A stretch of DNA of 64,000 nt from Methanobacteriota archaeon. Its GTDB lineage: Archaea; Thermoplasmatota; Thermoplasmata; SG8-5; DAIRED01. A program made the position numbers and the translations under genes. This document shows, piece after piece, positions 1 through 64,000 of the stretch. Positions within the stretch are counted from its first letter, which is position 1. Each line of letters starts with the position of its first letter. The notes beneath the pieces are model-generated. The model saw only the letters and a program-made list of their open reading frames with translations. It searched no databases and was not told where the DNA came from. The stretch is from NCBI GenBank assembly GCA_043799545.1, contig JAZDNO010000009.1:8262-72261 (forward strand), in the 5' to 3' direction.

Positions 1-167
1 ACATCCTCATCACCCGGTGCGGGCTGACAGTGCATCCCGTTTCCTAGATGGCTTATTATAGATATATAAGCTTCGGTCGCCCGAAGTCCGACGATATGTC
101 AGACAATAATAATGACGTTGAATAATTTTATAATATGATATCAATAATTATCTGGCGAACAACAATC

Positions 168-181
168 GAAAGGTTTATATA
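168..181 (+). promoter_or_regulatory. BRE/TATA-like archaeal promoter
   Basis: GAAAGGTTTATATA in an AT-rich intergenic region upstream of the 254..520 ORF. Confidence 0.5.
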
Positions 182-253
182 GTGGCTCTCGCATATAGGA
201 AATATCCGACAAATGTCCGACAAAATGGGCAATATTGTCAGAAGGTATGCGAT

Positions 254-520
254 ATGAGACCCGACATCAGAATCCGGAAACTTCGAGGCGTGAGCGCGGA
301 AGACGAAAGCTGGCTGAGGGAACACAGCGTCAAGGACCTCCGTAACCTCGTGTTCGAGATGTACAATCTCGGCGAGGACGTGTCAGACATGGTTCCGCTG
401 GTCAACTACATGGAAGAGCTGGAGATGAAGCTCATCACCGAGCAGAAGCTGGTGTCGGGCGAGGAGATGGACATAGACGTCATGGACATGGTCCACGACT
501 TCGACCGCGTCTGCGCCTGA
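254..520 (+). CDS. small acidic hypothetical protein (~88 aa)
   Basis: ORF 182..520; ATG at 254 (MRPDIRIRK) lies downstream of the TATA; GC3-rich codons typical of the window. Confidence 0.6.
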   Translation: MRPDIRIRKLRGVSAEDESWLREHSVKDLRNLVFEMYNLGEDVSDMVPLVNYMEELEMKLITEQKLVSGEEMDIDVMDMVHDFDRVCA

Positions 521-536
521 AGGATTCGGAGCGAAG

Positions 537-562
537 GCCCGGGCGCGGATGGGCGCCCGGGC
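537..562 (+). terminator. perfect 10-bp GC hairpin after the first ORF
   Basis: GCCCGGGCGC-GGATGG-GCGCCCGGGC; a second hairpin GGCGGGGCC-TGCCC-GGCCCCGCC lies at 638..660. Confidence 0.35.
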
Positions 563-731
563 CGAGCCCGCAAAACCCTTTCTCACTCTCACAGCCCCCC
601 GTCCCCCCAGGGGGCATCCATATCACCTCCCTCCAACGGCGGGGCCTGCCCGGCCCCGCCAAACCTTTCTTTCTGACCGTGATTTTCGGAGCGTGGTTAA
701 AAGTTAATACCAGTTTGCCATTCTCCGGGAC

Positions 732-1409
732 ATGTCTCGAAAGGTGCTCATCGCGCCGTCGATCCTCTCGGCGGACTTCGCGAGGCTGGGTGAGGAGCTG
801 CGCGCAATCGAGCGCGGCGGGGCGGACTGGGTCCACATCGACATCATGGACGGCCATTTCGTGCCCAACGTGACCATCGGTCCTGTCGCGGTGAAGGGGA
901 TGCGGCCCCACTCGAAGCTCGTCTTCGACGTCCACCTGATGATGTCCAACCCCCGCAAATATTTGAGGGCGTTTGCGGACGCTGGTGCAGATTACATCAC
1001 CGTGCACGCGGAGTGCGACGACTGCGTCGCCGAAAGCCTCGCTGAAATTAGGAGGCTCGGGAAGAAGGCAGGGGTTTCGATAAACCCAGGGACGCCTCTG
1101 GACACCGTCGAGGACGCGCTTCGCACCGCTGACCTGCTCCTGGTTATGACCGTCAAGCCAGGCTTCGCGGGGCAGAAGTTCATGGACAGCGAAGTGCACA
1201 AGATTGCCGAGGCGCGAAAGATGATTGACGCCGAGCGCCTGCCAGTGACGATAGTCGTCGACGGCGGGATAACCACCGAGAACGCCGGGATTGCCGCGGG
1301 GGCGGGGGCGGACGTGCTCGTTGCTGGCTCGGCGGTATTCTGCGGAAAGGGGACTGTGGCGGAGAATATCGAGGCGATACGGGAGAGCGCCATGCGACAC
1401 GTTCATTAA
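732..1409 (+). CDS. rpe: ribulose-phosphate 3-epimerase
   Basis: IAPSILSADF, HIDIMDGHFVPN, DVHLM, VMTVKPGFAGQ, VDGGI motifs. Confidence 0.97.
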   Translation: MSRKVLIAPSILSADFARLGEELRAIERGGADWVHIDIMDGHFVPNVTIGPVAVKGMRPHSKLVFDVHLMMSNPRKYLRAFADAGADYITVHAECDDCVAESLAEIRRLGKKAGVSINPGTPLDTVEDALRTADLLLVMTVKPGFAGQKFMDSEVHKIAEARKMIDAERLPVTIVVDGGITTENAGIAAGAGADVLVAGSAVFCGKGTVAENIEAIRESAMRHVH

Positions 1410-1437
1410 CCTGTTGCCCCATCAAGGTCACGATAAC

Positions 1438-1608
1438 ATGGAGCCTGACTACGCCTGGAAGCTTGCATTCTTCGTCCTGGGAGTCCTAGTGCCGTCCGGA
1501 ATAATCGCCGCGGACATCATGTGGTTCAGCGCGGACGTAATAATAATCATAGCCTGCCTCATCTGGTTCGGCTTCTTCTTCTTCATGGTCGAGGGCGTCA
1601 CGGAGTGA
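1438..1608 (+). CDS. small two-TM membrane protein (56 aa)
   Basis: ATG at 1438, MEPDYAWKLAFFVLGVLVPSG...FFFFMVEGVTE; two hydrophobic segments. Confidence 0.65.
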   Translation: MEPDYAWKLAFFVLGVLVPSGIIAADIMWFSADVIIIIACLIWFGFFFFMVEGVTE

Positions 1609-2992
1609 GTTTTATCTCGACGATGGATGGCGCCTGCGTTGCGCTTGCGCTGTTCCAGACGAGAGAATTCCCAGAGAGCTCCGGCGGCGAGCCACCGGTC
1701 TGGTTGTAGCCCAGCAGCGTCATGTTGCCGGCCCATTCCACGGTCAGCATGTCCACGTAGCCGCCGTTCTTCATCCATGGGTCGACGAGCGTGATGGTGT
1801 AATTCTGGGAAACGTTGAGCTCGACCCACACCGTGCAAGTCCGCGCGTTCTGGTAGGTCTGGTTCAAAGCCTGGACCGTTCCCGAGAGCTCGGCGGTTAC
1901 GTTCAGGAGGGCGGACTCGTTCGCCAACAGGTTCATCATGCCGGTCGCGAAGCGCCTGCAAGCGAGCGCCCAGTCGGGCAGGTACGGCCTCGTCTCGAAC
2001 GTCGCGTGGAGCTTTTTATCCAGGGACGACCCTTTATCATTAAGGGGCTTGAACGCGACCTCGACGAGCGCGCTCCCGTTCGGATGTAGCTCTACCCTGG
2101 CGTTGCCCACAACGCTGTCGAAGTATGACGATTCGACCTCGACAGGCGGCTCCTCCAGCATGACGCCCCTCGCCTCGTCCGCAGTCGGGCCGAACACGCC
2201 GACCCACGCGTAGCTGGCGATGGCCAGGCATACGAACACCGCCATGACCTGCCTGGCCGTTCCAAGCCTGACGGGCGCGGGCTCTCTCGGCGAGCCAGTC
2301 GATGCGACGTACGCGCTGCCGATGGCCGCGAACACGTACGTTCCTCCGTACAAGCCGGCGTACCTGTTCTCGACGTCCATGGCGAATGCCGAAAGGGCGA
2401 CGATGCCGAAGACCAAACCGGGCAGCCAGAGCCCGATTATCCTCAGGAGAGGCCTCTTCTCACGGAAAACGTCCACCCTCGCGAATTCCCTTGACACCAG
2501 GACGCTGAAAATCAGGGCGAGGATTATCCCGAGCGGTGCCAGCGCGTTGTGGTCCAAACCGAGGTATGCCGCCGCGACGTACGGGTCGCCGTCCGCGCGC
2601 AGGCCGCCGAATGCGAGGTAGAGCGCAGAGGACATTAGCGCGCTCTCGGCGAAGAGCAGCAGTGCGATTTTCACTGCGCCCTTGGCGGACCTGGCAATCG
2701 CAAGCGCCGCCAGACCTAAGAGGGTCGTGACGGCTATCCCCGCGAGAAGCACAGCCGCCAGCGCTTCGCCCCCCACCCCGGGCAGGTGAAGCGATGCGAA
2801 ACCGCTCATCGGTGTCGCGTAAACTGCGAAGAAGGAACCACCCAGCAACCTGGCTGCCGCGCCGTGTCCGAGGATTTCGTGTATCAGGACCTCGGCGTAT
2901 CTGAGGCTGATGTAGCCCGCGAAAATCGTGACCACAGCCGCGGCGTAGTTCAGCTGCCAGTCCCTGACCCGCTCCGGAGAACCGCCGTCCAC
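1598..2992 (-). CDS. polytopic membrane protein with M50-like HExxGH metallopeptidase motif and C-terminal extracellular domain
   Basis: IHEILGHGAAARLLGG, LLAGI, GDPY, about 8 TM segments, then a hydrophilic beta-rich tail. Confidence 0.75.
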   Translation of the reverse strand: MDGGSPERVRDWQLNYAAAVVTIFAGYISLRYAEVLIHEILGHGAAARLLGGSFFAVYATPMSGFASLHLPGVGGEALAAVLLAGIAVTTLLGLAALAIARSAKGAVKIALLLFAESALMSSALYLAFGGLRADGDPYVAAAYLGLDHNALAPLGIILALIFSVLVSREFARVDVFREKRPLLRIIGLWLPGLVFGIVALSAFAMDVENRYAGLYGGTYVFAAIGSAYVASTGSPREPAPVRLGTARQVMAVFVCLAIASYAWVGVFGPTADEARGVMLEEPPVEVESSYFDSVVGNARVELHPNGSALVEVAFKPLNDKGSSLDKKLHATFETRPYLPDWALACRRFATGMMNLLANESALLNVTAELSGTVQALNQTYQNARTCTVWVELNVSQNYTITLVDPWMKNGGYVDMLTVEWAGNMTLLGYNQTGGSPPELSGNSLVWNSASATQAPSIVEIKLTP

Positions 2993-3022
2993 GCATGCGG
3001 ATGCGCCTGGGAATATAGATGC

Positions 3023-3841
3023 CTATCGGCTGAATGCCAACTCGAATCCGATGCCGCGTTCCATGCAAGCCTTGCGTGCGGTCGCTTCGACCCCCGGCGC
3101 CCTTTTCCTCGGAAAGAAATCCTCTCCGAACGTTGCCCTCATCCTCGCATCGGCCAGCGGCTTCGACCTGTAGAAGTCGAAGATGACTTTGCTCGCGCCG
3201 GCGTCCGCTGCGCCGCCGACTACAGCCTTGACAGATTCCTCCGAATCGTTGACCCCGAAGATGACGGGCCCCAGAAACACCCACGTTTTCACACCGGCGT
3301 CTGCGAATGCCATGGCGGCACCCAGGCGCGCAGACGGCTTTGGAGCGCCTGGCTCCAGCCCGCGCGCAAGGCTTTCGTCCGTTGTCGTAATCGTGAACCC
3401 CACCTCGGGGCTCTGATGGCCCGCAATCAATTCCAGGTCGCGCAGCGCGAGGTCGGATTTTGTCTGGATGCAGACCGGATGGTTGCGCTCGCGCAGGATT
3501 TCGAGGCATCCGCGGGTCAGACCGCGCTTGGCTTCCGCGGGCTGGTACGGGTCCGTGACCGTACCGAGTCCAATCACGCCTGGCTTCGCCCTCCGCAGCT
3601 CGGCCGAGAGCCTCGCCTCGAGGTTCCGCTTCGCCTCCGCCCAGGAGCCCCATTCGCCCCTCTGGCCGAGCCTCAGGACGTCCTGCGCGTAGCAGTACGA
3701 GCAAGCGTGCGCGCATCCGACGTACGGATTTAGGGCGTAGCTGAGCCCGGGCAGCCTGGAAGGGTTCATCGCGCGGGAGCATGCGACCTCTCCGACGCCG
3801 TCGTTCCCTTCTCCGGCGAGGGTGCTCTGGACGTACCTCAT
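3023..3841 (-). CDS. radical SAM protein, spore photoproduct lyase-like family
   Basis: LNPYVGCAHACSYCYA, GTVTDPYQPAE, IQTKSDL; ATG 3841 overlaps the nre stop (ATGA). Confidence 0.9.
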   Translation of the reverse strand: MRYVQSTLAGEGNDGVGEVACSRAMNPSRLPGLSYALNPYVGCAHACSYCYAQDVLRLGQRGEWGSWAEAKRNLEARLSAELRRAKPGVIGLGTVTDPYQPAEAKRGLTRGCLEILRERNHPVCIQTKSDLALRDLELIAGHQSPEVGFTITTTDESLARGLEPGAPKPSARLGAAMAFADAGVKTWVFLGPVIFGVNDSEESVKAVVGGAADAGASKVIFDFYRSKPLADARMRATFGEDFFPRKRAPGVEATARKACMERGIGFELAFSR

Positions 3842-5163
3842 GCCGGCTCCTCCGGCAGGCGCTCCAGCGCGTCGCCGCGTGCAGAGAGAAAGTCCTCTAT
3901 CCGCCTCTGCTGGATGACGTCCTTCAATATCGCACTGTTGTTTATCCAGCGCTTCGGGGGTATCTCCATCCGTTTGGAGACGTGGTCGAGCGCCTCGCGC
4001 AGTGTGTCGAAGCGCGACGGTGCCTGGCGGAGGGCATTCCTCACGTTCTCGCGAACGTTCCAGACTCCGACAGGCATGATGTAGCCTGGGTGGGATTCCC
4101 TGAGAATCACGGCTCCGGCCTGCCTGCGCTCCGCGTCGAGGACTTCGTTCACGGCCATCCTGGCGGCGTAGTAGCAGCCTCCGATTTCCGCGTAGGTCTT
4201 CCGCCCCTCGTAGAACTCGTGAGAGGAGCATATAGAAACGTCGCTGCCGTACGGGTTCCATACGGTCTTCGGGTACCACGCCTCGATGAGCTCGTAGCGC
4301 CACGAGGTCGGCATGAATATCACGCACCATCGGTTGTCCAGCGCGTCGTAGTCGTAGACCCGGAACCCGTTTATCAGGGGGTTGCGCTTCGTTCGACGCA
4401 GCATCTCCTTGCCAAGGATGTCGTCCACCGCGGTTATGGACCACCTGGTCGGGACGAACTTGCGGTTGCGCCCGAGGCCGAACGCGCCGACGCTGAAAGC
4501 TTTCTGGATGCGCGATACCATCGTGCCCGATTTGTAAAGGTTCACCACCGCCTCCGTCGAGAGCAAATCCGTGTCCGAATAGGCTTTGTCGATTCTCTGG
4601 TCTATCTTCAGGTTTCCCACTCGCAAACCCCGCAGGGGTGCGGACGGCCCGAAGGGCTGGACCTCGTCGTCCAGCGATAGCTTTCCCATCGGACGCCTTT
4701 CAAAAACCGCCTCCGCCTCCGATGGATTTCCGGTCATCGCCATCTCCCTGGTGGCATCGACGATGCGCCCCCCTCCCTCGACGTTCGTGATCTCGACCCT
4801 GTGCATCCCCCTGACCAGCCTGGAGCGGAAATCCACTATTCCCTCCATCGTGATGTCTCGCCACATCTCCGGCGTGTCCATCACGGTCGTGTCGCCGTGG
4901 TCCGGGGGGATGAGCGGGCCGACCATGACCTTCGGGTAGCCGAAGCGGCCTATGAAAACGCCTGGCGGGGACGTCCCGTCGAGCTCCAGCCCGTCGATCG
5001 CGGGTCGGCTGCGCGTTATCGCGTGGTACTTGACCAGCACCGGGCACCTGTCCTTTCCGCACATCAGGTATCGGCCTTTGCAGACCGCGCAGCGCGAGCC
5101 GCCGCCGGAGCTGGGCGTCACTCCCTGGACCCGCCCAGAGAAAATGTCCCTTGACCCATCCAT
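3838..5163 (-). CDS. nre: Nre family DNA repair protein
   Basis: N-terminal CAVCKG...CGKDRCP, SPPGVFIGRFGYPKV, VPTRWSITAVDD, GGCYYAAR, PVGVWNVRENVR; C-terminal PIP-like QRRIEDFL. Confidence 0.93.
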   Translation of the reverse strand: MDGSRDIFSGRVQGVTPSSGGGSRCAVCKGRYLMCGKDRCPVLVKYHAITRSRPAIDGLELDGTSPPGVFIGRFGYPKVMVGPLIPPDHGDTTVMDTPEMWRDITMEGIVDFRSRLVRGMHRVEITNVEGGGRIVDATREMAMTGNPSEAEAVFERRPMGKLSLDDEVQPFGPSAPLRGLRVGNLKIDQRIDKAYSDTDLLSTEAVVNLYKSGTMVSRIQKAFSVGAFGLGRNRKFVPTRWSITAVDDILGKEMLRRTKRNPLINGFRVYDYDALDNRWCVIFMPTSWRYELIEAWYPKTVWNPYGSDVSICSSHEFYEGRKTYAEIGGCYYAARMAVNEVLDAERRQAGAVILRESHPGYIMPVGVWNVRENVRNALRQAPSRFDTLREALDHVSKRMEIPPKRWINNSAILKDVIQQRRIEDFLSARGDALERLPEEPA

Positions 5164-5322
5164 CGGTGCAATATTGTCGGGCGGGATATATTAAGATGAG
5201 GGGCGGGTGGGCGAAACTACGATTTCAACTCGTGCGGGGGTGGCGAATGGCCACTTCCCGTCCACTTCTTCCCACTCGGGATATAACCCGTGACCGCGCA
5301 TTGAGGATATGGAGGCAATAAA

Positions 5323-5394
5323 ATGCTAGAATACATAAACCCGGCAGTGGAAATGTTGAGGAGCCTGAGGCCGCGAAAGGTCCACGGAGCCTGA
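5323..5394 (+). CDS. candidate 23-aa small ORF (MLEYINPAVEMLRSLRPRKVHGA)
   Basis: GGAGG 7 nt upstream of ATG; TATA-like GATATAAC near 5280; immediately upstream of the ABC ATPase. Confidence 0.4.
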   Translation: MLEYINPAVEMLRSLRPRKVHGA

Positions 5395-5416
5395 GAACCG
5401 CCGAAGGAGGCATGGC

Positions 5417-6367
5417 ATGGCTCAATCGGAAGGGGTTAAGTATGACCTGGGGGATTCGCTCCCGATGGATGCGATAGATGTCAGAGGCGTGAGCAAGACG
5501 TACCACACGGGAACGGTCGCCCTCACGGACGTCAGCTTCACCATAGAGCGCGGCACTGTCTTCTGCCTGCTCGGCAGGAACGGCGCTGGCAAAACTACCC
5601 TCCTCAGGATTCTCGCCACCCAGCTAAGGCCGACCGCAGGCAGCGCTGTCGTGCTCGGTCACGACGTGGTCAATGACGTGGAGGCGCTGAGGCAGAAGAT
5701 TGCAGTCGTCCCGCAGGAGGCGCGGCCGCTGATGATGCTCTCAGCCTGGGACCACATCTACTACTGGTGCAAGATACGCGGGATGAACACCGAGCAGGCG
5801 AAGGCGCGCGCAAAAGAGATAATGGTCGAGCTGGAGCTCTGGGAGCACAAGGACAAGCTGACGGCCGACCTGTCAGGCGGGCTGCGCCAGAGGGTGATAA
5901 TAGGCATAGCTCTCATCCCCGACGCGGAGCTGGTCTTCCTCGACGAGCCTTCGATAGGGCTGGATCCGCTCGGGCGCAGGGTCGTCTGGAACATCATACG
6001 GAAGCTGACGCAGAAGGGAGTGACCGTCGTCCTGACGACGCACTACATGGACGAGGCTGAGAACCTGGCCAGCAAGCTCCTCATCATCGAGAAGGGGAAG
6101 TCCGTCTTCTTCGGGACTGTCGAAGAGGCGAAGAAGGCCACGCACGCGGAGATGAAGATGATACTGCAGAAGCCTGGCACGACGACGCTGGACAGGGAGG
6201 TCCTGACGCCGCACTCCGACCAGGAGATAATCGAGACGGTGCAGCGCGGAATCAGGGAGGGGAAGCTCATCACTTTCAAGCCTCCGACGCTGGAAGAGGC
6301 GTTCATACACTTTGCGGGCGGTTCGATTGACGAGTCAGACGACTTCCGGGGGGGTACCCATGAATAA
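5417..6367 (+). CDS. ABC-2 type exporter ATP-binding subunit
   Basis: Walker A GRNGAGKT, signature LSGGLRQR, Walker B VFLDEP, H-loop TTHYMDEAE; alternative start 5465. Confidence 0.95.
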   Translation: MAQSEGVKYDLGDSLPMDAIDVRGVSKTYHTGTVALTDVSFTIERGTVFCLLGRNGAGKTTLLRILATQLRPTAGSAVVLGHDVVNDVEALRQKIAVVPQEARPLMMLSAWDHIYYWCKIRGMNTEQAKARAKEIMVELELWEHKDKLTADLSGGLRQRVIIGIALIPDAELVFLDEPSIGLDPLGRRVVWNIIRKLTQKGVTVVLTTHYMDEAENLASKLLIIEKGKSVFFGTVEEAKKATHAEMKMILQKPGTTTLDREVLTPHSDQEIIETVQRGIREGKLITFKPPTLEEAFIHFAGGSIDESDDFRGGTHE

Positions 6368-7100
6368 CCGCATACGCCAGGCGTTCTACATCGGGATGCT
6401 GGACATCCTGCCCCTGCTGAGGGACCCGATGATACTCCTCATGATATCGATGATATCCTTCATGCCGGTGATATTCATGGGCTTGCTGGGAAGCGGCGAG
6501 ATGGCCGTCCAGGCGCTCGTCGGGGCTGTCGTGCTGACCCTGTTCTTCGGCGGAATCCAGGTCGCCCAGTCCGCCTACTTCAACAAGCACTGGTTCAGGT
6601 TCCAGGATATGTACGTCGCCTCGCCAGTCAACTTCACGGCGTACGCGATGGGCCTCTCGATTTCGACGCTCATCGGGGCGCTGCCGGCGACTGCGGTCGC
6701 GACGATAATACTCATATTCAGCCACCACGTCAGCATATTCGGCGTCCTGATGATGCTGGTCGTCTCGTTCACCCTCTGGGTCTGCACCGTTTTCCTCGGC
6801 TTCACCCTCGGCTCCTCGCTGAAGGACACGCGCAAGGCCAACTCGATTCCCCAGGTTCTGGGGTTCGTACTGGGCTTCCTGCCGCCCGTCTACTACCCGA
6901 TGAGCCTGCTGAAGAGCCCGATACTCCAGTGGCTGGCGATGCTCTCTCCGACTACGCACGCGGCCCAGCTCTCGAAGTTCTACCTCGGCCTCATAGAAAT
7001 CCCCTGGTGGCAGGAGGTCTTCGGGTGGGTCTACCTGTTCGGGTTCACGGCCATCATGATTGTCCTGGCAAAGAGATGGGCTAGATGGACGGATTCGTGA
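6360..7100 (+). CDS. ABC-2 type exporter permease
   Basis: about 6 TM segments, PPVYYPMSLL...SPTTHAA pattern; overlaps the ATPase stop. Confidence 0.9.
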   Translation: MNNRIRQAFYIGMLDILPLLRDPMILLMISMISFMPVIFMGLLGSGEMAVQALVGAVVLTLFFGGIQVAQSAYFNKHWFRFQDMYVASPVNFTAYAMGLSISTLIGALPATAVATIILIFSHHVSIFGVLMMLVVSFTLWVCTVFLGFTLGSSLKDTRKANSIPQVLGFVLGFLPPVYYPMSLLKSPILQWLAMLSPTTHAAQLSKFYLGLIEIPWWQEVFGWVYLFGFTAIMIVLAKRWARWTDS

Positions 7101-7161
7101 GCAGGCTGGCGGCAGGAAAGATTAAAATAGCATCCGCCGGTTAGGCGGGCTGAGGAAAAAG

Positions 7162-7893
7162 ATGCTGACACGTTCCGAGGACGCGATGGGGCTCTCCTTC
7201 TGGGACTGCCACAAGGGCAAGAACAGTGACGGACACGTCATAGAGCGGGACGACGGCTTCGTCGACGTTGACACTCTGAGGAGCTATTTCCAGGAATACG
7301 AGGACTGGTCCAGCGAGGAGAAGAGCGCGATGAGGCTCTGCAGGGGGCGAGTGCTTGACGTGGGATGCGGCGTAGGAAAGCATTCGATTCACCTCCAGGG
7401 AAAGGGTCTGGACGTCCTCGGGATAGACAACTCGCCGCTGGCGCTGAAGGTTTGCCGGGAGCGGGGGCTGAAGCGCACGAAGTGCATGTCCGCTGACGAG
7501 GTCGAGGGCAAGCTGGGGAAGTTCGACACCGTAATAATGATGGGGAACAACTTCGGGCTGTTCGAGAACCCGGAAAAGGCAAGGGAGATGCTGGCCACAT
7601 TCCATCGTGCGACCTCGCCGGGCGCGAGGATAATCGCCCAGACGATGGACCCCTACGCAACGGAGAAGAAAGGCCACCTGGAGTACCAGGCGCGGAACCG
7701 TAGGCTGGGGAGGATGCCGGGCCAGATTAGGCTGCGCATCAGGTACGACAGGCTTGCGACGCCGTGGTTCGACTACCTCATCGTCTCGCGAGAGGAGATG
7801 AAGGAAATCCTCCGGGGCACCGGCTGGAAGGTCTCCAGGTTCATCGGGAAAGGGGCGTTGTACATCGCCGTCATTGTGAAGACCGGGCGATGA
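7162..7893 (+). CDS. class I SAM-dependent methyltransferase
   Basis: RVLDVGCGVGKH, GIDNSP, FDTVIMMGNNFG. Confidence 0.9.
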   Translation: MLTRSEDAMGLSFWDCHKGKNSDGHVIERDDGFVDVDTLRSYFQEYEDWSSEEKSAMRLCRGRVLDVGCGVGKHSIHLQGKGLDVLGIDNSPLALKVCRERGLKRTKCMSADEVEGKLGKFDTVIMMGNNFGLFENPEKAREMLATFHRATSPGARIIAQTMDPYATEKKGHLEYQARNRRLGRMPGQIRLRIRYDRLATPWFDYLIVSREEMKEILRGTGWKVSRFIGKGALYIAVIVKTGR

Positions 7894-7951
7894 GCGCACC
7901 AGCCAATCCCGCGCATCGCCGCTCCACCGCACGCGCCAGGAGTAGAAAAAA

Positions 7952-8974
7952 TTAAATCTCGTCCAGGTCCACGCCGCAAAGCTTTCCCAGCTCGGCGTGC
8001 AGCACATTTATCCGTTCGGCGGCCTCGTTCAGGCCCTGGCGGCGGAACTTGGCGACGGTCGTTGCGACCTTAATCTTCCTCCCGCCACCGATCAGGTTGT
8101 CGGCGTGCGCCACCACCTTCTCCTCAAGCGTCATCGGGGTGTAGTCGCGCACCGGAAGGCCGAACCTCGCGGCCTCGTCCGGGGGGATGCCCGCGCCCAT
8201 GTGGCGCTCGACGATGTGGACGATGGAAGTCGGCAAGCCCAATCGCTTGGCTATGCACCCGCCCTCCACCGCGTGCATTATTCCGTGCGTCTTCGAACGA
8301 CCGATGTCGTGCAGTATGGCCCCCGCGCTGACAAGCTCCAAGTCGGCTCCGCAGAGCCTGCCGATTTGCATTGCCAGCTTCTCGACTGCGGTCACGTGGG
8401 CGATGACTTCTTTGGAACAACCCGCGCTCTTCATCAGGGCGAGCGCCTCCGCCCTCGACGGCACAGGCGCTACGCTGACGACCGTCTTTCCCCTCGGGTT
8501 CGGAACGACCCGCGTGCTGCCGGCCAGGTCGCTCCTCAGCCCTTCGCCGGACAGGAGCCGGTCCAGGAAAACCCCGAGCGCGGCCACCTCCGAGTGGGGC
8601 TGGTTGCCCACAGCGACGTTGAAATCGGCCATCTGATAAACCTCGGCCGGGACCTTCTCCGCACCGACGATAATAAGGATGTCTGAATCCCTGGGAATCT
8701 TCGGCAGGGCGTCGTCCAGATGCTCGCCGTACATCGTCAGGTGTACTTTGACGCCCCTCCATTTCCTCATCTCGGTTTTCCAGCTGACGCCTGTCTTGAT
8801 GCGGAAATCGCCGCCCCATCTCGGGACGAGCTTTTCTATCGTCGCCTCAAGGCCAGCATCCTGCGTCGAGACCATGACTTCCGAGGCACCGAAAGCTCGC
8901 GCGGTGAGCGCAACGTGCGTCGTGACCCTCTTGTCCCTTGATGGACGGTGGCCTATCCTCAGAACCGATATCAT
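7952..8974 (-). CDS. trm56: tRNA (cytidine56-2'-O)-methyltransferase fused to C-terminal HD domain
   Basis: LRIGHRPSRDKRVTTHVALTARAFGA, VHLTMYG, GAEKVP, NQPHSEVAAL; then LHDIGRS..HAVEG..VERH..EEKVVAHADN. Confidence 0.95.
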   Translation of the reverse strand: MISVLRIGHRPSRDKRVTTHVALTARAFGASEVMVSTQDAGLEATIEKLVPRWGGDFRIKTGVSWKTEMRKWRGVKVHLTMYGEHLDDALPKIPRDSDILIIVGAEKVPAEVYQMADFNVAVGNQPHSEVAALGVFLDRLLSGEGLRSDLAGSTRVVPNPRGKTVVSVAPVPSRAEALALMKSAGCSKEVIAHVTAVEKLAMQIGRLCGADLELVSAGAILHDIGRSKTHGIMHAVEGGCIAKRLGLPTSIVHIVERHMGAGIPPDEAARFGLPVRDYTPMTLEEKVVAHADNLIGGGRKIKVATTVAKFRRQGLNEAAERINVLHAELGKLCGVDLDEI

Positions 8975-8982
8975 GCCCCGGG

Positions 8983-9495
8983 CTACTCCTTGAAACGCTC
9001 TATCCTGTGCCCGCGGTACTCGAGCTTCGATGAGCGCTTGACAAGGCTCTTCATCATCGTCTGGGAGACCTTCAGCTCCTCCGCGATGTCCCCCGCGAAT
9101 TTTCCTTCAGCGCCGACCGCCTTGTAGACCGCATCCTCAAGCTTCTTGAACCTGGCGTCCGTCATAACCGCGACTGACAGGACGTCGCAGATTTCGTATA
9201 TCGGGCATGAGGCGGTTATCTGGAATGACGAATAATAGGTGTGATACGCCTTCTCGGGACCAGACGTCGCCGTCGTCGCTCCGGGAGGCTGCTGCCAGCG
9301 CGTTTCGACCAGCTTCATCTTGTCGAACAGGTTGAGGGCGCTCTTCCCGGCCTCTCCGTACTTAGCCTTTATCTCCCTTGCGGTACGCCAGTCCAGGGAG
9401 ACCTCCTTGAGGACTTCCTTCTTCACGTCCGTGTCGACCGCGCGGAAGATTGACACCAGGTCCGCGGCCTCGTTGACTACCTTAATTCTGTTCAT
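8983..9495 (-). CDS. archaeal ArsR-like winged-helix protein
   Basis: IKVVNEAADLVSIFRA...KMKLVETRWQ...KAYHTYYSSFQI pattern of a conserved euryarchaeal family. Confidence 0.65.
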   Translation of the reverse strand: MNRIKVVNEAADLVSIFRAVDTDVKKEVLKEVSLDWRTAREIKAKYGEAGKSALNLFDKMKLVETRWQQPPGATTATSGPEKAYHTYYSSFQITASCPIYEICDVLSVAVMTDARFKKLEDAVYKAVGAEGKFAGDIAEELKVSQTMMKSLVKRSSKLEYRGHRIERFKE

Positions 9496-9549
9496 TGCGC
9501 ATCCTTTTATAGCTCCTGTATGGCCTTTCGTCGATATAAATCTGCGCTC

Positions 9550-10089
9550 TCACCTGCGCCAGTACTTCATTATCGCAAATACGAGCAAAATGGCGGCTAT
9601 CGCGTGCATCAAAACACTTGATGGCAATTTGCCAAAGGGCATCAAGTTCAATCCCTCGATGGGGTCCCATGGCCAGAAAAGCGGGTTGTGCGGGTGGCTG
9701 AACAGGTCGATGAAAACGTGGCTGACTGTGCCCACCAACGCCGAAAAAACGACCGTCGGGTTGGTCATCCGCCGCTGGTTCGTGTCGATGCCTGCAAAAA
9801 TGTGCGCCCGGTCATTTGGATATTTGATGCTGAGCCAGGAGATTAGAGGCGCCGCAACGAAGTGCGCGTAGGCAAGGGCGAATATCATGTCGATTGTCAG
9901 CGCCCCCAATAACGAGTGCATCGGCCCCCTGGCGGCCTCCATGCCGCCCATGACGGGCCACATCAGAAGCAGTTCCATGTCGGGTATGAACGAGCCAATC
10001 GCCAGCGGGAGGAATTCCAGGCGCATTTTGAAGCGCGAGAAAACCGGCAGGGTGAAGCCTAGGTGGAGAGGGCCGACGGGCATTGGCAC
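9550..10089 (-). CDS. DUF4184-like / metal-dependent membrane hydrolase
   Basis: GPLH, GSFIPD, HSLLG, SHVFIDLFSH, PLFWP. Confidence 0.75.
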   Translation of the reverse strand: MPMPVGPLHLGFTLPVFSRFKMRLEFLPLAIGSFIPDMELLLMWPVMGGMEAARGPMHSLLGALTIDMIFALAYAHFVAAPLISWLSIKYPNDRAHIFAGIDTNQRRMTNPTVVFSALVGTVSHVFIDLFSHPHNPLFWPWDPIEGLNLMPFGKLPSSVLMHAIAAILLVFAIMKYWRR

Positions 10090-10177
10090 ATCAATGGACT
10101 ATGGGGTTAATACCGTTTGCCTCTTAGCATCCCAGCAACGGTTATATAGAATAGTAATCTACCCATGGTCGTAGAAT

Positions 10178-10355
10178 GCCGAGGTAGCTCGGGATGCGAC
10201 CGGGGTCGCAGACCGCGCGGACGAGCTGGCCAGCGTGCGAGGAGCTCGTCCAGCGCCGAGGGTTGCAGCAGCAACCCGAGGGCTACCGAATAAAAGCGTT
10301 AAGAAGCCGAGGTAGCTTGCGAGGGCGAACGAATTCGCCGAGCAAAAACCTCGGC
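10178..10355 (+). repeat. two structured elements starting with the tRNA-Ser 5' end (GCCGAGGTAGCT) upstream of tRNA-Ser(GGA)
   Basis: copies at 10178 and 10306; 10306..10355 is closed by GCCGAGGT/ACCTCGGC; GGACGAGCT/AGCTCGTCC hairpin at 10219..10251. Confidence 0.75.
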
Positions 10356-10371
10356 TAGCCGATAGCAAAGT

Positions 10372-10480
10372 GCCGAGGTGGCTCAGCCCGGTAAGGCGCG
10401 AGCCTGGAATCTCCCGCTTCGGCGGGAGGCTGAGAGCTCGTGGGGGCAACCCCTCGGGAGTTCAAATCTCCCCCTCGGCG
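10372..10480 (+). tRNA. tRNA-Ser(GGA) with 25-nt intron at 37/38 (10410..10434)
   Basis: acceptor GCCGAGG/CCTCGGC, anticodon stem CGAGC/GCTCG, long variable arm GGGG-GCAA-CCCC, T arm GGGAG-TTCAAAT-CTCCC, discriminator G; intron hairpin CTCCCGC-TTCG-GCGGGAG. Confidence 0.92.
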
Positions 10481-10503
10481 CTCATTTTATATTTATTCTG
10501 ATA

Positions 10504-10570
10504 CGCGCCGAGGGGAGACTAAATCTTTGGTGGCATTTTGCGTTCATACGATTTAGTCTTGCCTTCGGTG
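10504..10570 (+). repeat. downstream stem-loop element antisense to the tRNA 3' end
   Basis: CGCGCCGAGGGGAGACTAAATC; AGACTAAATC (10516..10525) pairs GATTTAGTCT (10550..10559); related element at 42333. Confidence 0.7.
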
Positions 10571-10642
10571 GCTAACTACCATCTCATTGTTCGACACCAT
10601 CGGTCCCCCCACGCAGGCTCTGGGTGGATGCCTCAACTTCGC

Positions 10643-11497
10643 TCAAGCGCCAGGCGCGGGCGGCATCCCGTAAGCCCCGCTGACCACGTTCTGCGGCGGC
10701 GGGACAGACCCCGCGAAGTCCTCAGCCAGCTTGCCCGTTACTGCGTAGCGGTAGAGCGCAGCCAGGAGCACGCTCTCGACGGCGCTCGACAGCACGGCAA
10801 TGAATATCCAGTAAGCCACGGCGATGAAGACGCAAACGACCAGGATGATAAGGCTTTGGGACAATATCCCCAGGGCCAGCGGGACGATGCCGACGATTGC
10901 CAGCAGGAAAAATATCAAGCCGGTGCCCATGTTGCCTATGAGCGCCTCCCCCCACGCTCCCCGGAGGACAGCGACGCTGCGCTTCACGGCCTTCCAGGGG
11001 GTCAAGCCTTCGTATATCAAAATAGGAACGACGAAGTAGGTTGCGATGGACCAGGCCATGCCAGCGATTCCCGACACGATTTTTCCTATTATACCGCCCT
11101 TCTCGGCTATCGCCCGCAATATCAGCGACACAGTCGCGGCGAAGAGCGCCCACATGAGTATTTCCTTTATCCGGCTCGCCGCAACGCGGATGCCGTCGGA
11201 TACTGTGGGGTCCCCCCCGTTCAATCGAATCATGGCCGCGCCCACGACCGCGGCGTTGAAGAATATTATGATGAAGTTCGTCAGCAGGTAGAAGACGAAT
11301 CCAAGCGCGACCGTCAGATAGAGCGTCACGCCGGTCGAATCGAAGATGTTGAAGAACCAAACGTAACCGAAGAACGTCCCCCACAGGACGAGTGTGGTTA
11401 TCCCGGAAATCAGGGGCAGGACCAGCAGCTCCTTGTCCTTCCTAATTACCCTGAAGCTCAGCTTCGTCAAGTCCCAGCCGCGACCGAACATCCCCAT
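10643..11497 (-). CDS. DUF6159-like membrane protein
   Basis: RGWDLTKLSF...DKELLVLP, FFNAAVV, GDPTVSDG, AWSIATYFVVP, WGEALIGN. Confidence 0.8.
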   Translation of the reverse strand: MGMFGRGWDLTKLSFRVIRKDKELLVLPLISGITTLVLWGTFFGYVWFFNIFDSTGVTLYLTVALGFVFYLLTNFIIIFFNAAVVGAAMIRLNGGDPTVSDGIRVAASRIKEILMWALFAATVSLILRAIAEKGGIIGKIVSGIAGMAWSIATYFVVPILIYEGLTPWKAVKRSVAVLRGAWGEALIGNMGTGLIFFLLAIVGIVPLALGILSQSLIILVVCVFIAVAYWIFIAVLSSAVESVLLAALYRYAVTGKLAEDFAGSVPPPQNVVSGAYGMPPAPGA

Positions 11498-11630
11498 GTG
11501 TTCACCTTACACACCGAAATCGCGTGCTGTTTTAAAAGGGTATCGTTGGATTCCCCGCCGATTTTCTTCAGTATTCTGTCCAACGAGAGGGCAATTGCTC
11601 AGCACCTCTCTCGAATGGAGTATCAATCTC

Positions 11631-11927
11631 TCAGTATTCTCTCCAACTAGCCTTGCACTTGCAGCACCTGAATATCTTCGTCTCGGGCTCGTCGGACTTT
11701 CTTGTCTGGCGCAGGGTGTAGAACGCCTCGTTGTGGCCGCATTTGGGGCACTCGGCGGGCATCCTCGGCAGGACATCCTCCACATCCTCTAGGACAACGA
11801 TTTCATGCTCCTTGCAGGCGCGGAGCTCCCCCTTCTCCTCGGGTGGCTTGGCTTCGGTGTTGCACTTCTTGCAGACCCACCTGCCATTTTCCCTCGTCAG
11901 GAGGCACTTGCACTTCTCGCAGAACAT
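11631..11927 (-). CDS. tfs: transcription factor S (TFS/RpoM)
   Basis: MFCEKC...VCKKC, CPKCGH...QTRKSDEPETKIFRCCKC with the acidic DE dyad intact. Confidence 0.93.
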   Translation of the reverse strand: MFCEKCKCLLTRENGRWVCKKCNTEAKPPEEKGELRACKEHEIVVLEDVEDVLPRMPAECPKCGHNEAFYTLRQTRKSDEPETKIFRCCKCKASWREY

Positions 11928-12008
11928 GCCCCGTCCATCATGGGATAGGGATATAACTTTTTCGGGGGCGCGTGCAAACGTTATAATACGACGGCGGTGC
12001 TTACTGGT

Positions 12009-12257
12009 ATGAGAAACATGGAACGAGTTTACGTTCTTATGGACGTCGAGCGCACGAAACTGGACCTTGCGATGGCAGCTCTGGGTGAGATACCCGGAGT
12101 CGTGAGAGTCGACCCGGTCACCGGCGCGCACGACCTGGTCGTGATCGTGGACGGAGAAGACCTGCCCAAGCTCCTGGGCAGCGTAATAAGGAGGCTGAGG
12201 GACGTTGACGGCGTGAAGGCCACGGAGACCCTGGTCGCGATAAAACCGCCCCGCTAA
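12009..12257 (+). CDS. stand-alone Lrp/AsnC ligand-binding (RAM) domain protein
   Basis: VYVLMDVE...PGVVRVDPVTGAHDLVVIV...DVDGVKATETLV. Confidence 0.85.
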   Translation: MRNMERVYVLMDVERTKLDLAMAALGEIPGVVRVDPVTGAHDLVVIVDGEDLPKLLGSVIRRLRDVDGVKATETLVAIKPPR

Positions 12258-12364
12258 GCTGCAAAAGGTTGAAATACCAGAAGCCACTACGCCTTTTCGC
12301 CCGAGGCGCGAAAGCGAGTAATCGGTTTTGCATCTAGGGCAGTAAATAGAACGGAGGAATATAA

Positions 12365-13666
12365 ATGGCTGAGAAGCCCCATATGAATCTGGTGTTCATA
12401 GGACACGTCGACCACGGAAAGTCAACCACAGTAGGCCGAGTCTTATTGGACACTGGTCACATCGACCAGCACACGATCGAGGAACTGAAGAAGGAAGCTG
12501 CCAAGGTCGGAAAGGCGACGTTCGAGTTCGCCTTCGTCATGGACAGGCTGAAGGAAGAGCGCGAGCGCGGAATAACCATCGATGTCGCCCACAAGGAGTT
12601 CAAGAGCGACAAGTATTACTTCACAATCATAGACGCGCCCGGCCACAGGGACTTCGTCAAGAACATGATCACTGGCACGAGCCAGGCCGATGCTGCGGTC
12701 CTTATCGTATCCGCTCCGGACGGAATCATGGAGCAGACGAAGGAACACATGTACCTCGCCAAGGTGCTCGGCGTCGGGCAGATGATTGTCGCGCTGAACA
12801 AGATGGACGCGACGAAGCCCGTCTACGACGAGAAGATATACAACCAGCGCAAGGACGAGGTCACAAAGATGATGAAGAACGTTGGCTGGAAGGATGACCA
12901 GTTCTCCGTCTTGCCGATATCCGCTTACAAGGGCGACAACGTCTTCAAGGGCGTTGGCGAAATGACCTGGTACAAAGGCGACTCGCTCGTAGGGGCTCTC
13001 AACAAGCTCAAGGAGCCGGCCAAGAACACGGACAAGGCCGTGCGCGTGCCGATACAGGATGTTTACACAATCACGGGCATCGGAACGGTCCCTGTCGGCC
13101 GCGTCGAATGCGGAATCCTGAAGCCGGAAACGAAGGTCATCTTCATGCCGTCCAACAAGGTCGGCGAGGTCAAGAGCATCGAGATGCACCACCAGCAGCT
13201 CCCCGAGGCCAGGCCCGGAGACAACGTCGGCTTGAACGTGAGGGGAATCGGAAAGACAGACATCCACAGGGGAGACGTCCTAGGTCCGGTCGAAAGCCCG
13301 CCGATGGTCGCCAAGAGCTTCACGGCGCAGCTGATGGTCCTTAACCACCCGTCGGTGGTCACCGTCGGTTACACCCCAGTCTTCCACTGCCACACCGCGC
13401 AGGTCGCATGCACCTTCATCGAACTCGTGAGCCTGCTCGACCCGAAGACCGGCCAGCCTTACAAGGAGAAGGAGGGCCAGATAAAGGACGGAGTCGTCCA
13501 GTTCCTCAAGACCGGAGACGCTGCAGTCGTCAAGATACAGCCGTCGAGGCCGATGGTCATCGAGACGAAGGAAGCCTTCCCGCAGCTCTCGAGGTTCGCG
13601 GTCAGGGACATGGGCGCGACGGTCGCGGCAGGAATATGCATCGCTGTTGAAAAGAAGGAGATGTAA
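12365..13666 (+). CDS. tuf: elongation factor 1-alpha
   Basis: GHVDHGKST, ERERGITID, DAPGHRDFVKNMITG, NKMD, RFAVRDMG. Confidence 0.99.
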   Translation: MAEKPHMNLVFIGHVDHGKSTTVGRVLLDTGHIDQHTIEELKKEAAKVGKATFEFAFVMDRLKEERERGITIDVAHKEFKSDKYYFTIIDAPGHRDFVKNMITGTSQADAAVLIVSAPDGIMEQTKEHMYLAKVLGVGQMIVALNKMDATKPVYDEKIYNQRKDEVTKMMKNVGWKDDQFSVLPISAYKGDNVFKGVGEMTWYKGDSLVGALNKLKEPAKNTDKAVRVPIQDVYTITGIGTVPVGRVECGILKPETKVIFMPSNKVGEVKSIEMHHQQLPEARPGDNVGLNVRGIGKTDIHRGDVLGPVESPPMVAKSFTAQLMVLNHPSVVTVGYTPVFHCHTAQVACTFIELVSLLDPKTGQPYKEKEGQIKDGVVQFLKTGDAAVVKIQPSRPMVIETKEAFPQLSRFAVRDMGATVAAGICIAVEKKEM

Positions 13667-13690
13667 GCGAGTTATCTCGCCGGGTGTGAC

Positions 13691-14002
13691 ATGGCACAAA
13701 GGGCACGCATCTCGCTCAGCGGAACCGACCCCAAGAAGGTGGACGGCGTCTGCATGCAGATAAAAACGATATCGGAACGCACGGGCGTGTGCATGAGCGG
13801 CCCGATACCCCTGCCTACCAAGAAGCTCCTCGTTCCTGTACGGAAGAGCCCGGACGGAGAGGGGAGCGAGACCTGGGAGCGCTGGGAGATGCGCATACAC
13901 AAGCGGCTAATCGACTTAGACGCGGACGAGCGCGCCCTCAGGCAGCTCATGCGCATACAGGTGCCCGACGGCGTCAACATCGAAATCATACTGAGGTCCT
14001 GA
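13691..14002 (+). CDS. rpsJ: 30S ribosomal protein uS10
   Basis: ARISLSG...SGPIPLPTK...[25 protein letters not shown]. Confidence 0.99.
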
Positions 14003-14006
14003 GCGG

Positions 14007-16214
14007 CTACTTGCCCAGAGCCTCGACAAAAGCCTTCCCGATTTTCCCTTTCTTCTCTTCTTTCTTCTCTTTCGACTGCTCCCTGAGCTTGGCAGCCACT
14101 TCCGTGTCGCCGGCTGCCTCGAGCGCATCTGCCAGAACCCCCGAGGCATCGTTGGAATCGGGCTCCATTTTAAGGGCTTCCCTCGCGCAGACGACCCCCA
14201 TCTTCGGCTTTCCCAATCGGATGTGAACCTTCGCCCTGGCGGTCCAGGCGTTCGAGCCTGCTCCCGTGCCTATCGCAGCGTCCAGCGCCTTCGCGGAGCC
14301 TTTCAGGTCGCCCGACGCCAGCCGAGCCTCGCCAAGCCCGAGCCAAGCGTCGCCGAAAGAGTCGTTTGATTTGAGAGCTGACTCGAACGCCGCAACCGCG
14401 TCGGTGTTGGCGCCGGCAGCCAACAGCACGTTGCCCTTTGCCACAAGCTCGGACGGCGTCTTGGCATCGAAAGCCAGCGCGGCCTTTGCTGCCCCATGTA
14501 TTTTGCCGAGGGAAATAAGCGCCCTCGCGAGAGACAAACTGGCCCCGCGGTCCCCGGCGTCGGCCGCCGCTTCCAGCTTCTGCGCAGCCTCGGCGTCCCG
14601 GCCCAACTCCAGTAGCGCCTCGCCTTCCGCGACGCCTATAGACGGGTGGATAATGGACAGGCTCCTGGCCTCCTCGCAGGCCTTCAGAGCCTCCTGCGCG
14701 TCGCCCATGCCGAGGAGCAGGCGCGCCTTGGTCGCCCACGGCTTCGGGTCATCCGGGGCGAACGGAACCCGCGCATCGACGCAGACCAGCGCGTCCCTGT
14801 ATCTCTTCAGCGTCGTCGTGAGCTCCTCCTTCTCCTGGAGAAGCTTGGGGTCGGGGGAGCCGCCCATCAGGTAGTCTATCGCGCGCAATGCTTCGTTCCT
14901 GCAGAGAGCAGCCTCGGCGTGGTTGCCGACGAGCACCATCATCTTCGCCCTCATCTCCCAGGCCTCCACGAACGCGGGATTGAGGGATATTGCGTTGTTC
15001 AGCGCGTCTATGGCTTCGTCCGGCCTGCCGAGCCATTCTAGGACCTCCGCCTTTGCGAACCACGAGTGGTCGTAGTTCGGGTTCAGCTCCAGCGATTGGA
15101 TGATGAGCTCCAGCCCCTCGTCCAGCTCCCCGAGCCTGGCCACGTCGTGGCCTTTGGCGTAGAGCGCGTAGTCGAAGTCGGGCCGAATCTCCAGCGAGCG
15201 CGAGTGGTACGGTATCGCCTCGGAGTATTTCACCATCTTGTCAAGAGCGTTCCCTATGTTGTTCCAGGCTATCTCGTAGTCCGGCATGACATCTATGGCC
15301 TTCTCGAAATACGGGATGCTCTCCTCCCATCGGTCCAGGTTGTAGAGGGCGTTGCCGAGGTTGTTCCACACGACCTCGTCGCCGGCGTCCAGCTCGACGA
15401 CCTTTCTGTAGCATTCCACAGCCCGTTCCAGCTGGCCAGATGCATGGTAGGTGTAGCCCTTGTTGTACCACGCGTGCTTGTAGGCCGGGTCTATCTCTAT
15501 GGCCTGGTCGTAGCTGTCCACTGCCTCGGAGTAGAGCCCGAGCATGAAATATGTGAAGCCCTTGTTGTTCCACGCCTCGGCGTTGCCTGGGTCGAGGCGG
15601 ATGACCTGCTCGAACGCCCGTATCGCGTCGTCCCACCGCTCCATGGCGTAGTAGGCGTTGCCGAGAAGGTTCCAGGCGTCCAAGTTTTCCGGGTCTATCT
15701 CGAGGGCGATGTCGTACGCCTCTATCGCGCCCTCCGAGTCTCCCGTCTGTTCCAGCAGCTGGCCCTTGCGCATCCAGTGCGCCTGGTCGTCCGGCTCCGT
15801 CTCCAGGAGGTCTTCGAAGATGTCCAGCGCCTCGTCGGCCTGGCCCATCTGCACGAGCGCAGACGCCTTGTCGTGCCAGGCGGCCACGTTGTTCGGGTTC
15901 AGCTCTATGGCGGTGTCGTACGCATCCAGGGACTCGTCTTGCTTGCCGAGGTAGCACAGGGTGTTCCCCTTGTTGTGCCAGGCGGTGTCATACGCCGGGT
16001 CGATGGCGATCGCGCGCTCGTACCAGGAAAGCGCCTCGTCGTGGCGCCCCACGGCATCCAGCGCGACGCCGAGATTGTTGTTCAGTACCGCGTCCTCGGG
16101 GAAGCGGGTCAGCGCGGCCTCGAAGCGCTCGATGGCCTCCGGGTACATCCCGTGGTCGCACAGGGTCGTCCCGCGCAGGTAGTCATCGTCCTCCTCCAGT
16201 TCCTCCTGCGTCAG
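14007..16214 (-). CDS. large TPR-repeat protein (~735 aa)
   Basis: many 34-aa repeats (AWHNKG, AWNNKG, VWNNLGNAL); start placed at the CTG overlapping the upstream TGA and is uncertain. Confidence 0.85.
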   Translation of the reverse strand: MTQEELEEDDDYLRGTTLCDHGMYPEAIERFEAALTRFPEDAVLNNNLGVALDAVGRHDEALSWYERAIAIDPAYDTAWHNKGNTLCYLGKQDESLDAYDTAIELNPNNVAAWHDKASALVQMGQADEALDIFEDLLETEPDDQAHWMRKGQLLEQTGDSEGAIEAYDIALEIDPENLDAWNLLGNAYYAMERWDDAIRAFEQVIRLDPGNAEAWNNKGFTYFMLGLYSEAVDSYDQAIEIDPAYKHAWYNKGYTYHASGQLERAVECYRKVVELDAGDEVVWNNLGNALYNLDRWEESIPYFEKAIDVMPDYEIAWNNIGNALDKMVKYSEAIPYHSRSLEIRPDFDYALYAKGHDVARLGELDEGLELIIQSLELNPNYDHSWFAKAEVLEWLGRPDEAIDALNNAISLNPAFVEAWEMRAKMMVLVGNHAEAALCRNEALRAIDYLMGGSPDPKLLQEKEELTTTLKRYRDALVCVDARVPFAPDDPKPWATKARLLLGMGDAQEALKACEEARSLSIIHPSIGVAEGEALLELGRDAEAAQKLEAAADAGDRGASLSLARALISLGKIHGAAKAALAFDAKTPSELVAKGNVLLAAGANTDAVAAFESALKSNDSFGDAWLGLGEARLASGDLKGSAKALDAAIGTGAGSNAWTARAKVHIRLGKPKMGVVCAREALKMEPDSNDASGVLADALEAAGDTEVAAKLREQSKEKKEEKKGKIGKAFVEALGK

Positions 16215-17644
16215 CTCCCCGCCCCCAGCTGCTTTCTGACGAGTTCCGACGCTATGCCCAAAAACTCCATCTCCCTGCCGGCTGGCACCGTCGCCCCGGC
16301 CGCTATGTTGTGGCCGCCGCCGAACCCGCCGACGCGCTCCGAGGCCGCCTTCATTATCGCGGAGAGGTCCAGCCCCCTGGCCACCATCTCCCTGGTGCCC
16401 CGTGCGGAGACCTTGACTCCGTCGTCGGCCCGCGCCAGTCCGAAAATCGGCACGTCGCGCCGCGCCCCGTCCGAATTGAGGGCCATGCCCGCCACCGTCC
16501 CGACGACGCTGTCCATGATTCTGTCGCCAGCATCGAAATACTGCAGGCCGTCCATCCCGTTGATGCCCACGTCGCGCACGACCTGAAGGCAATCGACCAG
16601 GTTGCGCCTGTGCCCCTGCTGGAGTCCGTAGGCCTCCTGGAGGATTTTTCCCCTGTCGCCCATCGCCACGCCGAGGCCGATATCGCCCTTCTCATAACGG
16701 CCACATGAATTGAGCAGGGTCGCAAACTCCTTCGCGTCGTGGAGGGGCGTACCTGGCTCCTCCTCGGTAAGGATGTAAACCTCCGAGGTGAGCTTCGAAG
16801 GTTGGTCGTGCTTGGCCAGCAGGGCTTCGAGGCGCTGGATAATCCGCATCCTCTCCCCCCGGTTGAGGTCTATCCACCTGCGCCAGTTCTCCCCGTCGCG
16901 GAGCTTTATCTTGGCGTCTATCATGAACCTGATGCAGGCCTCCTCGTCGTTTGCCAGTCCGGGAAGCTTCGGGTCGGACTGGTACTGAAGCATCTTGTAT
17001 GCCGGGCGCGTCTCCCTGCCGAAGAACGAGATGTCCTCCATCGCCTCGACGAGGCCTGTCTTCCTGGCATCTTCGAGTATGCCTGCGTTGAGCCCGCCCA
17101 GCTTCCCGGTGCTCCGGTCCTGGAGGTCTCCGACCGCGCCGATGATGGCTATCGGCGAAAGCATGACGTTTCGCGGGTCGATTGACTTGGCCACCAGATA
17201 TGCCGCTCCGGCTCCGCTGAGCTCCCTGCCCCCGTCGAGCCCGATGAGGTGGGGGTTGACTTGCGGAATCGTGGAATCTATAACGTCGAGGGCTTCGGCC
17301 AGCCTCGTGAGGTCCATCCTCTGCGCCGCGGTCGGCTCGCCTCCGGCCGATGGGACGTGGTGGTCGGTGATTATCGCATCCAACCCCTTCAGCATGGGAA
17401 GCTGGCCGCTGCCGAGGTCAGTGAGCCAAATCAGCCGCTTCTCGGCGCGGAGCGCCGCTGCGGCTGGCTCGTCGAGCTTCTTGAGAAATCGAATCTCATA
17501 TGGAACAGATAGGGCTTCCAGCGTCCTGGATGCTATGGCTCCCGCGCATATCCCGTCTGCGTCGATATGGGTTACGACGATGGCGGACTTCGCAGTGCGG
17601 ACGGCTTCGGCGGCGCGCGCTATCTCGTTGTCGAGTATGCTCAT
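16211..17644 (-). CDS. DHH family RecJ/Cdc45-like exonuclease
   Basis: THIDADGICAG, TDLGSG, TDHH, GAVGD, SARG, GGGHNIAAG. Confidence 0.92.
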   Translation of the reverse strand: MSILDNEIARAAEAVRTAKSAIVVTHIDADGICAGAIASRTLEALSVPYEIRFLKKLDEPAAAALRAEKRLIWLTDLGSGQLPMLKGLDAIITDHHVPSAGGEPTAAQRMDLTRLAEALDVIDSTIPQVNPHLIGLDGGRELSGAGAAYLVAKSIDPRNVMLSPIAIIGAVGDLQDRSTGKLGGLNAGILEDARKTGLVEAMEDISFFGRETRPAYKMLQYQSDPKLPGLANDEEACIRFMIDAKIKLRDGENWRRWIDLNRGERMRIIQRLEALLAKHDQPSKLTSEVYILTEEEPGTPLHDAKEFATLLNSCGRYEKGDIGLGVAMGDRGKILQEAYGLQQGHRRNLVDCLQVVRDVGINGMDGLQYFDAGDRIMDSVVGTVAGMALNSDGARRDVPIFGLARADDGVKVSARGTREMVARGLDLSAIMKAASERVGGFGGGHNIAAGATVPAGREMEFLGIASELVRKQLGAGS

Positions 17645-17713
17645 CGAGCGACCATATTGGCACGGGGTAGAATAAAATTACCGCTGGAAAAAGAGGTTTC
17701 AGGCTCGGCACGG

Positions 17714-18097
17714 CTACTTCTGTTCGCCCTCGAGCTTGTGCTCTATGCTCCTTAGCCTGTCGGCCAGCTTCTTCTCCGCGGATACTAGCTTCTCCTCGGC
17801 GTGGTGCGCCGCGCCGCTGAGCTTCTGCATCGCCGTCTCGTCCTGCGGGGCTCCGGATGTCGGGACCCACTTCGGGAAGTACTTCAGGAGCACGATGTCG
17901 CCTACGTGCGCAACCCACCTGAACGGCACTGCCACGGAGTAAGAGTTCTCCACGACCAGCGGGTTCGGGTTGCTGATGTAGAGGCTCTCGATGGCGCACC
18001 TGTCCGTCTCGAGTATGACGTCGTCGATGTTGCCCAGGGAGATGCCCTTGTCCGTGTACACTTCCATTCCGACCACGTCGCTGAGTTCAGTTAGCAT
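17714..18097 (-). CDS. PRC-barrel domain protein with C-terminal helical tail
   Basis: GMEVYTDKGISLGNIDDV...VPFRWVAHVGDIVLL; GGTGA RBS upstream of ATG. Confidence 0.88.
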   Translation of the reverse strand: MLTELSDVVGMEVYTDKGISLGNIDDVILETDRCAIESLYISNPNPLVVENSYSVAVPFRWVAHVGDIVLLKYFPKWVPTSGAPQDETAMQKLSGAAHHAEEKLVSAEKKLADRLRSIEHKLEGEQK

Positions 18098-18311
18098 AGC
18101 TATCACCGAGGGTATTACGGAACACTTTAATATACGTTAGGGTAGAAACACTTTAGGTAATGTGTGGGCGGGCGGGAGGGGGGCGGGTGCATAGCGTGGA
18201 CCAGGGCGGGAGCCGCCGGGTGGATGGGTATGGGGGGAGCGAGAAGGCGCTGCCATTCGTTGGCACAACCTTTTTACCGGAGCAGCCCGTTAGCCATATC
18301 AGGTAGACAAA

Positions 18312-19766
18312 ATGTCCTGGAACGGCCAAGTGAACAAGCTCGATGCGTTTCGCTACGAGATTCCCCAGAGCTACAAATCAGCGATGCGCACGTCTGGCCT
18401 CATCTTCTCAGACGAGAAAATGATGCAGCAGATTCGCGGCGACAACGCCGCGGAGCAGGTCGCCAACGTGGCTACCATTCCAGGAATCGTGGGCAGGTCT
18501 ATGGCGATGCCAGACATCCACTGGGGCTACGGTTTCCCAATAGGCGGGGTCGCGGCGACTGACGCGGACGATGGAGTCCTCTCGCCTGGCGGCGTGGGCT
18601 TCGACATCAACTGCGGCGTTCGCCTGGTCAGAACGGACTTGACGGTGGCTGAGGTGCGCCCGAAAATCCGCGAGCTTGTCGATTCGATGTTCTCGAACGT
18701 CCCTTCCGGCCTCGGCTCGAAGGGCAAGGTGCGTTTGACTGGCCAGCAGCTCGACGAAGTCTTCGAAACGGGTTCCGAGTGGGCCGTGGAGAACGGCTAC
18801 GGTTGGGCTGGCGATATCCCGCACACGGAGGAGAACGGCCGGATGAAGAACGCCGACCCGTCAGCGGTCAGCCAGAGAGCGAAGCAGCGCGGGATGCCCC
18901 AGTTGGGCTCGCTCGGCGCGGGCAACCACTTCCTGGAGGTCCAGAGGGTTGCGGAGATATTCGACCCAATCGCGGCCAAGGCATACGGAATCGAGTCAAC
19001 AGACCAGGTCATGGTCATGATCCACACAGGCTCTCGCGGCGCAGGACACCAGATAGCGACCGACTACCTCCAGCAGATGGAAGGAGCTGTCCGCAAGTAC
19101 AAAATCGAATTGCCGGACAGGCAGCTGGCCTGCGCTCCAGTCTCGTCGAAGGAGTCTCAGGACTACTTCAAGGCGATGGCATGCGGGGCGAACTACGCCT
19201 GGGCCAACAGGCAGATGATTCTACACTGGGTGCGCGAGTCGTTCGAGCGCACTTTCAACCGCAAGGCGGGCGAGATGGGCATGCGCCTCGTCTACGACGT
19301 CTGCCACAACATCGCCAAGCTGGAGGAGCACGAGGTCGGGGGCCGCCGCCGCAAGGTCTACGTCCACCGCAAGGGCGCCACGCGCGCTTTCGCAGCGGGC
19401 AGGGACGAGGTTCCACCGGACTACAGGGATGTGGGGCAGCCGGTCCTGATACCCGGAGACATGGGGACTTCGAGCTACGTCCTTGTTGGCACGGAGCTGG
19501 CGATGCGCGAGACTTTCGGCTCGACGTGCCACGGGGCGGGACGCATGATGTCCCGTTCGGCAGCCATAAGGCAATTCCGCCCGGACCAGATAAAGGCGCA
19601 GATGGCCGCCAACGGCATCTACGTCAGGGCCGCGAGCGCGGAAGTTTTGACAGAGGAGGCGCCTGGCGCCTACAAGCGCGTCGACGACGTCGTCGGCGTG
19701 GCCAGCGGAGCTGGAATTTCAAAGCTGGTGGCGAAGATGGTGCCGATGGGCGTCATGAAAGGCTGA
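18312..19766 (+). CDS. rtcB: tRNA-splicing ligase RtcB
   Basis: [57 protein letters not shown]. Confidence 0.98.
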
Positions 19767-19795
19767 GGCTCTGGCCCGCAAGAGCACCGGGGTCG

Positions 19796-20224
19796 TCAAG
19801 CATCCTTGTCCTTTCTCTTTGAGAAGTACGTAATGTCGTTGTGGCGGACGTATCCCATCGATTCCATGAAGGCGAGCGACGGGGTGTTTTCGTCCTCGAC
19901 CAGTGCGGTCACCAGGAGGAGCCCCATCTCGTCCGCAAGTCGCTCCAGTTCGCGGACCAGCGCGGCGGCCACCCCCTTCCTCCGGCTCCCGGGATGGACT
20001 GCCAGGCGGTTGACGTACATCTTGCGCCCGTCCTGGGTTCCGAATATGACCCCGATAATTTTTCCGCCCTCCTCCGCGACGAGGAAAACCGCCATAGGCA
20101 TCCCGAGTTCGCGCCCGACGCGCTCAGGGCTGTCGCGACCATCCGGTCGGTAAGACAGGCCAGCCTTCTTCCAGAGCTCCACGACAGCGTCGTAGTCGGC
20201 GATTGTCATTCTTCTTATCTTCAA
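19796..20224 (-). CDS. GNAT family N-acetyltransferase
   Basis: probable TTG start (MKIRRMTIADY); RLAVHPGSRRKGVA acetyl-CoA motif. Confidence 0.9.
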   Translation of the reverse strand: MKIRRMTIADYDAVVELWKKAGLSYRPDGRDSPERVGRELGMPMAVFLVAEEGGKIIGVIFGTQDGRKMYVNRLAVHPGSRRKGVAAALVRELERLADEMGLLLVTALVEDENTPSLAFMESMGYVRHNDITYFSKRKDKDA

Positions 20225-20229
20225 TGAAC

Positions 20230-21225
20230 TCAATACCAAACCTCCTTCCAGGCTTCCCAGGCGGGTCTAGCCTCGCCATCATGTGTCCACAGCCCCATTG
20301 AGGAGAACGGCACGGGTGTCCCCGGCTGGTCGAACATGAATGCCCATATCACCATCTCGGCGTGGTCGTAATCCACGAGGTCGAAGAACGTTTCCACGAA
20401 CTGTGCCTGCGCTCCTTCGCTGCTCTCCCATCCCATTGGTTCCACGCCAGCGTGCCAGCCGACTTCGGTGAATGCGGGTCGCTTGTCAGTCTTGTCTCCG
20501 ATGGAGGAATAATAGTCCTCTGGAATCCCCGATGGATCCTTGTAAACGAGGCATGGATATGTCGTGAATCCCGTCAAATCGGCATCTGGGAAGTCGTCCA
20601 GAAGTTCCCACTCGCCTGACCCGTTCATCCCGCCGAAGAGCCCCCCCTTAAGCCCCTTCATCCTCTCCAGCTGGAACACCGTGAAGACCTTCGTGCCAGG
20701 CGACACGGATTTAACAGCATCGTACGCGTCCGCGAAGAGGCCGACGAAAGCGACGTAGTCCGCCGGGCTCTTCTCCTGCAGGATGTTGACTTCGATGCCA
20801 AGCGCCAGGTACTGCGGCTTGTGCTCCCGGCAAAAATCCTCAGCCCACTGGATGTACAGCGCCTTGTTGGCGGCGTTCAGCGGCCTGAGCAGTTCTCCAG
20901 ATGAGGCGTCGAAGAACTGCGCCTCCACAACCGGGATGTAATAGTTGGCTTTCGCGAGCCCGACCAGCGTGGCGGGCGCACCATCGTCCTCGCCCAACTC
21001 TGCCCAGTCCCCCGCCCACGATACGACCTCGCCGGCGTCGTTCTGTAAATCTAGGAAGGTTTCGAAATCGCCGCCCTGGAAGCTTTTTGGCGTGAGCGTC
21101 ACGCCCTTCAAAGCGCCAGGTATCCCGCCAGTCGGGTGACGCTGGTTGAGCGCCACCAACGCCGCAGCCGCTATTAATGTGAATGCCACGAGCGATGCTA
21201 TAGCCGCCTTCAGCAGAACGTCCAT
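20230..21225 (-). CDS. membrane-anchored glycoside hydrolase-like TIM barrel (clan GH-A-like)
   Basis: N-terminal hydrophobic anchor; LGIEVN and FTEVGW candidate catalytic glutamates. Confidence 0.6.
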   Translation of the reverse strand: MDVLLKAAIASLVAFTLIAAAALVALNQRHPTGGIPGALKGVTLTPKSFQGGDFETFLDLQNDAGEVVSWAGDWAELGEDDGAPATLVGLAKANYYIPVVEAQFFDASSGELLRPLNAANKALYIQWAEDFCREHKPQYLALGIEVNILQEKSPADYVAFVGLFADAYDAVKSVSPGTKVFTVFQLERMKGLKGGLFGGMNGSGEWELLDDFPDADLTGFTTYPCLVYKDPSGIPEDYYSSIGDKTDKRPAFTEVGWHAGVEPMGWESSEGAQAQFVETFFDLVDYDHAEMVIWAFMFDQPGTPVPFSSMGLWTHDGEARPAWEAWKEVWY

Positions 21226-21339
21226 GCCAACTCCGCGCAGGGCATCGGTGAGGCGGCATTAATTATTATCGCCCCGAGTAGAACCTCACCCGGAGGACGC
21301 ACCAATACCTTTTTTACCGTCCTCCCCATTGCCAACCAC

Positions 21340-21954
21340 ATGCAGGACTACAATGCGCTGCTCCTGAGGGCGCGCTCAAAGATACCGCAGTCGATGGCGA
21401 GCGGCGAGAGAGTCATCCTTCCAGAGCCGGACATCATGGTCGAGGGGAAGAACACCGTCCTGAAGAACTTCATGGACATCGTGGAAGCAGTGCGCCGCGA
21501 GCCGGACCACCTGCTCCATTACCTGCTGAGGGAGCTGGGCACCGCCGGGAATGTGGAGGGGCGAAGGGCGATACTCAAGCGCAAGCTCTCCGACGTCCAG
21601 GTGCGCGAGCGCCTCCAGACTTACTACCAGATGTACGTCATATGCACCGAGTGCAACCGCCCGGACAGCCACCTCGTCAAAGAGGACAGGGTTCTGATGC
21701 TCGAGTGCGAGGCGTGCGGCGCCAGGCGCCCCGTCAAGGCCATCAAGGCTGCGACCGAGGAGAAGGTCGCGGTGCTCGAAGAGGGCAAGGTCTACGAGGT
21801 CATGATTGAAGACGTGGGCAAGAGGGGCGACGGGATAGCCAGGGTCGACAAGTACATCATCTACGTCCCAGGAGCCTCGCGCGGCGACAAGGTGAAGGTC
21901 AAGATTGAGAAGATAACTGGCACGACCGCATTCTGCCACATCTCGAACGAGTGA
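21340..21954 (+). CDS. eif2b: translation initiation factor aIF-2 beta with C-terminal TRAM domain
   Basis: RRE.DHL..YLLRELGTAG, CTECNRPD...CEACGA; EDVGKRGDGIARV. Confidence 0.96.
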   Translation: MQDYNALLLRARSKIPQSMASGERVILPEPDIMVEGKNTVLKNFMDIVEAVRREPDHLLHYLLRELGTAGNVEGRRAILKRKLSDVQVRERLQTYYQMYVICTECNRPDSHLVKEDRVLMLECEACGARRPVKAIKAATEEKVAVLEEGKVYEVMIEDVGKRGDGIARVDKYIIYVPGASRGDKVKVKIEKITGTTAFCHISNE

Positions 21955-21960
21955 GCCAAG

Positions 21961-22920
21961 ATGCCCGCCGGCTCCAAGGAGTTCCGCACAGTCGCGACGA
22001 TGGGCGCGGTGATGGTGGCGACGCAGCTTCTGGCGCTGGTCGTGGCCACGCCGTTCAAGGACGCGGGGTTCCAGGCCTTCGAGGACCCGAGCGACCCGAT
22101 GAACCCGTTGCTGTACCTGGTGGCCATAATCCTGTTCTCCGCGCTCATACTCGCCATTGTGAAGCTGGGCAAGAAGAACATCATCAAGGCCATCATCCTC
22201 TTCGCCACGTGGGCCGTGATTCTGGATGTCTTCCTCATAGTTTTCGCGAACGCGCTCTACTACGGCCTGTCCGTCGATTCGTGGCTCTGGGAAATCTCGC
22301 TCGCTCTCGCCGCGGTCGTCGCCAGCGCGATAACATACGTGCTCGTCGTGAACCCCGAATGGTACGTCGTCAACGCTGTGGGCATCCTGGTCGGGGCAGG
22401 GGTCGCGTCCATCCTCGGCATCTCGCTCTGGATACTCCCGATGCTCATCCTGCTCGTCGCGCTGGCAATCTACGATGCCATCTCCGTCTACAAGACGAAG
22501 CACATGATTTCCCTGGCCGACGCGGTCACGGAGCAGCACCTCCCGGTCCTGATGGTCTTCCCGAAGGATGAAGGATACTCGTTCAAGGAGCAGAAGGGAA
22601 TCAAGGAGGAAATCGACCAGGGCAAGGAGCGGGAGGCGATGTTCATAGGGCTCGGGGACATAGTCATCCCCGGGGCGCTCGTCGTCTCCGCTTTCATCAA
22701 CCTCCCGCCGGAGTACATTGGCGAGATGTTCAAGCCCCTTCTGGTCGCAGCGGGGACGATGGTCGGAATCGTCGCTGGCTTTTCCGTCCTCATGCGCTAC
22801 GTCCTCAAGGGGAATCCGCAGGCGGGGCTGCCGCTGCTCAACGGAGGGGCAATCATCGGATACGCCTTTTCATATGTTCTGCTCTACCAGAATCTGACGT
22901 TCGGAATAAGCCTGGGGTGA
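21961..22920 (+). CDS. presenilin/SPP family intramembrane aspartyl protease (PSH)
   Basis: AIYDAISV, IGLGDIVIP, QAGLPLLN. Confidence 0.94.
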   Translation: MPAGSKEFRTVATMGAVMVATQLLALVVATPFKDAGFQAFEDPSDPMNPLLYLVAIILFSALILAIVKLGKKNIIKAIILFATWAVILDVFLIVFANALYYGLSVDSWLWEISLALAAVVASAITYVLVVNPEWYVVNAVGILVGAGVASILGISLWILPMLILLVALAIYDAISVYKTKHMISLADAVTEQHLPVLMVFPKDEGYSFKEQKGIKEEIDQGKEREAMFIGLGDIVIPGALVVSAFINLPPEYIGEMFKPLLVAAGTMVGIVAGFSVLMRYVLKGNPQAGLPLLNGGAIIGYAFSYVLLYQNLTFGISLG

Positions 22921-22924
22921 GCGT

Positions 22925-23548
22925 TTGAGGCTCGTGCTGGTTTCGGACCTGCATTCCTCCGCGCGAGCCCTCGATAGGATTTCCAATCTCGCCCGCGAGG
23001 TTGAGCCAGACGCAATCCTCATCGCCGGCGACCTGACGACTTTCGGGCCGCCGGGATACGTGGACGAGGTAGCAAAACTCGCTGAGTGCAGGATATTGGC
23101 CGTTACCGGCAACTGCGACGTTCCCGAGGTCGCCGTCAAGATGGATGCCGCGGCCATCAACGTCTCCGACAGCATCGTTCGACTGGGCGGCCTCGACGTT
23201 GCTGGCGTCGCATGGGCTGGAGGGAAACGCGTCTTCGAGGCTATGAACCAAGGCCTTGCAGCGAGGCTCGCGGAGCGCGACGAATCCCGACCGCTCATCG
23301 TTCTGTCCCATTGTCCGGCGCTCGGTACTCTCGACGAGATAAAGCCCGGGCAGCACATCGGGAGTCTAGCAATATCCGAGCTCGTCGCCTCGGCCAGACC
23401 CACCGCGCTCTTTTCCGGCCACGCGCACGAGGCCCGCGGGCTCTTGCGGTCTGATGGGACGGTCTACGCCAACCCTGGACCGGCGATGGAAGGCCATGCC
23501 GCGCTGGCGACCTACGAAAACGGCAGGATGGACGCAGCCCTTCTGTAA
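22925..23548 (+). CDS. calcineurin-like metallophosphoesterase
   Basis: SDLH, AGDLT, GNCD, LSHCP, GHAHE; TTG start. Confidence 0.9.
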   Translation: MRLVLVSDLHSSARALDRISNLAREVEPDAILIAGDLTTFGPPGYVDEVAKLAECRILAVTGNCDVPEVAVKMDAAAINVSDSIVRLGGLDVAGVAWAGGKRVFEAMNQGLAARLAERDESRPLIVLSHCPALGTLDEIKPGQHIGSLAISELVASARPTALFSGHAHEARGLLRSDGTVYANPGPAMEGHAALATYENGRMDAALL

Positions 23549-23597
23549 ATCGCGACAAACTATTTCTATCGCTAGGTGGTTGCTAGGCGGGGAGCGC

Positions 23598-24293
23598 ATG
23601 ATAAGAACGTATATTCAGGGGTTCGACGAGGCGCTGGGCGGCGGGATTCCGGAGGGTCATGTGGTCATGGTATCGGGAACTCCGGGAACCATGAAATCGT
23701 CCTTCCTGGCGAGCATCCTCTACCAGAACTCTTGCAGGAACGGCATGAAGGGCCTCTACATTTCCCTGGAGGAGAGCAAGGAGAGCCTCCAGAAGATGAT
23801 GGCGAACCTTGAGATGAAGGAGATTGACGAGGAGAAGATGTTCATCGTCGACATCGGCAAGCTGAGGCTGGAGCACAGGAGCGCCGACGACAACCAGGAC
23901 TGGTTCAAGGTTCTGACGGATTACCTGAAGCGGAGGGTCGCGGAGGATGGCATGAAGATAGTCGTTCTCGATTCGCTGACCGCCCTGTACAGCCTCGTGG
24001 AGTTCAACAACCCGCGCCAGGACCTGTTCCATTTCTTCGGTTTCCTGAAGCGCCTGGGGGTGACGACGTTCCTCATCTCGGAGATGAACCCGGACTCGAA
24101 CGCCTTCGGGCCGTTCAGGGAGGACTTCCTCGTGGATGGGAACATCTACCTCAAGCAGCACGAGGTCGGAGACACCGACGTCCAGCTGAGGATGCGCTGC
24201 GTCAAGATGCGCCACGTGAACCACTACAGGGGGTATTACGCGCTGATATACCGGGATAACGGGTTTATGGTGACGAGAGTGATATCGGACTGA
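23598..24293 (+). CDS. KaiC/RAD55-like RecA-fold ATPase
   Basis: YIQGFDEALGGGIPEG, GTPGTMKS, VVLDSL, FLVDGNI, CVKMR. Confidence 0.88.
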   Translation: MIRTYIQGFDEALGGGIPEGHVVMVSGTPGTMKSSFLASILYQNSCRNGMKGLYISLEESKESLQKMMANLEMKEIDEEKMFIVDIGKLRLEHRSADDNQDWFKVLTDYLKRRVAEDGMKIVVLDSLTALYSLVEFNNPRQDLFHFFGFLKRLGVTTFLISEMNPDSNAFGPFREDFLVDGNIYLKQHEVGDTDVQLRMRCVKMRHVNHYRGYYALIYRDNGFMVTRVISD

Positions 24294-24389
24294 GCCCCAC
24301 AGATGATATCATGATTGTCAGCGATTATAGACTTGTACTGGCACTACCGCAAATGACAGATACCAAAATATTGAAAGGCTGTTGCTGGC

Positions 24390-24779
24390 TCAGTACGACC
24401 CCTTTATCTTGTTCCTGTCGACGACTATGCCGCCAGGGGTCGCGATGAGCATGTGCTTCCCAATGCCCGCGACGTCTCCGCCCGTGTCCTGAGCCACCGC
24501 CTTCAGGTCGGCGATGATGCGCTTGAGCGTCGATTCGTCGTTGGCTATCGATTCGTAGTCCACGATGAGGATGTTGTTGGCGTAGAGGTTCTCGGTAAGG
24601 TTGCCGAGGTCTTCGTACCTGTAAATCTCCGCAACCCGCACCGCGGCGCGCCCACCTGCGACGCCGGCCGTCGCTGGCCCCTCGTCGAATTTCATGTCGC
24701 CCAGGTCGAGATAGTGGTCCTCGACTCCGCCCTCCTTCGCGCGCTTGAACGGCTTCCTTTTCATAATACCGGTTGTCAT
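24390..24779 (-). CDS. sepF: cell division protein SepF
   Basis: YLDLG, VRVAEI...NILIVD...LKAVAQDTGGDVAGIGKHMLIATP. Confidence 0.9.
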   Translation of the reverse strand: MTTGIMKRKPFKRAKEGGVEDHYLDLGDMKFDEGPATAGVAGGRAAVRVAEIYRYEDLGNLTENLYANNILIVDYESIANDESTLKRIIADLKAVAQDTGGDVAGIGKHMLIATPGGIVVDRNKIKGSY

Positions 24780-24978
24780 CCCAACCACTCCGTTGCTTGA
24801 TGGCATAACTGCTGCTCGACATATTAACCTTTTCGGTACTGCCCCTCTAGCGTCCGCCCGAGCCGGCTATGGACCACCAGTGACCTCGCGGGACCACAAA
24901 CAGACTCACGACAAAGCTATTATACCCCTAGCGATTATGCCGCCCTACACCACAACCGGCCATGCTGGAGGACATAGA

Positions 24979-25434
24979 ATGACTAATGTGCAGGACGTTC
25001 CCGCCGACAAGCTCATCGACATGATGGCGGAAAAGCTGAAGACGAACGAGAAGATAGTGGCTCCCGAGTGGGCCGGCCACGTGAAAACAGGAATCCACAG
25101 GGAGAAGGCGCCGACGGAGAAAGACTGGTGGTACCGCCGCGTGGCAGCGGTGATGAGGAAGGTCTACATCTACGGACCCATAGGCACGGAGCAGCTCAGC
25201 GCCAAGTTCGGGGGACCGAGGGACCGCGGCTCGAAGCCAAACAGGTCCAGGTCAGGCAGCAGGGCCATAATCCGCCTTTCCCTGAAGCAGTTGGAATCCT
25301 GCGGCTACCTCACTCCCTACAAGAAGCTTGGCCGCTCGATAGCCCCGCCTGGCCAGAAATTCATGGACGCCGCCGCCCGAGAGGTGATGGCGGAGCTCGT
25401 GAAGACCAGGCCGGAGATGAACAAGTACGCCTGA
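24979..25434 (+). CDS. rps19e: 30S ribosomal protein eS19
   Basis: PEWAGHVKTG..REKAP...WWYRRVAAVMRKVY; GGAGG RBS. Confidence 0.97.
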   Translation: MTNVQDVPADKLIDMMAEKLKTNEKIVAPEWAGHVKTGIHREKAPTEKDWWYRRVAAVMRKVYIYGPIGTEQLSAKFGGPRDRGSKPNRSRSGSRAIIRLSLKQLESCGYLTPYKKLGRSIAPPGQKFMDAAAREVMAELVKTRPEMNKYA

Positions 25435-25445
25435 TGTGAGAGACA

Positions 25446-25775
25446 ATGGATGACGACGAGCTGCAGGCATTGAGAAGGAAGCGCATCGAGGAGATCCAGC
25501 GCAACCAGCAGGACGCCGCGGCGCAGCAGAAGCAGCGCGAGGCAGCCGAGGCCCAGATGCAGTCTGCGATGCGCCAGATACTCACGCCGGAGGCGCGCGA
25601 GAGGCTGGCGAGGCTGAAGATAGCCTACCCGGACGTCGTGGCCTCCGTCGAGCAGCAGCTCATAGGGCTGGCCCAGAGCGGGCGGCTCGACAGGATGATA
25701 GACGATAGTACCCTGCAGCAGATTCTGCAGAAGGTGCTTCCCGAAAGGCGGGACATCAAGATAAAGAGGATGTGA
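25446..25775 (+). CDS. PDCD5-like DNA-binding protein
   Basis: DELQALRRKR...ILTPEARERLARLK...LQQIL. Confidence 0.93.
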   Translation: MDDDELQALRRKRIEEIQRNQQDAAAQQKQREAAEAQMQSAMRQILTPEARERLARLKIAYPDVVASVEQQLIGLAQSGRLDRMIDDSTLQQILQKVLPERRDIKIKRM

Positions 25776-25789
25776 CGGAGAGTGAACAG

Positions 25790-25945
25790 ATGGCAAGAGT
25801 GAAGCAGCCCGCGAAGAAGGCGCGGATGATGGCGGCGACGAAGGGCAACAGGCGCGTACCAGCCTGGGTGATGCAGAGGACCAACAGGAGGTTCCTCAGG
25901 CACCCGCAGCAGAGGATGTGGCGCAGGAGCCGGCTGCAGCCGTAA
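25790..25945 (+). CDS. rpl39e: 50S ribosomal protein eL39 (51 aa, absent from the ORF track)
   Basis: MARVKQPAKKARMMAATKGNRRVPAWVMQRTNRRFLRHPQQRMWRRSRLQP. Confidence 0.95.
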   Translation: MARVKQPAKKARMMAATKGNRRVPAWVMQRTNRRFLRHPQQRMWRRSRLQP

Positions 25946-25957
25946 CGGGGTGAAAAA

Positions 25958-26260
25958 ATGTCCGCCGACGATGCAAACGAATTCGAATCCAAGCCAGTCA
26001 TAGTACCGCTGGGCAACGCGATAAAGGGGATACCCAAGACCCAGAGGGCTGCGAGAGCGATAAAGGTGATAAAGCGCGCCGTGGCCAAGGCAATGAACGA
26101 GGAAACCACGGCTATCTGGATATTCGACGATGTGAACGAGGCCATTTGGGCGAGGGGCCGAGAGCGCCCGCCGAACAGGATAGTCGTCATGGCCGAGAGG
26201 ATAGAGGAAGGCCACGTCGAAGTAAGGCTCCCCACCGAGGACGAGCTGGGCGACAACTAA
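25958..26260 (+). CDS. rpl31e: 50S ribosomal protein eL31
   Basis: IVPL...RAARAIK...VNEAIWARGRERPPNRI. Confidence 0.93.
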   Translation: MSADDANEFESKPVIVPLGNAIKGIPKTQRAARAIKVIKRAVAKAMNEETTAIWIFDDVNEAIWARGRERPPNRIVVMAERIEEGHVEVRLPTEDELGDN

Positions 26261-26275
26261 GCCTAAAGTGACCAC

Positions 26276-26932
26276 ATGATGAGAAAGGTGAACGTCTTCG
26301 GGAATCCGTACATAGGGGTTTTCTGCAGGGCGAACGAGACGGTGGCGTGCGTCCCGCCTTCGATGGACGGGGAAACGAAGCATGCCGTCGCCGAGGTCTT
26401 GGACGCAGACCTGGTCGAGATGACCATCGACTCGTCGATACTGATTGGAAGCTTCATAGCCATGAACTCGCGCTGCGCTGTTGTAGCGGGCATGACCGCC
26501 GACTCTGAGGTCAGGGAGCTTGAGAAGAAGATGAAGGTCATCAGGCTCCCGCACAGGCTCAACGCCGCGGGGAACAATGTCCTCGTGAACGACCACGGGG
26601 CGCTGCTCAATCCCGGCCTGGACCAGAGGAGCGTTGACCTCATCGCGCGGGAGATGGACGTGAAGGTCGTGCGCGGGACGATAGCTGGGACGATGACTGT
26701 CGGCTCCGCCGGCGTTGTGACGAACAAAGGGATGCTGTGCCATCCCAGAGCGACGGAGGAGGAGCGCGCGAAGCTCTCGAAGCTCTTCGGGGTGCCGGTG
26801 CAGATAGCGACCGCTTGCTATGGTACGGCGCTTGTAGGCGCGTGCATGGCTGCGAATTCAAAGGGATGCGTGGTCGGGTCGACATCGACGCCTATCGAAA
26901 TGGGAAGGATAGAAGACGGCTTATTCTTATAA
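26276..26932 (+). CDS. eif6: translation initiation factor aIF-6
   Basis: GNPYIGVF, GNNVLVNDHGAL, GTIAG..TVGSAGVVTNKG.L.HP, TSTPIE. Confidence 0.95.
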   Translation: MMRKVNVFGNPYIGVFCRANETVACVPPSMDGETKHAVAEVLDADLVEMTIDSSILIGSFIAMNSRCAVVAGMTADSEVRELEKKMKVIRLPHRLNAAGNNVLVNDHGALLNPGLDQRSVDLIAREMDVKVVRGTIAGTMTVGSAGVVTNKGMLCHPRATEEERAKLSKLFGVPVQIATACYGTALVGACMAANSKGCVVGSTSTPIEMGRIEDGLFL

Positions 26933-26970
26933 GACGGTTTTACCATTTGATGTATTATTAATTTCGCTGA

Positions 26971-27609
26971 TTACAGACCGAAGGCCCATATCTCCATACT
27001 TGTCGGAAGGTCTTCCGCCTCGAACTCAATCTCGCTCCCGACCTCGCGCACTTCGACGCTCTCTGGATAGAGCTTCGTGAACTCCTTCAACGGCGCGATT
27101 GCCAGCTTCAGTCCGCCGAACTTGAAGTGCATCGGTATCGCAATCCTAGGACCGATCTTCGCGACAGTTTCCATGGCCCCCTTCGCATCCACTGTATACA
27201 ATCCGCCGACTGGCACCATCAGGATGTCCACCCTGCCAATATGCGCCACCTGCTCGCCCGTCGGGACGTGCCCGAGGTCGCCCATGTGCGCGAACCGGAC
27301 GCCGTCCAACTCGAAGACGAAAGCGACGTTCTTACCGCGCTTGCTGCCTCCCATTTCGTCGTGGCAGGTTTCAACTCCGAGGATTCTCACTCCCTTCTCG
27401 TGGTGCTCCCCTGCGCCTTTGACGACTGCGGGCGTTCCCTTGACTGCAGAAACTGCGTTGTGGTCGTAGTGGTCGTGGCTCACTAGCACGACGTCTGGCG
27501 CGGTCCTCGGAGGCGTCAGCCCGATGGAATGCCCGTCGTGCGGGTCCGTTAGCACCTTGACCTTCCCCGAGACTTCGAAACACGAATGCCCGTGCCACTT
27601 CATCCTCAT
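26971..27609 (-). CDS. MBL-fold metallo-hydrolase
   Basis: WHGHSCF, TDP, SHDHYDH, HMGDLG, IPMHF. Confidence 0.92.
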   Translation of the reverse strand: MRMKWHGHSCFEVSGKVKVLTDPHDGHSIGLTPPRTAPDVVLVSHDHYDHNAVSAVKGTPAVVKGAGEHHEKGVRILGVETCHDEMGGSKRGKNVAFVFELDGVRFAHMGDLGHVPTGEQVAHIGRVDILMVPVGGLYTVDAKGAMETVAKIGPRIAIPMHFKFGGLKLAIAPLKEFTKLYPESVEVREVGSEIEFEAEDLPTSMEIWAFGL

Positions 27610-27761
27610 CGCTTGCTCCCCCGACGGTGAATCGGCTTCTCCGTATTTAATTTGTGCTGATTAATCGATGACGCTTGGCGGTCGCGAGCCAGTCAATCAT
27701 TCGCTGATGACCCACCGAGTCAATTGCCAGCATTCGGTGTGGCTCGAAAGGGTCAATCGCC

Positions 27762-28463
27762 TTATTCGCTGATGACCCTCGTGGCCCTGAACACCCCGTC
27801 CTGGAACAACAGCGTGTAGTAGTTCGGGCTGTGCGTGGTCGAGCGCATCTTCACGCACCTGATTCGCCTGGTGACGTTCACATCGTCGACCTTCTCCATC
27901 TTCAAGTGGATTATACCGTCCGCCAGGAAGTCCTCGTCGTGGTTGGCGTACGTGTCTGAACCGGTCTTCATCTCCGAGATTATGAACGTGGTGACCTTCA
28001 ATTCCCTCAGCCACTCGAAAAAGTGGAACAGCTCCGTCCGCGGGTTCTCGAACTCGGCGAGCATCTCCAGTATCGGCAGCGAGTCTATGACCAGAATCTT
28101 GTAATCGAGGCTCTCCTTGACGTTCTGAGCGTAGGTCTTGAATATCTGCATCCACGTCTGCTGGCCGAGCTTCTCCAGGTTCTTGCGGATGAGGGCCAGG
28201 TCGACTATGCTCACGCGCGACTCCACGTCCGCGGGGTCCATCCCCATCGAGGCCATCTGCTGGCAGAGGCTGTCCCGACCCTGCTCAAGCGTGATGTAGA
28301 CTCCGATGCGGTTCTCCTCCTTCGCGTTGTGAAAGAGAGTATAGAAGACTATGGAGGACTTCAGGGTTCCGGGCTCGCCCGCGACCAGGACTATGTTCCC
28401 CTCTGGAACGCCACCGGCCATCTTCTCGTCAAATCCCTGGATGTGAGTCGGGATGCGTATCAT
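27762..28463 (-). CDS. second KaiC/RAD55-like ATPase
   Basis: THIQGFDEKMAGGVPEG, GEPGTLKS, VIDSL, FLADGII, CVKMR. Confidence 0.88.
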   Translation of the reverse strand: MIRIPTHIQGFDEKMAGGVPEGNIVLVAGEPGTLKSSIVFYTLFHNAKEENRIGVYITLEQGRDSLCQQMASMGMDPADVESRVSIVDLALIRKNLEKLGQQTWMQIFKTYAQNVKESLDYKILVIDSLPILEMLAEFENPRTELFHFFEWLRELKVTTFIISEMKTGSDTYANHDEDFLADGIIHLKMEKVDDVNVTRRIRCVKMRSTTHSPNYYTLLFQDGVFRATRVISE

Positions 28464-28512
28464 TTTCAATCGCCGAAGTAAAAGCGGTCTTCGTGGTATA
28501 TAATTGTTTCCA

Positions 28513-30393
28513 TCAAACGTTGTTACTGCGCTTCGGAGCGGCTTTCCCGCCATTCTTCCCGCGCACGAGCGGGGCCGCCTTGAGCCAGTCGATGTCGGAC
28601 ATGTATAGCTTGCGCATGTCGTCGACCCCGTATGTCACCATCGCCAGGCGCTCCAGCCCGAACCCCCAGGCGATCACTGGATGCTTAATGCCGAACGGCG
28701 CCGTGACCTCCGGCCTGAAGATGCCCGACCCTCCGAGCTCCATCCAGCGCCCGGCGAAGTTGACCTCGCAATCCATGCTCGGCTCCGTATAAGGGTAGTA
28801 ACTGGGCCTGACGCGCCATTCCTTGCATCCCAGGCGCTCCAGGAACTCCGCCAGCATCCCCTTCAACATCCCGAGGGATGCCCCCTTCTCCATGACCACC
28901 CCCTCCACCTGCGTGAACTCGGAGAGGTGCCGGGCGTCCGTGGCCTCGCGCCTGAAGACGCGGGAAACCGTGAACGTGCGAACGGGGGGGTCGGGGTGCT
29001 CGGCCAGGTAGCGGATGCTGTTGACAGTCGTATGGGTGCGCAGGATGGCCTTGCGCGCCATCTCCTCGTCCCACTTGCCCCCCCAGCCGCGCGAGCCCGC
29101 AATCCCCTTCTCGTGCACGCTGCGGATGACCTCGACAATCTTGCGGTCTGGCAGCGGTACCTCCGACGGATTCGAAAGGAAGAAGGTGTCCTGCATGTCC
29201 CTTGCTGGATGGTCCTGCGGTATGAAGAGCGCGTCCATGTCCCAGAAGCACCCCTGAACGTAGTCCATGTCGACCTCCGTGAAGCCCATGTCCAGGAAGA
29301 TTCTGCGGACTTCGCCGACCAGGCGGGCCATGGGGTGACGCTTCCCGTTTTCCCCCACGGGGGCGAAAGTCCCCAGGTCGTAAGGCCGCACGCGGAGCCC
29401 GCGCCACCCGCCTGACCGGAGCAGCTCGGGGGTCATCTGCGAGACCTCCTCGACGTCCTCGATTCCGGCGGCCAGCGCCTTGTCCCCGTCCGGCGTCAGG
29501 CTGACCCACCTCATGACCTCCTCCCTTACCTTGAGCAGGTCCTGCCTGGACGAAAGCTGCTTGAGTGTGAATTCGTCGATGTCGCGCTGGTGAATCTCGC
29601 CCTCTGCCAGGCGTAATATCGTCTCCTCGTCCTTCCCCTTGCGTTCCAGGGCCAGCTTGCCATCCTCCGTCAGCTCTATTATCGTCTCCGCACCGGATTT
29701 CTGGATGCTCGCCCAGCCCTTGCGCTTGAGCCAGCCGACGGCGATTGGCACCTCCTTTTCCGAGAGGTGGGCAGCCTTACCAAGCTCCGGCATCCGGATG
29801 CGACCGCGCTCCTTCTTCAGCGCCTTGATGGCCCTGCGCTCTGGCAGGTCTTGCTCGCCCGCCTTCTTGCTCGCTAGCGAATAGTACTTCTCGAGTGATT
29901 CCGAAAGAATCACCAGTCCCTTCGATTGGAGCCATGAGGAGGCGTTCATCACGTCGACCTGAGACATCAGGACAGAGGACGCGCGCTTGCCAGCCCCGCT
30001 CTTCGAGAGCTTCAGCACCTCCGCGCTGACCTTGGGAACTGTGTCGCCCAGCATCTCCGCGAACGCCTTCCTCTGGAGGGGTACCTCGATGTCTATCCAA
30101 GTCGGGATTCCCTCCGACGAGACGAGCCTCGCGACTTCGACGCGGTAGTCCTCCTTGGGCTCGGCAGCGAGGGCGGCGAGCGACCTGACCAGCTCGTTGA
30201 CCCTCCGGTCGTCCGACTGCTGGCTTCCCGCGGAGAGCACCTTGCGCACCTCGTCCCTTATCGCGCGCACCATCGGCTCTATCTCCGTCGGGACTGAGTT
30301 CTCTATGACCTGCCAAGGGGTCCCCGTTCCCTTGAGCTTTCCGAGCGCCTTTAGGACCTGGCGCTCAGCGCCGCTTAGCTCCTCGACTCTCAT
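28513..30393 (-). CDS. pheS: phenylalanine--tRNA ligase alpha subunit with N-terminal insertion
   Basis: HPARDMQDTF, LRTHTT, FRREATDARHLSEFTQVEG, PYTEPS, WGFGLERL. Confidence 0.96.
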   Translation of the reverse strand: MRVEELSGAERQVLKALGKLKGTGTPWQVIENSVPTEIEPMVRAIRDEVRKVLSAGSQQSDDRRVNELVRSLAALAAEPKEDYRVEVARLVSSEGIPTWIDIEVPLQRKAFAEMLGDTVPKVSAEVLKLSKSGAGKRASSVLMSQVDVMNASSWLQSKGLVILSESLEKYYSLASKKAGEQDLPERRAIKALKKERGRIRMPELGKAAHLSEKEVPIAVGWLKRKGWASIQKSGAETIIELTEDGKLALERKGKDEETILRLAEGEIHQRDIDEFTLKQLSSRQDLLKVREEVMRWVSLTPDGDKALAAGIEDVEEVSQMTPELLRSGGWRGLRVRPYDLGTFAPVGENGKRHPMARLVGEVRRIFLDMGFTEVDMDYVQGCFWDMDALFIPQDHPARDMQDTFFLSNPSEVPLPDRKIVEVIRSVHEKGIAGSRGWGGKWDEEMARKAILRTHTTVNSIRYLAEHPDPPVRTFTVSRVFRREATDARHLSEFTQVEGVVMEKGASLGMLKGMLAEFLERLGCKEWRVRPSYYPYTEPSMDCEVNFAGRWMELGGSGIFRPEVTAPFGIKHPVIAWGFGLERLAMVTYGVDDMRKLYMSDIDWLKAAPLVRGKNGGKAAPKRSNNV

Positions 30394-30519
30394 GTAACCG
30401 CCCCTGGGATGTGGAAGGTGAATAAAGCCTTTTCAGTCGCGGAAGGCAAACATCCACTCGCTGCTGGATTTTTCGAAAAGTTTTATAATGGGTCGTGGCT
30501 ATCCTCCGGCGGCACTCGG

Positions 30520-31287
30520 ATGAATGACGACGAATACAGGGTTTTATCGGGAAAGCTCCAGAAGCCGTCCGACATAATGCGTCTGGCCAAGGAGCTCAAC
30601 CTGGAACCGGAGCTTTTGCTCATAATCCACACCCAGAGGATTGTGCGCGACGCCACTAGGCGGTATTACCAGGTCAAGCGAGACATACCGCGGATGACCT
30701 GGAACTGGAAGGGCGGGATGCCCCTGGTCAAGATCGCGCGCAGGTACGACTTCCCGCCCATTCTGGTTTCGCTCATGGTGCTGTCAGACGCGGGAATGTC
30801 GCGCAAGGCCATATGGAGCGCAATCCGCGAGCCGGACAAGATACGCGACCCGAGGCTGAAGCGGGAGATACTGGAGGTCAACGAGGAGGATCTGAACTAC
30901 TCTCCGAAGGGGATGGACATCCAGAGCCAGCGCGGGAGGGTGGGCGAGGAGCGCCTGCATTCCTGGCTGGACGCGCAATTGCTGGAGTACCGCACGGAGC
31001 CGGAGCTCAAGGGAAAATACCCGAAAACGCCCGATTGCCTTCTGAAACACCCTGTCAGGATACAGGGGCAGGACATCTTCTGGTTCGAGTCCAAGGCCAT
31101 CTTCGGAGATTCGGTGGAGATAAGGCGAAACCTGAAGAAGCAGCTCATACCCTACACCGAACTATTCGGCAACGGCATCGTGGTCTACTGGTTCGGATAC
31201 GTAGACAACTTCCGCTCGCCCGAAGGGGTGCGGGTCGTGGATGCCAGTTTCTTCGAGAAATCCCTGGCCGAGTGGCAAAAGCCTTAA
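30520..31287 (+). CDS. C15orf41/CDIN1-like (TPD domain) PD-(D/E)xK protein
   Basis: KTPDCLL, WFESKAIFGD, YTELFGNGIVVYWFG. Confidence 0.8.
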   Translation: MNDDEYRVLSGKLQKPSDIMRLAKELNLEPELLLIIHTQRIVRDATRRYYQVKRDIPRMTWNWKGGMPLVKIARRYDFPPILVSLMVLSDAGMSRKAIWSAIREPDKIRDPRLKREILEVNEEDLNYSPKGMDIQSQRGRVGEERLHSWLDAQLLEYRTEPELKGKYPKTPDCLLKHPVRIQGQDIFWFESKAIFGDSVEIRRNLKKQLIPYTELFGNGIVVYWFGYVDNFRSPEGVRVVDASFFEKSLAEWQKP

Positions 31288-31313
31288 GTGCGCGCGCCCC
31301 CATTTCCCATCGG

Positions 31314-31727
31314 ATGAGGTTTGTAAAGATATCCCGGGAAGAGTTGGGCCGCTCGGCGAAATTATACGAAGGCGTAATGGCCCAGGCTTGCCAGGGACTG
31401 TATTTTCGCGAGGGGCAGATCATAGGCGATGAGCTCGCCAAGCTCGCCGCACGTGACGGGGACGATTATTTCACAGTCATCGGCAAGCTCGTTGTGGGGC
31501 GGGGCTGGGCGGACGAAGCCTCGTTCGACCAGCGGCGCGCGACCTTCAAGGGAAGCATTGAAGCCATCGCGGGGGTGGCGGACGGGTGCCACAAGCTGAG
31601 GGGCATCGTGAAGGCCATCTACGAGGCGAAGCTGAACCGGGCGCTCACCATCATCGAAATGGAATGCGAGGGCCAGGGAGGCAAGAACTGCATTTTTTCG
31701 ATTGAGGGTTTCGGGGACGTTCTCTGA
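31314..31727 (+). CDS. small V4R-domain protein
   Basis: GRGWA, CHKLRGIV, EMECEGQGGKNCIF. Confidence 0.75.
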   Translation: MRFVKISREELGRSAKLYEGVMAQACQGLYFREGQIIGDELAKLAARDGDDYFTVIGKLVVGRGWADEASFDQRRATFKGSIEAIAGVADGCHKLRGIVKAIYEAKLNRALTIIEMECEGQGGKNCIFSIEGFGDVL

Positions 31728-31734
31728 AGGGCCA

Positions 31735-32118
31735 TCAGCCCTTCCGCTCCCAGACCTCTTCCGCCATGTTCTCGTAAACCGAGTCCGCGCTCTCGCTATC
31801 CGGGCCCTTGGCGCATCGGGATTGCTTGGCGAGGGAGATGATGTGGTCCGTCTTGAGTATCCAGTAATGGAGGCGCCACACCTTCCCCTTGCGGAGCGTG
31901 ACCTCCTCCTGCGTGGTGTTGAGCAGGCCCGCCTCCTCCAGCATGTAAAACACGTCGCGGTCACTGGGGGAGAGCCTGTTGTCCACGATGACCGTTTCGA
32001 ATCCGAAAAAGGAGAGGATGTAATCTGTGAGGTTGTCCAGCTCCTCCCCGGACATCCCGTCCTTGCCCACTGTCTGGCTCAGGGCCGCCTTCAAGTCCCT
32101 TCGCGTTACGACGGTGAT
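31735..32118 (-). CDS. DUF6015-like protein; probable ATC start
   Basis: ILSFFGF...IVDNRL...DRDVFYMLEEAGLL...W..HYW; frame is open upstream of TTG 32094 to an ATC preceded by GGAGG. Confidence 0.75.
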   Translation of the reverse strand: MTVVTRRDLKAALSQTVGKDGMSGEELDNLTDYILSFFGFETVIVDNRLSPSDRDVFYMLEEAGLLNTTQEEVTLRKGKVWRLHYWILKTDHIISLAKQSRCAKGPDSESADSVYENMAEEVWERKG

Positions 32119-32254
32119 GGAGCCCCCTCCGGGGGGGTGATTGCGGCGGGCGCAAATAAGTCTATCGGAGGCGGAGAGATGACGGATGGTGAAAGGCCAG
32201 CTAGGACCGGTTTATGACGGATGCGCAACCAGCATATTTCCCCGCCACGGCGGC

Positions 32255-33160
32255 TCAGCGGAACTTCGTCCCCGTTATCCGCTCGAAGAGGTCGACGTAA
32301 ATCCCAGTGACCTTGCCGACTACATCTCCAGGGAGGGGCGGTATGTCCGGCTCGTGAAGGTGGCTCTTCCTGGCCTCCATCAGGGCGTCGTGGTAGCCCG
32401 TCGAGCGGTAATGATGGCGCACGGCCTCCTTGCTGAGCTCCACGGTCTTGCCTTCCCCGTAGAGCTTGAGGTCCCACCAGCGGTCCTCGTCCGCCGTGCC
32501 GAAGGTGTCCACGAGCATCATCTCCCCCTCGGCGTCGATTCCGAACTCCTTCTTGCCGTCCACGTGCAGCAGCCCCTGCGATTTAGCCCGGCGGTTCATC
32601 TCCTTGTCCACCTTAAGGACCATCTGCTTTATCTCATCCAGCCTTTCGCGCCCCAAGCCCGATAGCTCGGAAGCCTCGCGGTGCGTCAGCAGCCGGTCTG
32701 TCTCCTCCAGCTTGGTCGTGAACTCGACGAACGGCTGGGGGAGCTCCGCGCCGTATGCCGGCAACGATGAATTGCCGAAGCCGAGCGCGAGCGGCGAGAG
32801 TTCGCCTGCCTTGAGACGGTCGTGGAGCGAGCCGGCGACGTAATATCTGGCGATGACCTCGAGCGGCACGAGGACGCTGCGGTCGGATTTCTTCAGCGGC
32901 ACTCCCGGCTTGGGAATCGAGACGCGCTTGACACGCATTTTGTTTCCGGCGGGCAGCCCGATGAAGTGGGTCCGCATCCCGAGCCTGGCCGCTTCCTGGA
33001 ACCAGAAGGCCGACGTCCGGCAGAGCGTCTCCCCCTTGTCCGGGATGAGCGTTGGTATCACTTTGTCGAAAACCGAAATCTGGTCCGTGAAATGGAATTC
33101 GAACTCGCTCTCGGACGCCACGTAGACTTCCTTGACCTTGCCTTTTTTATAGAGTTGCAT
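32255..33160 (-). CDS. purC: SAICAR synthetase
   Basis: KGKVKEVY, FTDQISVFD, KGETL, PLEVIARYYVAGSL, FTTK, VDGKKEFG, LSKEAVR. Confidence 0.95.
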   Translation of the reverse strand: MQLYKKGKVKEVYVASESEFEFHFTDQISVFDKVIPTLIPDKGETLCRTSAFWFQEAARLGMRTHFIGLPAGNKMRVKRVSIPKPGVPLKKSDRSVLVPLEVIARYYVAGSLHDRLKAGELSPLALGFGNSSLPAYGAELPQPFVEFTTKLEETDRLLTHREASELSGLGRERLDEIKQMVLKVDKEMNRRAKSQGLLHVDGKKEFGIDAEGEMMLVDTFGTADEDRWWDLKLYGEGKTVELSKEAVRHHYRSTGYHDALMEARKSHLHEPDIPPLPGDVVGKVTGIYVDLFERITGTKFR

Positions 33161-33269
33161 CTGGGTGACCCCAACACGGGTATGCGGTGCCCATTTAAAT
33201 CTTTTCATCTCCTACCACGGGGTGGAGCCATAGTTAATATTTTATCTCACGTTGGCTTTACCCGCGCCA

Positions 33270-34211
33270 ATGGGAACGTTTGACGGCGCTAAGGTTGCGG
33301 TCAACACCTGCATGGGTGTGAGGAAGGGGGAGCGCGTGATGGTGCTCGTGGACCCCACGAAGGAGAGCGTGGGCTCGGCCCTTTTCGAGGCGTCGCTGGA
33401 GGCCGGGGCCGACGCCGTTGTCGTCATGATACCGACCCAGACCCACGACAACCAGGAACTGCCCTTGCCGCTCGCGAGGTTGATGCGGGAGATGGATGTC
33501 GTCTTCGCCGCGACGGAGCGCTCCATCACGCACACGATTGCCAGGCGCGCGGCCTCGAGGGAAGGAGTCCGAGTCGCTTCCATGCCGGGAATCACGGAGG
33601 AGATGCTCCGCGAGGGTGGCATGACCGCGGATTTCAGGGAGATTCATAAGGAGGCGAAGAGGCTTGGCAAGCGTTTCAAGTCCGTCAAGCAGATGCGCCT
33701 GGCGAACGGGTCCGGGACGGACATGATGATGAGCGTGAAAGGCCGCCAGTGGTTCTCTGAGGATACGGGGATTTGCCACAGGCGCGGCGAGTTCACGAAC
33801 CTGCCGGCCGGGGAGCTCTTCGTGTCGCCCGTGGAGGGCACGGCCGAAGGGACCATCGTCATCGACGCAAGCTTCAAAGGGCTCGTGTCCGAGCCGGTGG
33901 AGATCGAGGTCAGCGAAGGCTTCGCGGTCAAGATAAAAGGGGCGACCGACGTTGTGCGTGAGCTCAACAAGGGCGGGCGGGAGGCGCGCAACCTCGCAAA
34001 GATAGGCATAGGCCTCAACCCAAAGGCGCGAATCATAGGAAAAGAGCTGGAGGACTCGAAGGTGCTGGGCGCGGTGTCCTTCGGCCTCGGGGACAGCATG
34101 AGGTTCGGCGGAAGGCTGAAGGCGACCGTCTACATGGAGGCCGTCGCGACGGGCATGACGATGGCTCTCGACAACCAGGTGGTATTGAAAACCGGGAAGC
34201 TAGTGGTCTAA
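33270..34211 (+). CDS. M29 (thermophilic aminopeptidase)-fold protein with degenerate metal ligands
   Basis: RVASMPGIT, GTDM, NLPAGELFVSP, GTIVID, IGIGLNP. Confidence 0.8.
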   Translation: MGTFDGAKVAVNTCMGVRKGERVMVLVDPTKESVGSALFEASLEAGADAVVVMIPTQTHDNQELPLPLARLMREMDVVFAATERSITHTIARRAASREGVRVASMPGITEEMLREGGMTADFREIHKEAKRLGKRFKSVKQMRLANGSGTDMMMSVKGRQWFSEDTGICHRRGEFTNLPAGELFVSPVEGTAEGTIVIDASFKGLVSEPVEIEVSEGFAVKIKGATDVVRELNKGGREARNLAKIGIGLNPKARIIGKELEDSKVLGAVSFGLGDSMRFGGRLKATVYMEAVATGMTMALDNQVVLKTGKLVV

Positions 34212-35230
34212 TCTTCCATCCATCTCGGTTTTCTGATTAAGGCTGCCTCGGTTCCGCATTTCGGGCAGGCCGTTTTCCCAGGTATCTTGTCCGCCAGGTT
34301 AAAGCCCATCCGGGCCAGGAGGAGAGTTCCGCACTCATGGCACACGGTGTTCTCCTGCCCGGTTCTCGAAACATTCCCGACATAGACGTACCTCAGCCCC
34401 TCCTCCTTTGCGATTGCATGAGCCCTCTGCAGTTTCTCGACCGGCGTGTGCCTCAACCCCAGCATCTTGTAGTCGGGATGGAACCTGGAGAAATGCACCG
34501 GAACGTCCGGACCCAGCTCCTCGGCAACCCATCTGGCGAAGAGCCGCAGGTCCTTCTCGTCGTCGTTCTTCGTCGGTATCACCAGGTTTGTCAGTTCTAG
34601 CCATATTCCGAGCGCCTTTGTCAGCCTGCAAGTGTCCAGGACGTTGCCCAGCTTTCCGTTCGTCAGGGTTTGGTAGAACTCGTCCGTGAATGCCTTCACG
34701 TCGATGTTCATGGCGTCGAGGCACGGCGCCAGCTCGCGCAAAGGGGCCTCGGAGATGTAGCCGTTCGTGACGTATATCGTCGGAACGCCGGCCTTTCTGA
34801 GGAGGCGCGATGCGTCGAGTGTGAACTCGTACCACATCGTCGGCTCGTTGTACGTCCAAGAAACGCTCTGGCATCCCTGGCGCGCGACCATCGCCAGTAT
34901 GGCCTCGGCCGAAACTTCGCGGGTCTGGGCGAGAGTCCACTCGTTCGATATCACGTAGTTCTGGCAGAACTGGCATTTCAGGTTGCAGCCGACGCTACCG
35001 AACGAGAGGGTGCGCGTCCCGGGCATGAAGTGGTACAGGGGCTTCTTCTCGATTGGGTCCGGCGAGACGCCCGAATAGCGCCCGTATGTCAGCGCCCACA
35101 GCTTGCCGCCGCGGTTCTGGCGCACTCTGCAAAGCCCGTAGCCCCCGTCGACAATCTTGCATCCGTGGCCGCACAGCGAGCATGCCACCTTCCCCGAACC
35201 GAGCGGGCTCCAGTGAAGGGCTTCCCTCAT
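34208..35230 (-). CDS. AmmeMemoRadiSam system radical SAM enzyme (AmrS/PflX-like)
   Basis: CSLCGHGC, DPIEKKPLYHF, GCNLKCQFCQN, TYNEP, HFSRFHPDY, YVYVGN. Confidence 0.92.
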   Translation of the reverse strand: MREALHWSPLGSGKVACSLCGHGCKIVDGGYGLCRVRQNRGGKLWALTYGRYSGVSPDPIEKKPLYHFMPGTRTLSFGSVGCNLKCQFCQNYVISNEWTLAQTREVSAEAILAMVARQGCQSVSWTYNEPTMWYEFTLDASRLLRKAGVPTIYVTNGYISEAPLRELAPCLDAMNIDVKAFTDEFYQTLTNGKLGNVLDTCRLTKALGIWLELTNLVIPTKNDDEKDLRLFARWVAEELGPDVPVHFSRFHPDYKMLGLRHTPVEKLQRAHAIAKEEGLRYVYVGNVSRTGQENTVCHECGTLLLARMGFNLADKIPGKTACPKCGTEAALIRKPRWMED

Positions 35231-36171
35231 TTCTTTGGCCTCCTGAAATGCTCGAATCCAGATTTGGGCAAGAACTTGGTTCTTCCTCCCTGGGAGAATC
35301 GAACCCCCGTTCCGCACACGCACCCGATTTCCGTGAGCTGGCCGCCCGCCTTGCGGACCTTTGCGTGCGCAACCGCGAGCTTGCCCCGCGGCACCGTGGC
35401 CAGCAATTCGAAATCGCCGCCGTACGACGCCGCTTCGAGCCTCGCGTCCGACCGGACGCCCGGGTAGAACGGAACATCGTCCATTCGAACCTCCATGCCG
35501 ACTCCAGAAGCCTCGGACAAGTAGTGCAACGAAAGCGCCAGGCCGTCCGAGAGGTCTGTGCACGACGTCGCGCCCGCGGAGGCGAGCGCCGCCCCCTCCG
35601 CGAGCCTGGCTTCGACGCGAAGCATCCGTCCCAGGCCGGAGTTACCTCCCTTCAGCATCCATTCGTGCGCCCTTCCGATTCTTCCAGTCAGGACGAGCGC
35701 GTCGCCTTCCCCGGCCCCGGAGCGCATGAGAGCGCCACCTGGAGGCGCCTCGCCCAGAGCCGTGACGCAGATGGTCAACAGGCCCGAGGTCTTGGTATCG
35801 CCCCCCAGCACCTTCGTCCCGTGGGCATTGGCACACCTCTCGACTCCCCCGGATATGCCACCGAATGCTTCGATTGGGGTGTCCGATGGAAAACCGTATG
35901 CGACCAGGAGACCCAGCGGCCTGGCGCCCATCGCGGCCAAGTCGCTCAGGTTGACCGCGGCGGCGTACCAACCCTTCAGGTTCGGGGGTGCGTCGCGGGG
36001 ATAATGCACGCCGTCGAAGGTGATGTCGGTGGTCGCCACCACAGTTTCACTTCCGATTCTCAGGACGGCGCAGTCGTCCCCGATTCCACCCGAGCCGTCG
36101 GGGTCGTGGAGCCTCCGCAGCCTTGCGACCAGGGCCCTCTCGCCGAACCCGGACAGCGCTTTCCCCGCCAT
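35227..36171 (-). CDS. thiL: thiamine-phosphate kinase
   Basis: GIGDDCA, NLSDLAAMGA.P, GGDT, DLSDGL, GGDFELL. Confidence 0.95.
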   Translation of the reverse strand: MAGKALSGFGERALVARLRRLHDPDGSGGIGDDCAVLRIGSETVVATTDITFDGVHYPRDAPPNLKGWYAAAVNLSDLAAMGARPLGLLVAYGFPSDTPIEAFGGISGGVERCANAHGTKVLGGDTKTSGLLTICVTALGEAPPGGALMRSGAGEGDALVLTGRIGRAHEWMLKGGNSGLGRMLRVEARLAEGAALASAGATSCTDLSDGLALSLHYLSEASGVGMEVRMDDVPFYPGVRSDARLEAASYGGDFELLATVPRGKLAVAHAKVRKAGGQLTEIGCVCGTGVRFSQGGRTKFLPKSGFEHFRRPKK

Positions 36172-36412
36172 ACACCCTCATCGCATCATGCCAATTAAAC
36201 ATTTCCTGGTTTGCCCGGGCATCAAGAGTTTGCCGTGCGTGGAGCGTTTCGCGGTTCACGCTCGTTGAATTCCCTTGCGATGCGGGACGCTCACAAGTAG
36301 CAACTAATATAGATTTCTATGAACTATATTTAAATATTACCTAGCAATGACAGAGTCTTGCGCCGAGGTGGGGCGCGGAGAGTAAAATACCAATGTTTAA
36401 GGGAGGTGTAAA

Positions 36413-36943
36413 ATGGGTAAGTATAAGTTTATTACAGTTGCCACAACGATGTTTTGCGTTGCAATGATGATATTGCCAGCAGCGACTCCGGCGAAGGCCT
36501 ACGTGCTGGAATACGGGCAGGACAAATTCACAATCGACGGAACCATGAAGTGCAGGAACGCTCAGGTTGCGATTTCGATGGAGTATGTGTTCCAATCCCT
36601 TCCGGCTCAGACGTCAGTACTGGTCGGAAACGTGGAGTACATCCTCACGCTCGAAAACGTCATCTTCGGCGTGGATGACCCGAGCACGGCGATATACGAT
36701 CCAGCGAGCATAACCTTCAACTTCGGACGCAACGGACGCTTACAAGGGCATGTCGAGGGCATTGCATTATACGTCCAGCCATCCCCGGACTATCCGGCTG
36801 GATGGGTGCCAGTCATCGGATACGGCCTCGTCGATTTCAGCGGCATCCTAAAGATTTCAGGAAACAATTATTCGCCGCTTAAGCTCGATGGCTGGTATAC
36901 GACCATGTCATACTGGCCAGGTTCTGGCCCGGACCCTGCATAA
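36413..36943 (+). CDS. hypothetical secreted beta-rich protein
   Basis: signal-peptide-like N-terminus, GGAGG RBS, visibly lower GC than neighbours. Confidence 0.7.
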   Translation: MGKYKFITVATTMFCVAMMILPAATPAKAYVLEYGQDKFTIDGTMKCRNAQVAISMEYVFQSLPAQTSVLVGNVEYILTLENVIFGVDDPSTAIYDPASITFNFGRNGRLQGHVEGIALYVQPSPDYPAGWVPVIGYGLVDFSGILKISGNNYSPLKLDGWYTTMSYWPGSGPDPA

Positions 36944-37000
36944 CCGCAGTGCAATGGCGGGACAAAACCATTTTATCTTCTTTTTATATCCATGCATCCC

Positions 37001-37960
37001 ATGAGCGTGCAGAAATACTCATTCCCCGGCAGCAACCCGTTCGTGCAAGCCCCTATGAGCGGCATCACAGACAGAGCCTTCCGCACAATAGCCAGACGTT
37101 TCCATCGTGGTTTGATTTACACCGAGATGATAAGCGCCGAAGCGCTCTGCCGAGGAGACCGCAAGACGCTCAGAATGGCCGTCATTGATGAGGAGCATAA
37201 ACCCTGCGCCCTCCAGCTCATCGGCCCCAGGCCAGACCGCCTTGCAGAGGCGGCCCGCATCGCCGAGGGGCTGGGGGCCGAAATCATCGATATAAATGCC
37301 GCCTGCCCCGAGCCAAAGGTCGTGAAGGCAGGAGCCGGGGGAGCCCTCATGAAAGACCTGGGCAAGCTGGACAAGGCCGTGCGGGCGGTCGTCGACACGG
37401 CAGGCGTTCCAGTGTCCGTCAAGCTTCGCCTCGGATACGACAGGGACGTTTCCTCCGATGCGCTGGCCCTCGTTGCGGAAGCTGGCGCGGCCTACTCGAC
37501 TTTCCACGGAAGGTTGGTCTCTCAGGGGTTCACGGGAAAATCTGACTGGAACGCCTTGAAAAGGCTCGCGGGCGAGGCGAGGATGCCGTTCCTGGCGAAC
37601 GGGGACGCGCGAAACGAGGCGTCGGCCGTCGAGCTGCTGCGTTTCACCGGAGCGACTGGTGTCATGCTGGGCCGCGCGACGAGGGGCAGGCCGGACCTGC
37701 CTGGAGCGGCGTTCGATGTGCTGGAGGGCCGGCCTACCAAGAGGCTGCTGGGCGACGCACTGGCCTTCACCATCCTAGACCACGCGAAACTCCTGGTTGA
37801 GGAGCGGGGCGAGCACAGGGGGATTTGCAGGATGAGAAAGCACATCCACTGGTACCTGGCATCCGCGGGGGCGAAGTTCGAGAAGGAGAGGGTTCATCGA
37901 ATCGAGACCGTCGCGGAGCTGGAAAGGTTCCTCGATGATGTTGAATGGCGGAATCAATGA
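37001..37960 (+). CDS. dus: tRNA-dihydrouridine synthase (DusB-like)
   Basis: QAPMSGITD, TEMIS, INAACP, SVKLRLG, HGR, ANGD, GVMLGRA, RKHIHWY. Confidence 0.93.
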   Translation: MSVQKYSFPGSNPFVQAPMSGITDRAFRTIARRFHRGLIYTEMISAEALCRGDRKTLRMAVIDEEHKPCALQLIGPRPDRLAEAARIAEGLGAEIIDINAACPEPKVVKAGAGGALMKDLGKLDKAVRAVVDTAGVPVSVKLRLGYDRDVSSDALALVAEAGAAYSTFHGRLVSQGFTGKSDWNALKRLAGEARMPFLANGDARNEASAVELLRFTGATGVMLGRATRGRPDLPGAAFDVLEGRPTKRLLGDALAFTILDHAKLLVEERGEHRGICRMRKHIHWYLASAGAKFEKERVHRIETVAELERFLDDVEWRNQ

Positions 37961-38003
37961 TGGATGCGCAAGGTCTAACTCGGTGCGTTTCTGCCTAGCC
38001 ACA

Positions 38004-39266
38004 CTAACAATCGCAATCGTCGCTGGGGCTTTCGGACCTGAGTTTCTCTGGATAATCGCCCAGAATCCCCAGCAACCGCGATGCATCCCGCCAGATGCCG
38101 CGGACGAAGGAGCGCTCGCCCAGGCTCCACCTTTCCAAGTTCTGATTTGTGAGCGAGGCCAGCTTCTCAAGCTCCCCCAGCGCCATATCCGTCCGCAGGT
38201 CGTTTTCCAGATGCCCCAGCAGGAGCGCCCATAACTCTCCCGCTTTGTCCGGTCCCTTGGCACAGGGATGAATCCCGTCGGCCTCCGCCGAGGACGCGAG
38301 CGCGCGCCAGGAGTCCCTGATGAGGCCGAAGCGCGACGCAGCCGCGGCCATCGCATCGTCTGTGAAGTGCGTCTGTTCCCGGTAATGGCTCTGAAGGAGG
38401 AAGAACCTCACGGTTTCGCCCCCGAAGCGCCTGAAAAGGTCGCTCAGCTCGACCCTCACGCCTTTGGATTTCGAGAGCTTCTGCCCTTCGAACGTCACGT
38501 GCCCGTTGTGCATCCAGAAGCGGGACATGGGCCGGTCCAGCACCGCGCGGGCCATCAGCATCTCGGATTCGTGGTGCGGGAAGACCAGGTCCACGCCGCC
38601 CGTGTATATGTCGATGGGAGGACCGAGGTGCTTCTCCACGAAGGCGAAATCCTGAACGTGCCAGCCAGGCCGCCCTGGCCCCCAGGGACTTTCCCAAGAC
38701 AGGCGTCCGCTCGGCGCGGGTTCCCAAAGCGCGAAGTCCAGCGGGCTCTCTTTCGCCCCGGCAAGGTCTGCGTCGTGCGGCACGAGAGAATCTTCCAGAG
38801 GATGGCGCAGCAAACATCCGAAATCCTCTTTCCTCGCCCTGAGGTAGACCGCTTGCCCCCGCACGTAGGCCTTCCCGCTTGCCACTAGCATCTCCGCGAC
38901 CGAGATAATCTCTTGTATGTGCTCGGAGACCTTGGGCCTGAGTTCCGGGGGCATTATGTTCAGCAGGGCCATGTCGCGCTCGAAAGCCTTCTCGCAGCGC
39001 TCTGCCAGCTGCAACTCAGTCAACCCCTTGGCTGCGGACTTTCGAGCCGTCTCGTCTGAAACGTCCGTATAGTTCACGACGTGCTTGACTTCGAATCCCT
39101 CGTGGACCAGCATCCTTCGTGTCAGGTCCGCCGCCAGGTACGATTTCCCGTGCCCGAGGTGAACCCTGGCGTAGACGGTCGGGCCGCAGGTGAACATCTT
39201 CACCAGTCCGTCGGGGACCTCGAAAGGTTCCACCCGGCCGGTCATCGAGTTGAACAGGCTCAGCAT
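38004..39266 (-). CDS. CysRS paralog (class I aaRS-like ligase) without anticodon-binding tail
   Basis: TCGPTVY..VHLGH, NYTDV, DFALW, GRPGWHVQD, FPHHESE, KLSKSKG; ends after the DALR-like helices. Confidence 0.9.
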   Translation of the reverse strand: MLSLFNSMTGRVEPFEVPDGLVKMFTCGPTVYARVHLGHGKSYLAADLTRRMLVHEGFEVKHVVNYTDVSDETARKSAAKGLTELQLAERCEKAFERDMALLNIMPPELRPKVSEHIQEIISVAEMLVASGKAYVRGQAVYLRARKEDFGCLLRHPLEDSLVPHDADLAGAKESPLDFALWEPAPSGRLSWESPWGPGRPGWHVQDFAFVEKHLGPPIDIYTGGVDLVFPHHESEMLMARAVLDRPMSRFWMHNGHVTFEGQKLSKSKGVRVELSDLFRRFGGETVRFFLLQSHYREQTHFTDDAMAAAASRFGLIRDSWRALASSAEADGIHPCAKGPDKAGELWALLLGHLENDLRTDMALGELEKLASLTNQNLERWSLGERSFVRGIWRDASRLLGILGDYPEKLRSESPSDDCDC

Positions 39267-39267
39267 C

Positions 39268-40107
39268 TCATCCTTTCTCCAGCCCGCACAGGGCCAGCAT
39301 CCTCTCATCCAGCGGAACGGGTTTCGAGCCGTACGCCATCTCCATCGTTTTGAAGAGCGGCCTGAACCCGAGCCGTCCGACCGCGCTGCAGGCCGTGCGG
39401 TTCGCCTCCGGAATCGAGACCCAGACCTCCGAGCCGGCCTCGACCTTCCCCAGGAGCGCGTCCATCAGGACAAGCCCCTGCCCCCCCTTGGATGCCCACG
39501 GCCCGGCTTCGTAACCAGTGCGCTCCGAGCCGCGCGCGTACAGATAGCCTTCCACGGCGTCCCCGTCGACGCTCGCAAGGGCCAGCTCGGGAAATTCCCC
39601 CCGGAGTGATTTCAACATCCTTGTGCGGTCGGCTCGAAAGAGCCTCGCATCGAGTGAGTGAATTTCCTTGGCCAGCTTGTCGTCGACGTTGACGATCCCA
39701 TGCCCGCGGCACGTTATGCCGGCCTTGCCGCTCATCGTCACGAAGGCATCCCCCTTATGAAATCCGAGCCTCTCGTAGAACGGGACGACGCCCTCGTACG
39801 AGTACAAACGGATGTCCGTCGCGCCAGCGCCCTTCAGGTGCTGGATGCATGCGTTCGTCAGAGCCCGGCCGACACCAACCCTGCGGTGCCTGGAATCCAC
39901 GACAACGTTGCCTATGATGCCCGTTGCGCCGAAAGCCATGGCTGTGGCGAAGCCTTTCGGAACCCCGTCTTCCTCGCTCGCGAAGAATCCCCCGGGAAAC
40001 AGTCGGAGCAGCCGCTCAGCGTCCGCGGCCTCGTAGCTCCATCCGGCGGCGTTGGCAAGCGCCACGAAGATGTCTATATCCCCGTCCTCCAGATTGCGCA
40101 CAGTCAT
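39268..40107 (-). CDS. two-domain GNAT acetyltransferase
   Basis: GNVVVDSRHRRVGVG motif A, FYERLGF, second domain with ADRTRML and AGPW. Confidence 0.9.
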   Translation of the reverse strand: MTVRNLEDGDIDIFVALANAAGWSYEAADAERLLRLFPGGFFASEEDGVPKGFATAMAFGATGIIGNVVVDSRHRRVGVGRALTNACIQHLKGAGATDIRLYSYEGVVPFYERLGFHKGDAFVTMSGKAGITCRGHGIVNVDDKLAKEIHSLDARLFRADRTRMLKSLRGEFPELALASVDGDAVEGYLYARGSERTGYEAGPWASKGGQGLVLMDALLGKVEAGSEVWVSIPEANRTACSAVGRLGFRPLFKTMEMAYGSKPVPLDERMLALCGLEKG

Positions 40108-40263
40108 TCAAACACCCTTGACAGTCGGTTCGTCGCAGTCGTGATGGCCGTGGGTTATGTACGCTTTCTCCCCGCGCTGCATCTTCACCTGGCACGGGCC
40201 GAAACCGAAATCTTCCCCGCCGTACCAGAAGGCGCACTCCTTGCAGCGAAGACCTTTGGCCAT
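40108..40263 (-). CDS. 51-aa Cys/His-rich protein
   Basis: MAKGLRCKECAFWYGGEDFGFGPCQVKMQRGEKAYITHGHHDCDEPTVKGV; its TGA directly abuts the GNAT ATG. Confidence 0.7.
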   Translation of the reverse strand: MAKGLRCKECAFWYGGEDFGFGPCQVKMQRGEKAYITHGHHDCDEPTVKGV

Positions 40264-40286
40264 CAGTTGGGATACGAATTGCGGGA

Positions 40287-40295
40287 TACAAATAA
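40287..40295 (-). promoter_or_regulatory. weak TATA-like element for the small-protein/GNAT/CysRS-paralog unit
   Basis: TTATTTGTA about 24 nt upstream of ATG 40263 (leaderless spacing); GGGATAC direct repeat at 40269 and 40283. Confidence 0.35.
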
Positions 40296-40339
40296 CTATT
40301 CCCCTGCCGCCAGCAATCTCACCGTGCGCGGGGCCTGCG

Positions 40340-41890
40340 TCACAGATGCGAGGCCGGGACAACGTTGCCTGCGTTCAAAATCCGCCGGGGGTCGAGCGCC
40401 TTCTTGACCGAAGCGATTTCCTCCATCCCCTTCCGCCCGTACATCAGCTCGATGTACGGCGTAGGCTTTCCGCGGACATCCAGAACCTTCTTTCCCATCC
40501 CGTGCTCCCCCGAAAGCGTGCCCCCGAGGGATACAGCACGCTCCGCCAGCCCGACGTAGAGATTCTTCGCCATGGCAAGCTCTTCCGCGTTCTCGCTGAT
40601 GAAGTTGAAATGGAGGTGGCAGTCTCCCGCATGCCCGAAGAGGACGAAATGCGCCCCCGGCCTCGGAAACGCCTTGCTGAACGCCGCTCCAGCGCTGCTG
40701 TAAGCTTCCATCATCTCCCCGAACCGGCCATCGGGAACGGCCATGTCCGTGCCCATCTTGTGGCTCCGGCGCTCGCGGAGGTAGGCGTTCACCCTGTCCG
40801 GCAGGGAGTGACGGAACTCCTTGAGCCCCCTGACGTCGCGCTCGTTGTTGGCGCACCAGTCCTCTGTCGAACCCAGCTCGCGCAGCCTCTTTTCGATAGG
40901 CGCGAGCGAGCTGGGCTCCCCGCACGCCATCTCGAAGAATATCGCTCCCCCGGCGCCTTCCGGGACTTCCGGGTTCTCCTCGCGGATGAAACCGAGCGAA
41001 TTCTCGTCGAAGTACTCCACCGAGAGAATCCCCTCCGCGCGCATGGGCCTCAGCCAGTCGGCGAACCTCATTGCCGAGTCACCCGTCCTGAAGAAAGCGA
41101 TGTCGGAGGCTATGCCACCGGGCTTCGGCGCGAGACGCAATTCCACCTGGGATATTGCACCGAGGATGCCCTCGCTTCCCACGAAGAGGTCCACGAGGTC
41201 CATCCCCGGTTTGGAGTACAGCCCGGCGTTGTGCTTGACCGCTGGCATTTTGTAAGTCGGGATACCGAACCTGTACCGGTTGCCCTGCTCCGAGCGGAAG
41301 TCGAAGTATCCGTCGGGGCTGGCGCAGATTTTCCCCCGCTTGACGCCGAGCGTATCACCGTTGGTCAACACGACCCTCAAACCCTGGACCCATTCCCTCG
41401 TCGCGCCATAATTGAAGCATCTGGCCCCCGAAGCGTTCGTGGCGACCGTGCCCCCGACCTGAGCGGATGTCTCCGTCGGGTCTGGAGGATAAATCGCGGT
41501 CTTCGGCAGGGCTCCCGTCAACTCGAGCAGCGGGATGCCGGGCGGAACAACTGCCCTGAGCCCAGAGCGGTCGAGCAGGAACGACGAAGGCCCGGCCAGC
41601 CCAAGATATTCCACGCGCTCGAAGCCGTCCCGAGCTTCGATGCGGACCATCTCCGCCATCGAGACGACGAGCCCGCCTGACTTGGGCACGCGCGCCCCGG
41701 TCACGCCCGTCCCCGCGCCCGAAACCGTCACCTTCTTCTTTTGAAGGCTGGCATCGCGCAGGATCTCTGCCAGCTCGCTCTCGCTCGCTGGGAAATAGAC
41801 CGCTTCCACTGAACCCGGTTCGGCGTAGTGGGCGTTGCTCTCGTCGGTCAGGAATTCCTCGAACGCTTCGGAAGAGGTCTCGACGCGCAT
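40340..41890 (-). CDS. FAD-binding oxidoreductase (GlcD/D-lactate dehydrogenase family)
   Basis: SGAGTGVTG, PPDPT...QVGGTVATNASG, FVGSEGILG, GHAGDCHLH, SGEHGMGK, LNAG. Confidence 0.92.
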   Translation of the reverse strand: MRVETSSEAFEEFLTDESNAHYAEPGSVEAVYFPASESELAEILRDASLQKKKVTVSGAGTGVTGARVPKSGGLVVSMAEMVRIEARDGFERVEYLGLAGPSSFLLDRSGLRAVVPPGIPLLELTGALPKTAIYPPDPTETSAQVGGTVATNASGARCFNYGATREWVQGLRVVLTNGDTLGVKRGKICASPDGYFDFRSEQGNRYRFGIPTYKMPAVKHNAGLYSKPGMDLVDLFVGSEGILGAISQVELRLAPKPGGIASDIAFFRTGDSAMRFADWLRPMRAEGILSVEYFDENSLGFIREENPEVPEGAGGAIFFEMACGEPSSLAPIEKRLRELGSTEDWCANNERDVRGLKEFRHSLPDRVNAYLRERRSHKMGTDMAVPDGRFGEMMEAYSSAGAAFSKAFPRPGAHFVLFGHAGDCHLHFNFISENAEELAMAKNLYVGLAERAVSLGGTLSGEHGMGKKVLDVRGKPTPYIELMYGRKGMEEIASVKKALDPRRILNAGNVVPASHL

Positions 41891-41984
41891 CGGTCGGAGG
41901 AGAGCCCCCAAAGTAAAAACCTTTTCCGTTGATATGCGTGGAAATTATTATTATGGCTCAGTAATATGCCATTGTCAGTCATGT

Positions 41985-42193
41985 GCCGAGGTAACTAAGC
42001 CCGGTTTACGCCTGACGAGCAAGCTCGTCCGCGCCTCGTGGCTTCGCCACTTCGGAGGTGCCAGCCTGGCACTAAAACCTTTTATATGCCTAGGTAACTA
42101 AGCCCGGTTTACGCTGGACGAGCTGCGCTCGTCCGCGCCTCGTGGCTTCGCCACTTCGGAGGTGCCAGCTACTGGCACTAAAACCTTTGATAC
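41985..42193 (+). repeat. two tandem 103/106-nt repeats made of the tRNA-Ser(TGA) 5' half with a 47-48 nt insert
   Basis: units 41985..42087 and 42088..42193: GCC(G/T)AGGTAACTAAGCCCGGTTTA + insert + AGGTGCCAGC + TGGCACTAAAACCTTT. Confidence 0.9.
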
Positions 42194-42308
42194 GCCGAGG
42201 TAACTAAGCCCGGTTTAAGGTGCCAGCCTTGAGTGCGCCAGAAAAAGAACTGGTGCCTGGCGAGCTGGTGGTGTCATCACCTCGGGAGTTCGAATCTCCC
42301 CCTCGGCG
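42194..42308 (+). tRNA. tRNA-Ser(TGA) with 29-nt intron at 37/38 (42234..42262)
   Basis: acceptor GCCGAGG/CCTCGGC, anticodon stem CCAGC/GCTGG, loop CT-TGA-G^A, variable arm GGTG/CACC, T arm GGGAG-TTCGAAT-CTCCC; intron stem GCGCCAG/CTGGTGC gives a relaxed BHB. Confidence 0.93.
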
Positions 42309-42332
42309 CTACACTTTTTTATCGCTTTCAAT

Positions 42333-42443
42333 CGCGCCGAGGGGAGACTAATCTTTGCTGGTAGTAAGTAATAACCGATTAATCTTACCCTCAGAGACAC
42401 ACCAAATCCACGTTGCTAGTCTCTTCGGTCTCCCCCTCGGCGC
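42333..42443 (+). repeat. downstream inverted-repeat element ending in a 15-bp copy of the tRNA 3' end
   Basis: CGCGCCGAGGGGAGACTAATC... TAGTCTCTTCGG, then TCTCCCCCTCGGCGC (42429..42443 = 42295..42309). Confidence 0.75.
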
Positions 42444-42502
42444 ATCATGTTGCTTCTCCGTCAGCCGTTAATCTTTTATCCCCTCGCGGCGTAAGGGGAA
42501 AC

Positions 42503-43273
42503 ATGACCGATTTGAAGGATTTGGACGTGAGCACGAGCATGAAGGAGACCGTCAGGCTCATCAACGTTGCGCTGGATTCGCTCAACGCCAACGCGCTCGC
42601 CGGCAAGCCATCGGCGCTCTCGGCGGCTGAGAAGGGGACGGTGGACGTGGTGAAAAAGAAGCTCCTGGAAGTAGAGGAGGCGTTCTGGCGCCCGCTCGAT
42701 TCCCCGGAGACGTTCGAGAGGCTGGCCAAAGTGGCCGCTTCCATCGGAGACGGTGACCTGATTAAGTACTGCCAGAAGCAGAAGAACATGGTAATCGGCA
42801 CAGAGATACATTTCAAGGGCTACTGCCAGCTGTTCTACGGCAACGCCAAGGAGGCCGTCGTGCACCTAAAGAAGGCCGTGGAGCTGGCGCCCGACCTGGA
42901 CGTGGCCCCGAAGGACTACGAGACCGCGGTGAAGCGCGTGGCCAAGGCCGAAAAGGACCTGCCCGCCATCAACAGGATGATGTCGACGAAGGGTGAGACT
43001 GCGGAGCTATTGCAGAAGAAGGCCGTCGCGCTCATGGCTTTGGGCAACGTCGACGAGGCGATTCCGCTCTTCGACAAGGTCATCAAGCTCGAACCGACGA
43101 ACCCGGAGGCGTGGGGGAAGCGCGGGACCGCGCTGGAGAGCCTGGGCAAGTTCGACGAGGCGGTTCCGTACCTGAGCAAGGCGCTCGCCCTGAAGCCGAC
43201 GTCGATAACGGCAAAGAGGGGGCTCGGCCTTGCGACCTTCTGGACCAAGGGCGGGGAGAAGCCGGTAGATTAG
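42503..43273 (+). CDS. TPR-repeat protein
   Basis: KKAVALMALG..DEAIPLFDKVIKLEP, AWGKRGTALESLG..DEAV. Confidence 0.85.
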   Translation: MTDLKDLDVSTSMKETVRLINVALDSLNANALAGKPSALSAAEKGTVDVVKKKLLEVEEAFWRPLDSPETFERLAKVAASIGDGDLIKYCQKQKNMVIGTEIHFKGYCQLFYGNAKEAVVHLKKAVELAPDLDVAPKDYETAVKRVAKAEKDLPAINRMMSTKGETAELLQKKAVALMALGNVDEAIPLFDKVIKLEPTNPEAWGKRGTALESLGKFDEAVPYLSKALALKPTSITAKRGLGLATFWTKGGEKPVD

Positions 43274-43307
43274 AACCGTTAGGCCAGATGTTGTCTGAAT
43301 ATTCGAG

Positions 43308-44717
43308 GTGAACGGCGTGGCACTCAAGGTACACAACACTATGACCGGCGAGCTGGAAGAGTTCGCTCCAGTGAATCCCGGGCGGGCGGGGATGTACGTC
43401 TGCGGCATCAACACGTACGACAACAGCCACATGGGCCACGCGAAGTCGGCGGTCATGTTCGACGTCGTGCGCAGGCACATAGAGCGCAGGGGGTTCGCAG
43501 TCAAATACGTCGTCAACTTCACGGACGTGGAAGACCACTGCATACAGCGGGCGAACGAGCTGGGCATCACGATTCACGACCTCGCGAAGACCTACATTGC
43601 GGAATATTTCAAGGACATGAGGGCGCTGGGCGTCCGCGACGCGGACGTTTATCCAATCGCGACGGAGCACATCCCTGAGATGATTGCGGGAATCCAGAAG
43701 CTCATCGAAAACGGCCACGCCTACGAGGCCGCTGGCTCCGTGTATTTCAGCGTGAGGAGGGCTGAGGAGTACGGCAAGCTCTCGCACCAGACCCTGGAGG
43801 ACATGCAATCCTCGGGGAGAGTTGAAATCGAGGAGGGGAAGCGCGACCCCATGGACTTCGCGCTCTGGAAGGCCTGGAAGGAGGGGGAGCCTTCGTGGGA
43901 TTCGCCTTGGGGGAAGGGACGCCCTGGCTGGCACATCGAATGCAGCGTGATGTCCATGAAATATCTCGGCGAGACCCTGGACGTCCACGGCGGCGGAAAC
44001 GAGCTCATCTTCCCGCACCACGAGAACGAGAGGCTCCAGTCCGAAGCGCTCACTGGAAAGCCATTCTCCAAGTACTGGCTCCACGGCGGGATGCTGATGA
44101 TTGATGGCGAGGAGATGCACAAGTCCAAGGGCAACTTCTTCACTATCAAGGACGTTCTCAAGCTCTACGAGCCAGGCGTGATACGCTTCTTCCTACTGAA
44201 CACCCACTACCGCAAGCCGATAGACTACAGCGCGAGGGCGCTGGACGAGGCAAAGCAGTCCCTGGCGAGGCTGCGCTCGGTGGGCGAGAGGCTGGAGGGC
44301 GCAAAGACCGCCGCGCATCCGAACCAGGAGCTATGGGAGCGCGTGAAGAAAGCGCGTGCGGACTTCGAGGCGTCGATGGACGAGGACTTCAACACGCGCG
44401 GGGCAATCTCTGCCGTTTTCGAGGTGTCCAGGGAGCTGAACAAGGCGCTGGACGAGGGGAAGCTGTGCGTGATGGCCAAGAACGAGGCGCTATCGCTCTT
44501 CGGAGAATTCGAGAAACTCTTCGGAGTGCTGGCGCGGGGTAAAGATGAGGCCGCAGACGACCCGCAGTCGCCGGAGGTACAAAGGCTTGTCGATGAGCGC
44601 GAGGCCGCGAGGAAGCGCAGGGACTTCAAGGCCGCAGACGCGATACGCGACAGGCTTAAGGCGATGGGAATCATTGTCGAGGACGCTCCAGAGGGCACGA
44701 AATGGAAGAGAGCATAG
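43308..44717 (+). CDS. cysS: cysteine--tRNA ligase (canonical)
   Basis: VCG...HMGH, GRPGWHIECS, DVHGGG, FPHHENE, MHKSKGN, C-terminal ARKRRDFKAADAIRDRL...IVED. Confidence 0.97.
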   Translation: MNGVALKVHNTMTGELEEFAPVNPGRAGMYVCGINTYDNSHMGHAKSAVMFDVVRRHIERRGFAVKYVVNFTDVEDHCIQRANELGITIHDLAKTYIAEYFKDMRALGVRDADVYPIATEHIPEMIAGIQKLIENGHAYEAAGSVYFSVRRAEEYGKLSHQTLEDMQSSGRVEIEEGKRDPMDFALWKAWKEGEPSWDSPWGKGRPGWHIECSVMSMKYLGETLDVHGGGNELIFPHHENERLQSEALTGKPFSKYWLHGGMLMIDGEEMHKSKGNFFTIKDVLKLYEPGVIRFFLLNTHYRKPIDYSARALDEAKQSLARLRSVGERLEGAKTAAHPNQELWERVKKARADFEASMDEDFNTRGAISAVFEVSRELNKALDEGKLCVMAKNEALSLFGEFEKLFGVLARGKDEAADDPQSPEVQRLVDEREAARKRRDFKAADAIRDRLKAMGIIVEDAPEGTKWKRA

Positions 44718-45727
44718 CATTTCTAAAGGCGCGGATACTTTCCCTTGGCGAGGTGTTCGTGGAACCAGGATGCGAGCTGCCGAGGACGTTCAGCAGGTCC
44801 ACCGCCGGACCTGGCGCGGGCGGGCGCTCGCTCGCCTTCTCGTTCCGCGGCACCAAGGTGAAGCTCTCCATCACGTCTGACGAGAGGTCGCCCCTCCACC
44901 TGACCCGCGAGGGCTCGTTCGTGGCTGGCGGCCAGGAGTTCCCAGGCCGGGTGCGAGTGGTGCCGATTCTCCTGCATTGCCCGGAGCAGGCGTTCGTCAA
45001 CGTCGAGGCCGGATGTTCGAAGGGCTGCGCGTTCTGCGCGACGCCCCTGACGCCGCAGGCTGTCGCGTCGAAGCTCACCGAGAACCGCGTCGTCGGTATG
45101 GTGCTGGCCGCAGCAAAGGAGCCCAGCTTCAAGGCCGTCGCAGTGACTGGCGGCGTCACGGAGGACCCGCAGAATTCGCTGGACCGGATGCTGGACGTCG
45201 TGAAGCGCGTGAGGGAGGCGCTGCCAACGGTGCCAATCGGGGTCGAGCCCTACGTCGAGAGCCCGGACGGGGTGGACGAGCTTCGCGAGGCTGGTGCGGA
45301 CGAGATGAAAATCAACATCGAGGCTGCGACCGGAGCCATCTCCGCGAAGGCATGCCCGGGCAGGAACCGCGATGCCGCGCTCGCTGGGCTTGAGAGGGCC
45401 GTGAAAACGTTCGGCAGGGGTATGGTGACATCCAACCTCATTTTCGGGCTGGGCGAGTCCGAAGCTGAACTTGAGGAATGCGTTGGAATGCTGGCAGCGA
45501 TGGGAGTCGTCCCCAACCTCAGGGCGCTGCGCGTCGATGCCGGCAACCGCTGGAGGCTGCGCGAGGCGCTCGGGTTCTCGCCGAGCACGCCGTCGGCGAA
45601 GAGGATGATGGAGGTCGCGCGGATGCACAAGGCGGTTCTGGAGCGGAACGGCCTGACGACGCTCACGTTCAAGACGATGTGCTTCCCTTGCGGCTGCTGC
45701 GACATCGTTCCGTTCAGGGACGTTTGA
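44702..45727 (+). CDS. radical SAM protein, biotin synthase-related
   Basis: HCPEQAF, GCSKGCAFC, KINIE, SNLIFGLGE, C-terminal CFPCGCCD. Confidence 0.85.
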   Translation: MEESIAFLKARILSLGEVFVEPGCELPRTFSRSTAGPGAGGRSLAFSFRGTKVKLSITSDERSPLHLTREGSFVAGGQEFPGRVRVVPILLHCPEQAFVNVEAGCSKGCAFCATPLTPQAVASKLTENRVVGMVLAAAKEPSFKAVAVTGGVTEDPQNSLDRMLDVVKRVREALPTVPIGVEPYVESPDGVDELREAGADEMKINIEAATGAISAKACPGRNRDAALAGLERAVKTFGRGMVTSNLIFGLGESEAELEECVGMLAAMGVVPNLRALRVDAGNRWRLREALGFSPSTPSAKRMMEVARMHKAVLERNGLTTLTFKTMCFPCGCCDIVPFRDV

Positions 45728-45775
45728 GGGAAAGGGACGGGCTATCCACGAAGATGAACGACATAACCCTCAGCC

Positions 45776-47302
45776 TTACCAATCCACCGTCCAGACTGTA
45801 TCAGCAGGAACGTGGACCCAGTACCCTCTCCCAGGTTTCATTACGTAACTAGGCCCGACTGTCGTGGTCATGTACGGAGCGCCAGCGTCGAAGACTTCGA
45901 CTATGTCGGCGCTCGTGCCCCAGAAAGCAGTCGCAACGGTCACGCCCGCCGCAAGGGTCGGGTAGCCGACGAGGTTCCAGCCAGCTCGAAGTTGTATCTG
46001 TGTGGAAGGTGCCATTAATCCAGATACATTTAAGTAGCCGTCACCGACGAGCCCAATATAAATCCAAAACCCCATATATGGCTCGACGCGCGTCAGGTCA
46101 TTTAATGACGGATTCCAAAACGGATTATATTGCTTCCAATGATCCTGCATGTCAGCAGAGTCGTACCACATTACTCGGTCAAAGTAGGTGTCGCCGTCCA
46201 TAAGTTGCGTGTAAAGGTTGAAAGTTGGGATTTCCATCGGGACTGAGATGAGGTTCCAGCCGGTAACAACAGGGATTTTAATATATTGCGGCAGAGGAGC
46301 CCCCCACGGTTGCATTATAGGATATCTGTCTCGGGCGCCAGCACCTCCCAGGATGTTCAAATAGGGCGTATCGCCAATGCCGTCGCAGCCTGGTATGGAC
46401 TGATCGAATCCTCTGCAATAATCCACCCCGCTGTAATCGCCCCAGTAATTGCCGCCGGAGGGGTAACCGTTATCCCATTGATTGGTACCATATCCGTATG
46501 CTTGATTGCTGGTGAAGTTGTTGTGATAGATTGTATTGCCAGAACTTGATTCGTAAACGTATATGTCGATATCGTTATTTGAGACATTGTTGTTGAAAAC
46601 AATATTGCTGGAAGAATCGATTGAGATTCCGACGTTGTTGTTTGTGACTATGTTATCAGAAATTATATTGCCATTGGAGTAGTATACGGCGATGCCAATC
46701 GCCCCGTTCCCAGAAACAGAGTTATATGAGATTGTGTTACTGTCAGACCCGGAAAGAGATATGCTCGATGCGACGTTATTATTAATGATGTTGCCGTTGG
46801 ATTCGTCGATATGGATATCAATATAATTGTTCAGGAATGTATTGTTAGCGATTTTATTACTATTAGAATAGAGAAAGTGTATGCCGTAGCTATTACTTGA
46901 GAGGCTATTATTATCAATTTTACCATTCTGGACACCATAGAAAGTTAAGCCCACATCAAAAAACCACGGCCAGTTATCGGTCCCATACGCATCGTGCAGA
47001 TATAAGTTTCTTATAACAAAGTTATTGGTTGTATTACCAATATATATACAATAACCATATCCATTCCCATTGATCTCCCAGTTCTCGATAATCCACGGAT
47101 TAGATGCGTTTCCTGACCCTCCTGAGACGCCGTGCGCCACGTCGAAATCCGCATTCGAGTTTATCCGTATTGGCGCATGCGACACATACGATGTCACGTT
47201 CCCAATATTTCTCGCCTCCGACTCACCCGATGGCTCTATAAAGATTAAAGCACTCGATAGTATCACCAGCAAACTCAACACTAGCGACACACCTTTTCGC
47301 AA
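45776..47302 (-). CDS. secreted NosD/CASH parallel beta-helix protein with conserved C-terminal domain
   Basis: signal peptide, HAPIRI module, GI.L..S..N.I.NN repeats, GGNYW module, GWNL..P x2 tail; probable TTG start after AGAGG. Confidence 0.88.
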   Translation of the reverse strand: MRKGVSLVLSLLVILSSALIFIEPSGESEARNIGNVTSYVSHAPIRINSNADFDVAHGVSGGSGNASNPWIIENWEINGNGYGYCIYIGNTTNNFVIRNLYLHDAYGTDNWPWFFDVGLTFYGVQNGKIDNNSLSSNSYGIHFLYSNSNKIANNTFLNNYIDIHIDESNGNIINNNVASSISLSGSDSNTISYNSVSGNGAIGIAVYYSNGNIISDNIVTNNNVGISIDSSSNIVFNNNVSNNDIDIYVYESSSGNTIYHNNFTSNQAYGYGTNQWDNGYPSGGNYWGDYSGVDYCRGFDQSIPGCDGIGDTPYLNILGGAGARDRYPIMQPWGAPLPQYIKIPVVTGWNLISVPMEIPTFNLYTQLMDGDTYFDRVMWYDSADMQDHWKQYNPFWNPSLNDLTRVEPYMGFWIYIGLVGDGYLNVSGLMAPSTQIQLRAGWNLVGYPTLAAGVTVATAFWGTSADIVEVFDAGAPYMTTTVGPSYVMKPGRGYWVHVPADTVWTVDW

Positions 47303-47403
47303 TTCCAACCTCTGATGACTATAGTTTCCGCGCACTAAATACCTTTCGCTATAGATATATTGACGAAGATTGAACACTCTCGGAATAATGCGCGTCCGGC
47401 AGA

Positions 47404-48600
47404 TCACTCCAGTATCAGCGCCTGCATCTTTTCCTCAACCCCGTCGAACCAGCCCAGGTCGCCGTCCCAGTCCTTGAGGGGCTTGGAATATTGCGCCTCC
47501 ATTTCCGATACCATGGCCTTCAGCTTCGCCTTGAACGCGTCTGCGACGAAGCCTTCCACGACAGCGACCAGGAAGACCCTGCGCCCCTTCTGGAAGACGA
47601 TCTTCATGTCCCCGTACTTTAGCTCGTCAAGGATGCCTTTTTTTGCAGAAAGGAGCGAATCTGCGACGAAGTCCTTGATGGACATCAGCATCGCCGAGAC
47701 GACCGTCGGGTCGATTTCCGATGCGACGTCGCTCGACTTGACGTGCTGTATCAGCAGGCCGTTGTCGTATATGAGCATCAATTGGTTGACCTTGTACCGG
47801 CCCGCTGGCTCTACGTGCAGCATCGTCGTCCTCGACCATATCATGACCATGAATCCCGCGTTCAGTATCAGGAACGAAAGGATGAAAAGCGAATCCGAGA
47901 GCCCTGCGGGGATTCCTAGCCCCAGCATCGATTGGTACGTGAACAGCAGTATGTCGATGCAGAAGAACAGCAGCCCCGCGGTGATGACGAGCCAGTAATA
48001 CAGAATCTTGCCGCTTCCGTAGAGGAGAAGAAGCAGCGACAGCAATTCAATTGTGAATATCGAGAGGAAGGCGTATGCCAAAAGGGTGGCAACAGCCGCC
48101 CTCCCATACCCCGAGCCCTCGATGCCGTATATCAGCGGACCCAGCGTCGCCAGCAAGACGAAAATCCATGCCGTGCTCAGGATGAGCACCTTGCGCTGGT
48201 CGAGGTATTCGTAGCTCTTGCCGAGTATCGAGACGCATATGAATATCAAGGGGACGTATCCCAGCAGCCAGAAGAAATCAGGGACGTCGGGGAGGCTGAT
48301 TGCAGAGCCCGTCAACGACATCACCGTTGCGGTTATCTGCGCGAATGAGAACAGCAGAAGGGTCGCCAGCAGGCACGCGCCGACTATCGCGAAGTCATCC
48401 TGCCCGAGGTATTTCAGGATATACACGCAGAGCGCTATCGACAGGAAAGCTGAAGCGAGCGCGACGAAGTTCGAGTATTCCGAAGACGCCCGCGACTCAA
48501 GGAAGAAAGGCGGCAGCGAGAGGGCGATGCACGCGAGCGTCAGACCCAGCCCGAACTTCCTGACCTTCTCCCGGATTGCATTCCCGCCGCTGTCGGTCAC
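47404..48600 (-). CDS. multi-TM membrane protein with C-terminal longin-like alpha/beta domain
   Basis: 7-8 TM segments, then LIYDNGLLI..., VSAMLMSIKDF, LKYGDMKIVFQKG..VFLVAVV. Confidence 0.7.
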   Translation of the reverse strand: MTDSGGNAIREKVRKFGLGLTLACIALSLPPFFLESRASSEYSNFVALASAFLSIALCVYILKYLGQDDFAIVGACLLATLLLFSFAQITATVMSLTGSAISLPDVPDFFWLLGYVPLIFICVSILGKSYEYLDQRKVLILSTAWIFVLLATLGPLIYGIEGSGYGRAAVATLLAYAFLSIFTIELLSLLLLLYGSGKILYYWLVITAGLLFFCIDILLFTYQSMLGLGIPAGLSDSLFILSFLILNAGFMVMIWSRTTMLHVEPAGRYKVNQLMLIYDNGLLIQHVKSSDVASEIDPTVVSAMLMSIKDFVADSLLSAKKGILDELKYGDMKIVFQKGRRVFLVAVVEGFVADAFKAKLKAMVSEMEAQYSKPLKDWDGDLGWFDGVEEKMQALILE

Positions 48601-48675
48601 GCATCCTAATCCAGATTGTGGTATTAAAGCGTCTCGGAGGCCGCACCTTTATCTACCGATACAACTTCACGAAAA

Positions 48676-49962
48676 ATGATGGACGAATCGCTCGTAGGGA
48701 TGGAGTGCCACGCCACCAGCCTCCCAGGCATAGGGGGCAAGCTCAAATCAGCCCCGGAGGATTTCGTGGTAGAAGAGCTGTCCATAGTCCCCGCGCCGGG
48801 GGGCTCATTGTACACCGTGGCAACGGTCAAGGTGCGCAACTGGGAGATGAACCGGCTCGTGCGCGAGCTGTCCAGGGCGCTGAGGATATCGAGGCGCAAG
48901 ATTACTTTCGCAGGCACGAAGGACAAGCGCGCCATCACGACTCAAATCATACAGTTCCAGGCTCCGCTGGAAGCCGTACAGGCTATAAGGATGCCAGACG
49001 TGGAAATCACGAACGCATACGGCACGAACAGGAAGATCGACCTGGGCGACCTTGCGGGGAACAAGTTCACGGTCGTGTTAAGGAAACTCGATTGCCCCGA
49101 CGAGGAGGCAAAGGCCAGGATCGCGGGGATAGCAACGGAGCTGGAAAAGCTCGGAGGGTTCCCGAATTTCTTCGGCGTCCAGCGCTTCGGCGCGCTCAGG
49201 CCCGTAACACACCTCGTGGGCAAGCTCATAGTCCAGGGGGATTTCGAGAAGGCCGTGATGACTTATCTGGGCAACCCCGCCGAGGGCGAGGAGCCAGAGG
49301 CCTTCGCCGCCAGGAAGGCGCTTGAAGAGACTCACGATTTCGGCGCGGCCCTGCACTCCTACCCGAGGAACATGGCATTCGAGCTGGCGATTCTGAACCA
49401 TCTGGCGCAGAACCCCGGCGACTACGTCGGGGCGATAATGACGCTTCCGAAGAACTTGCAGATGATGTTCGTTCACGCATACCAGTCGTACCTATTCAAC
49501 AAAATGTTGTGCGAGAGGATGCGGCGCGGGCTGCCGATCAACGTGCCGGTGGAGGGCGACGTGATTCTCCCGGTGAACAAGGACGGGCTTCCGGACCACG
49601 AGCGCTGGATAGAGGCGAAGGCCGACAACCAGGATACGCTGAGGCTCAGGGCGAAGGAGGGCAGGGCGTTCGTCAGCGCCGTGCTGTTCGGCTGGGAATC
49701 GGTCTTTGCGAACGGCGAGCCAGGAGAGATAGAGAGGGGCGTGGTCGAATCGGAAAACCTGCGCCACGAGATGTTCATGATTCCGCAGATACAGAGGATA
49801 GGCTCCAAGGGCTCGCGCCGCGAGCTGGTCGCGCCGGCCAAGGACTTGAAATGGAGCGTCGCGGACGGGAAGGCGACCTTCGAATTCTCCCTGAACCGCG
49901 GGTGCTATGCGACGACCTTGCTAAGGGAATTCATGAAGAAGCGCGAGATGCGCGACTACTGA
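48676..49962 (+). CDS. truD: tRNA pseudouridine(13) synthase
   Basis: EDFVVEE, FAGTKDKRAITTQ, GNKF, NFFGVQRFG, HAYQSYLFN, RGCYATTLLRE. Confidence 0.97.
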   Translation: MMDESLVGMECHATSLPGIGGKLKSAPEDFVVEELSIVPAPGGSLYTVATVKVRNWEMNRLVRELSRALRISRRKITFAGTKDKRAITTQIIQFQAPLEAVQAIRMPDVEITNAYGTNRKIDLGDLAGNKFTVVLRKLDCPDEEAKARIAGIATELEKLGGFPNFFGVQRFGALRPVTHLVGKLIVQGDFEKAVMTYLGNPAEGEEPEAFAARKALEETHDFGAALHSYPRNMAFELAILNHLAQNPGDYVGAIMTLPKNLQMMFVHAYQSYLFNKMLCERMRRGLPINVPVEGDVILPVNKDGLPDHERWIEAKADNQDTLRLRAKEGRAFVSAVLFGWESVFANGEPGEIERGVVESENLRHEMFMIPQIQRIGSKGSRRELVAPAKDLKWSVADGKATFEFSLNRGCYATTLLREFMKKREMRDY

Positions 49963-49965
49963 GGC

Positions 49966-50208
49966 TCAGGCCTTTCCTTGCGCTGGCTGACCCGCATTTG
50001 CCTGCGTCTCGCATGCGTCCATGCCGGGGCAGAAGAACTTGTGGTGCTTCGAGCAGTAGGTGGACTCGTGGAGGTGGCCGCACTGCGCCTTCGGCTTGGG
50101 GCTCTGCGCCTCGCGCACCAGGACGCAGCGCTCGCCGATGCATCCGAAACCCTTGTAGGTGCCGTTGCATATCCCGTCCTCTCCGAGGTGCTGGCAGTTC
50201 GCGCTCAT
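49966..50208 (-). CDS. small Cys-rich protein B (80 aa)
   Basis: CQH...GIC...GCIGERC...YCSKHHKFFC....C; ATGA overlap with the upstream paralog. Confidence 0.7.
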   Translation of the reverse strand: MSANCQHLGEDGICNGTYKGFGCIGERCVLVREAQSPKPKAQCGHLHESTYCSKHHKFFCPGMDACETQANAGQPAQGKA

Positions 50209-50516
50209 CGCATCTGCCCCGCGAATTTGTCCATGCTCTCGCGGTGCTCGTCGCGAGAGATACCGCAAGTCGTGCATTCGCCCTCGGCCGCGCAGTAGAA
50301 GGCCTTGTGCTTGGGACAGTAGAGCCCGTTCCACTTCAGGAACTGCTCCGTGATCCCGTCCTCGCCTTCGGTGCTTATTACGCGCGTCGAGCCTCCCGCA
50401 TTCGGCATCAAATCGGGGTTGTGAACCGGGCACTGGCTCTCGCCTACGCAAGACATTCCAGTGACATCGCCGCTGGCGCAGCGGCCATCGCGATAGCGAT
50501 ACTTGCACATGTGCAT
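50205..50516 (-). CDS. small Cys-rich protein A (~103 aa)
   Basis: CKY...GRC...SCVGESQC...YCPKHKAFYC....EC. Confidence 0.7.
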   Translation of the reverse strand: MHMCKYRYRDGRCASGDVTGMSCVGESQCPVHNPDLMPNAGGSTRVISTEGEDGITEQFLKWNGLYCPKHKAFYCAAEGECTTCGISRDEHRESMDKFAGQMR

Positions 50517-50613
50517 CCCTAGTGTCCCTTCGGACGCGATGTATATACTCGTATGGGTTGATAAACCTTTCCCCCGAAAGAAGCATGTTGATGGACACCC
50601 ATCTTGCATCGGT

Positions 50614-53600
50614 TTACCAATCAACGGTCCAAACTGAATCCGCAACGACGTGAACCCAGTACCCTTCTCCAGGTCTCATGATGTAACTCGGCCCGACTGT
50701 CGTGGTCATATATGGAGCGCCAGCGTCGAAGACTTCGACTATGTCGGCGCTCGTGCCCCAGAACGCAGTCGCGATGGTAGTATTCGTCGAAAGGGTCGGG
50801 TAGCCCACGAGGTTCCAGCCAGTCCTTAGTTGTATCTGCGTCGAGATGGGGACGACCCCGGTAAGATTCAGGTAACCGTCGCCTACGTCCGTCACGTTGA
50901 TCCAAAATCCCATCGATGTCTCCACGCGGGTCAGGTCGTTCATAACCCAAGGCCACGCTGTATTGAACTGCTTCCAATAGTCTTGCGGGTTCTCGGAATC
51001 GTACCACATGACGCGGTCCCACTGAGTGTCGCCATCGAGGAACTGAGCGGGGAGCGTTAGGCTAGGGATTTCCAGCGGAACAGATATTAGGTTCCAACCC
51101 AGGACAACAGGTATTCTGAAGAAAGTTGGCGAAGGCGTCTGCGAGGTATTCCATGGCAACATCATAGGATAATTGTCCAATGCCCCTGTCCCGCCCCGGA
51201 TGTCCGAGTAGGGCGTATCGCCGATGCCGTCGGAACCGGGTTCGTTTTGTTCTGGACCAGAGAACAAGTCGATGCCGGAAAAATCGGTCCAGTAGTTGCC
51301 TCCAGAGGGGTAGCTGTTGTCCCAGAGGTTGGTGCCAGTGTTGTCATAGGCTTGGTTCATATTATCTATAAAGTTGTTGTGATAGATTGTATTGCTGTTT
51401 GAGAAGGAGAGGTAGATGCCATACCCATTGTTCGAGGATGCGGTGTTGTGGGCGACGGTGTTGCCGACGGAGGTGTAGAGGTAGATGCCATACCAGTTAT
51501 CCGAGGCGAAGTTGTCGACTAAGGTGTTGCTACTGCAATCCCAGTATAGGTATAAGCCGTACGAGTTGTTCGAGACCGTATTGTTTGCGATGGCATTCAT
51601 ATCGCACCATGCGTACAAGTAGATGCCATTCGTGTCATTTAAGACGGTGTTGTGGGCGACGGTGTTGCCGCTGCTATACCAGTATAAGTAGATGCCAGTT
51701 GAGCCGTTCGAGGCCGTGTTGTAGATTATGTCGTTGCTGGTAGAGGAATAAAGGTAGATGCCACACTCGTTGTTCGAGGCGTCGTTGCTGGCGATGGTGG
51801 CGCCAGTCGAGGAGCCGAGGTAGATGCCATACCCGTTATTCGATGCGGTGTTGCTGACGATCGTGGCGCTTATTGAGGAGCCGAGGTAGATACCGTAGAT
51901 ATTGTTCGAGGAAACGGTGTTGTGTGTGATGGTGTCGCTGCTGGATGAATCTAGGTAGATACCGCAGTCGCAGAATTGAACCAGGTTGCCGGAAACCTGC
52001 GATAGCGAAGATTGACTCTGATACAATCCGAAGGATGCTTCCGATACTGAGTTGTCGGAAATGAACGAATTGGTCATATCTGTTCCGTATATGCCGATGA
52101 AAAACCCGGTGACGTTGTTTCCGCTGATCGTGAGGTCACTGTCCTGCGTGTAGATTCCGTACATGGATAATTCTGTGGCTGTGCATAGCTGGAACTTCCC
52201 CGGCGGCCCTTGGCCTTCCACGGAACCTGTCACCACATTCCATCCATACACCGCTATTATATATTGTCCGTTCGGCGGATTGATGAGCTTTATGGCTTCG
52301 TTGCTATCGTCGTCCGCACAGAGTGCGTAACCGCCCATGGACCATTTTGCATACGATACCGCGCCCATAATTTCCCCATCTCTTATTCTCTCGCCAGGGT
52401 CAATTATTCCGTCGAAGTCCAAATCGTAGTATATTGCGAGGTCAAGGTCATCCATTTGGTCGCCCACAATGTGAACGGTGTAAGATGGATTGTTGATGAT
52501 GGAGACGACTCTCTGATAGCTCGCAAGACGGTATGAGTACACATATTCCTCCCAAGTCGTGGCATTGTTCTGCTCGTCTAGGTCGGACTCGCACTCCTGC
52601 CATATTGGCTCGTCGATATACATTTGTTCGTCGTGATCCGAATTGCCAGCAATCGTATTGTTCCTGATGGAGTTGCCGCTGGAAATGTCAACATAGATGC
52701 CATAGTGATTGTTCGAGGAGGCGGCGTTGTTGACGACAGTGTTGTTGCTAGAGGAGTAGAGAGAGATACCACAGCTGTTGTTTGAGGCAGTGTTGTTTGC
52801 GATGACGTTGCTGTCGGAGTTATAGAGGTAGATACCGAATTCGTTGTTCGAGGATGCTGTGTTTCCATAAATCGTGCCGTTATGTACATTGTAAAAAGTG
52901 ATACCGGAATCTGGATTGTACAGTGGAATACCAACTCCACTGGCCTCATGAAGGGTGCAATTACTAATCACGAAATGGTTTGTCGTATTTCCGATATAGA
53001 TGCAATATCCATACCCTGTGCCGTTGATTTCCCATCCTCCTATCACCCAAGGGTCTGCAATCGTTCCCGCGCCACTTATCACCCCGTGTGCCAGATCGAA
53101 CTCCGAATCAGAATTTATTCTGATGGGTTGGTGAGGAAGTGGGCCATTGTTCTTGATAGGATGATACATTGGATAGTTATCTTGAGCTATCCCCCCCTCG
53201 ACATATGTGTAGGGGATATCCCCAATTCCATCGCTCCCCAGGATGTCCTGGTTCGGCCCGGAGAAATCATCGTCGCCGATATAATCACTCCAGTAGTTGC
53301 CTCCGATCGGATAGCTGGAATTCCAGAGATTCACCCCATCGTCTAACGCTTGAATCACATTGTTGATGATGTTGTTGTGGTAGATGACATCGCCATCACA
53401 TCCCACCAGGGCGATGCCGTAATCATATGATGAAAACACAGTATTGTTGTGCAATATATTATCATTGGAACTCTCTAAAATGATTCCCCACATGTTATAC
53501 GAGGCTGTATTGTTGGCGACCATGATGTCGTTGGACAAAGACAGATAAATACCACATCCCTCGTTCCCTCTCATCTCGTTGTCCGTCACAATGCCGTTAT

Positions 53601-55323
53601 TGACGTTAAATAGTATCAACCCTGAATCGGAATGGAAAGGCCATGTACCGTACCCACTCGCATCGTGCAGACGGCACCCGCGCATTACAAAACAATCTGT
53701 GGTGTTCCCAACGTAGATGCAAGCTCCATACCCCGCCCCATCGATGTCCCAGTTCTCGATTATCCACGGGTTGGAAGTAGTGCCGTTCCCGGCCGAAACG
53801 CCATGCGCTACGTCGAACTCTGCGTTCGAATCTATACGGATTGGCGCGTGCGGCACTGGCTCCGAAGGGGATGGGGTCAACATCGACATCAACGGGTAGT
53901 TGTCCTGGGCACCGGCCCCGCCCTGGATGTCTGTATTCGGTGTGTCGCTGATGCCGTCGCTCCCGGAGATGTTCTGCCCCGGACCCGATAAGATGTCCGC
54001 CCCCGCGTAGTCGCTCCAGTAGTTGCCTCCAGAGGGGTAGCCGTTGTCCCAGAGGTTGGTGCCAGTGTTGTCATAGGCTTGGTTCATATTATCTATAAAG
54101 TTGTTGTGATAGATTGTATTGCCGTCTGAATAGGAAGCATGTACGCCTTCGGGATTGTTCGAGACGATGTTATTTTCAATCGTACCTCCGGTGGAATCGA
54201 TGACGTAGATGCCGCATCCGTCGTTGGATGAAACGGTGTTGTTTGCAAGCACGAAGTCCGAGGCAGCGTCGAGGTATATCCCGAAGTAATGGTTTAAGGT
54301 GGCTGAGTTTTTGAAGACTTTGTTGCTAGCGCTGGAGTCAATTTCGATGCCGCATTCTTCGTTCGAGAAGACGACATTACGAATCATTGTATTGTTGTCG
54401 GAATTAAAAAATAAGCATATACCAGACCAACCGTTCAAGGATGCGATGTTATCGGAGATGACGTTTCCTATGGACTCAAATACATAGATGCCGTCCTCAT
54501 AGTTCGAGTTGGCTGTGTTGTTTTCCAGTATGTTGCCGTTGGACGAATCAAGGTATATACCATATAGGCTCGAATTGGCGGTGTTGTCGCTGAGCATGTT
54601 GCCGCCAGACAACTCGAAGTAGATGCCAATCCCATCGCTACTCGACGAGACTGCGTTGCCAGTGATAATGTTGTCGTCAGAGGAAACTATGTGTATGCCA
54701 TTAAAAGTATTGATTGCTGTATTGTTGATGATGAAGTTGCCGCTAGCTTCGTATGTGTAGATGCCATCATCGTAGTTCGAAGAGACATTGTTGCCCATCA
54801 AGGTTACGCCGCTGGAAGATTCGATGATGATGCCCTCGATATTGTAGATTGCGGTGTTGTCAGCGACGACGACACTGTTGCTGGATCCAACGATGTGAAA
54901 ACCAGCGTTGTCGTTCGATGAAGCCGTATTATTCATAATCGTACCGTTCCGAGCGTTGAATAAAATGAGGCCCGAGTCTAGAAAGTAAGGGGTTATGCCA
55001 ATTCCATATGCATCGTGCAAATGGCATCCCCTTACTGTAAAGCAATCCGTCGTGTTCCCTATATACATGCAATATCCACTTTCTTCACCGCTAATTTCCC
55101 AGTTCTCGATTATCCACGGGTTGGAAGATGTTCCGTTCCCGGTCGAAACACCGTGCGCCGCATTAAAGTCTGCGTTCGAGTCGATTCGTATCGGCGCGTG
55201 CGCGACATACGCCGTCCATTTACCAGCAGGCGTCGCCCCCGATTCGCCCAATGGTTCTATGACCACTATTGCGCCAGACAATGTCACCAGCAAGCCCACC
55301 GCTATTGCCACACATTTTCTCAT
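50614..55323 (-). CDS. giant secreted NosD/CASH beta-helix protein (~1569 aa)
   Basis: signal peptide MRKCVAIAVGLLV; three H(A/Q)PIRI...GGNYW...DNYP cassettes; same C-terminal domain as 45776..47302; lower GC. Confidence 0.9.
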   Translation of the reverse strand: MRKCVAIAVGLLVTLSGAIVVIEPLGESGATPAGKWTAYVAHAPIRIDSNADFNAAHGVSTGNGTSSNPWIIENWEISGEESGYCMYIGNTTDCFTVRGCHLHDAYGIGITPYFLDSGLILFNARNGTIMNNTASSNDNAGFHIVGSSNSVVVADNTAIYNIEGIIIESSSGVTLMGNNVSSNYDDGIYTYEASGNFIINNTAINTFNGIHIVSSDDNIITGNAVSSSSDGIGIYFELSGGNMLSDNTANSSLYGIYLDSSNGNILENNTANSNYEDGIYVFESIGNVISDNIASLNGWSGICLFFNSDNNTMIRNVVFSNEECGIEIDSSASNKVFKNSATLNHYFGIYLDAASDFVLANNTVSSNDGCGIYVIDSTGGTIENNIVSNNPEGVHASYSDGNTIYHNNFIDNMNQAYDNTGTNLWDNGYPSGGNYWSDYAGADILSGPGQNISGSDGISDTPNTDIQGGAGAQDNYPLMSMLTPSPSEPVPHAPIRIDSNAEFDVAHGVSAGNGTTSNPWIIENWDIDGAGYGACIYVGNTTDCFVMRGCRLHDASGYGTWPFHSDSGLILFNVNNGIVTDNEMRGNEGCGIYLSLSNDIMVANNTASYNMWGIILESSNDNILHNNTVFSSYDYGIALVGCDGDVIYHNNIINNVIQALDDGVNLWNSSYPIGGNYWSDYIGDDDFSGPNQDILGSDGIGDIPYTYVEGGIAQDNYPMYHPIKNNGPLPHQPIRINSDSEFDLAHGVISGAGTIADPWVIGGWEINGTGYGYCIYIGNTTNHFVISNCTLHEASGVGIPLYNPDSGITFYNVHNGTIYGNTASSNNEFGIYLYNSDSNVIANNTASNNSCGISLYSSSNNTVVNNAASSNNHYGIYVDISSGNSIRNNTIAGNSDHDEQMYIDEPIWQECESDLDEQNNATTWEEYVYSYRLASYQRVVSIINNPSYTVHIVGDQMDDLDLAIYYDLDFDGIIDPGERIRDGEIMGAVSYAKWSMGGYALCADDDSNEAIKLINPPNGQYIIAVYGWNVVTGSVEGQGPPGKFQLCTATELSMYGIYTQDSDLTISGNNVTGFFIGIYGTDMTNSFISDNSVSEASFGLYQSQSSLSQVSGNLVQFCDCGIYLDSSSSDTITHNTVSSNNIYGIYLGSSISATIVSNTASNNGYGIYLGSSTGATIASNDASNNECGIYLYSSTSNDIIYNTASNGSTGIYLYWYSSGNTVAHNTVLNDTNGIYLYAWCDMNAIANNTVSNNSYGLYLYWDCSSNTLVDNFASDNWYGIYLYTSVGNTVAHNTASSNNGYGIYLSFSNSNTIYHNNFIDNMNQAYDNTGTNLWDNSYPSGGNYWTDFSGIDLFSGPEQNEPGSDGIGDTPYSDIRGGTGALDNYPMMLPWNTSQTPSPTFFRIPVVLGWNLISVPLEIPSLTLPAQFLDGDTQWDRVMWYDSENPQDYWKQFNTAWPWVMNDLTRVETSMGFWINVTDVGDGYLNLTGVVPISTQIQLRTGWNLVGYPTLSTNTTIATAFWGTSADIVEVFDAGAPYMTTTVGPSYIMRPGEGYWVHVVADSVWTVDW

Positions 55324-55457
55324 TCCCAGCCTCAGGCAACCATTGTCGCAACACATCAAATACTTTTCTATGTGCCATATATTTAGAATATACGCACATA
55401 GGAGACCGATCCATTCACTGCGGCATCTCCAAATACGCGCGGCGCGTTTCCAATCCG

Positions 55458-56021
55458 ATGAGCGGAGGCGTTTTCAGCGTCGGCGGCGTCGATGTCCAAT
55501 ACGACGTCGAGGTGAGGCGCGTGCGCAACGCCAGGCTCCAGTTCAAGGGAGACAGGCTCCTCGTCATCATGCCCGCACATGGCGACCCGCGCGAGGCCAT
55601 TTCGCGCAACTGGCGCTGGGTTTACAAGCATCATGCCAAGATGAGGAAGGCGCTTGATGACGCCTCAGTCGCGGACCTGGAGAGCAGGAGCGAGGACGAC
55701 TTCAAAAGGCTGGCGTGCTGGCTAGTTGAACTGTACTCTAAAGAGCTGGGCGTGAAGGCGGGCAAGGTCGCCTTCAAGGTGCTGAAATCCAAATGGGGGA
55801 GCTGCAGCTCCACCGGGGGGATAAGCCTCAACCTGGCAATGCGCCATCTGCCCGAACGGCTGGTGAGGTATGTCGTCTACCATGAGGTCGCGCACCTCGC
55901 GGAGCTGAACCACGGAAAGGGATTCTGGAGCATCGTGGCCCGGAGGTTTCCAGACAGGGATTCGGTGGAAAACGAGCTGCTGGCCTACTGGTTCGTCGTT
56001 TGCAGGATATACGACTTCTGA
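55458..56021 (+). CDS. M48/YgjP-like metallopeptidase domain protein
   Basis: KSKWGSCS, I.LN, YVVYHEVAHL..LNHGKGFW. Confidence 0.88.
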   Translation: MSGGVFSVGGVDVQYDVEVRRVRNARLQFKGDRLLVIMPAHGDPREAISRNWRWVYKHHAKMRKALDDASVADLESRSEDDFKRLACWLVELYSKELGVKAGKVAFKVLKSKWGSCSSTGGISLNLAMRHLPERLVRYVVYHEVAHLAELNHGKGFWSIVARRFPDRDSVENELLAYWFVVCRIYDF

Positions 56022-56467
56022 GGCATCCGCAGCTTGAGAATCGTCCATCCAGCCCACTGCCTTCTGCACCCTTCCGGCAGAGCTTCCAGCGCGGGAAACT
56101 CCCGGTTCGGGAAGGTGTATATTCCCTCTTCGGAGACCGCGTCCAGAATCAGATGGCTTGCGTAACCGAGAGACACGCCGAGCACGATGGAAACCGCCAT
56201 TCCGCCGCTTATAACTCCGCAAACGGCGAGCGCCTCCAATACCATCGACGCGACGTACGACCACAGCGCCCACGCCGCTACAGAATGGCCGAGCGGTGTG
56301 CGCCTTCCCTGCGGTAGCTCATGCCTGTCGAGGTTCACCATCAAAGCTGACATCGCGCCCACGAAGGCCGCCGCCTGGGCGTGCGCCGGGAAGAGCATGA
56401 GCGCTGCTGTCAAGGATACCAGGGCACCTGCGAGCGCGTGGCGGAGGAGGTTCGTCGTGGGAATCAC
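55985..56467 (-). CDS. membrane metal-dependent hydrolase (YbcI-like)
   Basis: HALAG, NLDRH, RRTPLGHS, GYASHLILDA. Confidence 0.7.
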   Translation of the reverse strand: MIPTTNLLRHALAGALVSLTAALMLFPAHAQAAAFVGAMSALMVNLDRHELPQGRRTPLGHSVAAWALWSYVASMVLEALAVCGVISGGMAVSIVLGVSLGYASHLILDAVSEEGIYTFPNREFPALEALPEGCRRQWAGWTILKLRMPQKSYILQTTNQ

Positions 56468-56516
56468 CGAGGCAAAAAATGACGTATATGTATATGCAAA
56501 CGAACCCTACATGTAG

Positions 56517-56648
56517 CTACTTCAACTTCTCCCCGCAAGCGTAGCACATGACCGCGTTTTTATTAACCATGGTTCCGCATCCAGGGCAGACCATCTCACC
56601 CTCTGAAGGCTCGCCCTTCTGCTTCTCCTTCTTGTTCCAGAATCCCAT
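56517..56648 (-). CDS. 43-aa zinc-ribbon protein
   Basis: MGFWNKKEK...CPGCG...CYACGEKL; ATGA overlap with the tpiA stop. Confidence 0.7.
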   Translation of the reverse strand: MGFWNKKEKQKGEPSEGEMVCPGCGTMVNKNAVMCYACGEKLK

Positions 56649-57316
56649 CAGAGCGCACCCATCATGTCCTCGATGACCGCCTTCTGGTCCTTCGCCTTCA
56701 CGACGCCCGATGCCAGCAAGACGCCGTCCGCGCCGAGCTCCAGCGCCTTCCTCACGTCCGCGCCGTTCTTCACGCCCGCGCCGCATAAAACCTTGGTGGT
56801 CGGCGATATCTTTTTCACGGCCGCCACCGAATCCGATACTACGCCTGGATTCGCAGTCGTCACCGAGATGTCGCCGCCTATGAGTTCCGGCGGCTCGACG
56901 GCGATGAAGTCCGGTTTGAACTTCGCGTATTCCAGGCTTTCCTCGGCGTCCTTCGTGCAGACGATTGATACGAGCCCAAGCTGCCTGCACCGCTCCACAA
57001 GCGCTTTCACGTCCTCCGGCGGGATGCGGTATTCCGAGTGGTTGATCAATGCACCGGCGCAGCCAATGTCATTCACCGCCTCGGGGGTGACCCTGCCGGT
57101 CGTCCCGCCTGGCTTTACGTTATCAAGGTGCTGCGCAAGGATGGGAATGGTAAAAGTGCTCGCATACAGAGCCAGGTCGCACTGCGGGGGCGCAACGGCT
57201 ATGCTCTTTCCAGTCGCTTCGGATGCTTCTTGGCATATCCTCGCGAGCCGCACGCCGCACGTTCCAGTCGATTCGGGATATGTCTTCATGTTGATGGCTA
57301 CGACCGGAGTTTTCAT
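56648..57316 (-). CDS. tpiA: triosephosphate isomerase (archaeal type)
   Basis: INMKTY, LINHSE, AVEPPELIGG, CGAGV, LLASG. Confidence 0.97.
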   Translation of the reverse strand: MKTPVVAINMKTYPESTGTCGVRLARICQEASEATGKSIAVAPPQCDLALYASTFTIPILAQHLDNVKPGGTTGRVTPEAVNDIGCAGALINHSEYRIPPEDVKALVERCRQLGLVSIVCTKDAEESLEYAKFKPDFIAVEPPELIGGDISVTTANPGVVSDSVAAVKKISPTTKVLCGAGVKNGADVRKALELGADGVLLASGVVKAKDQKAVIEDMMGAL

Positions 57317-57320
57317 CCGC

Positions 57321-58451
57321 TCACTCCATCGCTTTCCGGACGATGCCTGCCTTTCCAGTCGCGCTGAAGGACCTGAAGAACGTCCGCGCCTCGGCGTACG
57401 CCAAAGACTCGATTGTGCCCACAGTCTCGGCGTCGAGCTTGTGGAACCTGTCATAGAAATGACCGAATGCGTTCTTCACATTCTTCCCGAAGACGGTGTT
57501 CTGGGGCTTTCCGGGGCTCTTTGGACCGTATGTCGCGATGGTCCAGTCCCACATCTCCTTGTAGAAGTCCGGGTCGTATACCTTGACAGTGTCGACGACT
57601 ATGTTCTGCCAGAACGTGGCCACGTTGCCTTTGAGAATGTCTCCTTTGGGGAACATCGTGTTAATCAGCTCTCTGGGCGTGCCCGTTATCCCGTGCTGGG
57701 CTATCCTCACGTGGGAGCCCATGTCTCTGAGAGCCGCTGCAACCCTGCGGGTCTGCTCAAGGTCGATGCCGACCTGCTCTATCATGTTCCCTTTGTCGTC
57801 GTAGACGTTGCCGTGGGTGGTGCCGTTAGCTATCGCCAGCACGTCCGGCTCCACGCCGTTCTCGTTCAGGGCCTTGATGAAAGTCACCGCTTCCTCAGGC
57901 TTCGTGACGACCTTGCCGTTCGCGTCCTCCTTGCCTATTTCGCCGACCTCGACCTCGAGGCCGAACGACTTCGAGCCCATCTTGGATTTGATGTGCCTGG
58001 CAAGCTCCGTCGTCGCGTCTATGTTCAGGGACAGTTCCTTCCTCAGGTTCCCACCCTTGAAGTCGAAAAGGTGCGAGGCGTCGATTGCGAAGCTTGTGAA
58101 GCCAGCCTCGACCTGCATGTCTATCAGTTCCTTCGTCTTCGCGATGTCCTCGGGCGTTCCCTTCTTCACGGTGATGTGGTCCGCGTGCAGCACCCAGACA
58201 TCGAACTTCACATCGTTTTCCGCAGCCCGAATCTGCGCGGCGTAGTCCACGGGCTTCATGCCGGTGTATCCGCCGTTCTGGTCGCACTCCGACCGGGCTA
58301 TCTCGAATATCACCGGAGCGTCGAGGTCCTTCGCGGCCCTGAAGATGCCCCTGGCGACCCCCCGGGTCAACCGGAGGTTGGCGGCCATCACTATCGTCCC
58401 CCGGTCCTTCAGGCTCCTGAACACAATGTCTCCAGGTATCGGTTTGGTCAT
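57321..58451 (-). CDS. fba: class II fructose-bisphosphate aldolase
   Basis: LHADH, FTSFAIDASH, EVEVGEIG, AIANGTTHG, AQHGITG, KGNVAT. Confidence 0.92.
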   Translation of the reverse strand: MTKPIPGDIVFRSLKDRGTIVMAANLRLTRGVARGIFRAAKDLDAPVIFEIARSECDQNGGYTGMKPVDYAAQIRAAENDVKFDVWVLHADHITVKKGTPEDIAKTKELIDMQVEAGFTSFAIDASHLFDFKGGNLRKELSLNIDATTELARHIKSKMGSKSFGLEVEVGEIGKEDANGKVVTKPEEAVTFIKALNENGVEPDVLAIANGTTHGNVYDDKGNMIEQVGIDLEQTRRVAAALRDMGSHVRIAQHGITGTPRELINTMFPKGDILKGNVATFWQNIVVDTVKVYDPDFYKEMWDWTIATYGPKSPGKPQNTVFGKNVKNAFGHFYDRFHKLDAETVGTIESLAYAEARTFFRSFSATGKAGIVRKAME

Positions 58452-58453
58452 CC

Positions 58454-59338
58454 CTATGCCTCCTTGTTGAATTTCTCGATGAGCTGTATCTCCTTCTTTC
58501 CTCCGATGTAAATCGGTATCCGCTGGCTGAGCGTGTCGGGTTTGACGGCCAGTATCTCCCCCTTCCCGTGGCTGGTCGCCCCCCCGGCCTGGACGACAAT
58601 GAAGCCCATCGGGTTCCCCTCGAACAGGAGCCGCAACTTTCCCGCCTCTTTCCCCTTGTAGCCAGGATAGGTGAAAACTCCGCCCTTGTGCAGTATCTGG
58701 TTGACGTCGGCCACGAACGAGCCGCTGAACCGAACCTTGTACCCCTCGGATTCTATCGCCTCTATCCATCTGAGGTGCGCGGGCAGGTAATCCTTCCGCG
58801 CGGCCCCCGGGGCGTAAATTTTACCTACGGGGATGCGGATGTTCTCTTCCTGCAATACATAATCGCCTTCGGGGTTGAGGACGAACTCGTGGACGCCTTT
58901 CTTGACCGTGTACGTCAGCGTTGTCAAAGGCCCGTAGAGCACGTACATGGCGCCAATCATCGTGTTGCCGGGGGCCAGCACGTTGCCCCTGTAAATCCCG
59001 ACGATTGTGCCAACGGCGAGGTTCACGCCTATCAACGACGAGCCGTCCAGCGGGTCGAGGGTGACGCCGAGCGTTCCCTTGGAATCGAATTCTAGGATTT
59101 CGGGCTGCTCCTCCGACGCCAGGTATTTGACGAGACCGGATGCCCTTAGGTCGGCTATCAGTGTCTCATCGGCCCATTTGTCAAGGGCCATCTGCTTCTC
59201 GCCGTAGATGTTCTCTGTGTCCGAATATGATTGGCGGCTGGCAAAACCGTCCTTAATCTTCTTACAGGACTCCCCAATCCTCATGATGAGGCTCGCGAGG
59301 TCCGCTTCGCATCCTGCGAGATGTTGTTCCAATTTCAC
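58454..59338 (-). CDS. fbp: class I fructose-1,6-bisphosphatase
   Basis: NIYGEKQ..LD, ASEE, LDPLDGSS, RFSGSFVAD, GKLRLLFE; GTG start approximate. Confidence 0.94.
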   Translation of the reverse strand: MKLEQHLAGCEADLASLIMRIGESCKKIKDGFASRQSYSDTENIYGEKQMALDKWADETLIADLRASGLVKYLASEEQPEILEFDSKGTLGVTLDPLDGSSLIGVNLAVGTIVGIYRGNVLAPGNTMIGAMYVLYGPLTTLTYTVKKGVHEFVLNPEGDYVLQEENIRIPVGKIYAPGAARKDYLPAHLRWIEAIESEGYKVRFSGSFVADVNQILHKGGVFTYPGYKGKEAGKLRLLFEGNPMGFIVVQAGGATSHGKGEILAVKPDTLSQRIPIYIGGKKEIQLIEKFNKEA

Positions 59339-59385
59339 CCGTTCCACGCTCCCGCGTTGATTGTCTCGGGCTATAAAAACCCTTT

Positions 59386-60501
59386 CTATTTCTCTGCCTT
59401 TTCCTCCTTCATGAACCCCAGCCGACCGCAGAACCAGTGGTGGCTGAGGGGGATTATCGACACTGTGAAGTTGAATATCAGGTCCTGGCCGTGGAACCAT
59501 TCGGGCTCCGCCGCACTTGCCGGGGTGAACAGGCCAGAGGCCATCGTGATGTAGTGGAAGATGAAATACCCCGCGATGACCCACGTCGCCACCCAGGCTG
59601 TTCGAAATGCGGTCTTCTTCCCCACGTCTTCGATGCTGTTCAAATGGTTCGTGTAAAGGCCGAATATGATAATCGGTATCAGGGGGAAGGTGCCCATATA
59701 GAGGACGTGGTGCCATTTGTAGGAATCGGTGAGCACCGCGCCTGGATCCACTGCGGGCTGTATGGCGCCTATGAAAAGGAAGCTGACGTAGCCGAGAACG
59801 GCACCCATGCCCAGCACGAACGGCAGCAGAACCGCGCCGCGCTGAAAGTCACTCTTCCATTTTATTTTCTCTATGAAGTCCCTCCAAGTGATTGCAATCA
59901 TCATGGACATCATTATCGACCACTGGAAGCAACCGAGGAAGATGTTGTTGTTCAAGTCGTTGTAAGTGTCCAGATCCTGCGCCCGGCTAAGCCCCCAGCT
60001 TGCTACGTAGAGGACGTACCAGAGCACGTAGATGACTGCGAGCCAGAGAATCGCCTTGTGGGCGTCGTGCTTAAAGCGTCTCGACAGCGCTCCCTTGAAC
60101 AGGAAGTCGTCCATGCCGAATATGAAGAAACCCAGCACTATGAAGAAGAACTGGCCACCCATGAGTAGGTTGATGTGCTGACCACCGATTGCAGCATCCG
60201 ATGGTAGGCCAATCACCTCACCCATGAACCATCTGTTCACGTAGAATATCATCACCGCGCTGGTTATCGACACCCACTGCCGGGCGAAGCCCTCCCAGTT
60301 CGGAACGGGCTTGGACTTGAAGTAGTGGCTCTGGCAGATGGAGAACATGACGTAGTAGCCGAGCATGGCCATGTAATATCCGCCGTGCCAGCCGACCCCC
60401 ATCTTCTGGAAGTCCAGCCACAGAATTGCGATTCCGATGACGCCGCTGACCACCAGCGCCACGACCCACGTCAGCTTGCCCCAGCGTAACTCGTATGCCA
60501 T
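59386..60501 (-). CDS. polytopic membrane protein of unknown function (~10 TM)
   Basis: alternating hydrophobic helices, His/Trp-rich loops, no family recognised. Confidence 0.75.
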   Translation of the reverse strand: MAYELRWGKLTWVVALVVSGVIGIAILWLDFQKMGVGWHGGYYMAMLGYYVMFSICQSHYFKSKPVPNWEGFARQWVSITSAVMIFYVNRWFMGEVIGLPSDAAIGGQHINLLMGGQFFFIVLGFFIFGMDDFLFKGALSRRFKHDAHKAILWLAVIYVLWYVLYVASWGLSRAQDLDTYNDLNNNIFLGCFQWSIMMSMMIAITWRDFIEKIKWKSDFQRGAVLLPFVLGMGAVLGYVSFLFIGAIQPAVDPGAVLTDSYKWHHVLYMGTFPLIPIIIFGLYTNHLNSIEDVGKKTAFRTAWVATWVIAGYFIFHYITMASGLFTPASAAEPEWFHGQDLIFNFTVSIIPLSHHWFCGRLGFMKEEKAEK

Positions 60502-60579
60502 CTAGCGCACCCATCCTTTCAACCAGAGATTGCGCCGGCGCTAATAAACCTTTTCGGGCATGGGAGCGGAACGGGGGCG

Positions 60580-61473
60580 TTATCCACCCCGGTTCCCGAG
60601 GTACATCCCGCAGTTGCTGCCTATGCGGTTCTCCTCCTGGTCGCCGATGCTGACGATGACCTCGAAGCCCCTGTCCCGGACGGACTGGACGAGGGAATCC
60701 GCGCCTCCTGGCGCATCGGGGTCGAGCATCGACACCATCCCCCGCCTGGCGACGGCCTTCGTGGGGTTGAGCGGCGTGAGCTTCACTAGGAACTTCTTGG
60801 GGTCGAAAGCCGCGGCCAGCGCGTCCGGGCTTATCGCGGCCCCTCGCTCCGCCGCGAAGTTCAATGTCAGCTTCATGTCCCCCGGCCTGAACCATGTCTC
60901 CCCGTATTCGGATATCTGGCCCATCCCCCATTTCGAAAGCGGGAGGAGCGCGTCCCTCTCTTTCGGATCTGTGGAATGTATAGAGAACTGGAGCTGGAAT
61001 CTGCCGCGGTAATAATGCTCCTTGACGTCAAGCAGGCCCTCGAAGAACTTCCCTGATGCTGTCGGGGCGACTGTGGAAAGGCACGCGACCAGGCCCGGCG
61101 CCTTGTATCTCTTGCTCAGCTTTTCCAGAGCCTCCAGCACCGCCGGGTTGAGCGCAGGCTCCCCCATCCTGGCGAACTGGACCTTGAATCGCTTTGCGGG
61201 GACAGAGCCGTCGGAGTAACGCTTGCGGACCACGTAATCAGTCTGCGCCAGTATCTGCTCCGCGGAGAGCGCGCCCCTATAATTCCCTCCGGCGTCGCAC
61301 ATGGCGCACCTCACGGGGCACCCGAAGAGCGACGAGACGATGACGACCCACTTCTCCTCCCTGGGTTTCGGAGGCTGGAGCGATTCGACGAACTCTACGC
61401 GCCGCCCGTCCGTGAATTCCCCGACATACACCTTTGCGATAGATTCGTCCCCGTGCTCGGAGATGACCTTCAA
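60580..61473 (-). CDS. short RlmN/Cfr-like radical SAM protein
   Basis: VEFVES, VSSLFGCPVRCAMCDAG, ARMGEP, FSIH, TPLNP, SNCGM; TTG start. Confidence 0.85.
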   Translation of the reverse strand: MKVISEHGDESIAKVYVGEFTDGRRVEFVESLQPPKPREEKWVVIVSSLFGCPVRCAMCDAGGNYRGALSAEQILAQTDYVVRKRYSDGSVPAKRFKVQFARMGEPALNPAVLEALEKLSKRYKAPGLVACLSTVAPTASGKFFEGLLDVKEHYYRGRFQLQFSIHSTDPKERDALLPLSKWGMGQISEYGETWFRPGDMKLTLNFAAERGAAISPDALAAAFDPKKFLVKLTPLNPTKAVARRGMVSMLDPDAPGGADSLVQSVRDRGFEVIVSIGDQEENRIGSNCGMYLGNRGG

Positions 61474-61534
61474 ATGCTCACGCTCCTTTCGGCCGTCTCT
61501 TCGCCCCAGCAGCTCATCCCTTCGCCCCAGTCCG

Positions 61535-62425
61535 TCATCCCTTTGCCTCCGGCGTTTCTAGATGTTGCCTGGCCAGCATCGCTGCGCGCATCCCGTCCCC
61601 AACGGCTGTAGCGAGGTGGCGGTCGCGCCCCCGGCGCACGTCGCCGGCCATGAATAACCCCTGGATTTGCGTCTGGCCGTTCTCTGCGATCGTGAATTTT
61701 TCTGGCATCCCCTCGCCCAAAACCGGGAGGCTGGGCGCCCTTCCGAGTGCGGCCAGTATGCGCGCGAACCTGTGCCGCGTCCCGTCGGAGAGGGCGAGTT
61801 CCAGATGGTCCCGGAGAGCTCGCACTTCGGTTAGAGATGCGTCGAGGCGGAGAGGTATGCCAGCCTGCGCGAATCTAGCCATGAGCCTTGGGTTTGTCTT
61901 CACAGCTTCTCCGCGGCAGAAGACCTCGGGCGCGCATCCCTGGTTGTGCAACGTCAGGGCGTAGTCCAGCGCGGCCTCGCCGCCCCCGATTACCGCGATG
62001 CTCTCCCCGGCGGCCAACCCGTCCATCTCGGCGACTTCGTAGAATATGCGCTCCTCCGCTTTTTCCGCTCCCTTTGCCGCCAGCTCCTCGGGGCGCGTGC
62101 CAGTCGCGATTATTAGCGTTTTCGCTTCCAGGCTGCCTGCGTTGGTCCTGAGGACGAAATCCGCCCCTTTGCGCGATATCTCCTCGACGTCCCGGTCGAT
62201 CACAAGCACGCCGATGCTGGATAGCTGGCCTTCCAGCCTCTTGCACAGCTCCGGCCCGGAAATACCTTCTGGAAATCCGGGATAATCCTCTATGAGGTTC
62301 GCGTTTCTGGCGAGGCCTCCGACGAGGTTCCTCTCCAGGAGAGCGGCGTCGATGTCGTTCCGCGCCAGGTAGATGGCCGCGGTCAGCCCAGCCGGTCCAG
62401 CTCCGACGATTGCCACGTCGCTCAT
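61535..62425 (-). CDS. thioredoxin-reductase-like FAD/NAD(P)H oxidoreductase lacking CxxC
   Basis: GAGPAG, IIATG, GGGEAALD, FMAGDV; FYEVAEMD stands where TrxR has YCATCD. Confidence 0.88.
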   Translation of the reverse strand: MSDVAIVGAGPAGLTAAIYLARNDIDAALLERNLVGGLARNANLIEDYPGFPEGISGPELCKRLEGQLSSIGVLVIDRDVEEISRKGADFVLRTNAGSLEAKTLIIATGTRPEELAAKGAEKAEERIFYEVAEMDGLAAGESIAVIGGGEAALDYALTLHNQGCAPEVFCRGEAVKTNPRLMARFAQAGIPLRLDASLTEVRALRDHLELALSDGTRHRFARILAALGRAPSLPVLGEGMPEKFTIAENGQTQIQGLFMAGDVRRGRDRHLATAVGDGMRAAMLARQHLETPEAKG

Positions 62426-63093
62426 CGCCTTTCACCCATAATCCTTAGGACTTCAGCCGTCGAGACAGGCACGGCGAAGCCGCTCGAAAGGGTCTGGAGC
62501 GTCGCGCAGTGCAGCTCCTCGTCGTCCGTCGCGGTCGCGTCCACGGTGAAATACGCCTCGAAGTCCCGCATGAAGGCATCGCGCGCCGTCGTCTCGCAGC
62601 AAAGATGGGTCATCACGCCGGCGATGACAATCTGGCCGATTTTTCCCCCCCTCAATTTTTTCTCAAGTCTCGGATTCGAGAAGGCGCTGTACCTGTTTTT
62701 TCTCAGGACCAGCTCGCCCTTGTCCGGCGCAACCCTTGGGTCCACCTCGGCGTACTCGTCACCCTCCAGCAGGGCGTCCCGCCACCATTTCCCCAGGATT
62801 CCGGGGTCCTCCTCCGAGAGGAACGCGTGCCGGGTGAATATCACCGGGAGGCACCTCTTGCGGTACGCTCCAATCAAAGCTTGGACGTTCGGAAGAATTG
62901 CATCGACGGCGGGGATGTAGGCGTGCGAGAGAGAATCGGTGAAGAACCGCTGCATGTCTATGACCAGAAGGGCCGAGCCTTCGGGCACGAGATGAAAATT
63001 CTCTTTTGCGCGGCATCGGCCTTCGGCCAGCGCAATCCATTCCGCAGATTTCTGGGCCAGATTGCGCGCCGTGACGTAGTTCGCGTCCCTCAT
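62422..63093 (-). CDS. isochorismatase-family cysteine hydrolase
   Basis: VIDMQ, KNRYSAF, GVMTHLCCETTARDA (D/K/C triad intact). Confidence 0.92.
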   Translation of the reverse strand: MRDANYVTARNLAQKSAEWIALAEGRCRAKENFHLVPEGSALLVIDMQRFFTDSLSHAYIPAVDAILPNVQALIGAYRKRCLPVIFTRHAFLSEEDPGILGKWWRDALLEGDEYAEVDPRVAPDKGELVLRKNRYSAFSNPRLEKKLRGGKIGQIVIAGVMTHLCCETTARDAFMRDFEAYFTVDATATDDEELHCATLQTLSSGFAVPVSTAEVLRIMGERR

Positions 63094-63181
63094 GTGCGTT
63101 ACCTCGACGGCGTTTCCTGGTTTTTGGAGCTGGAAGCGCTGAACAATGCTCGAAACCGGATTCGCGGCGGGGGTAATGAAG

Positions 63182-63997
63182 TTATTGGGCGCCCTTCGCT
63201 TCCGCCTTCGGAAACTCCTCGCCACGGAGGGTGGTTATAGTCGAAGTGGTGGACGCAATCTTGATATTGCCGCTCGCTTCGACGGCCTCCAACAGGAATC
63301 GCATCAAAATGTTCCGTATCACTCGCCTCTGCCTCGTCTCGACCACGTAGCGAAGGTCCAGGGCAATCCAGTTATCAGTGAGCGTCATGTAAATCGCTGG
63401 CTCGAGATTTCTCACCTGGTCCACATAGTAATTGTCCTTGATCCTGGACAGCCCCTCGGTCGCCGCTTTGACGCATTCGGCAGTCTCTCGCTGCAGGATG
63501 GCCAGGAACTTGTCATGGGCTCCCTTCCAATCGCTGTCGTAGGTGACGGGGATGGTTATCTCGTCCCATATGAAATTATGGTCCTTGGTATAGTTGTTGA
63601 CAGGCGTCGCCAGGACAACGCCGTTCGGGACGGTCGTGAGCCTGCCTGTGACCTGGTCGCCGCTGACCCATCCGCGCGCCTCCATGAGGGTGGTGTAGAA
63701 AACCCCTATGTCTATGACGTCGCCGACTCTCGAGCCAATCTCCACCCTGTCGCCGACTTTGTACAGCCCAGATGCGAAAATCAGCATTCCACCCGCGAAG
63801 TTTTTGAAGAAATCCTGGAGCGCGATGGCGATGCCCGCACCGATGACGCCGATTGCTACGAACAGCGTCTCCGGATTTTCTATCCAGATAGCTGCGAGCG
63901 CGATTAAAAAACCGACAATGTAGAGGGTGGAGGCAATCTTTTTAAAGGAGTACTTGGCCTTGTAGTCCTTGACCCCACGGAGGATTGCCCTTTCCAT
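63182..63997 (-). CDS. MscS family mechanosensitive channel (probably 5'-truncated by the window edge)
   Basis: GIAIALQD..KNFAGG, YKVGDRVEI...GDVIDIG..YT, TVPN, VNNYT. Confidence 0.92.
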   Translation of the reverse strand: MERAILRGVKDYKAKYSFKKIASTLYIVGFLIALAAIWIENPETLFVAIGVIGAGIAIALQDFFKNFAGGMLIFASGLYKVGDRVEIGSRVGDVIDIGVFYTTLMEARGWVSGDQVTGRLTTVPNGVVLATPVNNYTKDHNFIWDEITIPVTYDSDWKGAHDKFLAILQRETAECVKAATEGLSRIKDNYYVDQVRNLEPAIYMTLTDNWIALDLRYVVETRQRRVIRNILMRFLLEAVEASGNIKIASTTSTITTLRGEEFPKAEAKGAQ

Positions 63998-64000
63998 GAT

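Follow-up and report, generated by a model that had tools for sequence, protein, structure and literature searches.

Gene-less hairpin modules at tRNA-Ser genes of an uncultured archaeon, possibly one family homing to stable-RNA gene ends in an order of Thermoplasmata

Several described systems combine short hairpins or copies of a tRNA end with mobility or repetition, and each resembles in part the modules described here. In E. coli, tyrT/rtT-type units lie in tandem behind a tRNA gene, each with a copy of the tRNA 3' end; to our knowledge these repeats have neither an antisense arm nor a conserved core, and they occur at a few loci rather than as a genome-wide habit. The attL/attR duplications made in archaea by tyrosine-integrase elements that target tRNA genes duplicate the same tRNA segment as the modules (from the T-loop to the 3' end), but the modules contain no genes, measure only about 100 nt, and combine an antisense arm with a hairpin; they are found at more than 25 different RNA ends, at 5' ends as well, and in tandem stacks. 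Integron attC sites and the attP site of CTX phage are likewise imperfect hairpins with conserved bulges that function on one strand and mimic a duplex site; they are cut by tyrosine recombinases at fixed boxes, however, and no comparable boxes were identified in the modules. REP/REPIN sequences with their RAYT proteins share with the modules the form of hairpin-forming, gene-less intergenic units of about 100 nt, and REPs are believed to depend for their movement on a Y1 enzyme that acts in trans, is encoded by a single gene copy, and is inherited vertically (PMC3333891, PMC8266576, PMC3116915). REPs have one genome-wide consensus, do not copy their neighbors, and are not tied to RNA gene ends, whereas the arms of the modules differ from locus to locus. 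The single-strand transposons of the IS200/IS605 family (IS608, ISDra2) and PATEs, their derivatives without genes, resemble the modules in being small, in having strand-specific imperfect hairpins, and in having gene-less copies that outnumber autonomous ones. The IS608 transposase binds such hairpins, a guide 5' of the hairpin foot reads both the cleavage and the target sites, and the left cleavage site lies a linker away from guide and hairpin; engineered IS608-type elements with lengthened pairing have 12/17-nt targets (PMC5934647). The IS200/IS605 guide is 4 nt long with mixed pairing, however, whereas the module arm is 10-16 nt long with canonical, host-specific pairing, and the modules often have one hairpin rather than two and are flanked by a long direct copy of the target. 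Our search of the literature found no description of such modules.

The window, by which we mean the whole stretch of DNA analyzed, comprises 64,000 nt (contig 15, positions 8262-72261) of the 2.06-Mb draft genome (~60% G+C) of an uncultured archaeon (G000). It was compared with a congeneric genome (G001), with metagenome relatives (among them L160 and L168), and with other genomes that include a member of another family of the order (G004) and of a family outside the order (G029). Window positions 46001-48000 and 52001-56000 have 47-51% G+C, against ~60% elsewhere in the window, and may be foreign DNA. Default ARAGORN finds no tRNA at either of the two tRNA-Ser loci because both genes contain introns, which are of the archaeal type. 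With introns allowed, it places tRNA-Ser(GGA), with a 25-nt intron, at 10372-10481 and a second gene at 42194-42309, both on the + strand; the second gene is labelled Thr by ARAGORN, its anticodon loop is TGA, and the syntenic gene of G001 is called Ser(TGA). At the gathering score, Rfam 15 detects only tRNA in the window, and of the two genes only the first (RF00005, 39.4 bits).

An earlier note on this DNA had pointed to a motif that follows both tRNA-Ser genes after a T-rich spacer, with a left part complementary to the tRNA end, and in both respects the sequence bears it out. The motif GCGCCGAGGGGAGACTAA (18 nt) lies at 10505-10522 and 42334-42351 without a mismatch, 23 and 24 nt from the tRNA end, and no further site in the window matches it with up to three mismatches (chance expectation 0.08). 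Its first 14 nt form an arm, X' (10505-10518 and 42334-42347), which is the reverse complement of X, the last 15 nt of the tRNA gene (tRNA positions 60-74; 10467-10481 and 42295-42309), with one G missing and 11 nt exact. One extra match to the tRNA end, at window position ~32521, lies inside coding sequence and is dismissed as chance. Between gene and arm, the terminator-like spacer s1 occupies 10482-10504 at the first locus (23 nt), where it is part of the unit repeated in related loci, and 42310-42333 at the second (24 nt, including a T6 run).

Behind the arm, each locus can fold into a hairpin encoded on the + strand. At locus 1 (hairpin core 10519-10572), RNAfold and the family alignment A2 give a core stem at 10519-10525/10550-10556, a 24-nt loop, and an imperfect 3' arm X'' at 10557-10572. 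Altogether, 10550-10572 pairs with 10506-10525 in a 20-bp imperfect hairpin with one bulge and three G.U pairs, all on the + strand, at -31.9 kcal/mol (RNAfold). The partner that the earlier note proposed for locus 2, TAGTCTCTTCGG (42417-42428), is the end of a tail that abuts a direct copy of the tRNA end, and the nearer partner arm is 42377-42396: arm and hairpin span 42334-42396, with the core stem at 42348-42353/42377-42382 and an imperfect X'' at 42383-42396 (loops are 23-24 nt at the two loci). Behind the tail of locus 2 (42397-42428, ending in TTCGG), the last 15 nt of the tRNA recur as a direct repeat without any mismatch (42429-42443), which the earlier note had not recognized as a copy, and in the minimum-free-energy fold of the whole Ser(TGA) module X' pairs with this distal copy. 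At locus 1, the corresponding segment (10573-10617) consists of a tail ending in TCGG and a degenerate distal copy (10604-10617) directly before the stop (10643) of a convergent DUF6159 gene; tail and copy are intact at locus 2 and in L160. In G001 (contig 95, 5100-6300), the Ser(TGA) module is separated from the TPR gene by an S-adenosylmethionine synthetase-like gene, and the corresponding place in G000 (window 42444-42502) contains no gene.

Both genes also have modules on their 5' side. At Ser(GGA), these occupy 10178-10371 (+ strand), between a TATA-like sequence (10141-10150) and the gene, and include a displaced copy of tRNA positions 1-13 (10178-10190), a core hairpin that matches the covariance model CM R1 (10219-10251), and additional partial copies of the tRNA 5' end. 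At Ser(TGA), the 5' side (41983-42193, + strand) is occupied by a tandem pair of modules, each about 105 nt long and opening with a copy of tRNA positions 1-24, and G001 has a further insert of ~147 nt at this site. A TATA-like box is found about 28 nt before the displaced copy of the first 13-24 tRNA nucleotides at both Ser genes (10141-10371 and 41940-42193). In L160, the promoter abuts tRNA-Ser(GGA), and the 5' modules are absent. The 5' modules lie between promoter and gene, and therefore the pre-tRNA is obliged to carry a leader of 105-210 nt with hairpins and partial tRNA copies.

The elements are not a peculiarity of tRNA-Ser: the same layout, in which a T-rich spacer leads to an arm antisense to the end of its own gene and to a conserved core hairpin, in many cases with that end repeated once more, recurs throughout the source genome, behind 29 of 37 tRNA genes (counted by an antisense or direct copy) and behind the gene for SRP RNA. 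An exact antisense match of at least 9 nt to the gene's own tail occurs within 90 nt downstream of 17/37 tRNAs, against 1% of non-cognate pairs, and a direct copy of the end of at least 10 nt at 18/37 (0.7% of non-cognate pairs). Exact X..X'..X triples are found at nine loci in 2 Mb, eight of which are tRNA genes. A third locus of the Ser type, tRNA-Cys, has two tandem units, which share an identical 48-nt stretch of X, spacer, and arm, together with additional partial copies of the tRNA end; the spacers of the Ser and Cys loci are homologous, and in tandem arrays the spacer is duplicated with the unit. The discriminator of this tRNA-Cys(GCA) is C (G000 contig 10, 163586-163656, L003), as it is in G001 (L112), and a relative in another family has the usual U73. 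U73 is the main identity element for CysRS.

Most modules of the source genome have a core other than the Ser/Cys type, and several unrelated core sequences coexist there, which is hard to reconcile with a single hairpin-specific transposase. The covariance model of the most common core (GGAC-type), CM R1, has 26 matches in the source genome; in the survey of the class, it gives 23 and 27 copies in the two genomes of the genus and only two copies in the other 149 genomes sampled. All 19 CM R1 matches near annotated tRNAs lie on the tRNA strand (18 downstream, 1 upstream), and the remaining ones lie behind intron-bearing tRNAs missed by ARAGORN, behind the SRP RNA gene, and behind an RNA gene with a three-unit array; at each of these remaining loci, the arm matches the end of its own gene. 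The same core hairpin family stands behind at least 16 different tRNAs with differing arms. Behind the SRP (7S) RNA gene (G000 contig 20, ~16660-17030) come a T-rich spacer, a 6-nt arm antisense to the 3' end of that gene, and a two-hairpin module of the common core family. The three-module array (contig 12, ~97800-98110, minus strand) follows an RNA-like gene, and its arms match the last ~17 nt of that gene. Arms that match the ends of the SRP RNA gene and of this RNA-like gene imply that the T-loop is not needed.

Outside the genus, the X-spacer-X' pattern of the Ser and Cys ends is limited to the four families of the order, across which spacer and arm at tRNA-Ser are conserved, with one exception: a single match in a fifth family (G095, f13), which has no T-rich spacer and looks like chance. 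Most of 57 metagenome matches to the short patterns, and all matches in bacterial genomes, are likewise put down to chance. A census of about 30 tRNA loci per genome, scored for the own-tail signature, found it at 18/30 loci in G001, 9/32 in G004, 9/30 in G029, and 1/31 in G026. No credible Rfam family was found in 20 module loci at E values up to 1.

The hairpins covary. Among 16 aligned modules of the common core, 6 of 8 stem pairs show compensatory changes, and 93.7% of cells are paired, compared with 80% in shuffled alignments, of which none in 500 reaches the observed values. The Ser/Cys family (A2 alignment, 9 copies from 5 genomes) has 15 predicted pairs, 6 of them with compensatory changes, and an invariant G.U beside a one-base bulge. 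As predicted from this alignment, the Ser/Cys hairpin is a conserved imperfect palindrome that would be legible only on the tRNA-sense strand. Strand-specific subterminal imperfect palindromes of this kind, by which IS200/IS605 elements are recognized, are therefore present, and all copies lie on the strand of the host gene. Five bases at the start of the arm take no part in the hairpin pairing, but in the nine copies they track the discriminator end of the tRNA, with different versions of this extension in Ser, in Cys of this genus, and in Cys of another family; the arm is therefore matched to the gene end or the distal copy, not only to its hairpin partner. In L168, the T-stem has changed while the arm has not, which might seem to speak against pairing, but the resulting G.U still pairs. 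Readings of the core as a C/D-box, H/ACA, or K-turn RNA were rejected by eye, as box motifs and bulge geometry are absent.

The arm does not, as a rule, define where a module ends. Its 5' end sets the outer junction in the Ser, Cys, and Pro(GGG) modules, but this fails in 8 of 12 modules. The duplicated segment is 13-27 nt long and always extends to the tRNA end, whereas the arm often spans only its first 10-11 nt, and therefore the arm does not set the outer junction.

Comparison of 30 tRNA loci of G001 with their counterparts in G000 reveals how modules come and go. At tRNA-Met, G001 is empty, and G000 has a clean insert of 101 nt that consists of spacer, arm, core, and one copy of X, after which the native flank resumes at ~85% identity between the two genomes; the same filled and empty pattern is seen at tRNA-Gly(TCC). 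The empty sites in related genomes that the earlier note had suggested looking for thus exist at these two genes; for the tRNA-Ser 3' modules themselves, no strain-level presence or absence was found among the genomes compared. An identical stretch of 14-17 nt borders the tRNA-Met insert at either end, which fits either a copy borne by the element or a duplication, and such direct repeats leave three geometries looking alike: entry of the module directly behind the tRNA, entry within the T-loop with the module supplying a replacement end, and a long target duplication. At tRNA-Thr(CGU), Thr(GGU), Phe, Gln(CUG), and Gly(CCC), the tRNA genes are 92-100% identical between G000 and G001 and the core families of their modules differ. 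Where one genome has an extra module (Phe in G001; Gln(CUG) and Cys in G000), it is the tRNA-proximal one. The Ser(TGA) module is common to both genomes, with a decayed right arm and an unchanged 21-nt left part in G001, and is older than their split. In L160, a tandem pair of 3' modules stands behind tRNA-Ser(GGA), and the core of one of the two shows a compensatory change. Module insertion, stacking, distal decay, and arms matched to the host gene are all seen directly in these comparisons, and we consider it probable that these sequences are mobile insertion modules matched to the ends of their host genes. On balance, we favor the view that the 3' elements of the tRNA-Ser genes are gene-less insertion modules of ~100-135 nt that belong to a family homing to stable-RNA gene ends, although our preference for this fuller statement is slight.

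Of the two readings offered in the earlier note, the one of a MITE-like element inserted beside tRNA genes leads in the right direction (other copies exist, as do filled and empty sites, tandem stacks, and decay), but the modules are not classical MITEs. The inverted repeat is formed between the module and the end of the host gene and is therefore a different one at each tRNA, even where modules have a core in common. A module's own two ends, spacer and tail, are not inverted repeats of each other, and the duplicated segment lacks the short, fixed length of a MITE target duplication. Membership of the REP/RAYT class is rejected as well, given that the Y1 protein encoded here (discussed below) scores as IS200-type and there is no single consensus. 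A miniature casposon, suggested by the 14-15-bp duplication at tRNA ends, was also discarded, as terminal inverted repeats are missing and the length of the duplication varies. The family is grouped here with small non-autonomous hairpin elements and may well turn out to be a separate kind.

How the modules would move can be outlined by analogy with IS608. Each module begins with its T-rich spacer, followed by the arm, which is antisense to the final 10-16 nt of the gene, by an imperfect, strand-specific hairpin core, and usually by a distal copy of the gene end. In this scheme, these would correspond to the IS608 parts as follows: the gene end to the target, the spacer to the linker, the arm to the guide, the hairpin to the hairpin, and, in simple modules, the distal copy to a target copy at the right end. 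The module would move as single-stranded DNA, and the antisense arm would find its target by pairing with the single-stranded sense strand of a gene end. New modules land next to the tRNA and push older ones outward, where these decay, and the T-rich spacer would terminate the tRNA transcript, so that the gene stays functional. Guide-directed, single-strand insertion of this sort is a tentative proposal, and the chances are against it. The arm lies directly at the foot of the hairpin and mirrors the end of its host gene, but it does not set the outer junction in most modules tested (8 of 12). With the same reserve, the arm could be a true DNA guide, such that one enzyme, encoded by the host or by the element family, reads the 10-16-nt arm beside the hairpin and inserts the module at matching stable-RNA ends; this is possible, though we would not expect it. 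If the arm were a guide, the family would be naturally programmable and would form a new class of insertion elements directed by DNA guides, having retargeted itself to the SRP RNA gene, to the 5' ends of tRNAs, and to over 25 tRNA ends, a prospect that we regard as no less tentative.

The leading but weak candidate for the enzyme is an IS200-type Y1 transposase whose HUH and tyrosine motifs are intact and which 13 of the 17 genomes of the order encode as a conserved, single-copy ortholog. The protein scores 109 bits against NF033573 and 19 bits against the RAYT model NF047646, far below the cut-off of the latter. Its gene often adjoins a long-arm tRNA: in G000 (contig 25, 29957-30582; L128) and at the syntenic place in G001 (contig 138; L110), the Y1 gene is followed by a small hairpin, a partial 5' copy of tRNA-Leu(GAG), a promoter-like AT run, and the tRNA, and its orthologs in G004, G007, and G010 each adjoin a long-arm tRNA identified by ARAGORN as Phe(GAA). 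Unlike a typical IS200/IS605 transposase gene, it is single-copy, conserved like a host gene, and missing from a genome that bears modules: G029, which is 94% complete, has no match to PF01797 and has perfect 3'-end copies behind 9/30 tRNAs. That this protein moves the modules is therefore doubtful. Neither TnpB nor reverse transcriptase was found in our search; a TnpB/omega-RNA reading was dropped for want of TnpB, and so was RNA-mediated copying, given the missing reverse transcriptase and the arm at tRNA-Pro(GGG), which copies genomic bases past the discriminator rather than CCA.

Three other explanations need to be weighed against insertion by a mobile family. The modules might be RNA or DNA structures useful to the host, such as a back-up terminator, a roadblock, a fail-safe misfolding device, a minihelix-like decoy, or a processing signal, that spread by duplication and selection. 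Much of what was found could be read in this way: compensatory changes preserve the hairpin in three families, with its conserved G.U and bulge on the strand of the tRNA, the spacer and arm at tRNA-Ser are conserved throughout the order, the arm and the end copy together reproduce both strands of the acceptor and T stems, and the 5' modules, lying between promoter and tRNA, are obligatorily transcribed. The order-wide conservation of spacer and arm and the compensatory changes in the stem could be equally compatible with a host function. The other option in the earlier note, a switch competing with tRNA folding, belongs here: in a read-through RNA cut after the arm, X pairs with X' and the arm outcompetes the acceptor stem, but the whole module keeps the cloverleaf of Ser(TGA); a switch is thermodynamically possible but unsupported as a function, with T-runs ahead of the arm, the arm held in its own hairpin, modules turning over between congeneric genomes, and the right arm of the Ser(TGA) module decayed in G001. 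No promoter is spaced to start an RNA at the arm; the one TATA-like run in the spacer lies only ~13-20 nt before it, and a transcript from there would begin inside the arm. Nor do the lack of an Rfam family, the absence of modules from most of the class (a single tRNA of 31 in G026), the replacement of cores at identical tRNAs of congeners, tandem stacking and decay, or the tRNA-Met of G001, which works without a module, suit a structure that serves the host, and we consider this explanation unlikely.

Mobility of a different sort would be involved if the modules were scars or miniature derivatives of integrative elements that target tRNA genes: a tyrosine integrase would recombine the gene with a tRNA 3' end carried by the element, leaving attL/attR direct repeats, and later deletions would reduce the element to ~100 nt. 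This is a real alternative because a classical case exists in the same genome, beside tRNA-Trp, and direct repeats of the tRNA end flank the modules as att repeats would. The tRNA-Trp case (G000 contig 12, ~53950-74695; L130, L131) is a 20-kb island with 38-47% G+C. A tyrosine integrase gene adjoins the tRNA, and the island also encodes a 2556-aa ORF and an IS200-type protein in which the usual catalytic tyrosine motif is missing. The AT-rich island sits between the tRNA and its hairpin modules, its flanking att repeats are 17-19 nt of the tRNA end, from the same tRNA segment as in the modules, and two of the four tyrosine recombinase genes in the genome lie beside tRNAs. However, the island ends without an antisense arm or core hairpin, and the modules hold no ORF and do not share their ends with the Trp island, as a full-length relative would. 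More than 25 RNA ends would demand as many integrase specificities, the same core recurs with different arms, two-hairpin modules lack the distal repeat, and modules at 5' ends and at the SRP RNA gene misfit att sites at 3' ends. A double-stranded circle of ~100 bp, moreover, is physically implausible. We therefore regard such scars as quite improbable. Equally improbable, in our estimation, is an origin without any dedicated enzyme, in which replication or repair of heavily transcribed RNA genes gives rise to the modules as by-products, with inverted and direct copies of the adjacent gene end produced when the template is switched at a stable hairpin. Such a process would account for arms that are always local copies, genomic bases past the discriminator rather than CCA included, and for modules in a genome without a Y1 match (G029), and the 48-nt identity of the tandem Cys units suggests conversion or slippage. 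It does not account for the spread of one covarying core (23-27 copies) to more than 16 loci in one genus, for inserted segments that bring their own T-rich spacer, or for the common strand and common position relative to the gene that all copies share. Insertion by a mobile family homing to stable-RNA gene ends remains the reading that we prefer.

The modules matter for annotation, as tRNA genes embedded in stacks of partial copies and hairpins break assemblies (contigs of G001 end at tRNA loci) and confuse tRNA finders, and the modules themselves might be misread as att sites, pseudogenes, or regulatory RNAs. Should they serve the host instead, they would add a novel layer to the architecture of tRNA genes in one Thermoplasmata order. 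If guide-directed insertion is true, the family would be a natural, compact, long-guide system for DNA-directed insertion and the natural counterpart of the engineered long-guide IS608. It would also be a case of selfish DNA that lives harmlessly at essential RNA genes, because each module brings its own terminator and a spare gene end.

Follow-up and report, generated by a model that had tools for sequence, protein, structure and literature searches.

A predicted operon joining a short CysRS-like ligase, a tandem GNAT acetyltransferase and a four-cysteine mini-protein in Thermoplasmatota

The 64,000-nt stretch of DNA analysed here (the window), from an uncultured Thermoplasmatota archaeon, carries three minus-strand genes with gaps of 0 and 1 nt, which encode a four-Cys mini-protein (S), a tandem GNAT protein (G) and a short CysRS-like protein (C) (Table 1). 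Judged by its arrangement and its recurrence in other genomes, the S-G-C trio is one predicted operon and functional module, old and widespread in Thermoplasmatota. The best explanation, to which we give slightly less than an even chance, is that a tRNA-independent cysteine ligase and an N-acetyltransferase work around S. In the literature searched, we found no mention of a CysRS-derived enzyme tied in this way, across an archaeal phylum, to a tandem GNAT and a four-Cys mini-protein lacking annotation; no paper that we found treats a GNAT together with a CysRS paralog of archaea, and none describes the S-G-C module. Since the module is kept across much of the phylum and no paper on it was found, it probably represents a novel chemistry in which an amino acid is attached and then acetylated.

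Table 1. Positions of the trio, its sequence features and its neighbours in the window
Feature	Coordinates	Strand	Remarks
S	40263-40108	-	ATG 40263; stop TGA 40110-40108; 51 aa
G	40107-39268	-	ATG 40107, 0-nt gap after S stop; stop TGA 39270-39268; 279 aa
C	39266-38004	-	ATG 39266, one base after G stop; stop at 38004; 420 aa
Q205-D206 codons of C	38649..38654	-	replace E208-C209 of E. coli CysRS; C209 is a zinc ligand
C-terminal tail of C	38007..38066	-	DYPExLR-x5-DDCxC, ends in CxC
Promoter-like region	40269..40300	-	purine-rich stretch, TATA-like AGTTATTTGTA and two GTATCCC copies
TATA-like element AGTTATTTGTA	40297-40287	-	upstream of S
GTATCCC (plus strand GGGATAC), two copies	40289-40283 and 40275-40269	-	
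Full-length housekeeping CysRS	43308..44717	+	469 aa; DALR_2 and CysS_C present; EC zinc site intact
FAD-linked oxidase (GlcD-like)	40340..41911	-	Pfam FAD_binding_4 and FAD-oxidase_C; stop TGA 40342-40340

The features expected of an operon were all found for S-G-C, namely a common strand, minimal gaps, a single upstream promoter and a conserved order. In 6/6 orthologous loci, the TATA-like element is found some 30-35 nt ahead of the ATG, whatever the upstream genes are, and conservation of the second GTATCC copy was limited to the closest relatives. Among the three genes, only S is preceded by a conserved promoter, whose position predicts a leaderless or short-leader transcript starting at S. 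A mechanical ORF list gave longer versions of two of the proteins (S, 84 aa from TTG 40362; C, 434 aa from ATG 39308); the true starts of S and C listed in Table 1 were set by orthologue alignments. Purifying selection was detected on S, G and C (dN/dS 0.08-0.5; S, 0.08-0.29; C, 0.14-0.44). Scans with Rfam (36000-45000) and ARAGORN (30000-50000) gave no match in or beside the operon.

The order S-G-C was observed in about 25 loci, which belong to at least 10 families of Thermoplasmatota. It is kept in the clade of the window, even where the surrounding genes are quite different (L005), and is also present in family f11 and in nine loci of other classes; in one lineage, S and G are fused and C follows. 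Among 121 near-complete genomes of the class, S was found in the same 41 that have a second, short CysRS-like gene and in 0/80 others, and a full-length CysRS was found in all 121. At the phylum level, two CysRS-like genes were present in 19 of the 22 further S-positive genomes. The long CysRS accompanies the short one in nearly every genome, the exceptions being G456 (89% complete) and G402 (for which there is no completeness figure). A previous sequence-only reading had treated the three co-oriented genes as a unit, which is confirmed by the 0/1-nt gaps, the conserved TATA-like promoter of their own and the roughly 25 loci. It had also staked its proposal on the linkage and co-distribution of the GNAT and the CysRS paralog in other genomes; both were observed, and the proposal was not refuted.

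Two families carry only part of the trio. Family f13 has S and C without a tandem-GNAT orthologue, a search for which returned generic GNAT-domain matches only, and family f38 has S and G without a second CysRS. Thus, acetylation and ligation are not obligatorily coupled. Given the 41/41 co-occurrence, the GNAT fusion and the G-only (f38) and C-only (f13) pairings, S is, on the evidence of gene content, the hub of the module and no minor part of it. In many families, S-G follows aIF5B and C lies apart, beside S6e/aIF2-gamma, and in f11/g15 S adjoins aIF1A; these neighbourhoods fit a translation-linked role as well. No acceptor-making gene (glycosyltransferase, deacetylase or other) was conserved beside the trio.

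C consists of the catalytic and helical domains alone and matches tRNA-synt_1e (PF01406, E=2.7e-86); C and the 469-aa CysRS, which share 33% identity, are the only two strong PF01406 matches in the genome. DALR_2 and CysS_C had no Pfam match in C, and both match the 469-aa protein. The TIGR00435 score of C was 310 bits, below the cut-off of 340, compared to 522.5 bits for the full-length CysRS of the same window. Both class I motifs are kept, HIGH as HLGH and KMSKS as KLSKS, and so are C28, H234, E238, W205 and T68 (E. coli CysRS numbering), with three of the four zinc ligands present. We read C as a putative ATP-dependent amino-acid ligase that has retained the adenylate-forming machinery and has no anticodon-binding domain. 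Because the entire short type shares the lack of this domain as an ancestral trait, its absence alone is no proof of tRNA independence. Cysteine persulfide synthase was tried as an identity for C and rejected, the PLP lysines of the KIIK motif being unconserved both in C and in the canonical archaeal enzyme. The isoelectric point was uninformative as a proxy for tRNA binding.

The window-clade ligases were monophyletic in our tree, with a long stem (0.63-0.69), and nested in the short archaeal CysRS type. QD (E208Q/C209D) was present in 9/9 window-clade members, compared to EC in 116/116 other CysRS hits. Of the window-clade members whose C-terminus is complete, all but the most divergent (P0008) have the CxC tail, which was found in none of the other short CysRS types; proteins of the short type all terminate at an LG(L/I/V)L helix. 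The sequence-only reading had spoken of a C209D paralog. The substitution is specific to one clade: the ligases of the trio mostly keep the full C28/C209/H234/E238 site, and among them QD was found only in the clade of the window. Repeated losses affect one zinc ligand (C209D; E238A/S/G).

QD-type paralogs occur beyond Thermoplasmatota. In Nitrososphaerota, an unrelated GNAT comes next after them in 4 loci and thioredoxin flanks them in at least 16, the latter arrangement being present also in L005. One Aenigmatarchaeote has QD in a full-length and apparently sole CysRS. Since C209D is clade specific and QD is found in this apparently sole CysRS, C209D alone is no sign of a new substrate. S was not found in the Nitrososphaerota or Aenigmatarchaeota genomes having QD enzymes. 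AU tests comparing a single origin with several gave p=0.23 for QD and p=0.56 for the GNAT-linked ligases; neither scenario was rejected, and convergence can thus not be claimed. The ORFs upstream of the paralog in L054 were discarded as wrong-frame artefacts.

G has an N-terminal Acetyltransf_1 domain (PF00583, 48.8 bits, above the gathering score of 20.7) and a C-terminal Acetyltransf_18 domain (PF18014, 41.2 bits, above the gathering score of 22.7). The acetyl-CoA motif R75-x-x-G78-x-G80-x-A82 lies in the N-terminal, canonical GNAT domain and fits the consensus R/Q-x-x-G-x-G/A; among 30 homologues, at least 90% keep R75 and G80. The AF2 model of G (pLDDT 94) had 3ddd as its best structural match (TM 0.81). 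MshD (1ozp/2c27) was matched with TM 0.59-0.64 and E of about 1e-10, many other tandem GNATs ranking higher. G is thus predicted to be an acetyl-CoA-dependent tandem GNAT acetyltransferase of the GNAT superfamily, of the YitH/HolE type. The Pyrococcus horikoshii putative acetyltransferase 3DDD, also YitH/HolE-type (PF18014), has the same two-domain architecture as G but differs from it in sequence (18% identity), and neither a function nor an S or C partner is known for it.

The cysteines of S are spaced CxxC-x13-C-x18-C within the core motif WYGxED..GPC..K..R....T.G..CDE. Over 40 sequences, three of the four cysteines were invariant and C43 was at least 90% conserved, as were K27 and R30. The C-terminus is poorly kept between homologues, and several members of the family have very basic C-terminal tails. 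A profile search with S matched 49 representative clusters, and a Protein Atlas search returned unnamed archaeal clusters only. In Pfam, no family was matched at threshold; HIPIP (PF01355) scored 17.9 bits (E=0.0038), below the gathering score of 22 bits. The sequence of S had no match in the PDB even at E=10. Structure searches, which rest on a model with pLDDT 66, pointed in the same direction as the HIPIP profile: nearly all ranked Foldseek rows (weak, E>0.5) and all seven rows listed by VIA-align (weak, Z 2.3-3.5) were HiPIPs or HiPIP-like small subunits. S resembles HiPIP and the small, HiPIP-like subunits that accompany glycyl-radical enzymes (2y8n_B, 9o8u) in its four-Cys spacing, its small size and a putative accessory-subunit role; it differs in that the partner enzymes of these subunits are unrelated to G and C, and all the matches are weak. 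On this weak but consistent evidence, S looks like a HiPIP-type four-Cys metalloprotein. It is not a LysW-type carrier, because its C-terminus is not conserved, and the phosphopantetheine motif is absent from it.

In the mechanism that we infer, in which tRNA independence, amino acid, acceptor, order of steps and an Fe-S cluster in S are all part of the model, C would activate an amino acid and pass the activated residue to a non-tRNA acceptor. This amino acid would most likely be L-cysteine, because most ligases of the trio keep the cysteine/zinc site. G would then N-acetylate the amine of the same substrate, giving a net reaction of ligation followed by N-acetylation, as with MshC/MshD. S would serve both enzymes as a hub, either as an Fe-S/metal subunit or adaptor or as the carrier or acceptor itself, two options that we consider roughly equal. 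In the clade of the window, the changed metal site (E208Q/C209D) and the CxC tail may tune the use of the metal or the substrate. The aaRS paralogs working outside translation (MshC, PoxA, GluQRS and the amino acid:carrier-protein ligases) each revealed new chemistry. Hardly anything is known to us about low-molecular-weight thiols in Thermoplasmatota, and a cysteine ligase with an N-acetyltransferase would be an obvious candidate route to such a thiol. With three small genes, the module lends itself to a direct test by co-expression.

One variant of the hub model, which we regard as possible but doubtful, has S as the protein substrate: C would aminoacylate S, for example on Lys27, or load it as a carrier in the manner of the SerRS-like amino acid:carrier-protein ligases, and G would acetylate the residue or S. 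S is indeed the common denominator, being found beside both enzymes, beside C without G (f13) or beside G without C (f38); it accompanies C in 41/41 genomes, its fusion to G recalls a carrier domain, and K27 and R30 are kept in at least 90% of the sequences. The very basic C-terminal tails and initiation-factor gene neighbours of several family members would suit a translation-associated protein. The four invariant cysteines, however, probably bind a metal or cluster rather than accept a residue, the unconserved C-terminus excludes a carrier of the LysW type and the QD paralogs of Nitrososphaerota work without detectable S. A parallel is offered by PoxA (GenX/EpmA), which aminoacylates the protein EF-P: this is another aaRS paralog without an anticodon domain that is co-inherited with a small protein of translation neighbourhoods, often in the same operon. 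The differences are that PoxA derives from LysRS, a class II enzyme, and EF-P is tRNA-shaped, whereas C is class I and CysRS-like and S is a 45-aa four-Cys domain. Aminoacylation of S would in itself be a new modification. In a more specific version that we think rather improbable, C would put Cys on the near-invariant Lys of a HiPIP-like Fe-S protein S and G would cap it, so that the protein would carry an N-acetylcysteinyl thiol next to a metal cluster, possibly at the ribosome or in translation initiation, in keeping with S lying after aIF5B or before aIF1A. If true, this version would give EF-P lysylation a class I counterpart and add a hitherto unrecognised post-translational modification to those of archaea.

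A tRNA-linked function appears unlikely. C, perhaps with S binding RNA in trans, would here be a second, specialised CysRS (the ancestral archaeal type or a backup for stress or metal limitation) or act on tRNA otherwise, and G would regulate by lysine acetylation or acetylate the aminoacyl-tRNA. All catalytic motifs are kept in C; the neighbours are S6e/aIF2-gamma for the short type and aIF5B or aIF1A for S, basic tails occur in some S homologues, and a QD enzyme is apparently the only CysRS of one DPANN genome. Moreover, the Cys-to-Asp change would make the zinc site less prone to oxidation, which fits the thioredoxin neighbours. Against this, nearly all genomes having the short CysRS also have a long one, the clade of the window has a long stem and falls below the CysRS equivalog cut-off, and one zinc ligand was lost repeatedly. 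A plain synthetase would also leave unexplained the recurrent linkage to a GNAT, which in another phylum is an unrelated one. A pathway truly of the mycothiol or bacillithiol type, with C as MshC and G as MshD making a GlcN-based N-acetylcysteinyl thiol, is very improbable and, as a claim of family membership, nearly ruled out. The actinobacterial MshC/MshD pair is similar in that a CysRS-derived ligase without an anticodon domain stands beside a tandem-GNAT acetyltransferase, and the predicted S-G-C chemistry is the same ATP-dependent cysteine ligation followed by N-acetylation. The tandem GNAT fold of MshD was found in G, which belongs to the same architecture class, and one PIG-L gene is present in genome G000. 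However, both family matches are weak and far under their cut-offs (C against MshC TIGR03447, 216.6 bits, cut-off 485.1; G against MshD TIGR03448, 23.2 bits over motif A only, cut-off 163.1), and in the PDB search C was closer to CysRS (1e-75) than to MshC (3c8z/8hfm, E=4e-51). C also branches within the archaeal short CysRS, with C209D in the clade of the window. In MshD, the active domain is the C-terminal one; in G, the acetyl-CoA motif lies in the N-terminal GNAT domain. The operon has no MshA/MshB partners and includes a third component, S, without a counterpart. PIG-L (MshB/BshB-like) genes were patchy, occurring in 17/121 genomes of the class with no match to the S/C pattern, and a review reported no archaeal MshC by InterPro (PMC7278568). 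Of the MshC/MshD-like logic put forward in the sequence-only reading, ligation followed by acylation still appears to be the best chemistry; C and G are not members of the two families. Least probable of all, and in practice ruled out by the comparison of genomes, is a fortuitous adjacency or a decaying duplicate: archaeal genomes are compact, with frequent gene overlaps, but the order is kept in about 25 loci across classes, co-distribution is strict, S and G are fused in one lineage and C has intact catalytic motifs and a dN/dS of 0.14-0.44.

The favoured reading, a cysteine ligase and an acetyltransferase around S, has further parallels in other aaRS families. Neighbourhoods combining MetRS paralogs with GNATs were predicted by Aravind et al. 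2010, with aaRS paralogs acting as amide ligases beside GNATs (PMC2922099). These systems and the SerRS-like amino acid:carrier-protein ligases resemble S-G-C in using aaRS paralogs for non-ribosomal ligation with small partners or GNATs alongside; they differ in belonging to other aaRS families, in their phosphopantetheine carriers and in being bacterial.

A FAD-linked oxidase gene lies upstream of the trio in the window and in L003, L010-12, L016 and L070. It is absent in L001, L002, L004 and L005, where tRNA-Ser or other genes lie upstream. By this distribution, the oxidase is a neighbour outside the predicted S-G-C module, and the earlier doubt about its membership was justified, the gene being optional indeed. 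Only in some lineages does it lie between tRNA-Ser(TGA) and S.

The four-Cys mini-protein S, the tandem GNAT G and the CysRS-like ligase C constitute a three-component module, encoded in the order S-G-C. In the window, the three genes are co-oriented with gaps of 0 and 1 nt, read at 40108/40107 and 39268/39266, as the sequence-only reading had described; a Dus gene convergent with the trio ends 43 nt past C. The mechanical ORF calls, which are longer (84 aa and 434 aa), were rejected, since orthologue starts support shorter S and C: orthologues begin with MAKGL (S) and ML(S/K)LFN (C), the latter lining up with the first residue of E. coli CysRS. Compared pairwise with five orthologues, G had a dN/dS of 0.11-0.51, S of 0.08-0.29 and C of 0.14-0.44; the last two ranges indicate that S is a genuine gene and that C is not decaying. 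A TATA-like element recurs in six orthologous loci, about 30-35 nt ahead of the S start codon, and what lies upstream of the element varies by locus (FAD oxidase, tRNA-Ser(TGA) or other). The GGGATAC repeat reported together with this element does exist, as GTATCCC on the minus strand, but only its second copy recurs, in close relatives only. ARAGORN found no tRNA in positions 30000-50000; at orthologous loci, an intact tRNA-Ser(TGA) lies upstream of S, about 100 nt away in L001 and L004 and one gene away in L003. The FAD oxidase, which had been said to belong or not to the group, lies outside the module: it is present at some window-clade loci and missing from others, and in L003 it is inserted between tRNA-Ser and S.

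Coordinates of the module and of associated features in the window
Feature	Position	Strand	Length	Remark
S	ATG 40263 to stop 40108	-	51 aa	
G	ATG 40107 to stop 39268	-	279 aa	0-nt gap after S
C	ATG 39266 to stop 38004	-	420 aa	one base after G
DDCxC tail of C	38007-38066	-		clade-restricted
GlcD-like FAD oxidase	ends 40340	-		76-nt spacer before S
TATA-like element, AGTTATTTGTA	40297-40287			
GTATCCC repeat	40289-40283 and 40275-40269	-		
Full-length CysRS	43308-44717	+		Pfam domains include DALR_2 and CysS_C

Pfam assigned to C the CysRS catalytic domain only, and C scored below the cut-offs of both the CysRS equivalog model (310 bits, cut-off 340) and the MshC model (216.6 bits, cut-off 485.1). 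It is 33% identical to the full-length CysRS of the window. By mapping on E. coli CysRS (L041), we found C28, T68, W205, H234, E238, HIGH (as HLGH) and KMSKS (as KLSKS) to be kept. At the zinc site, Gln-Asp (QD) stands in place of the E208-C209 seen in 116/116 other CysRS hits, and QD is common to all nine members of the clade of C. This clade is small (members 46-79% identical, next relatives at most 42% in a collection of 5.8 billion proteins). In the tree it forms a monophyletic group on a long stem, nested in the short archaeal CysRS type (~405 aa), which likewise lacks the anticodon domain, and not beside the genome's own long CysRS. A tail unique to the clade, DYPExLR-x5-DDCxC, closes every complete C-terminus except that of the most divergent member and might act as a swinging thiol or metal contact. 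Both CysRS types occur in Thermoplasmatota (genomes G000-G523), the long type in nearly every genome and an additional short type, without anticodon-binding domain, in about a third. The short type often adjoins S6e and aIF2-gamma (L008/L009), and its zinc site is intact in some cases.

The linkage of GNAT and paralog proposed from the window extends to other genomes. S-G-C was found at every window-clade locus with enough flank (L001/L002, L003, L004, L010-12, L016 (cut), L070 and L005/L006), at L005/L006 in wholly different surroundings with a convergent thioredoxin downstream. In family f11, the gene after G encodes a divergent ligase that keeps C209 and carries T68S, H206N and E238A; genus g25 has S upstream, and genus g15 has it before aIF1A-Rio1-KH-Pus10 instead. 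In one lineage, a single fusion protein carries S at the N-terminal end of G (P0190; 10 members, with 6 contigs read), and the gene directly after it encodes a short CysRS of 405 aa whose zinc site is intact. Ten S loci were fetched from other classes of the phylum; nine of them repeat the S-G-C order and one (f38) has S-G only. The set C28/E208-C209/H234/E238 is present in most trio ligases; three lineages have Ala, Ser or Gly instead of E238, and among Thermoplasmatota trio ligases QD occurs only in the window's clade. The module itself is old, and the QD change is a local variant of it. Of 401 genomes sampled from the class, 109 have a tandem-GNAT homologue. In five families (f17, f22, f23, f25, f29), aIF5B, S and G are directly adjacent in this order with no CysRS-like gene nearby, and the short CysRS is encoded elsewhere, e.g., beside S6e/aIF2-gamma. 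At one locus, the aIF5B upstream of S (L033:6109-8400, minus strand) contains an intein (Intein_splicing hit) and measures 763 aa versus ~590 aa elsewhere.

Co-distribution of the paralog with its partners was also borne out. Since related genomes are not independent, we read the counts as family-level patterns and not as statistics: among 121 genomes of the class with a completeness of 90% or more, S and a second CysRS-like gene were present in precisely the same 41 (40/40 without G109 of f13, an unpublished genome). They fall in f1, f11, f13, f17, f22, f23, f25 and f29, and the remaining 80 genomes, from 15 families, have neither gene. Within the window's own order, the pair occurs in its own family only. 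In a second sample, 118 genomes of other classes, 19 of the 22 S-positive genomes had two CysRS-like genes, one had the short gene only, adjoining S, and two (f38) combined S and G with one CysRS, of the long type. Among the S-negative genomes, eight had two CysRS hits; five of these belong to f47. Family f13 has S and C, and a search there for a tandem-GNAT orthologue found none; in f7, S and C are both absent and the GNAT homologue is a distant one. Thus, S is what the different forms of the system share.

Species-representative genomes and metagenomes were scanned with a degenerate DNA pattern for SPWGxGRPGW(H/Q)xQD, which matched at 26 loci, the Thermoplasmatota ones among them. Nitrososphaerota carry QD-type short paralogs (389-418 aa), and of four genomes checked, three also have a long CysRS; S was not detectable in the Nitrososphaerota genomes with QD paralogs. 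At four high-GC loci (L054, L056, L065, L072), the QD paralog is overlapped by a following 259-aa GNAT, unrelated to G. These GNATs share 35-70% identity with one another and have a C-terminal catalytic domain, and the paralogs have one or two cysteines in total. At 16 or more loci of low-GC Nitrososphaeria, the QD paralog stands in a conserved block with a 98-aa ORF and a convergent thioredoxin. In these loci (L055, L057-L064, L066-L069, L071, L075-L077), the ORF is divergent and without family, the thioredoxin has 139 aa, a phosphofructokinase lies beyond the small ORF, and E238 of the paralog is often also changed to Leu or Ile. In an Aenigmatarchaeota MAG, the only CysRS hit in the 0.9-Mb genome is a full-length QD enzyme (L078:655-2064; 469 aa, DALR_2 and CysS_C), and therefore QD alone is no proof of lost cysteine or tRNA function. 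Trees placed the Nitrososphaerota/Aenigmatarchaeota QD group as sister to the Thermoplasmatota short group. In AU tests, a single origin was not rejected for QD (p=0.23) or for the two GNAT-linked Thermoplasmata groups (p=0.56).

Across 40 sequences of S, C7, C10, W13, G15, C24, T37 and D44 are invariant, and Y14, E17, D18, G22, K27, R30, G39, C43 and E45 are at least 90% conserved. Searches of Pfam and NCBIfam found no family membership, the sole sequence hint being a below-threshold Pfam match to HiPIP (E=0.0038). For an AF2 model of modest quality (pLDDT 66), Foldseek and VIA-align, the latter an independent all-against-all search, returned, with weak scores, nearly exclusively HiPIP or HiPIP-like small subunits of glycyl-radical enzymes. 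Together, the HiPIP hint and these matches make a [4Fe-4S] or other metal site in S likely. Some homologues (P0149, P0152, P0160, P0171) have long Arg/Lys-rich C-terminal tails in the style of RNA- or ribosome-binding proteins. For G, Pfam gave Acetyltransf_1 and Acetyltransf_18, with the acetyl-CoA motif in the N-terminal domain, and the MshD model scored below its cut-off (23.2 bits, cut-off 163.1). Its confident AF2 model (pLDDT 94) has a tandem GNAT fold, matching best the uncharacterised 3DDD (TM 0.81), then glucosamine N-acetyltransferase, VipF, Eis and MshD.

We found no paper on the S-G-C system. Other aaRS paralogs beside GNATs were predicted to be peptide ligases by Aravind et al. 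(PMC2922099), and archaea have no MshC homologue according to Rawat and Maupin-Furlow (PMC7278568). The ligate-then-acylate logic proposed for the window is kept as a reading, in altered form: the system is very unlikely to be a mycothiol pathway, and the tiny protein S is central to it. C would be a tRNA-independent adenylate-forming ligase, most likely for cysteine, G would be an N-acetyltransferase, and S would be the partner shared by both. The acceptor could be a small molecule, of the type of a thiol cofactor, in keeping with the thioredoxin neighbours, or S itself, in keeping with its position as hub and with the S-G fusion. A translation-linked role of the module is a serious rival to ligation and acylation, as the short CysRS type and S are both found among initiation-factor and ribosomal genes and the missing anticodon domain is ancestral to the short type.

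The window's housekeeping CysRS groups with the bacterial-type long CysRS, apart from the archaeal short type. Its KMSKS motif reads EMHKS (first Lys to Glu, Ser to His), a form shared by the orthologues in L001, L003 and L004.

What the first reader, a model, noticed from the sequence alone, without database searches (positions are those of the whole stretch)
41985..42193. Tandem array of tRNA-Ser(TGA) 5' halves, each interrupted in the D-loop by a hairpin cassette
Seen: two ~105-nt units directly precede the intact tRNA. Each carries the first 24 tRNA nt (one mismatch in unit 2), then a 47-48 nt insert (GACGAGC/GCTCGTC and GTGGC/GCCAC hairpins; GCGCCTC can pair with the following GAGGTGC), then the next 10 tRNA nt (AGGTGCCAGC). 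These refold into a GTGCCA/TGGCAC hairpin followed by AAAACCTTT(T). tRNA-linked duplications from integrases normally involve the 3' end, so repeated 5' halves with a fixed insert are unusual. Inference: footprint of a small mobile hairpin element that targets the D-loop and regenerates the tRNA, or a processed leader ncRNA array, or D-loop intron-like modules.
Basis: partly seen in the sequence, partly recalled or inferred. Interest (0 to 1): 0.8.

Follow-up and report, generated by a model that had tools for sequence, protein, structure and literature searches.

The report
Stacked dead tRNA-Ser halves with hairpin inserts
Two dead copies of the front half of a serine tRNA gene, each split by a small twin-hairpin insert, sit before the live gene of an uncultured Thermoplasmata archaeon; they are one case of an apparently undescribed family of tiny gene-less modules that pile up at tRNA genes across this archaeal order.

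Summary
Two units (41985-42087 and 42088-42193) precede an intron-bearing tRNA-Ser(TGA) at 42194-42308. Each unit holds tRNA nt 1-24, a 47/48-nt twin-hairpin insert, the next 10-12 tRNA nt (ending at U33), a fold-back of that segment and an A/T-rich end motif.

The insert is not unique. A covariance model finds it in 16 of 22 genomes of this order and in 0 of 133 other sampled genomes of the class. Across 53 copies, 94.6% of stem cells pair and 16 of 18 pairs show compensatory changes.

It lies in D-loops of displaced 5' tRNA copies (Ser, Thr, Asn, Lys), at tRNA 5' ends and in intergenic repeats. In this genome, 17 of 49 predicted tRNA genes have upstream copies of their own 5' end and 15 have downstream copies of their 3' end.

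A congener has a different module next to the same tRNA. Stems are almost purely Watson-Crick, unlike the genome's tRNA stems.

Best reading (0.58): small gene-less DNA modules inserted into the gene while its 5' part was regenerated, were then tandemly duplicated, and are now transcribed as a leader. A D-loop intron is not supported. An RNA-level role stays open.

I found no published description. Earlier notes of this scan report related modules on other DNA.

The parts
41937..41958 (+). Promoter-like block (CGTGGAAATTATTATTATGGCT; BRE/TATA-like). Inferred to be the original tRNA-Ser promoter, now driving unit 1, unit 2 and the tRNA as one precursor.
   Evidence: It is identical 22/22 in the congener G001 within otherwise diverged intergenic DNA. 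Its 3' end lies about 30 nt before 41985, close to the 23-27 nt spacing seen at module-free tRNA genes of this genome. Transcription was not tested.
41985..42087 (+). Unit 1: a displaced 5' half of tRNA-Ser(TGA). It holds nt 1-24, a 47-nt type-A twin-hairpin insert (42009-42055), tRNA nt 25-36 up to U33 (42056-42067), fold-back CTGGCAC (42066-42072, overlapping that identity by 2 nt) and the A/T-rich end motif TAAAACCTTTTATAT.
   Evidence: The covariance model hit is 73.3 bits. It is orthologous to the single unit of G001:C95. Folding z-score is -3.2 as RNA.
42088..42193 (+). Unit 2: a second displaced 5' half with one mismatch in nt 1-24. It holds a 48-nt type-A insert (42112-42159), AGGTGCCAGC, TA+CTGGCAC and the end motif TAAAACCTTTGATAC. 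It is probably a tandem duplicate of unit 1.
   Evidence: The covariance model hit is 82.1 bits. It is 93% identical to unit 1, against 87-88% for either unit to the G001 ortholog. Folding z-score is about -4 on either strand, as RNA or DNA.
42194..42308 (+). Intact tRNA-Ser(TGA) gene with a long variable arm and no encoded CCA. A canonical anticodon-loop intron lies at about 42234-42262.
   Evidence: Rfam RF00005 scores 40 bits against a gathering score of 29. The exons are identical in G001 while the intron differs (29 vs 49 nt). Only one other Ser-like gene (GGA) matched in the genome search.
42334..42443 (+). Downstream module of the same general kind. It has an inverted copy (42334-42344/47) and an exact direct copy (42429-42443) of the tRNA's last 15 nt, enclosing hairpins.
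   Evidence: the repeat finder D5, I2 and I3. Related modules follow tRNA-Ser and tRNA-Cys genes here and in G001/G002.

Best explanation
The two units are dead, displaced copies of the 5' half of the tRNA-Ser(UGA) gene, running from nt 1 to the anticodon loop. Each is interrupted in its D-loop by a 47/48-nt twin-hairpin element ('type A': CRC-U-[hairpin 1]-GYG-CCUCG-[hairpin 2]-CUUCGG). This element belongs to a family of gene-less, roughly 50-100-nt structured DNA modules confined to one order of Thermoplasmata.

Mechanism, with the status of each step:
(a) Shown: the insert family recurs at the same D-loop position in displaced 5' copies of several tRNAs, always with an intact gene copy just downstream. 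It also occurs outside tRNA genes.
(b) Shown: the displaced copies end in the anticodon loop and are capped by a short inverted copy of the tRNA's own strand.
(c) Inferred: DNA was inserted into the live gene together with, or so as to create, a fresh copy of the gene's 5' part. The copy joined to the 3' part therefore stays functional, and older copies are pushed upstream towards the original promoter.
(d) Inferred: the second unit arose by unequal crossing-over between the 24-nt repeats after the split from the sister species.
(e) Inferred: the whole array is transcribed from the conserved promoter at 41937-41958 as a leader of about 210 nt, which RNase P removes.
(f) Shown: base pairing of the hairpins is maintained by compensatory change, in a Watson-Crick-only pattern. 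This fits DNA-level or both-strand folding better than a sense-strand RNA.

The enzyme is unknown. Candidates present in the genome are tRNA-adjacent tyrosine integrases acting in trans on miniature elements, and Y1 (HUH) single-strand transposases.
For: The repeat anatomy is confirmed. Distribution: the type-A model R1 hits 16/22 genomes of the order and 0/133 other sampled genomes of the class.

Contexts (by reading): the D-loop of 5' partial copies of Ser, Thr, Asn, Lys and other tRNAs, each with an intact copy within about 100 nt; abutting tRNA-Thr 5' ends; and intergenic repeats without a tRNA. G015:C164 shows the mirror arrangement: an intact tRNA-Ser, then type A plus tRNA nt 25-end.

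Genome-wide habit: of 49 predicted tRNA genes, 17 have upstream copies of their own first 10 nt and 15 have downstream copies of their last 12 nt. About 0.6 and 0.05 are expected by chance.

Turnover: at the orthologous locus, G001 has unit A followed by a different module that duplicates tRNA nt 1-12, where G000 has unit 2. G002 has the opposite order, B then A.

Structure: 94.6% of cells are paired, 16/18 pairs show compensatory changes, and the covariation score is 0.49 against 0.16 for shuffled and at most 0.10 for slid controls. There are five compensatory double substitutions and none disruptive between G000 and G001 at the tRNA-Thr unit. G.U:A.C is 6:10 in type-A stems against 22:1 in this genome's tRNA stems (Fisher p = 1e-4).

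Promoter: the promoter block is conserved 22/22, at the usual distance from unit 1. Units 1 and 2 are closer to each other (93%) than to the G001 ortholog (87-88%). There is no ORF with a family hit in the units and no Rfam family. Three Y1 transposase genes and three tRNA-adjacent tyrosine recombinase genes are present. A precedent exists for a 5' tRNA fragment plus an insert at 24/25 made by an integrating element (PMC3293823).
Against: No empty-site/filled-site pair for this exact locus, no excised form and no strain polymorphism was found, so mobility is inferred from comparison only.

No enzyme is linked to the modules. Presence of Y1 transposase does not track presence of type A, and integrases are normally specific for one att site.

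Known hairpin transposons (IS200/IS605, REP) make no target duplication. Known integrase scars flank kb-sized DNA, not about 80 nt.

Compensatory evolution at orthologous, vertically inherited copies suggests a role at the locus, which a purely selfish scar would not need.

The copies used for the G.U statistics are related, so the p-value overstates. The alignment was also fitted to the model.

Transcription, the RNase P step and the order of events are untested. It cannot yet be told whether type A arrived together with the duplication or later, in an already dead copy.
Confidence: 0.58

Rival explanations
1. The units are a purpose-built leader RNA array. They would be functional structured RNAs co-transcribed with the tRNA, for example a protein-binding twin-hairpin domain, a processing or insulation element, or a sponge-like by-product released by RNase P. 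On this reading the tRNA-like segments are part of the RNA's function rather than scars.
For: A conserved promoter lies upstream of unit 1. There is strong covariation and an invariant internal loop (UC/UUC between CC/GG and hairpin 2) across 53 copies. Compensatory changes occur at orthologous copies in two congeners. The same domain is reused in other, non-tRNA structured repeats. Folding z-scores are -3 to -4.
Against: The stems lack the G.U over A.C excess that this genome's tRNAs show (6:10 vs 22:1). Both strands fold equally well. The tRNA-like 5' segment has decayed in the G001 ortholog while the hairpins are kept. Module type and order differ between close relatives at the same tRNA, and many tRNA genes of the same genome have no module. 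No Rfam family matches. No RNA data could be obtained.
Confidence: 0.2
2. The units are ordinary integrase scars: attL-type 5' fragments left by successive integrations of kb-sized plasmids or viruses that carried the tRNA's 5' half. Nearly all of the element DNA was later deleted. This would resemble CIME-like remnants and tandem accretion.
For: The displaced copies end in the anticodon loop (U33), and downstream modules break in the T-loop. I recall from Williams 2002 (listed in the references of PMC9897764; not read here) that these loops are the usual crossover sites. Three tyrosine recombinase genes lie directly beside tRNA genes in this genome. In Caldiarchaeum, an integrating element left a 5' tRNA-Thr fragment and an intron at 24/25 (PMC3293823). 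G015 shows the mirror arrangement, as expected if elements can carry either half.
Against: Only 79-82 nt lie between the repeats, with no ORF. The same tiny size recurs at more than 17 tRNA genes, with shared end motifs. Many modules carry both acceptor strands or inverted copies, which att duplication does not produce. The hairpins are under structural selection rather than decaying. The same insert occurs at different tRNAs, whereas an integrase has one att site. No distal att copies were found for the integrase-adjacent tRNAs.
Confidence: 0.14
3. The insert is a genuine D-loop intron, or the units are split-tRNA 5' halves. Unit RNA would be spliced, in cis or in trans, to the 3' part to make mature tRNA-Ser.
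For: Non-canonical D-loop insertions do exist in sole intact tRNA genes of this order: G015 tRNA-Ser(TGA) carries another 33-nt insert at the same place. A weak bulge-helix-bulge-like arrangement can be drawn for unit 1. Because the sequence is periodic, splicing from unit nt 24 to tRNA nt 25 would give the correct tRNA.
Against: An intact, uninterrupted gene follows, so no splicing is needed. The interrupted copies lack everything after U33. In every tRNA-linked context where both flanks could be read, a type-A-bearing copy is accompanied by an intact copy. The nucleotides a central BHB helix would need are used in the covarying CRC/GYG helix. The BHB scan was weak and not conserved between units.
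Confidence: 0.03
4. The feature is an assembly artefact or a chance repeat.
For: The genome is a 31-contig MAG, and reads could not be examined.
Against: The units differ at 7 aligned positions plus 3 gap columns. The same unit architecture appears in independent assemblies: G001 and a JGI contig identical to it, G002, and G017 with two JGI contigs. The 24-nt and 43-nt identities are far beyond chance.
Confidence: 0.01

Closest known systems
Displaced 5' tRNA fragments made by integrating elements in Archaea (Caldiarchaeum tRNA-Thr model, Sugahara et al. 2012, PMC3293823; pNOB8/SSV-type integrases)
   Same: [quoted passage not shown] An extra insert sits at position 24/25. The breakpoint of the displaced copy is in a tRNA loop. 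Tyrosine recombinases lie beside tRNA genes in this genome.
   Different: There, 1.8 kb with a recombinase gene lies between fragment and gene. Here the gap is about 80 nt with no gene, it recurs at many tRNA genes, it is stacked in tandem, and its hairpins are kept by compensatory change.
CIMEs and tandem accretion at att sites of integrative elements (bacterial ICE/IME literature; named from my own knowledge and an earlier scan note, not read here)
   Same: Gene-poor remnants bounded by att-type repeats, stacked in tandem at a tRNA gene, and presumed to be mobilised in trans.
   Different: CIMEs are kb-sized and decay. These modules are about 100 nt, structured, order-wide, and also carry inverted copies of the tRNA end.
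REP/BIME elements with RAYT, and IS200/IS605 gene-less derivatives (PATEs)
   Same: Small gene-less hairpin repeats with covarying Watson-Crick stems, many copies per genome and lineage-restricted. Y1 (HUH) transposase genes are present at one to three per genome in most genomes of the order.
   Different: Those families make no target duplication and do not copy the ends of a neighbouring gene. No guide tetranucleotide or linkage to a Y1 gene was found here.
Integron attC sites (folded single-strand recombination sites)
   Same: Structure is conserved and sequence is free. There is a conserved bulged base (T after CRC) and a conserved mismatch. The same twin hairpin also sits in repeats between small genes (an earlier scan note reports cassette arrays in this genome).
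   Different: No IntI-type integrase or R'/R'' core sites were identified, and the location inside tRNA-derived sequence is not an integron feature.
Non-canonical archaeal tRNA introns and intron transposition (Thermoproteales; Fujishima/Sugahara/Kanai work, recalled from memory apart from PMC3293823)
   Same: Related short inserts lie at the same non-canonical position in different tRNA genes.
   Different: Those introns sit in the only functional gene copy and carry a bulge-helix-bulge motif. Type A sits in truncated copies that cannot yield a tRNA.

Membership tests
tRNA (Rfam RF00005), for 42194-42308 | Cloverleaf covariance model score at or above the gathering score | tested here: met
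   40 bits against a gathering score of 29, full model 1-71, with an insertion in the anticodon loop and a long variable arm.
tRNA (Rfam RF00005), for the two units | Complete cloverleaf, including anticodon arm, T arm and 3' acceptor strand | tested here: not met
   No tRNA hit on 41985-42193 at E<=1. tRNA identity stops at nt 34-36.
Archaeal protein-spliced tRNA intron | Bulge-helix-bulge motif (3-nt bulges flanking a 4-bp helix) at both exon-intron junctions | tested here: inconclusive
   My crude scan found only a weak motif (outer helices of 1-2 bp) in unit 1. For unit 2 the coordinates were offset by one base and the run was not repeated. The positive control (the gene's own canonical intron) also scored weakly. 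The nucleotides needed lie in the covarying CRC/GYG helix.
Archaeal protein-spliced tRNA intron | Interrupts an otherwise complete gene that needs splicing to function | tested here: not met
   The units lack nt 35-end. In all tRNA-linked contexts where both flanks could be read, an intact copy accompanies the interrupted one.
Split / trans-spliced tRNA | No intact gene; separate halves with complementary leader and trailer | tested here: not met
   An intact gene lies directly downstream.
Integrase att duplication (attL/attR at a tRNA gene) | Direct repeat of a tRNA segment flanking the inserted DNA, with one copy completing an intact gene | tested here: met
   24 nt are repeated three times, and the downstream copy is part of the intact gene.
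Integrase att duplication (attL/attR at a tRNA gene) | An integrated element, with integrase or other genes, between the repeats | tested here: not met
   79-82 nt lie between repeats. The only ORF of 88 aa has no Pfam hit.
MITE | Terminal inverted repeats and a short fixed target-site duplication | tested here: not met
   The inverted repeats found are internal hairpins only. The unit ends are not inverted repeats, and the flanking duplication is 24 nt or more and varies between tRNAs.
REP/RAYT or IS200/IS605-derived hairpin elements | Imperfect hairpin repeats, dispersed, structure conserved | tested here: met
   53 copies in 16 genomes, with covariation in 16/18 pairs and Watson-Crick-only stems.
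REP/RAYT or IS200/IS605-derived hairpin elements | Cognate Y1 transposase that recognises the hairpin (linkage or co-occurrence), and insertion without target duplication | tested here: inconclusive
   Y1_Tnp genes are present (3 in G000; 16/22 genomes), but they are not adjacent to type-A copies and their co-occurrence is uninformative. Long duplications are present, unlike in this family.
Integron attC | IntI integrase and R''/R' core sites (GTTRRRY) bounding the hairpin | not tested
   Only the resemblance was noted: bulged T, conserved mismatch, and presence in inter-gene repeats.
Any described RNA family (Rfam 15) | Covariance model match | tested here: not met
   No family other than tRNA matched in the window region or in seven related loci at E<=1.

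The most novel reading that the evidence does not exclude
tRNA genes of this Thermoplasmata order act as landing pads for a previously unknown kind of miniature self-propagating element. On this reading, a roughly 50-100-nt folded-DNA module inserts at conserved tRNA loops (D, anticodon, T) and copies the displaced end of its target, including fold-back inverted copies, so that the gene survives. The same twin hairpin would serve as the recombination site of gene-cassette arrays elsewhere in the genome. That would be a new transposition or recombination chemistry, or a new use of integrases or HUH enzymes, linking tRNA genes to an integron-like system in Archaea.
Probability: 0.2. Interest if true: 0.85.

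Novelty: new variant of a known kind. Interest (0 to 1): 0.65.

Why it matters
How archaeal tRNA genes become interrupted, split and duplicated is a long-standing question. The usual answer, integration of large plasmids and viruses, rests on a few cases.

Here a whole order shows the process in miniature and in bulk. About a third of the tRNA genes of one genome carry stacked, roughly 100-nt gene-less modules that copy the gene's own ends. Module content differs between sister species, and the hairpins are kept by compensatory change.

This gives a tractable system, with many independent events and short sequences, for working out the mechanism. It also lets one test the idea that tRNA gene fragmentation and mobile DNA are linked.

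There are practical consequences too. Such arrays mislead tRNA finders: ARAGORN missed this gene. They also inflate counts of tRNA fragments in metagenome-assembled genomes.

Tried and rejected
Things tried that led nowhere:
- Exact-pattern scan of genome contigs: most of the 53 hits were chance matches in bacteria, and two archaeal-looking ones were coding sequence. Only the known relatives were real.
- Metagenome scan: it recovered contigs identical to G001 and G017 but no copy-number variant or empty site for this locus.
- Bulge-helix-bulge scan: weak and inconclusive. My scanner also scored the true canonical intron poorly, and the unit 2 run used coordinates offset by one base.
- Distal att copies for the three integrase-adjacent tRNAs: none found in the assembly.
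- Y1 transposase flanks and co-occurrence: no link to type A.

Ideas considered and rejected:
- Hammerhead-like CUGANGA in unit 1: absent from unit 2 and all relatives, with no GAAA core and no Rfam ribozyme hit.
- K-turn: there are no tandem G.A pairs in the type-A internal loop.
- Pseudo-acceptor stem between GCCGAGG and CUUCGG, as seen in the minimum-free-energy fold of unit 1: rejected because the GG of CUUCGG pairs with the CC of CCUCG with covariation (CG to UA in 10 copies), and because tRNA-Thr units cannot form it.
- Closing helix GGUUU/AAACC in the fold of unit 2: invariant where present and absent in other families, so there is no evidence for it.
- Protein coding: the 88-aa ORF 41835-42101 has no Pfam hit.
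- The linker as the tRNA's own promoter: it resembles the genome's BRE/TATA consensus but lies at -14 to -1, against -23 to -27 for the TATA 3' end at module-free tRNA genes. This is left unexplained.

Full report
OBSERVATION

The window is G000:C15:8262-72261 of a 2.06-Mb, 31-contig archaeal MAG. Record titles of its relatives name Thermoplasmatota, including 'Candidatus Proteinoplasmatales SG8-5'.

Reading 41700-42600, Tandem Repeats Finder (41984-42217, period 104, 2.2 copies, 91%) and the repeat finder confirm the array. Unit 1 is 41985-42087 (103 nt), unit 2 is 42088-42193 (106 nt), and then comes the gene.

ARAGORN in default mode finds no tRNA. The Rfam tRNA model scores 40 bits (gathering 29) at 42194-42308, with an insertion of about 29 nt in the anticodon loop, anticodon TGA and a long variable arm.

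Each unit has the following parts:
- tRNA nt 1-24 (one mismatch in unit 2);
- a 47/48-nt insert;
- the next 10 tRNA nt (12 in unit 1, ending at U33);
- CTGGCAC, which folds back on GTGCCAG;
- TAAAACCTTT(T/G)ATA(T/C).

The units differ at 7 aligned positions plus 3 gap columns. No ORF with a family hit overlaps them.

THE INSERT IS A FAMILY

The unit does not recur in this genome as a whole, but relatives have it.
- G001 (same genus) has one unit before tRNA-Ser(CGA) and one at the orthologous Ser(TGA) locus.
- G002 (another family) has one before Ser(TGA).
- G017 has one with a different hairpin-1 sequence that still pairs.

An alignment of ten inserts gave a consensus of two hairpins: CRC, a bulged U, hairpin 1, GYG; then CC, an internal loop UC/UUC, hairpin 2, and GG within CUUCGG.

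A covariance model finds it in 16 of 22 genomes of the order and in none of 133 other sampled genomes of the class. On 53 aligned copies, 94.6% of cells pair and 16 of 18 pairs show changes on both sides. The covariation score is 0.49, against 0.16 for shuffles and at most 0.10 for slid partners. The alignment was fitted to the model, which favours it somewhat. No Rfam family matches.

CONTEXTS

Read by eye, the contexts are:
(i) The D-loop of a 5' partial copy of a tRNA (Ser, Thr, Asn, Lys and others). This is followed by 3-14 nt more of that tRNA, which often ends in the anticodon loop, then a 20-40-nt linker and the intact gene.
(ii) Directly abutting the 5' end of tRNA-Thr in several genomes.
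(iii) Inside intergenic structured repeats with no tRNA: G000:C17:296 and C10:27450, five places in G001, and others.
(iv) In G015:C164, the mirror image. An intact tRNA-Ser(TGA) that carries another 33-nt D-loop insert is followed 170 nt later by type A joined to tRNA nt 25-end.

In the contexts where both flanks could be read, I saw no type-A copy inside a sole functional gene.

A GENOME-WIDE HABIT

Of the 49 tRNA genes ARAGORN predicts in G000 (a few are doubtful calls), 17 have a copy of their own first 10 nt (at most 1 mismatch) within 450 nt upstream. Fifteen have a copy of their last 12 nt downstream. Chance expects about 0.6 and 0.05.

Other module types exist. One is a mini-helix that carries both acceptor strands around a hairpin. 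Another is a 3' copy interrupted in the T-loop. A third pairs an inverted with a direct copy of the 3' end. The tRNA-Ser(TGA) studied here has one of the last kind at 42334-42443.

All upstream modules in G000 end with a related A/T-rich motif (AAAACNTTTGATA...) directly before the next tRNA-type 5' end.

TURNOVER AND SELECTION

The orthologous locus in G001 shares the flanking gene, a 22/22 identical promoter-like block (41937-41958), unit 1 and identical tRNA exons. Between unit and gene, however, G001 holds a different module that duplicates tRNA nt 1-12, where G000 has unit 2. The canonical introns also differ, at 29 vs 49 nt. G002 has these two module types in the opposite order.

Units 1 and 2 are 93% identical, against 87-88% for either to the G001 unit. 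This fits a tandem duplication after the split.

At tRNA-Thr(TGT), the G000 and G001 units differ by five compensatory double substitutions in the three helices and by no disruptive one. Pairing is therefore kept in place.

The stems are almost purely Watson-Crick. G.U is 6 and A.C is 10 of 810 cells, leaving out one site with a conserved A.C. Stems of 32 tRNAs of the same genome give 22 G.U and 1 A.C of 544. Fisher p is 1e-4, but the copies are related, so this is indicative only. Both strands fold equally well as RNA or DNA, with z about -3 to -4.

WHERE TRANSCRIPTION PROBABLY STARTS

At module-free tRNA genes of G000, the TATA-like box ends 23-27 nt before the mature 5' end. The conserved block at 41937-41958 ends about 30 nt before unit 1. 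Unit 1 therefore sits where the gene's 5' end should be, and everything from unit nt 25 to tRNA nt 24 looks like DNA inserted into the gene. The linkers resemble the same promoter consensus but lie at -14 to -1, which I cannot explain.

INTERPRETATION

The best reading is a DNA-level origin. A small gene-less structured module entered the gene, the 5' part was regenerated, older copies were pushed towards the promoter, and one unit was later duplicated. The array is now a transcribed leader removed by RNase P (inferred).

I cannot tell whether type A arrived with the duplication or later, in an already dead copy. Its presence away from tRNAs and the anticodon-loop breakpoints favour two steps. 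The uniform architecture favours one.

Candidate enzymes are the three tyrosine recombinases that lie beside tRNA genes and the Y1 transposases. Neither is linked to the modules.

The closest published case is the Caldiarchaeum tRNA-Thr locus. There, a 1.8-kb element with a recombinase left a 5' fragment and an intron at 24/25 (PMC3293823). Partial tRNA genes beside 9-23-kb islands are common (PMC9897764). Four literature searches found no description of roughly 100-nt modules of this kind.

Earlier AI notes of this scan describe related modules at other tRNA genes of this genome and in other Thermoplasmata. I used them as leads and tested what I cite.

RIVALS

- A dedicated leader RNA remains possible (0.20). 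In-place compensatory change argues for it; the G.U pattern, decay of the tRNA-like part in G001 and module turnover argue against it.
- Decayed scars of large integrated elements (0.14) fit the breakpoints but not the uniform tiny size, the shared end motifs, the inverted copies or the structural selection.
- A spliced D-loop intron or split tRNA (0.03) and an artefact (0.01) are disfavoured.

VERDICT

This is one instance of an order-wide, apparently undescribed family of miniature tRNA-end-copying modules. Novelty: new variant of a known kind. Interest: 0.65.

Noticed in passing
window 10057-10371 (upstream of tRNA-Ser(GGA) at 10372-10480): Two further module types precede this second intron-bearing tRNA-Ser. 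'Module B' holds tRNA nt 1-12 plus three hairpins, one of them GGACGAGC/GCTCGTCC as in type A. A roughly 60-nt mini-helix carries both acceptor strands (GCCGAGG...CCTCGGC) around a hairpin with tandem GA/GA. The TATA-like box lies upstream of the first module.
   Followed up: partly
window 42334-42443: The module downstream of tRNA-Ser(TGA) has an inverted copy and an exact 15-nt direct copy of the tRNA 3' end enclosing hairpins. The direct copy plus the next bases (CCTCGGCGCATCA) is 12/13 complementary to the linker plus tRNA start (TGATACGCCGAGG), so a leader-trailer helix is possible.
   Followed up: partly
L101 (G015:C164), minus strand, about 835-715 and 546-426: The sole intact tRNA-Ser(TGA) of G015 carries a different 33-nt insert at the same D-loop position and so presumably needs non-canonical splicing. 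A truncated copy (type A plus nt 25-end) lies 170 nt downstream, the mirror image of the window's array.
   Followed up: partly
alignment A2, columns 17/68 (hairpin 1 of type A in family f3 genomes): There is a conserved A.C mismatch on the tRNA-sense strand (a G.T wobble on the opposite strand) while neighbouring pairs covary. There is also a conserved bulged T after CRC. Together these could mark the strand or site that a protein recognises.
   Followed up: no
G000:C17:296-367 and G000:C10:27450-27521; G001 C135, C175, C233, C61, C152; G002 C48, C60, C64: The same twin hairpin is embedded in longer structured intergenic repeats. These are rich in CTTTCTTTG/CAAAGAAAG pairings and lie between protein genes, not next to tRNAs. 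Earlier scan notes call such regions cassette arrays.
   Followed up: no
G000:C25:29957-30582: A 158-aa Y1 (HUH) transposase gene is followed by a roughly 55-nt partial copy of the 5' part of tRNA-Leu(GAG), a TATA-like box and the intact tRNA-Leu gene.
   Followed up: no
window 38004-39308 (-) and 43308-44717 (+): Two cysteinyl-tRNA-synthetase-type genes flank the locus. One is full length, with DALR and anticodon-binding domains. The other is a 434-aa paralog with the catalytic domain only.
   Followed up: no
window 42073-42087, 42179-42193 and 41912-41939; upstream of many tRNA genes of G000: The A/T-rich motif AAAACNTTTGATA(nGCAAAG) ends every upstream module and resembles the genome's BRE/TATA consensus, yet it abuts the next tRNA-type 5' end. 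In G001 the same motif is followed by 16 more nt (GCAAAGATGGAGCAGT) that G000 lacks. Its role is unknown.
   Followed up: partly
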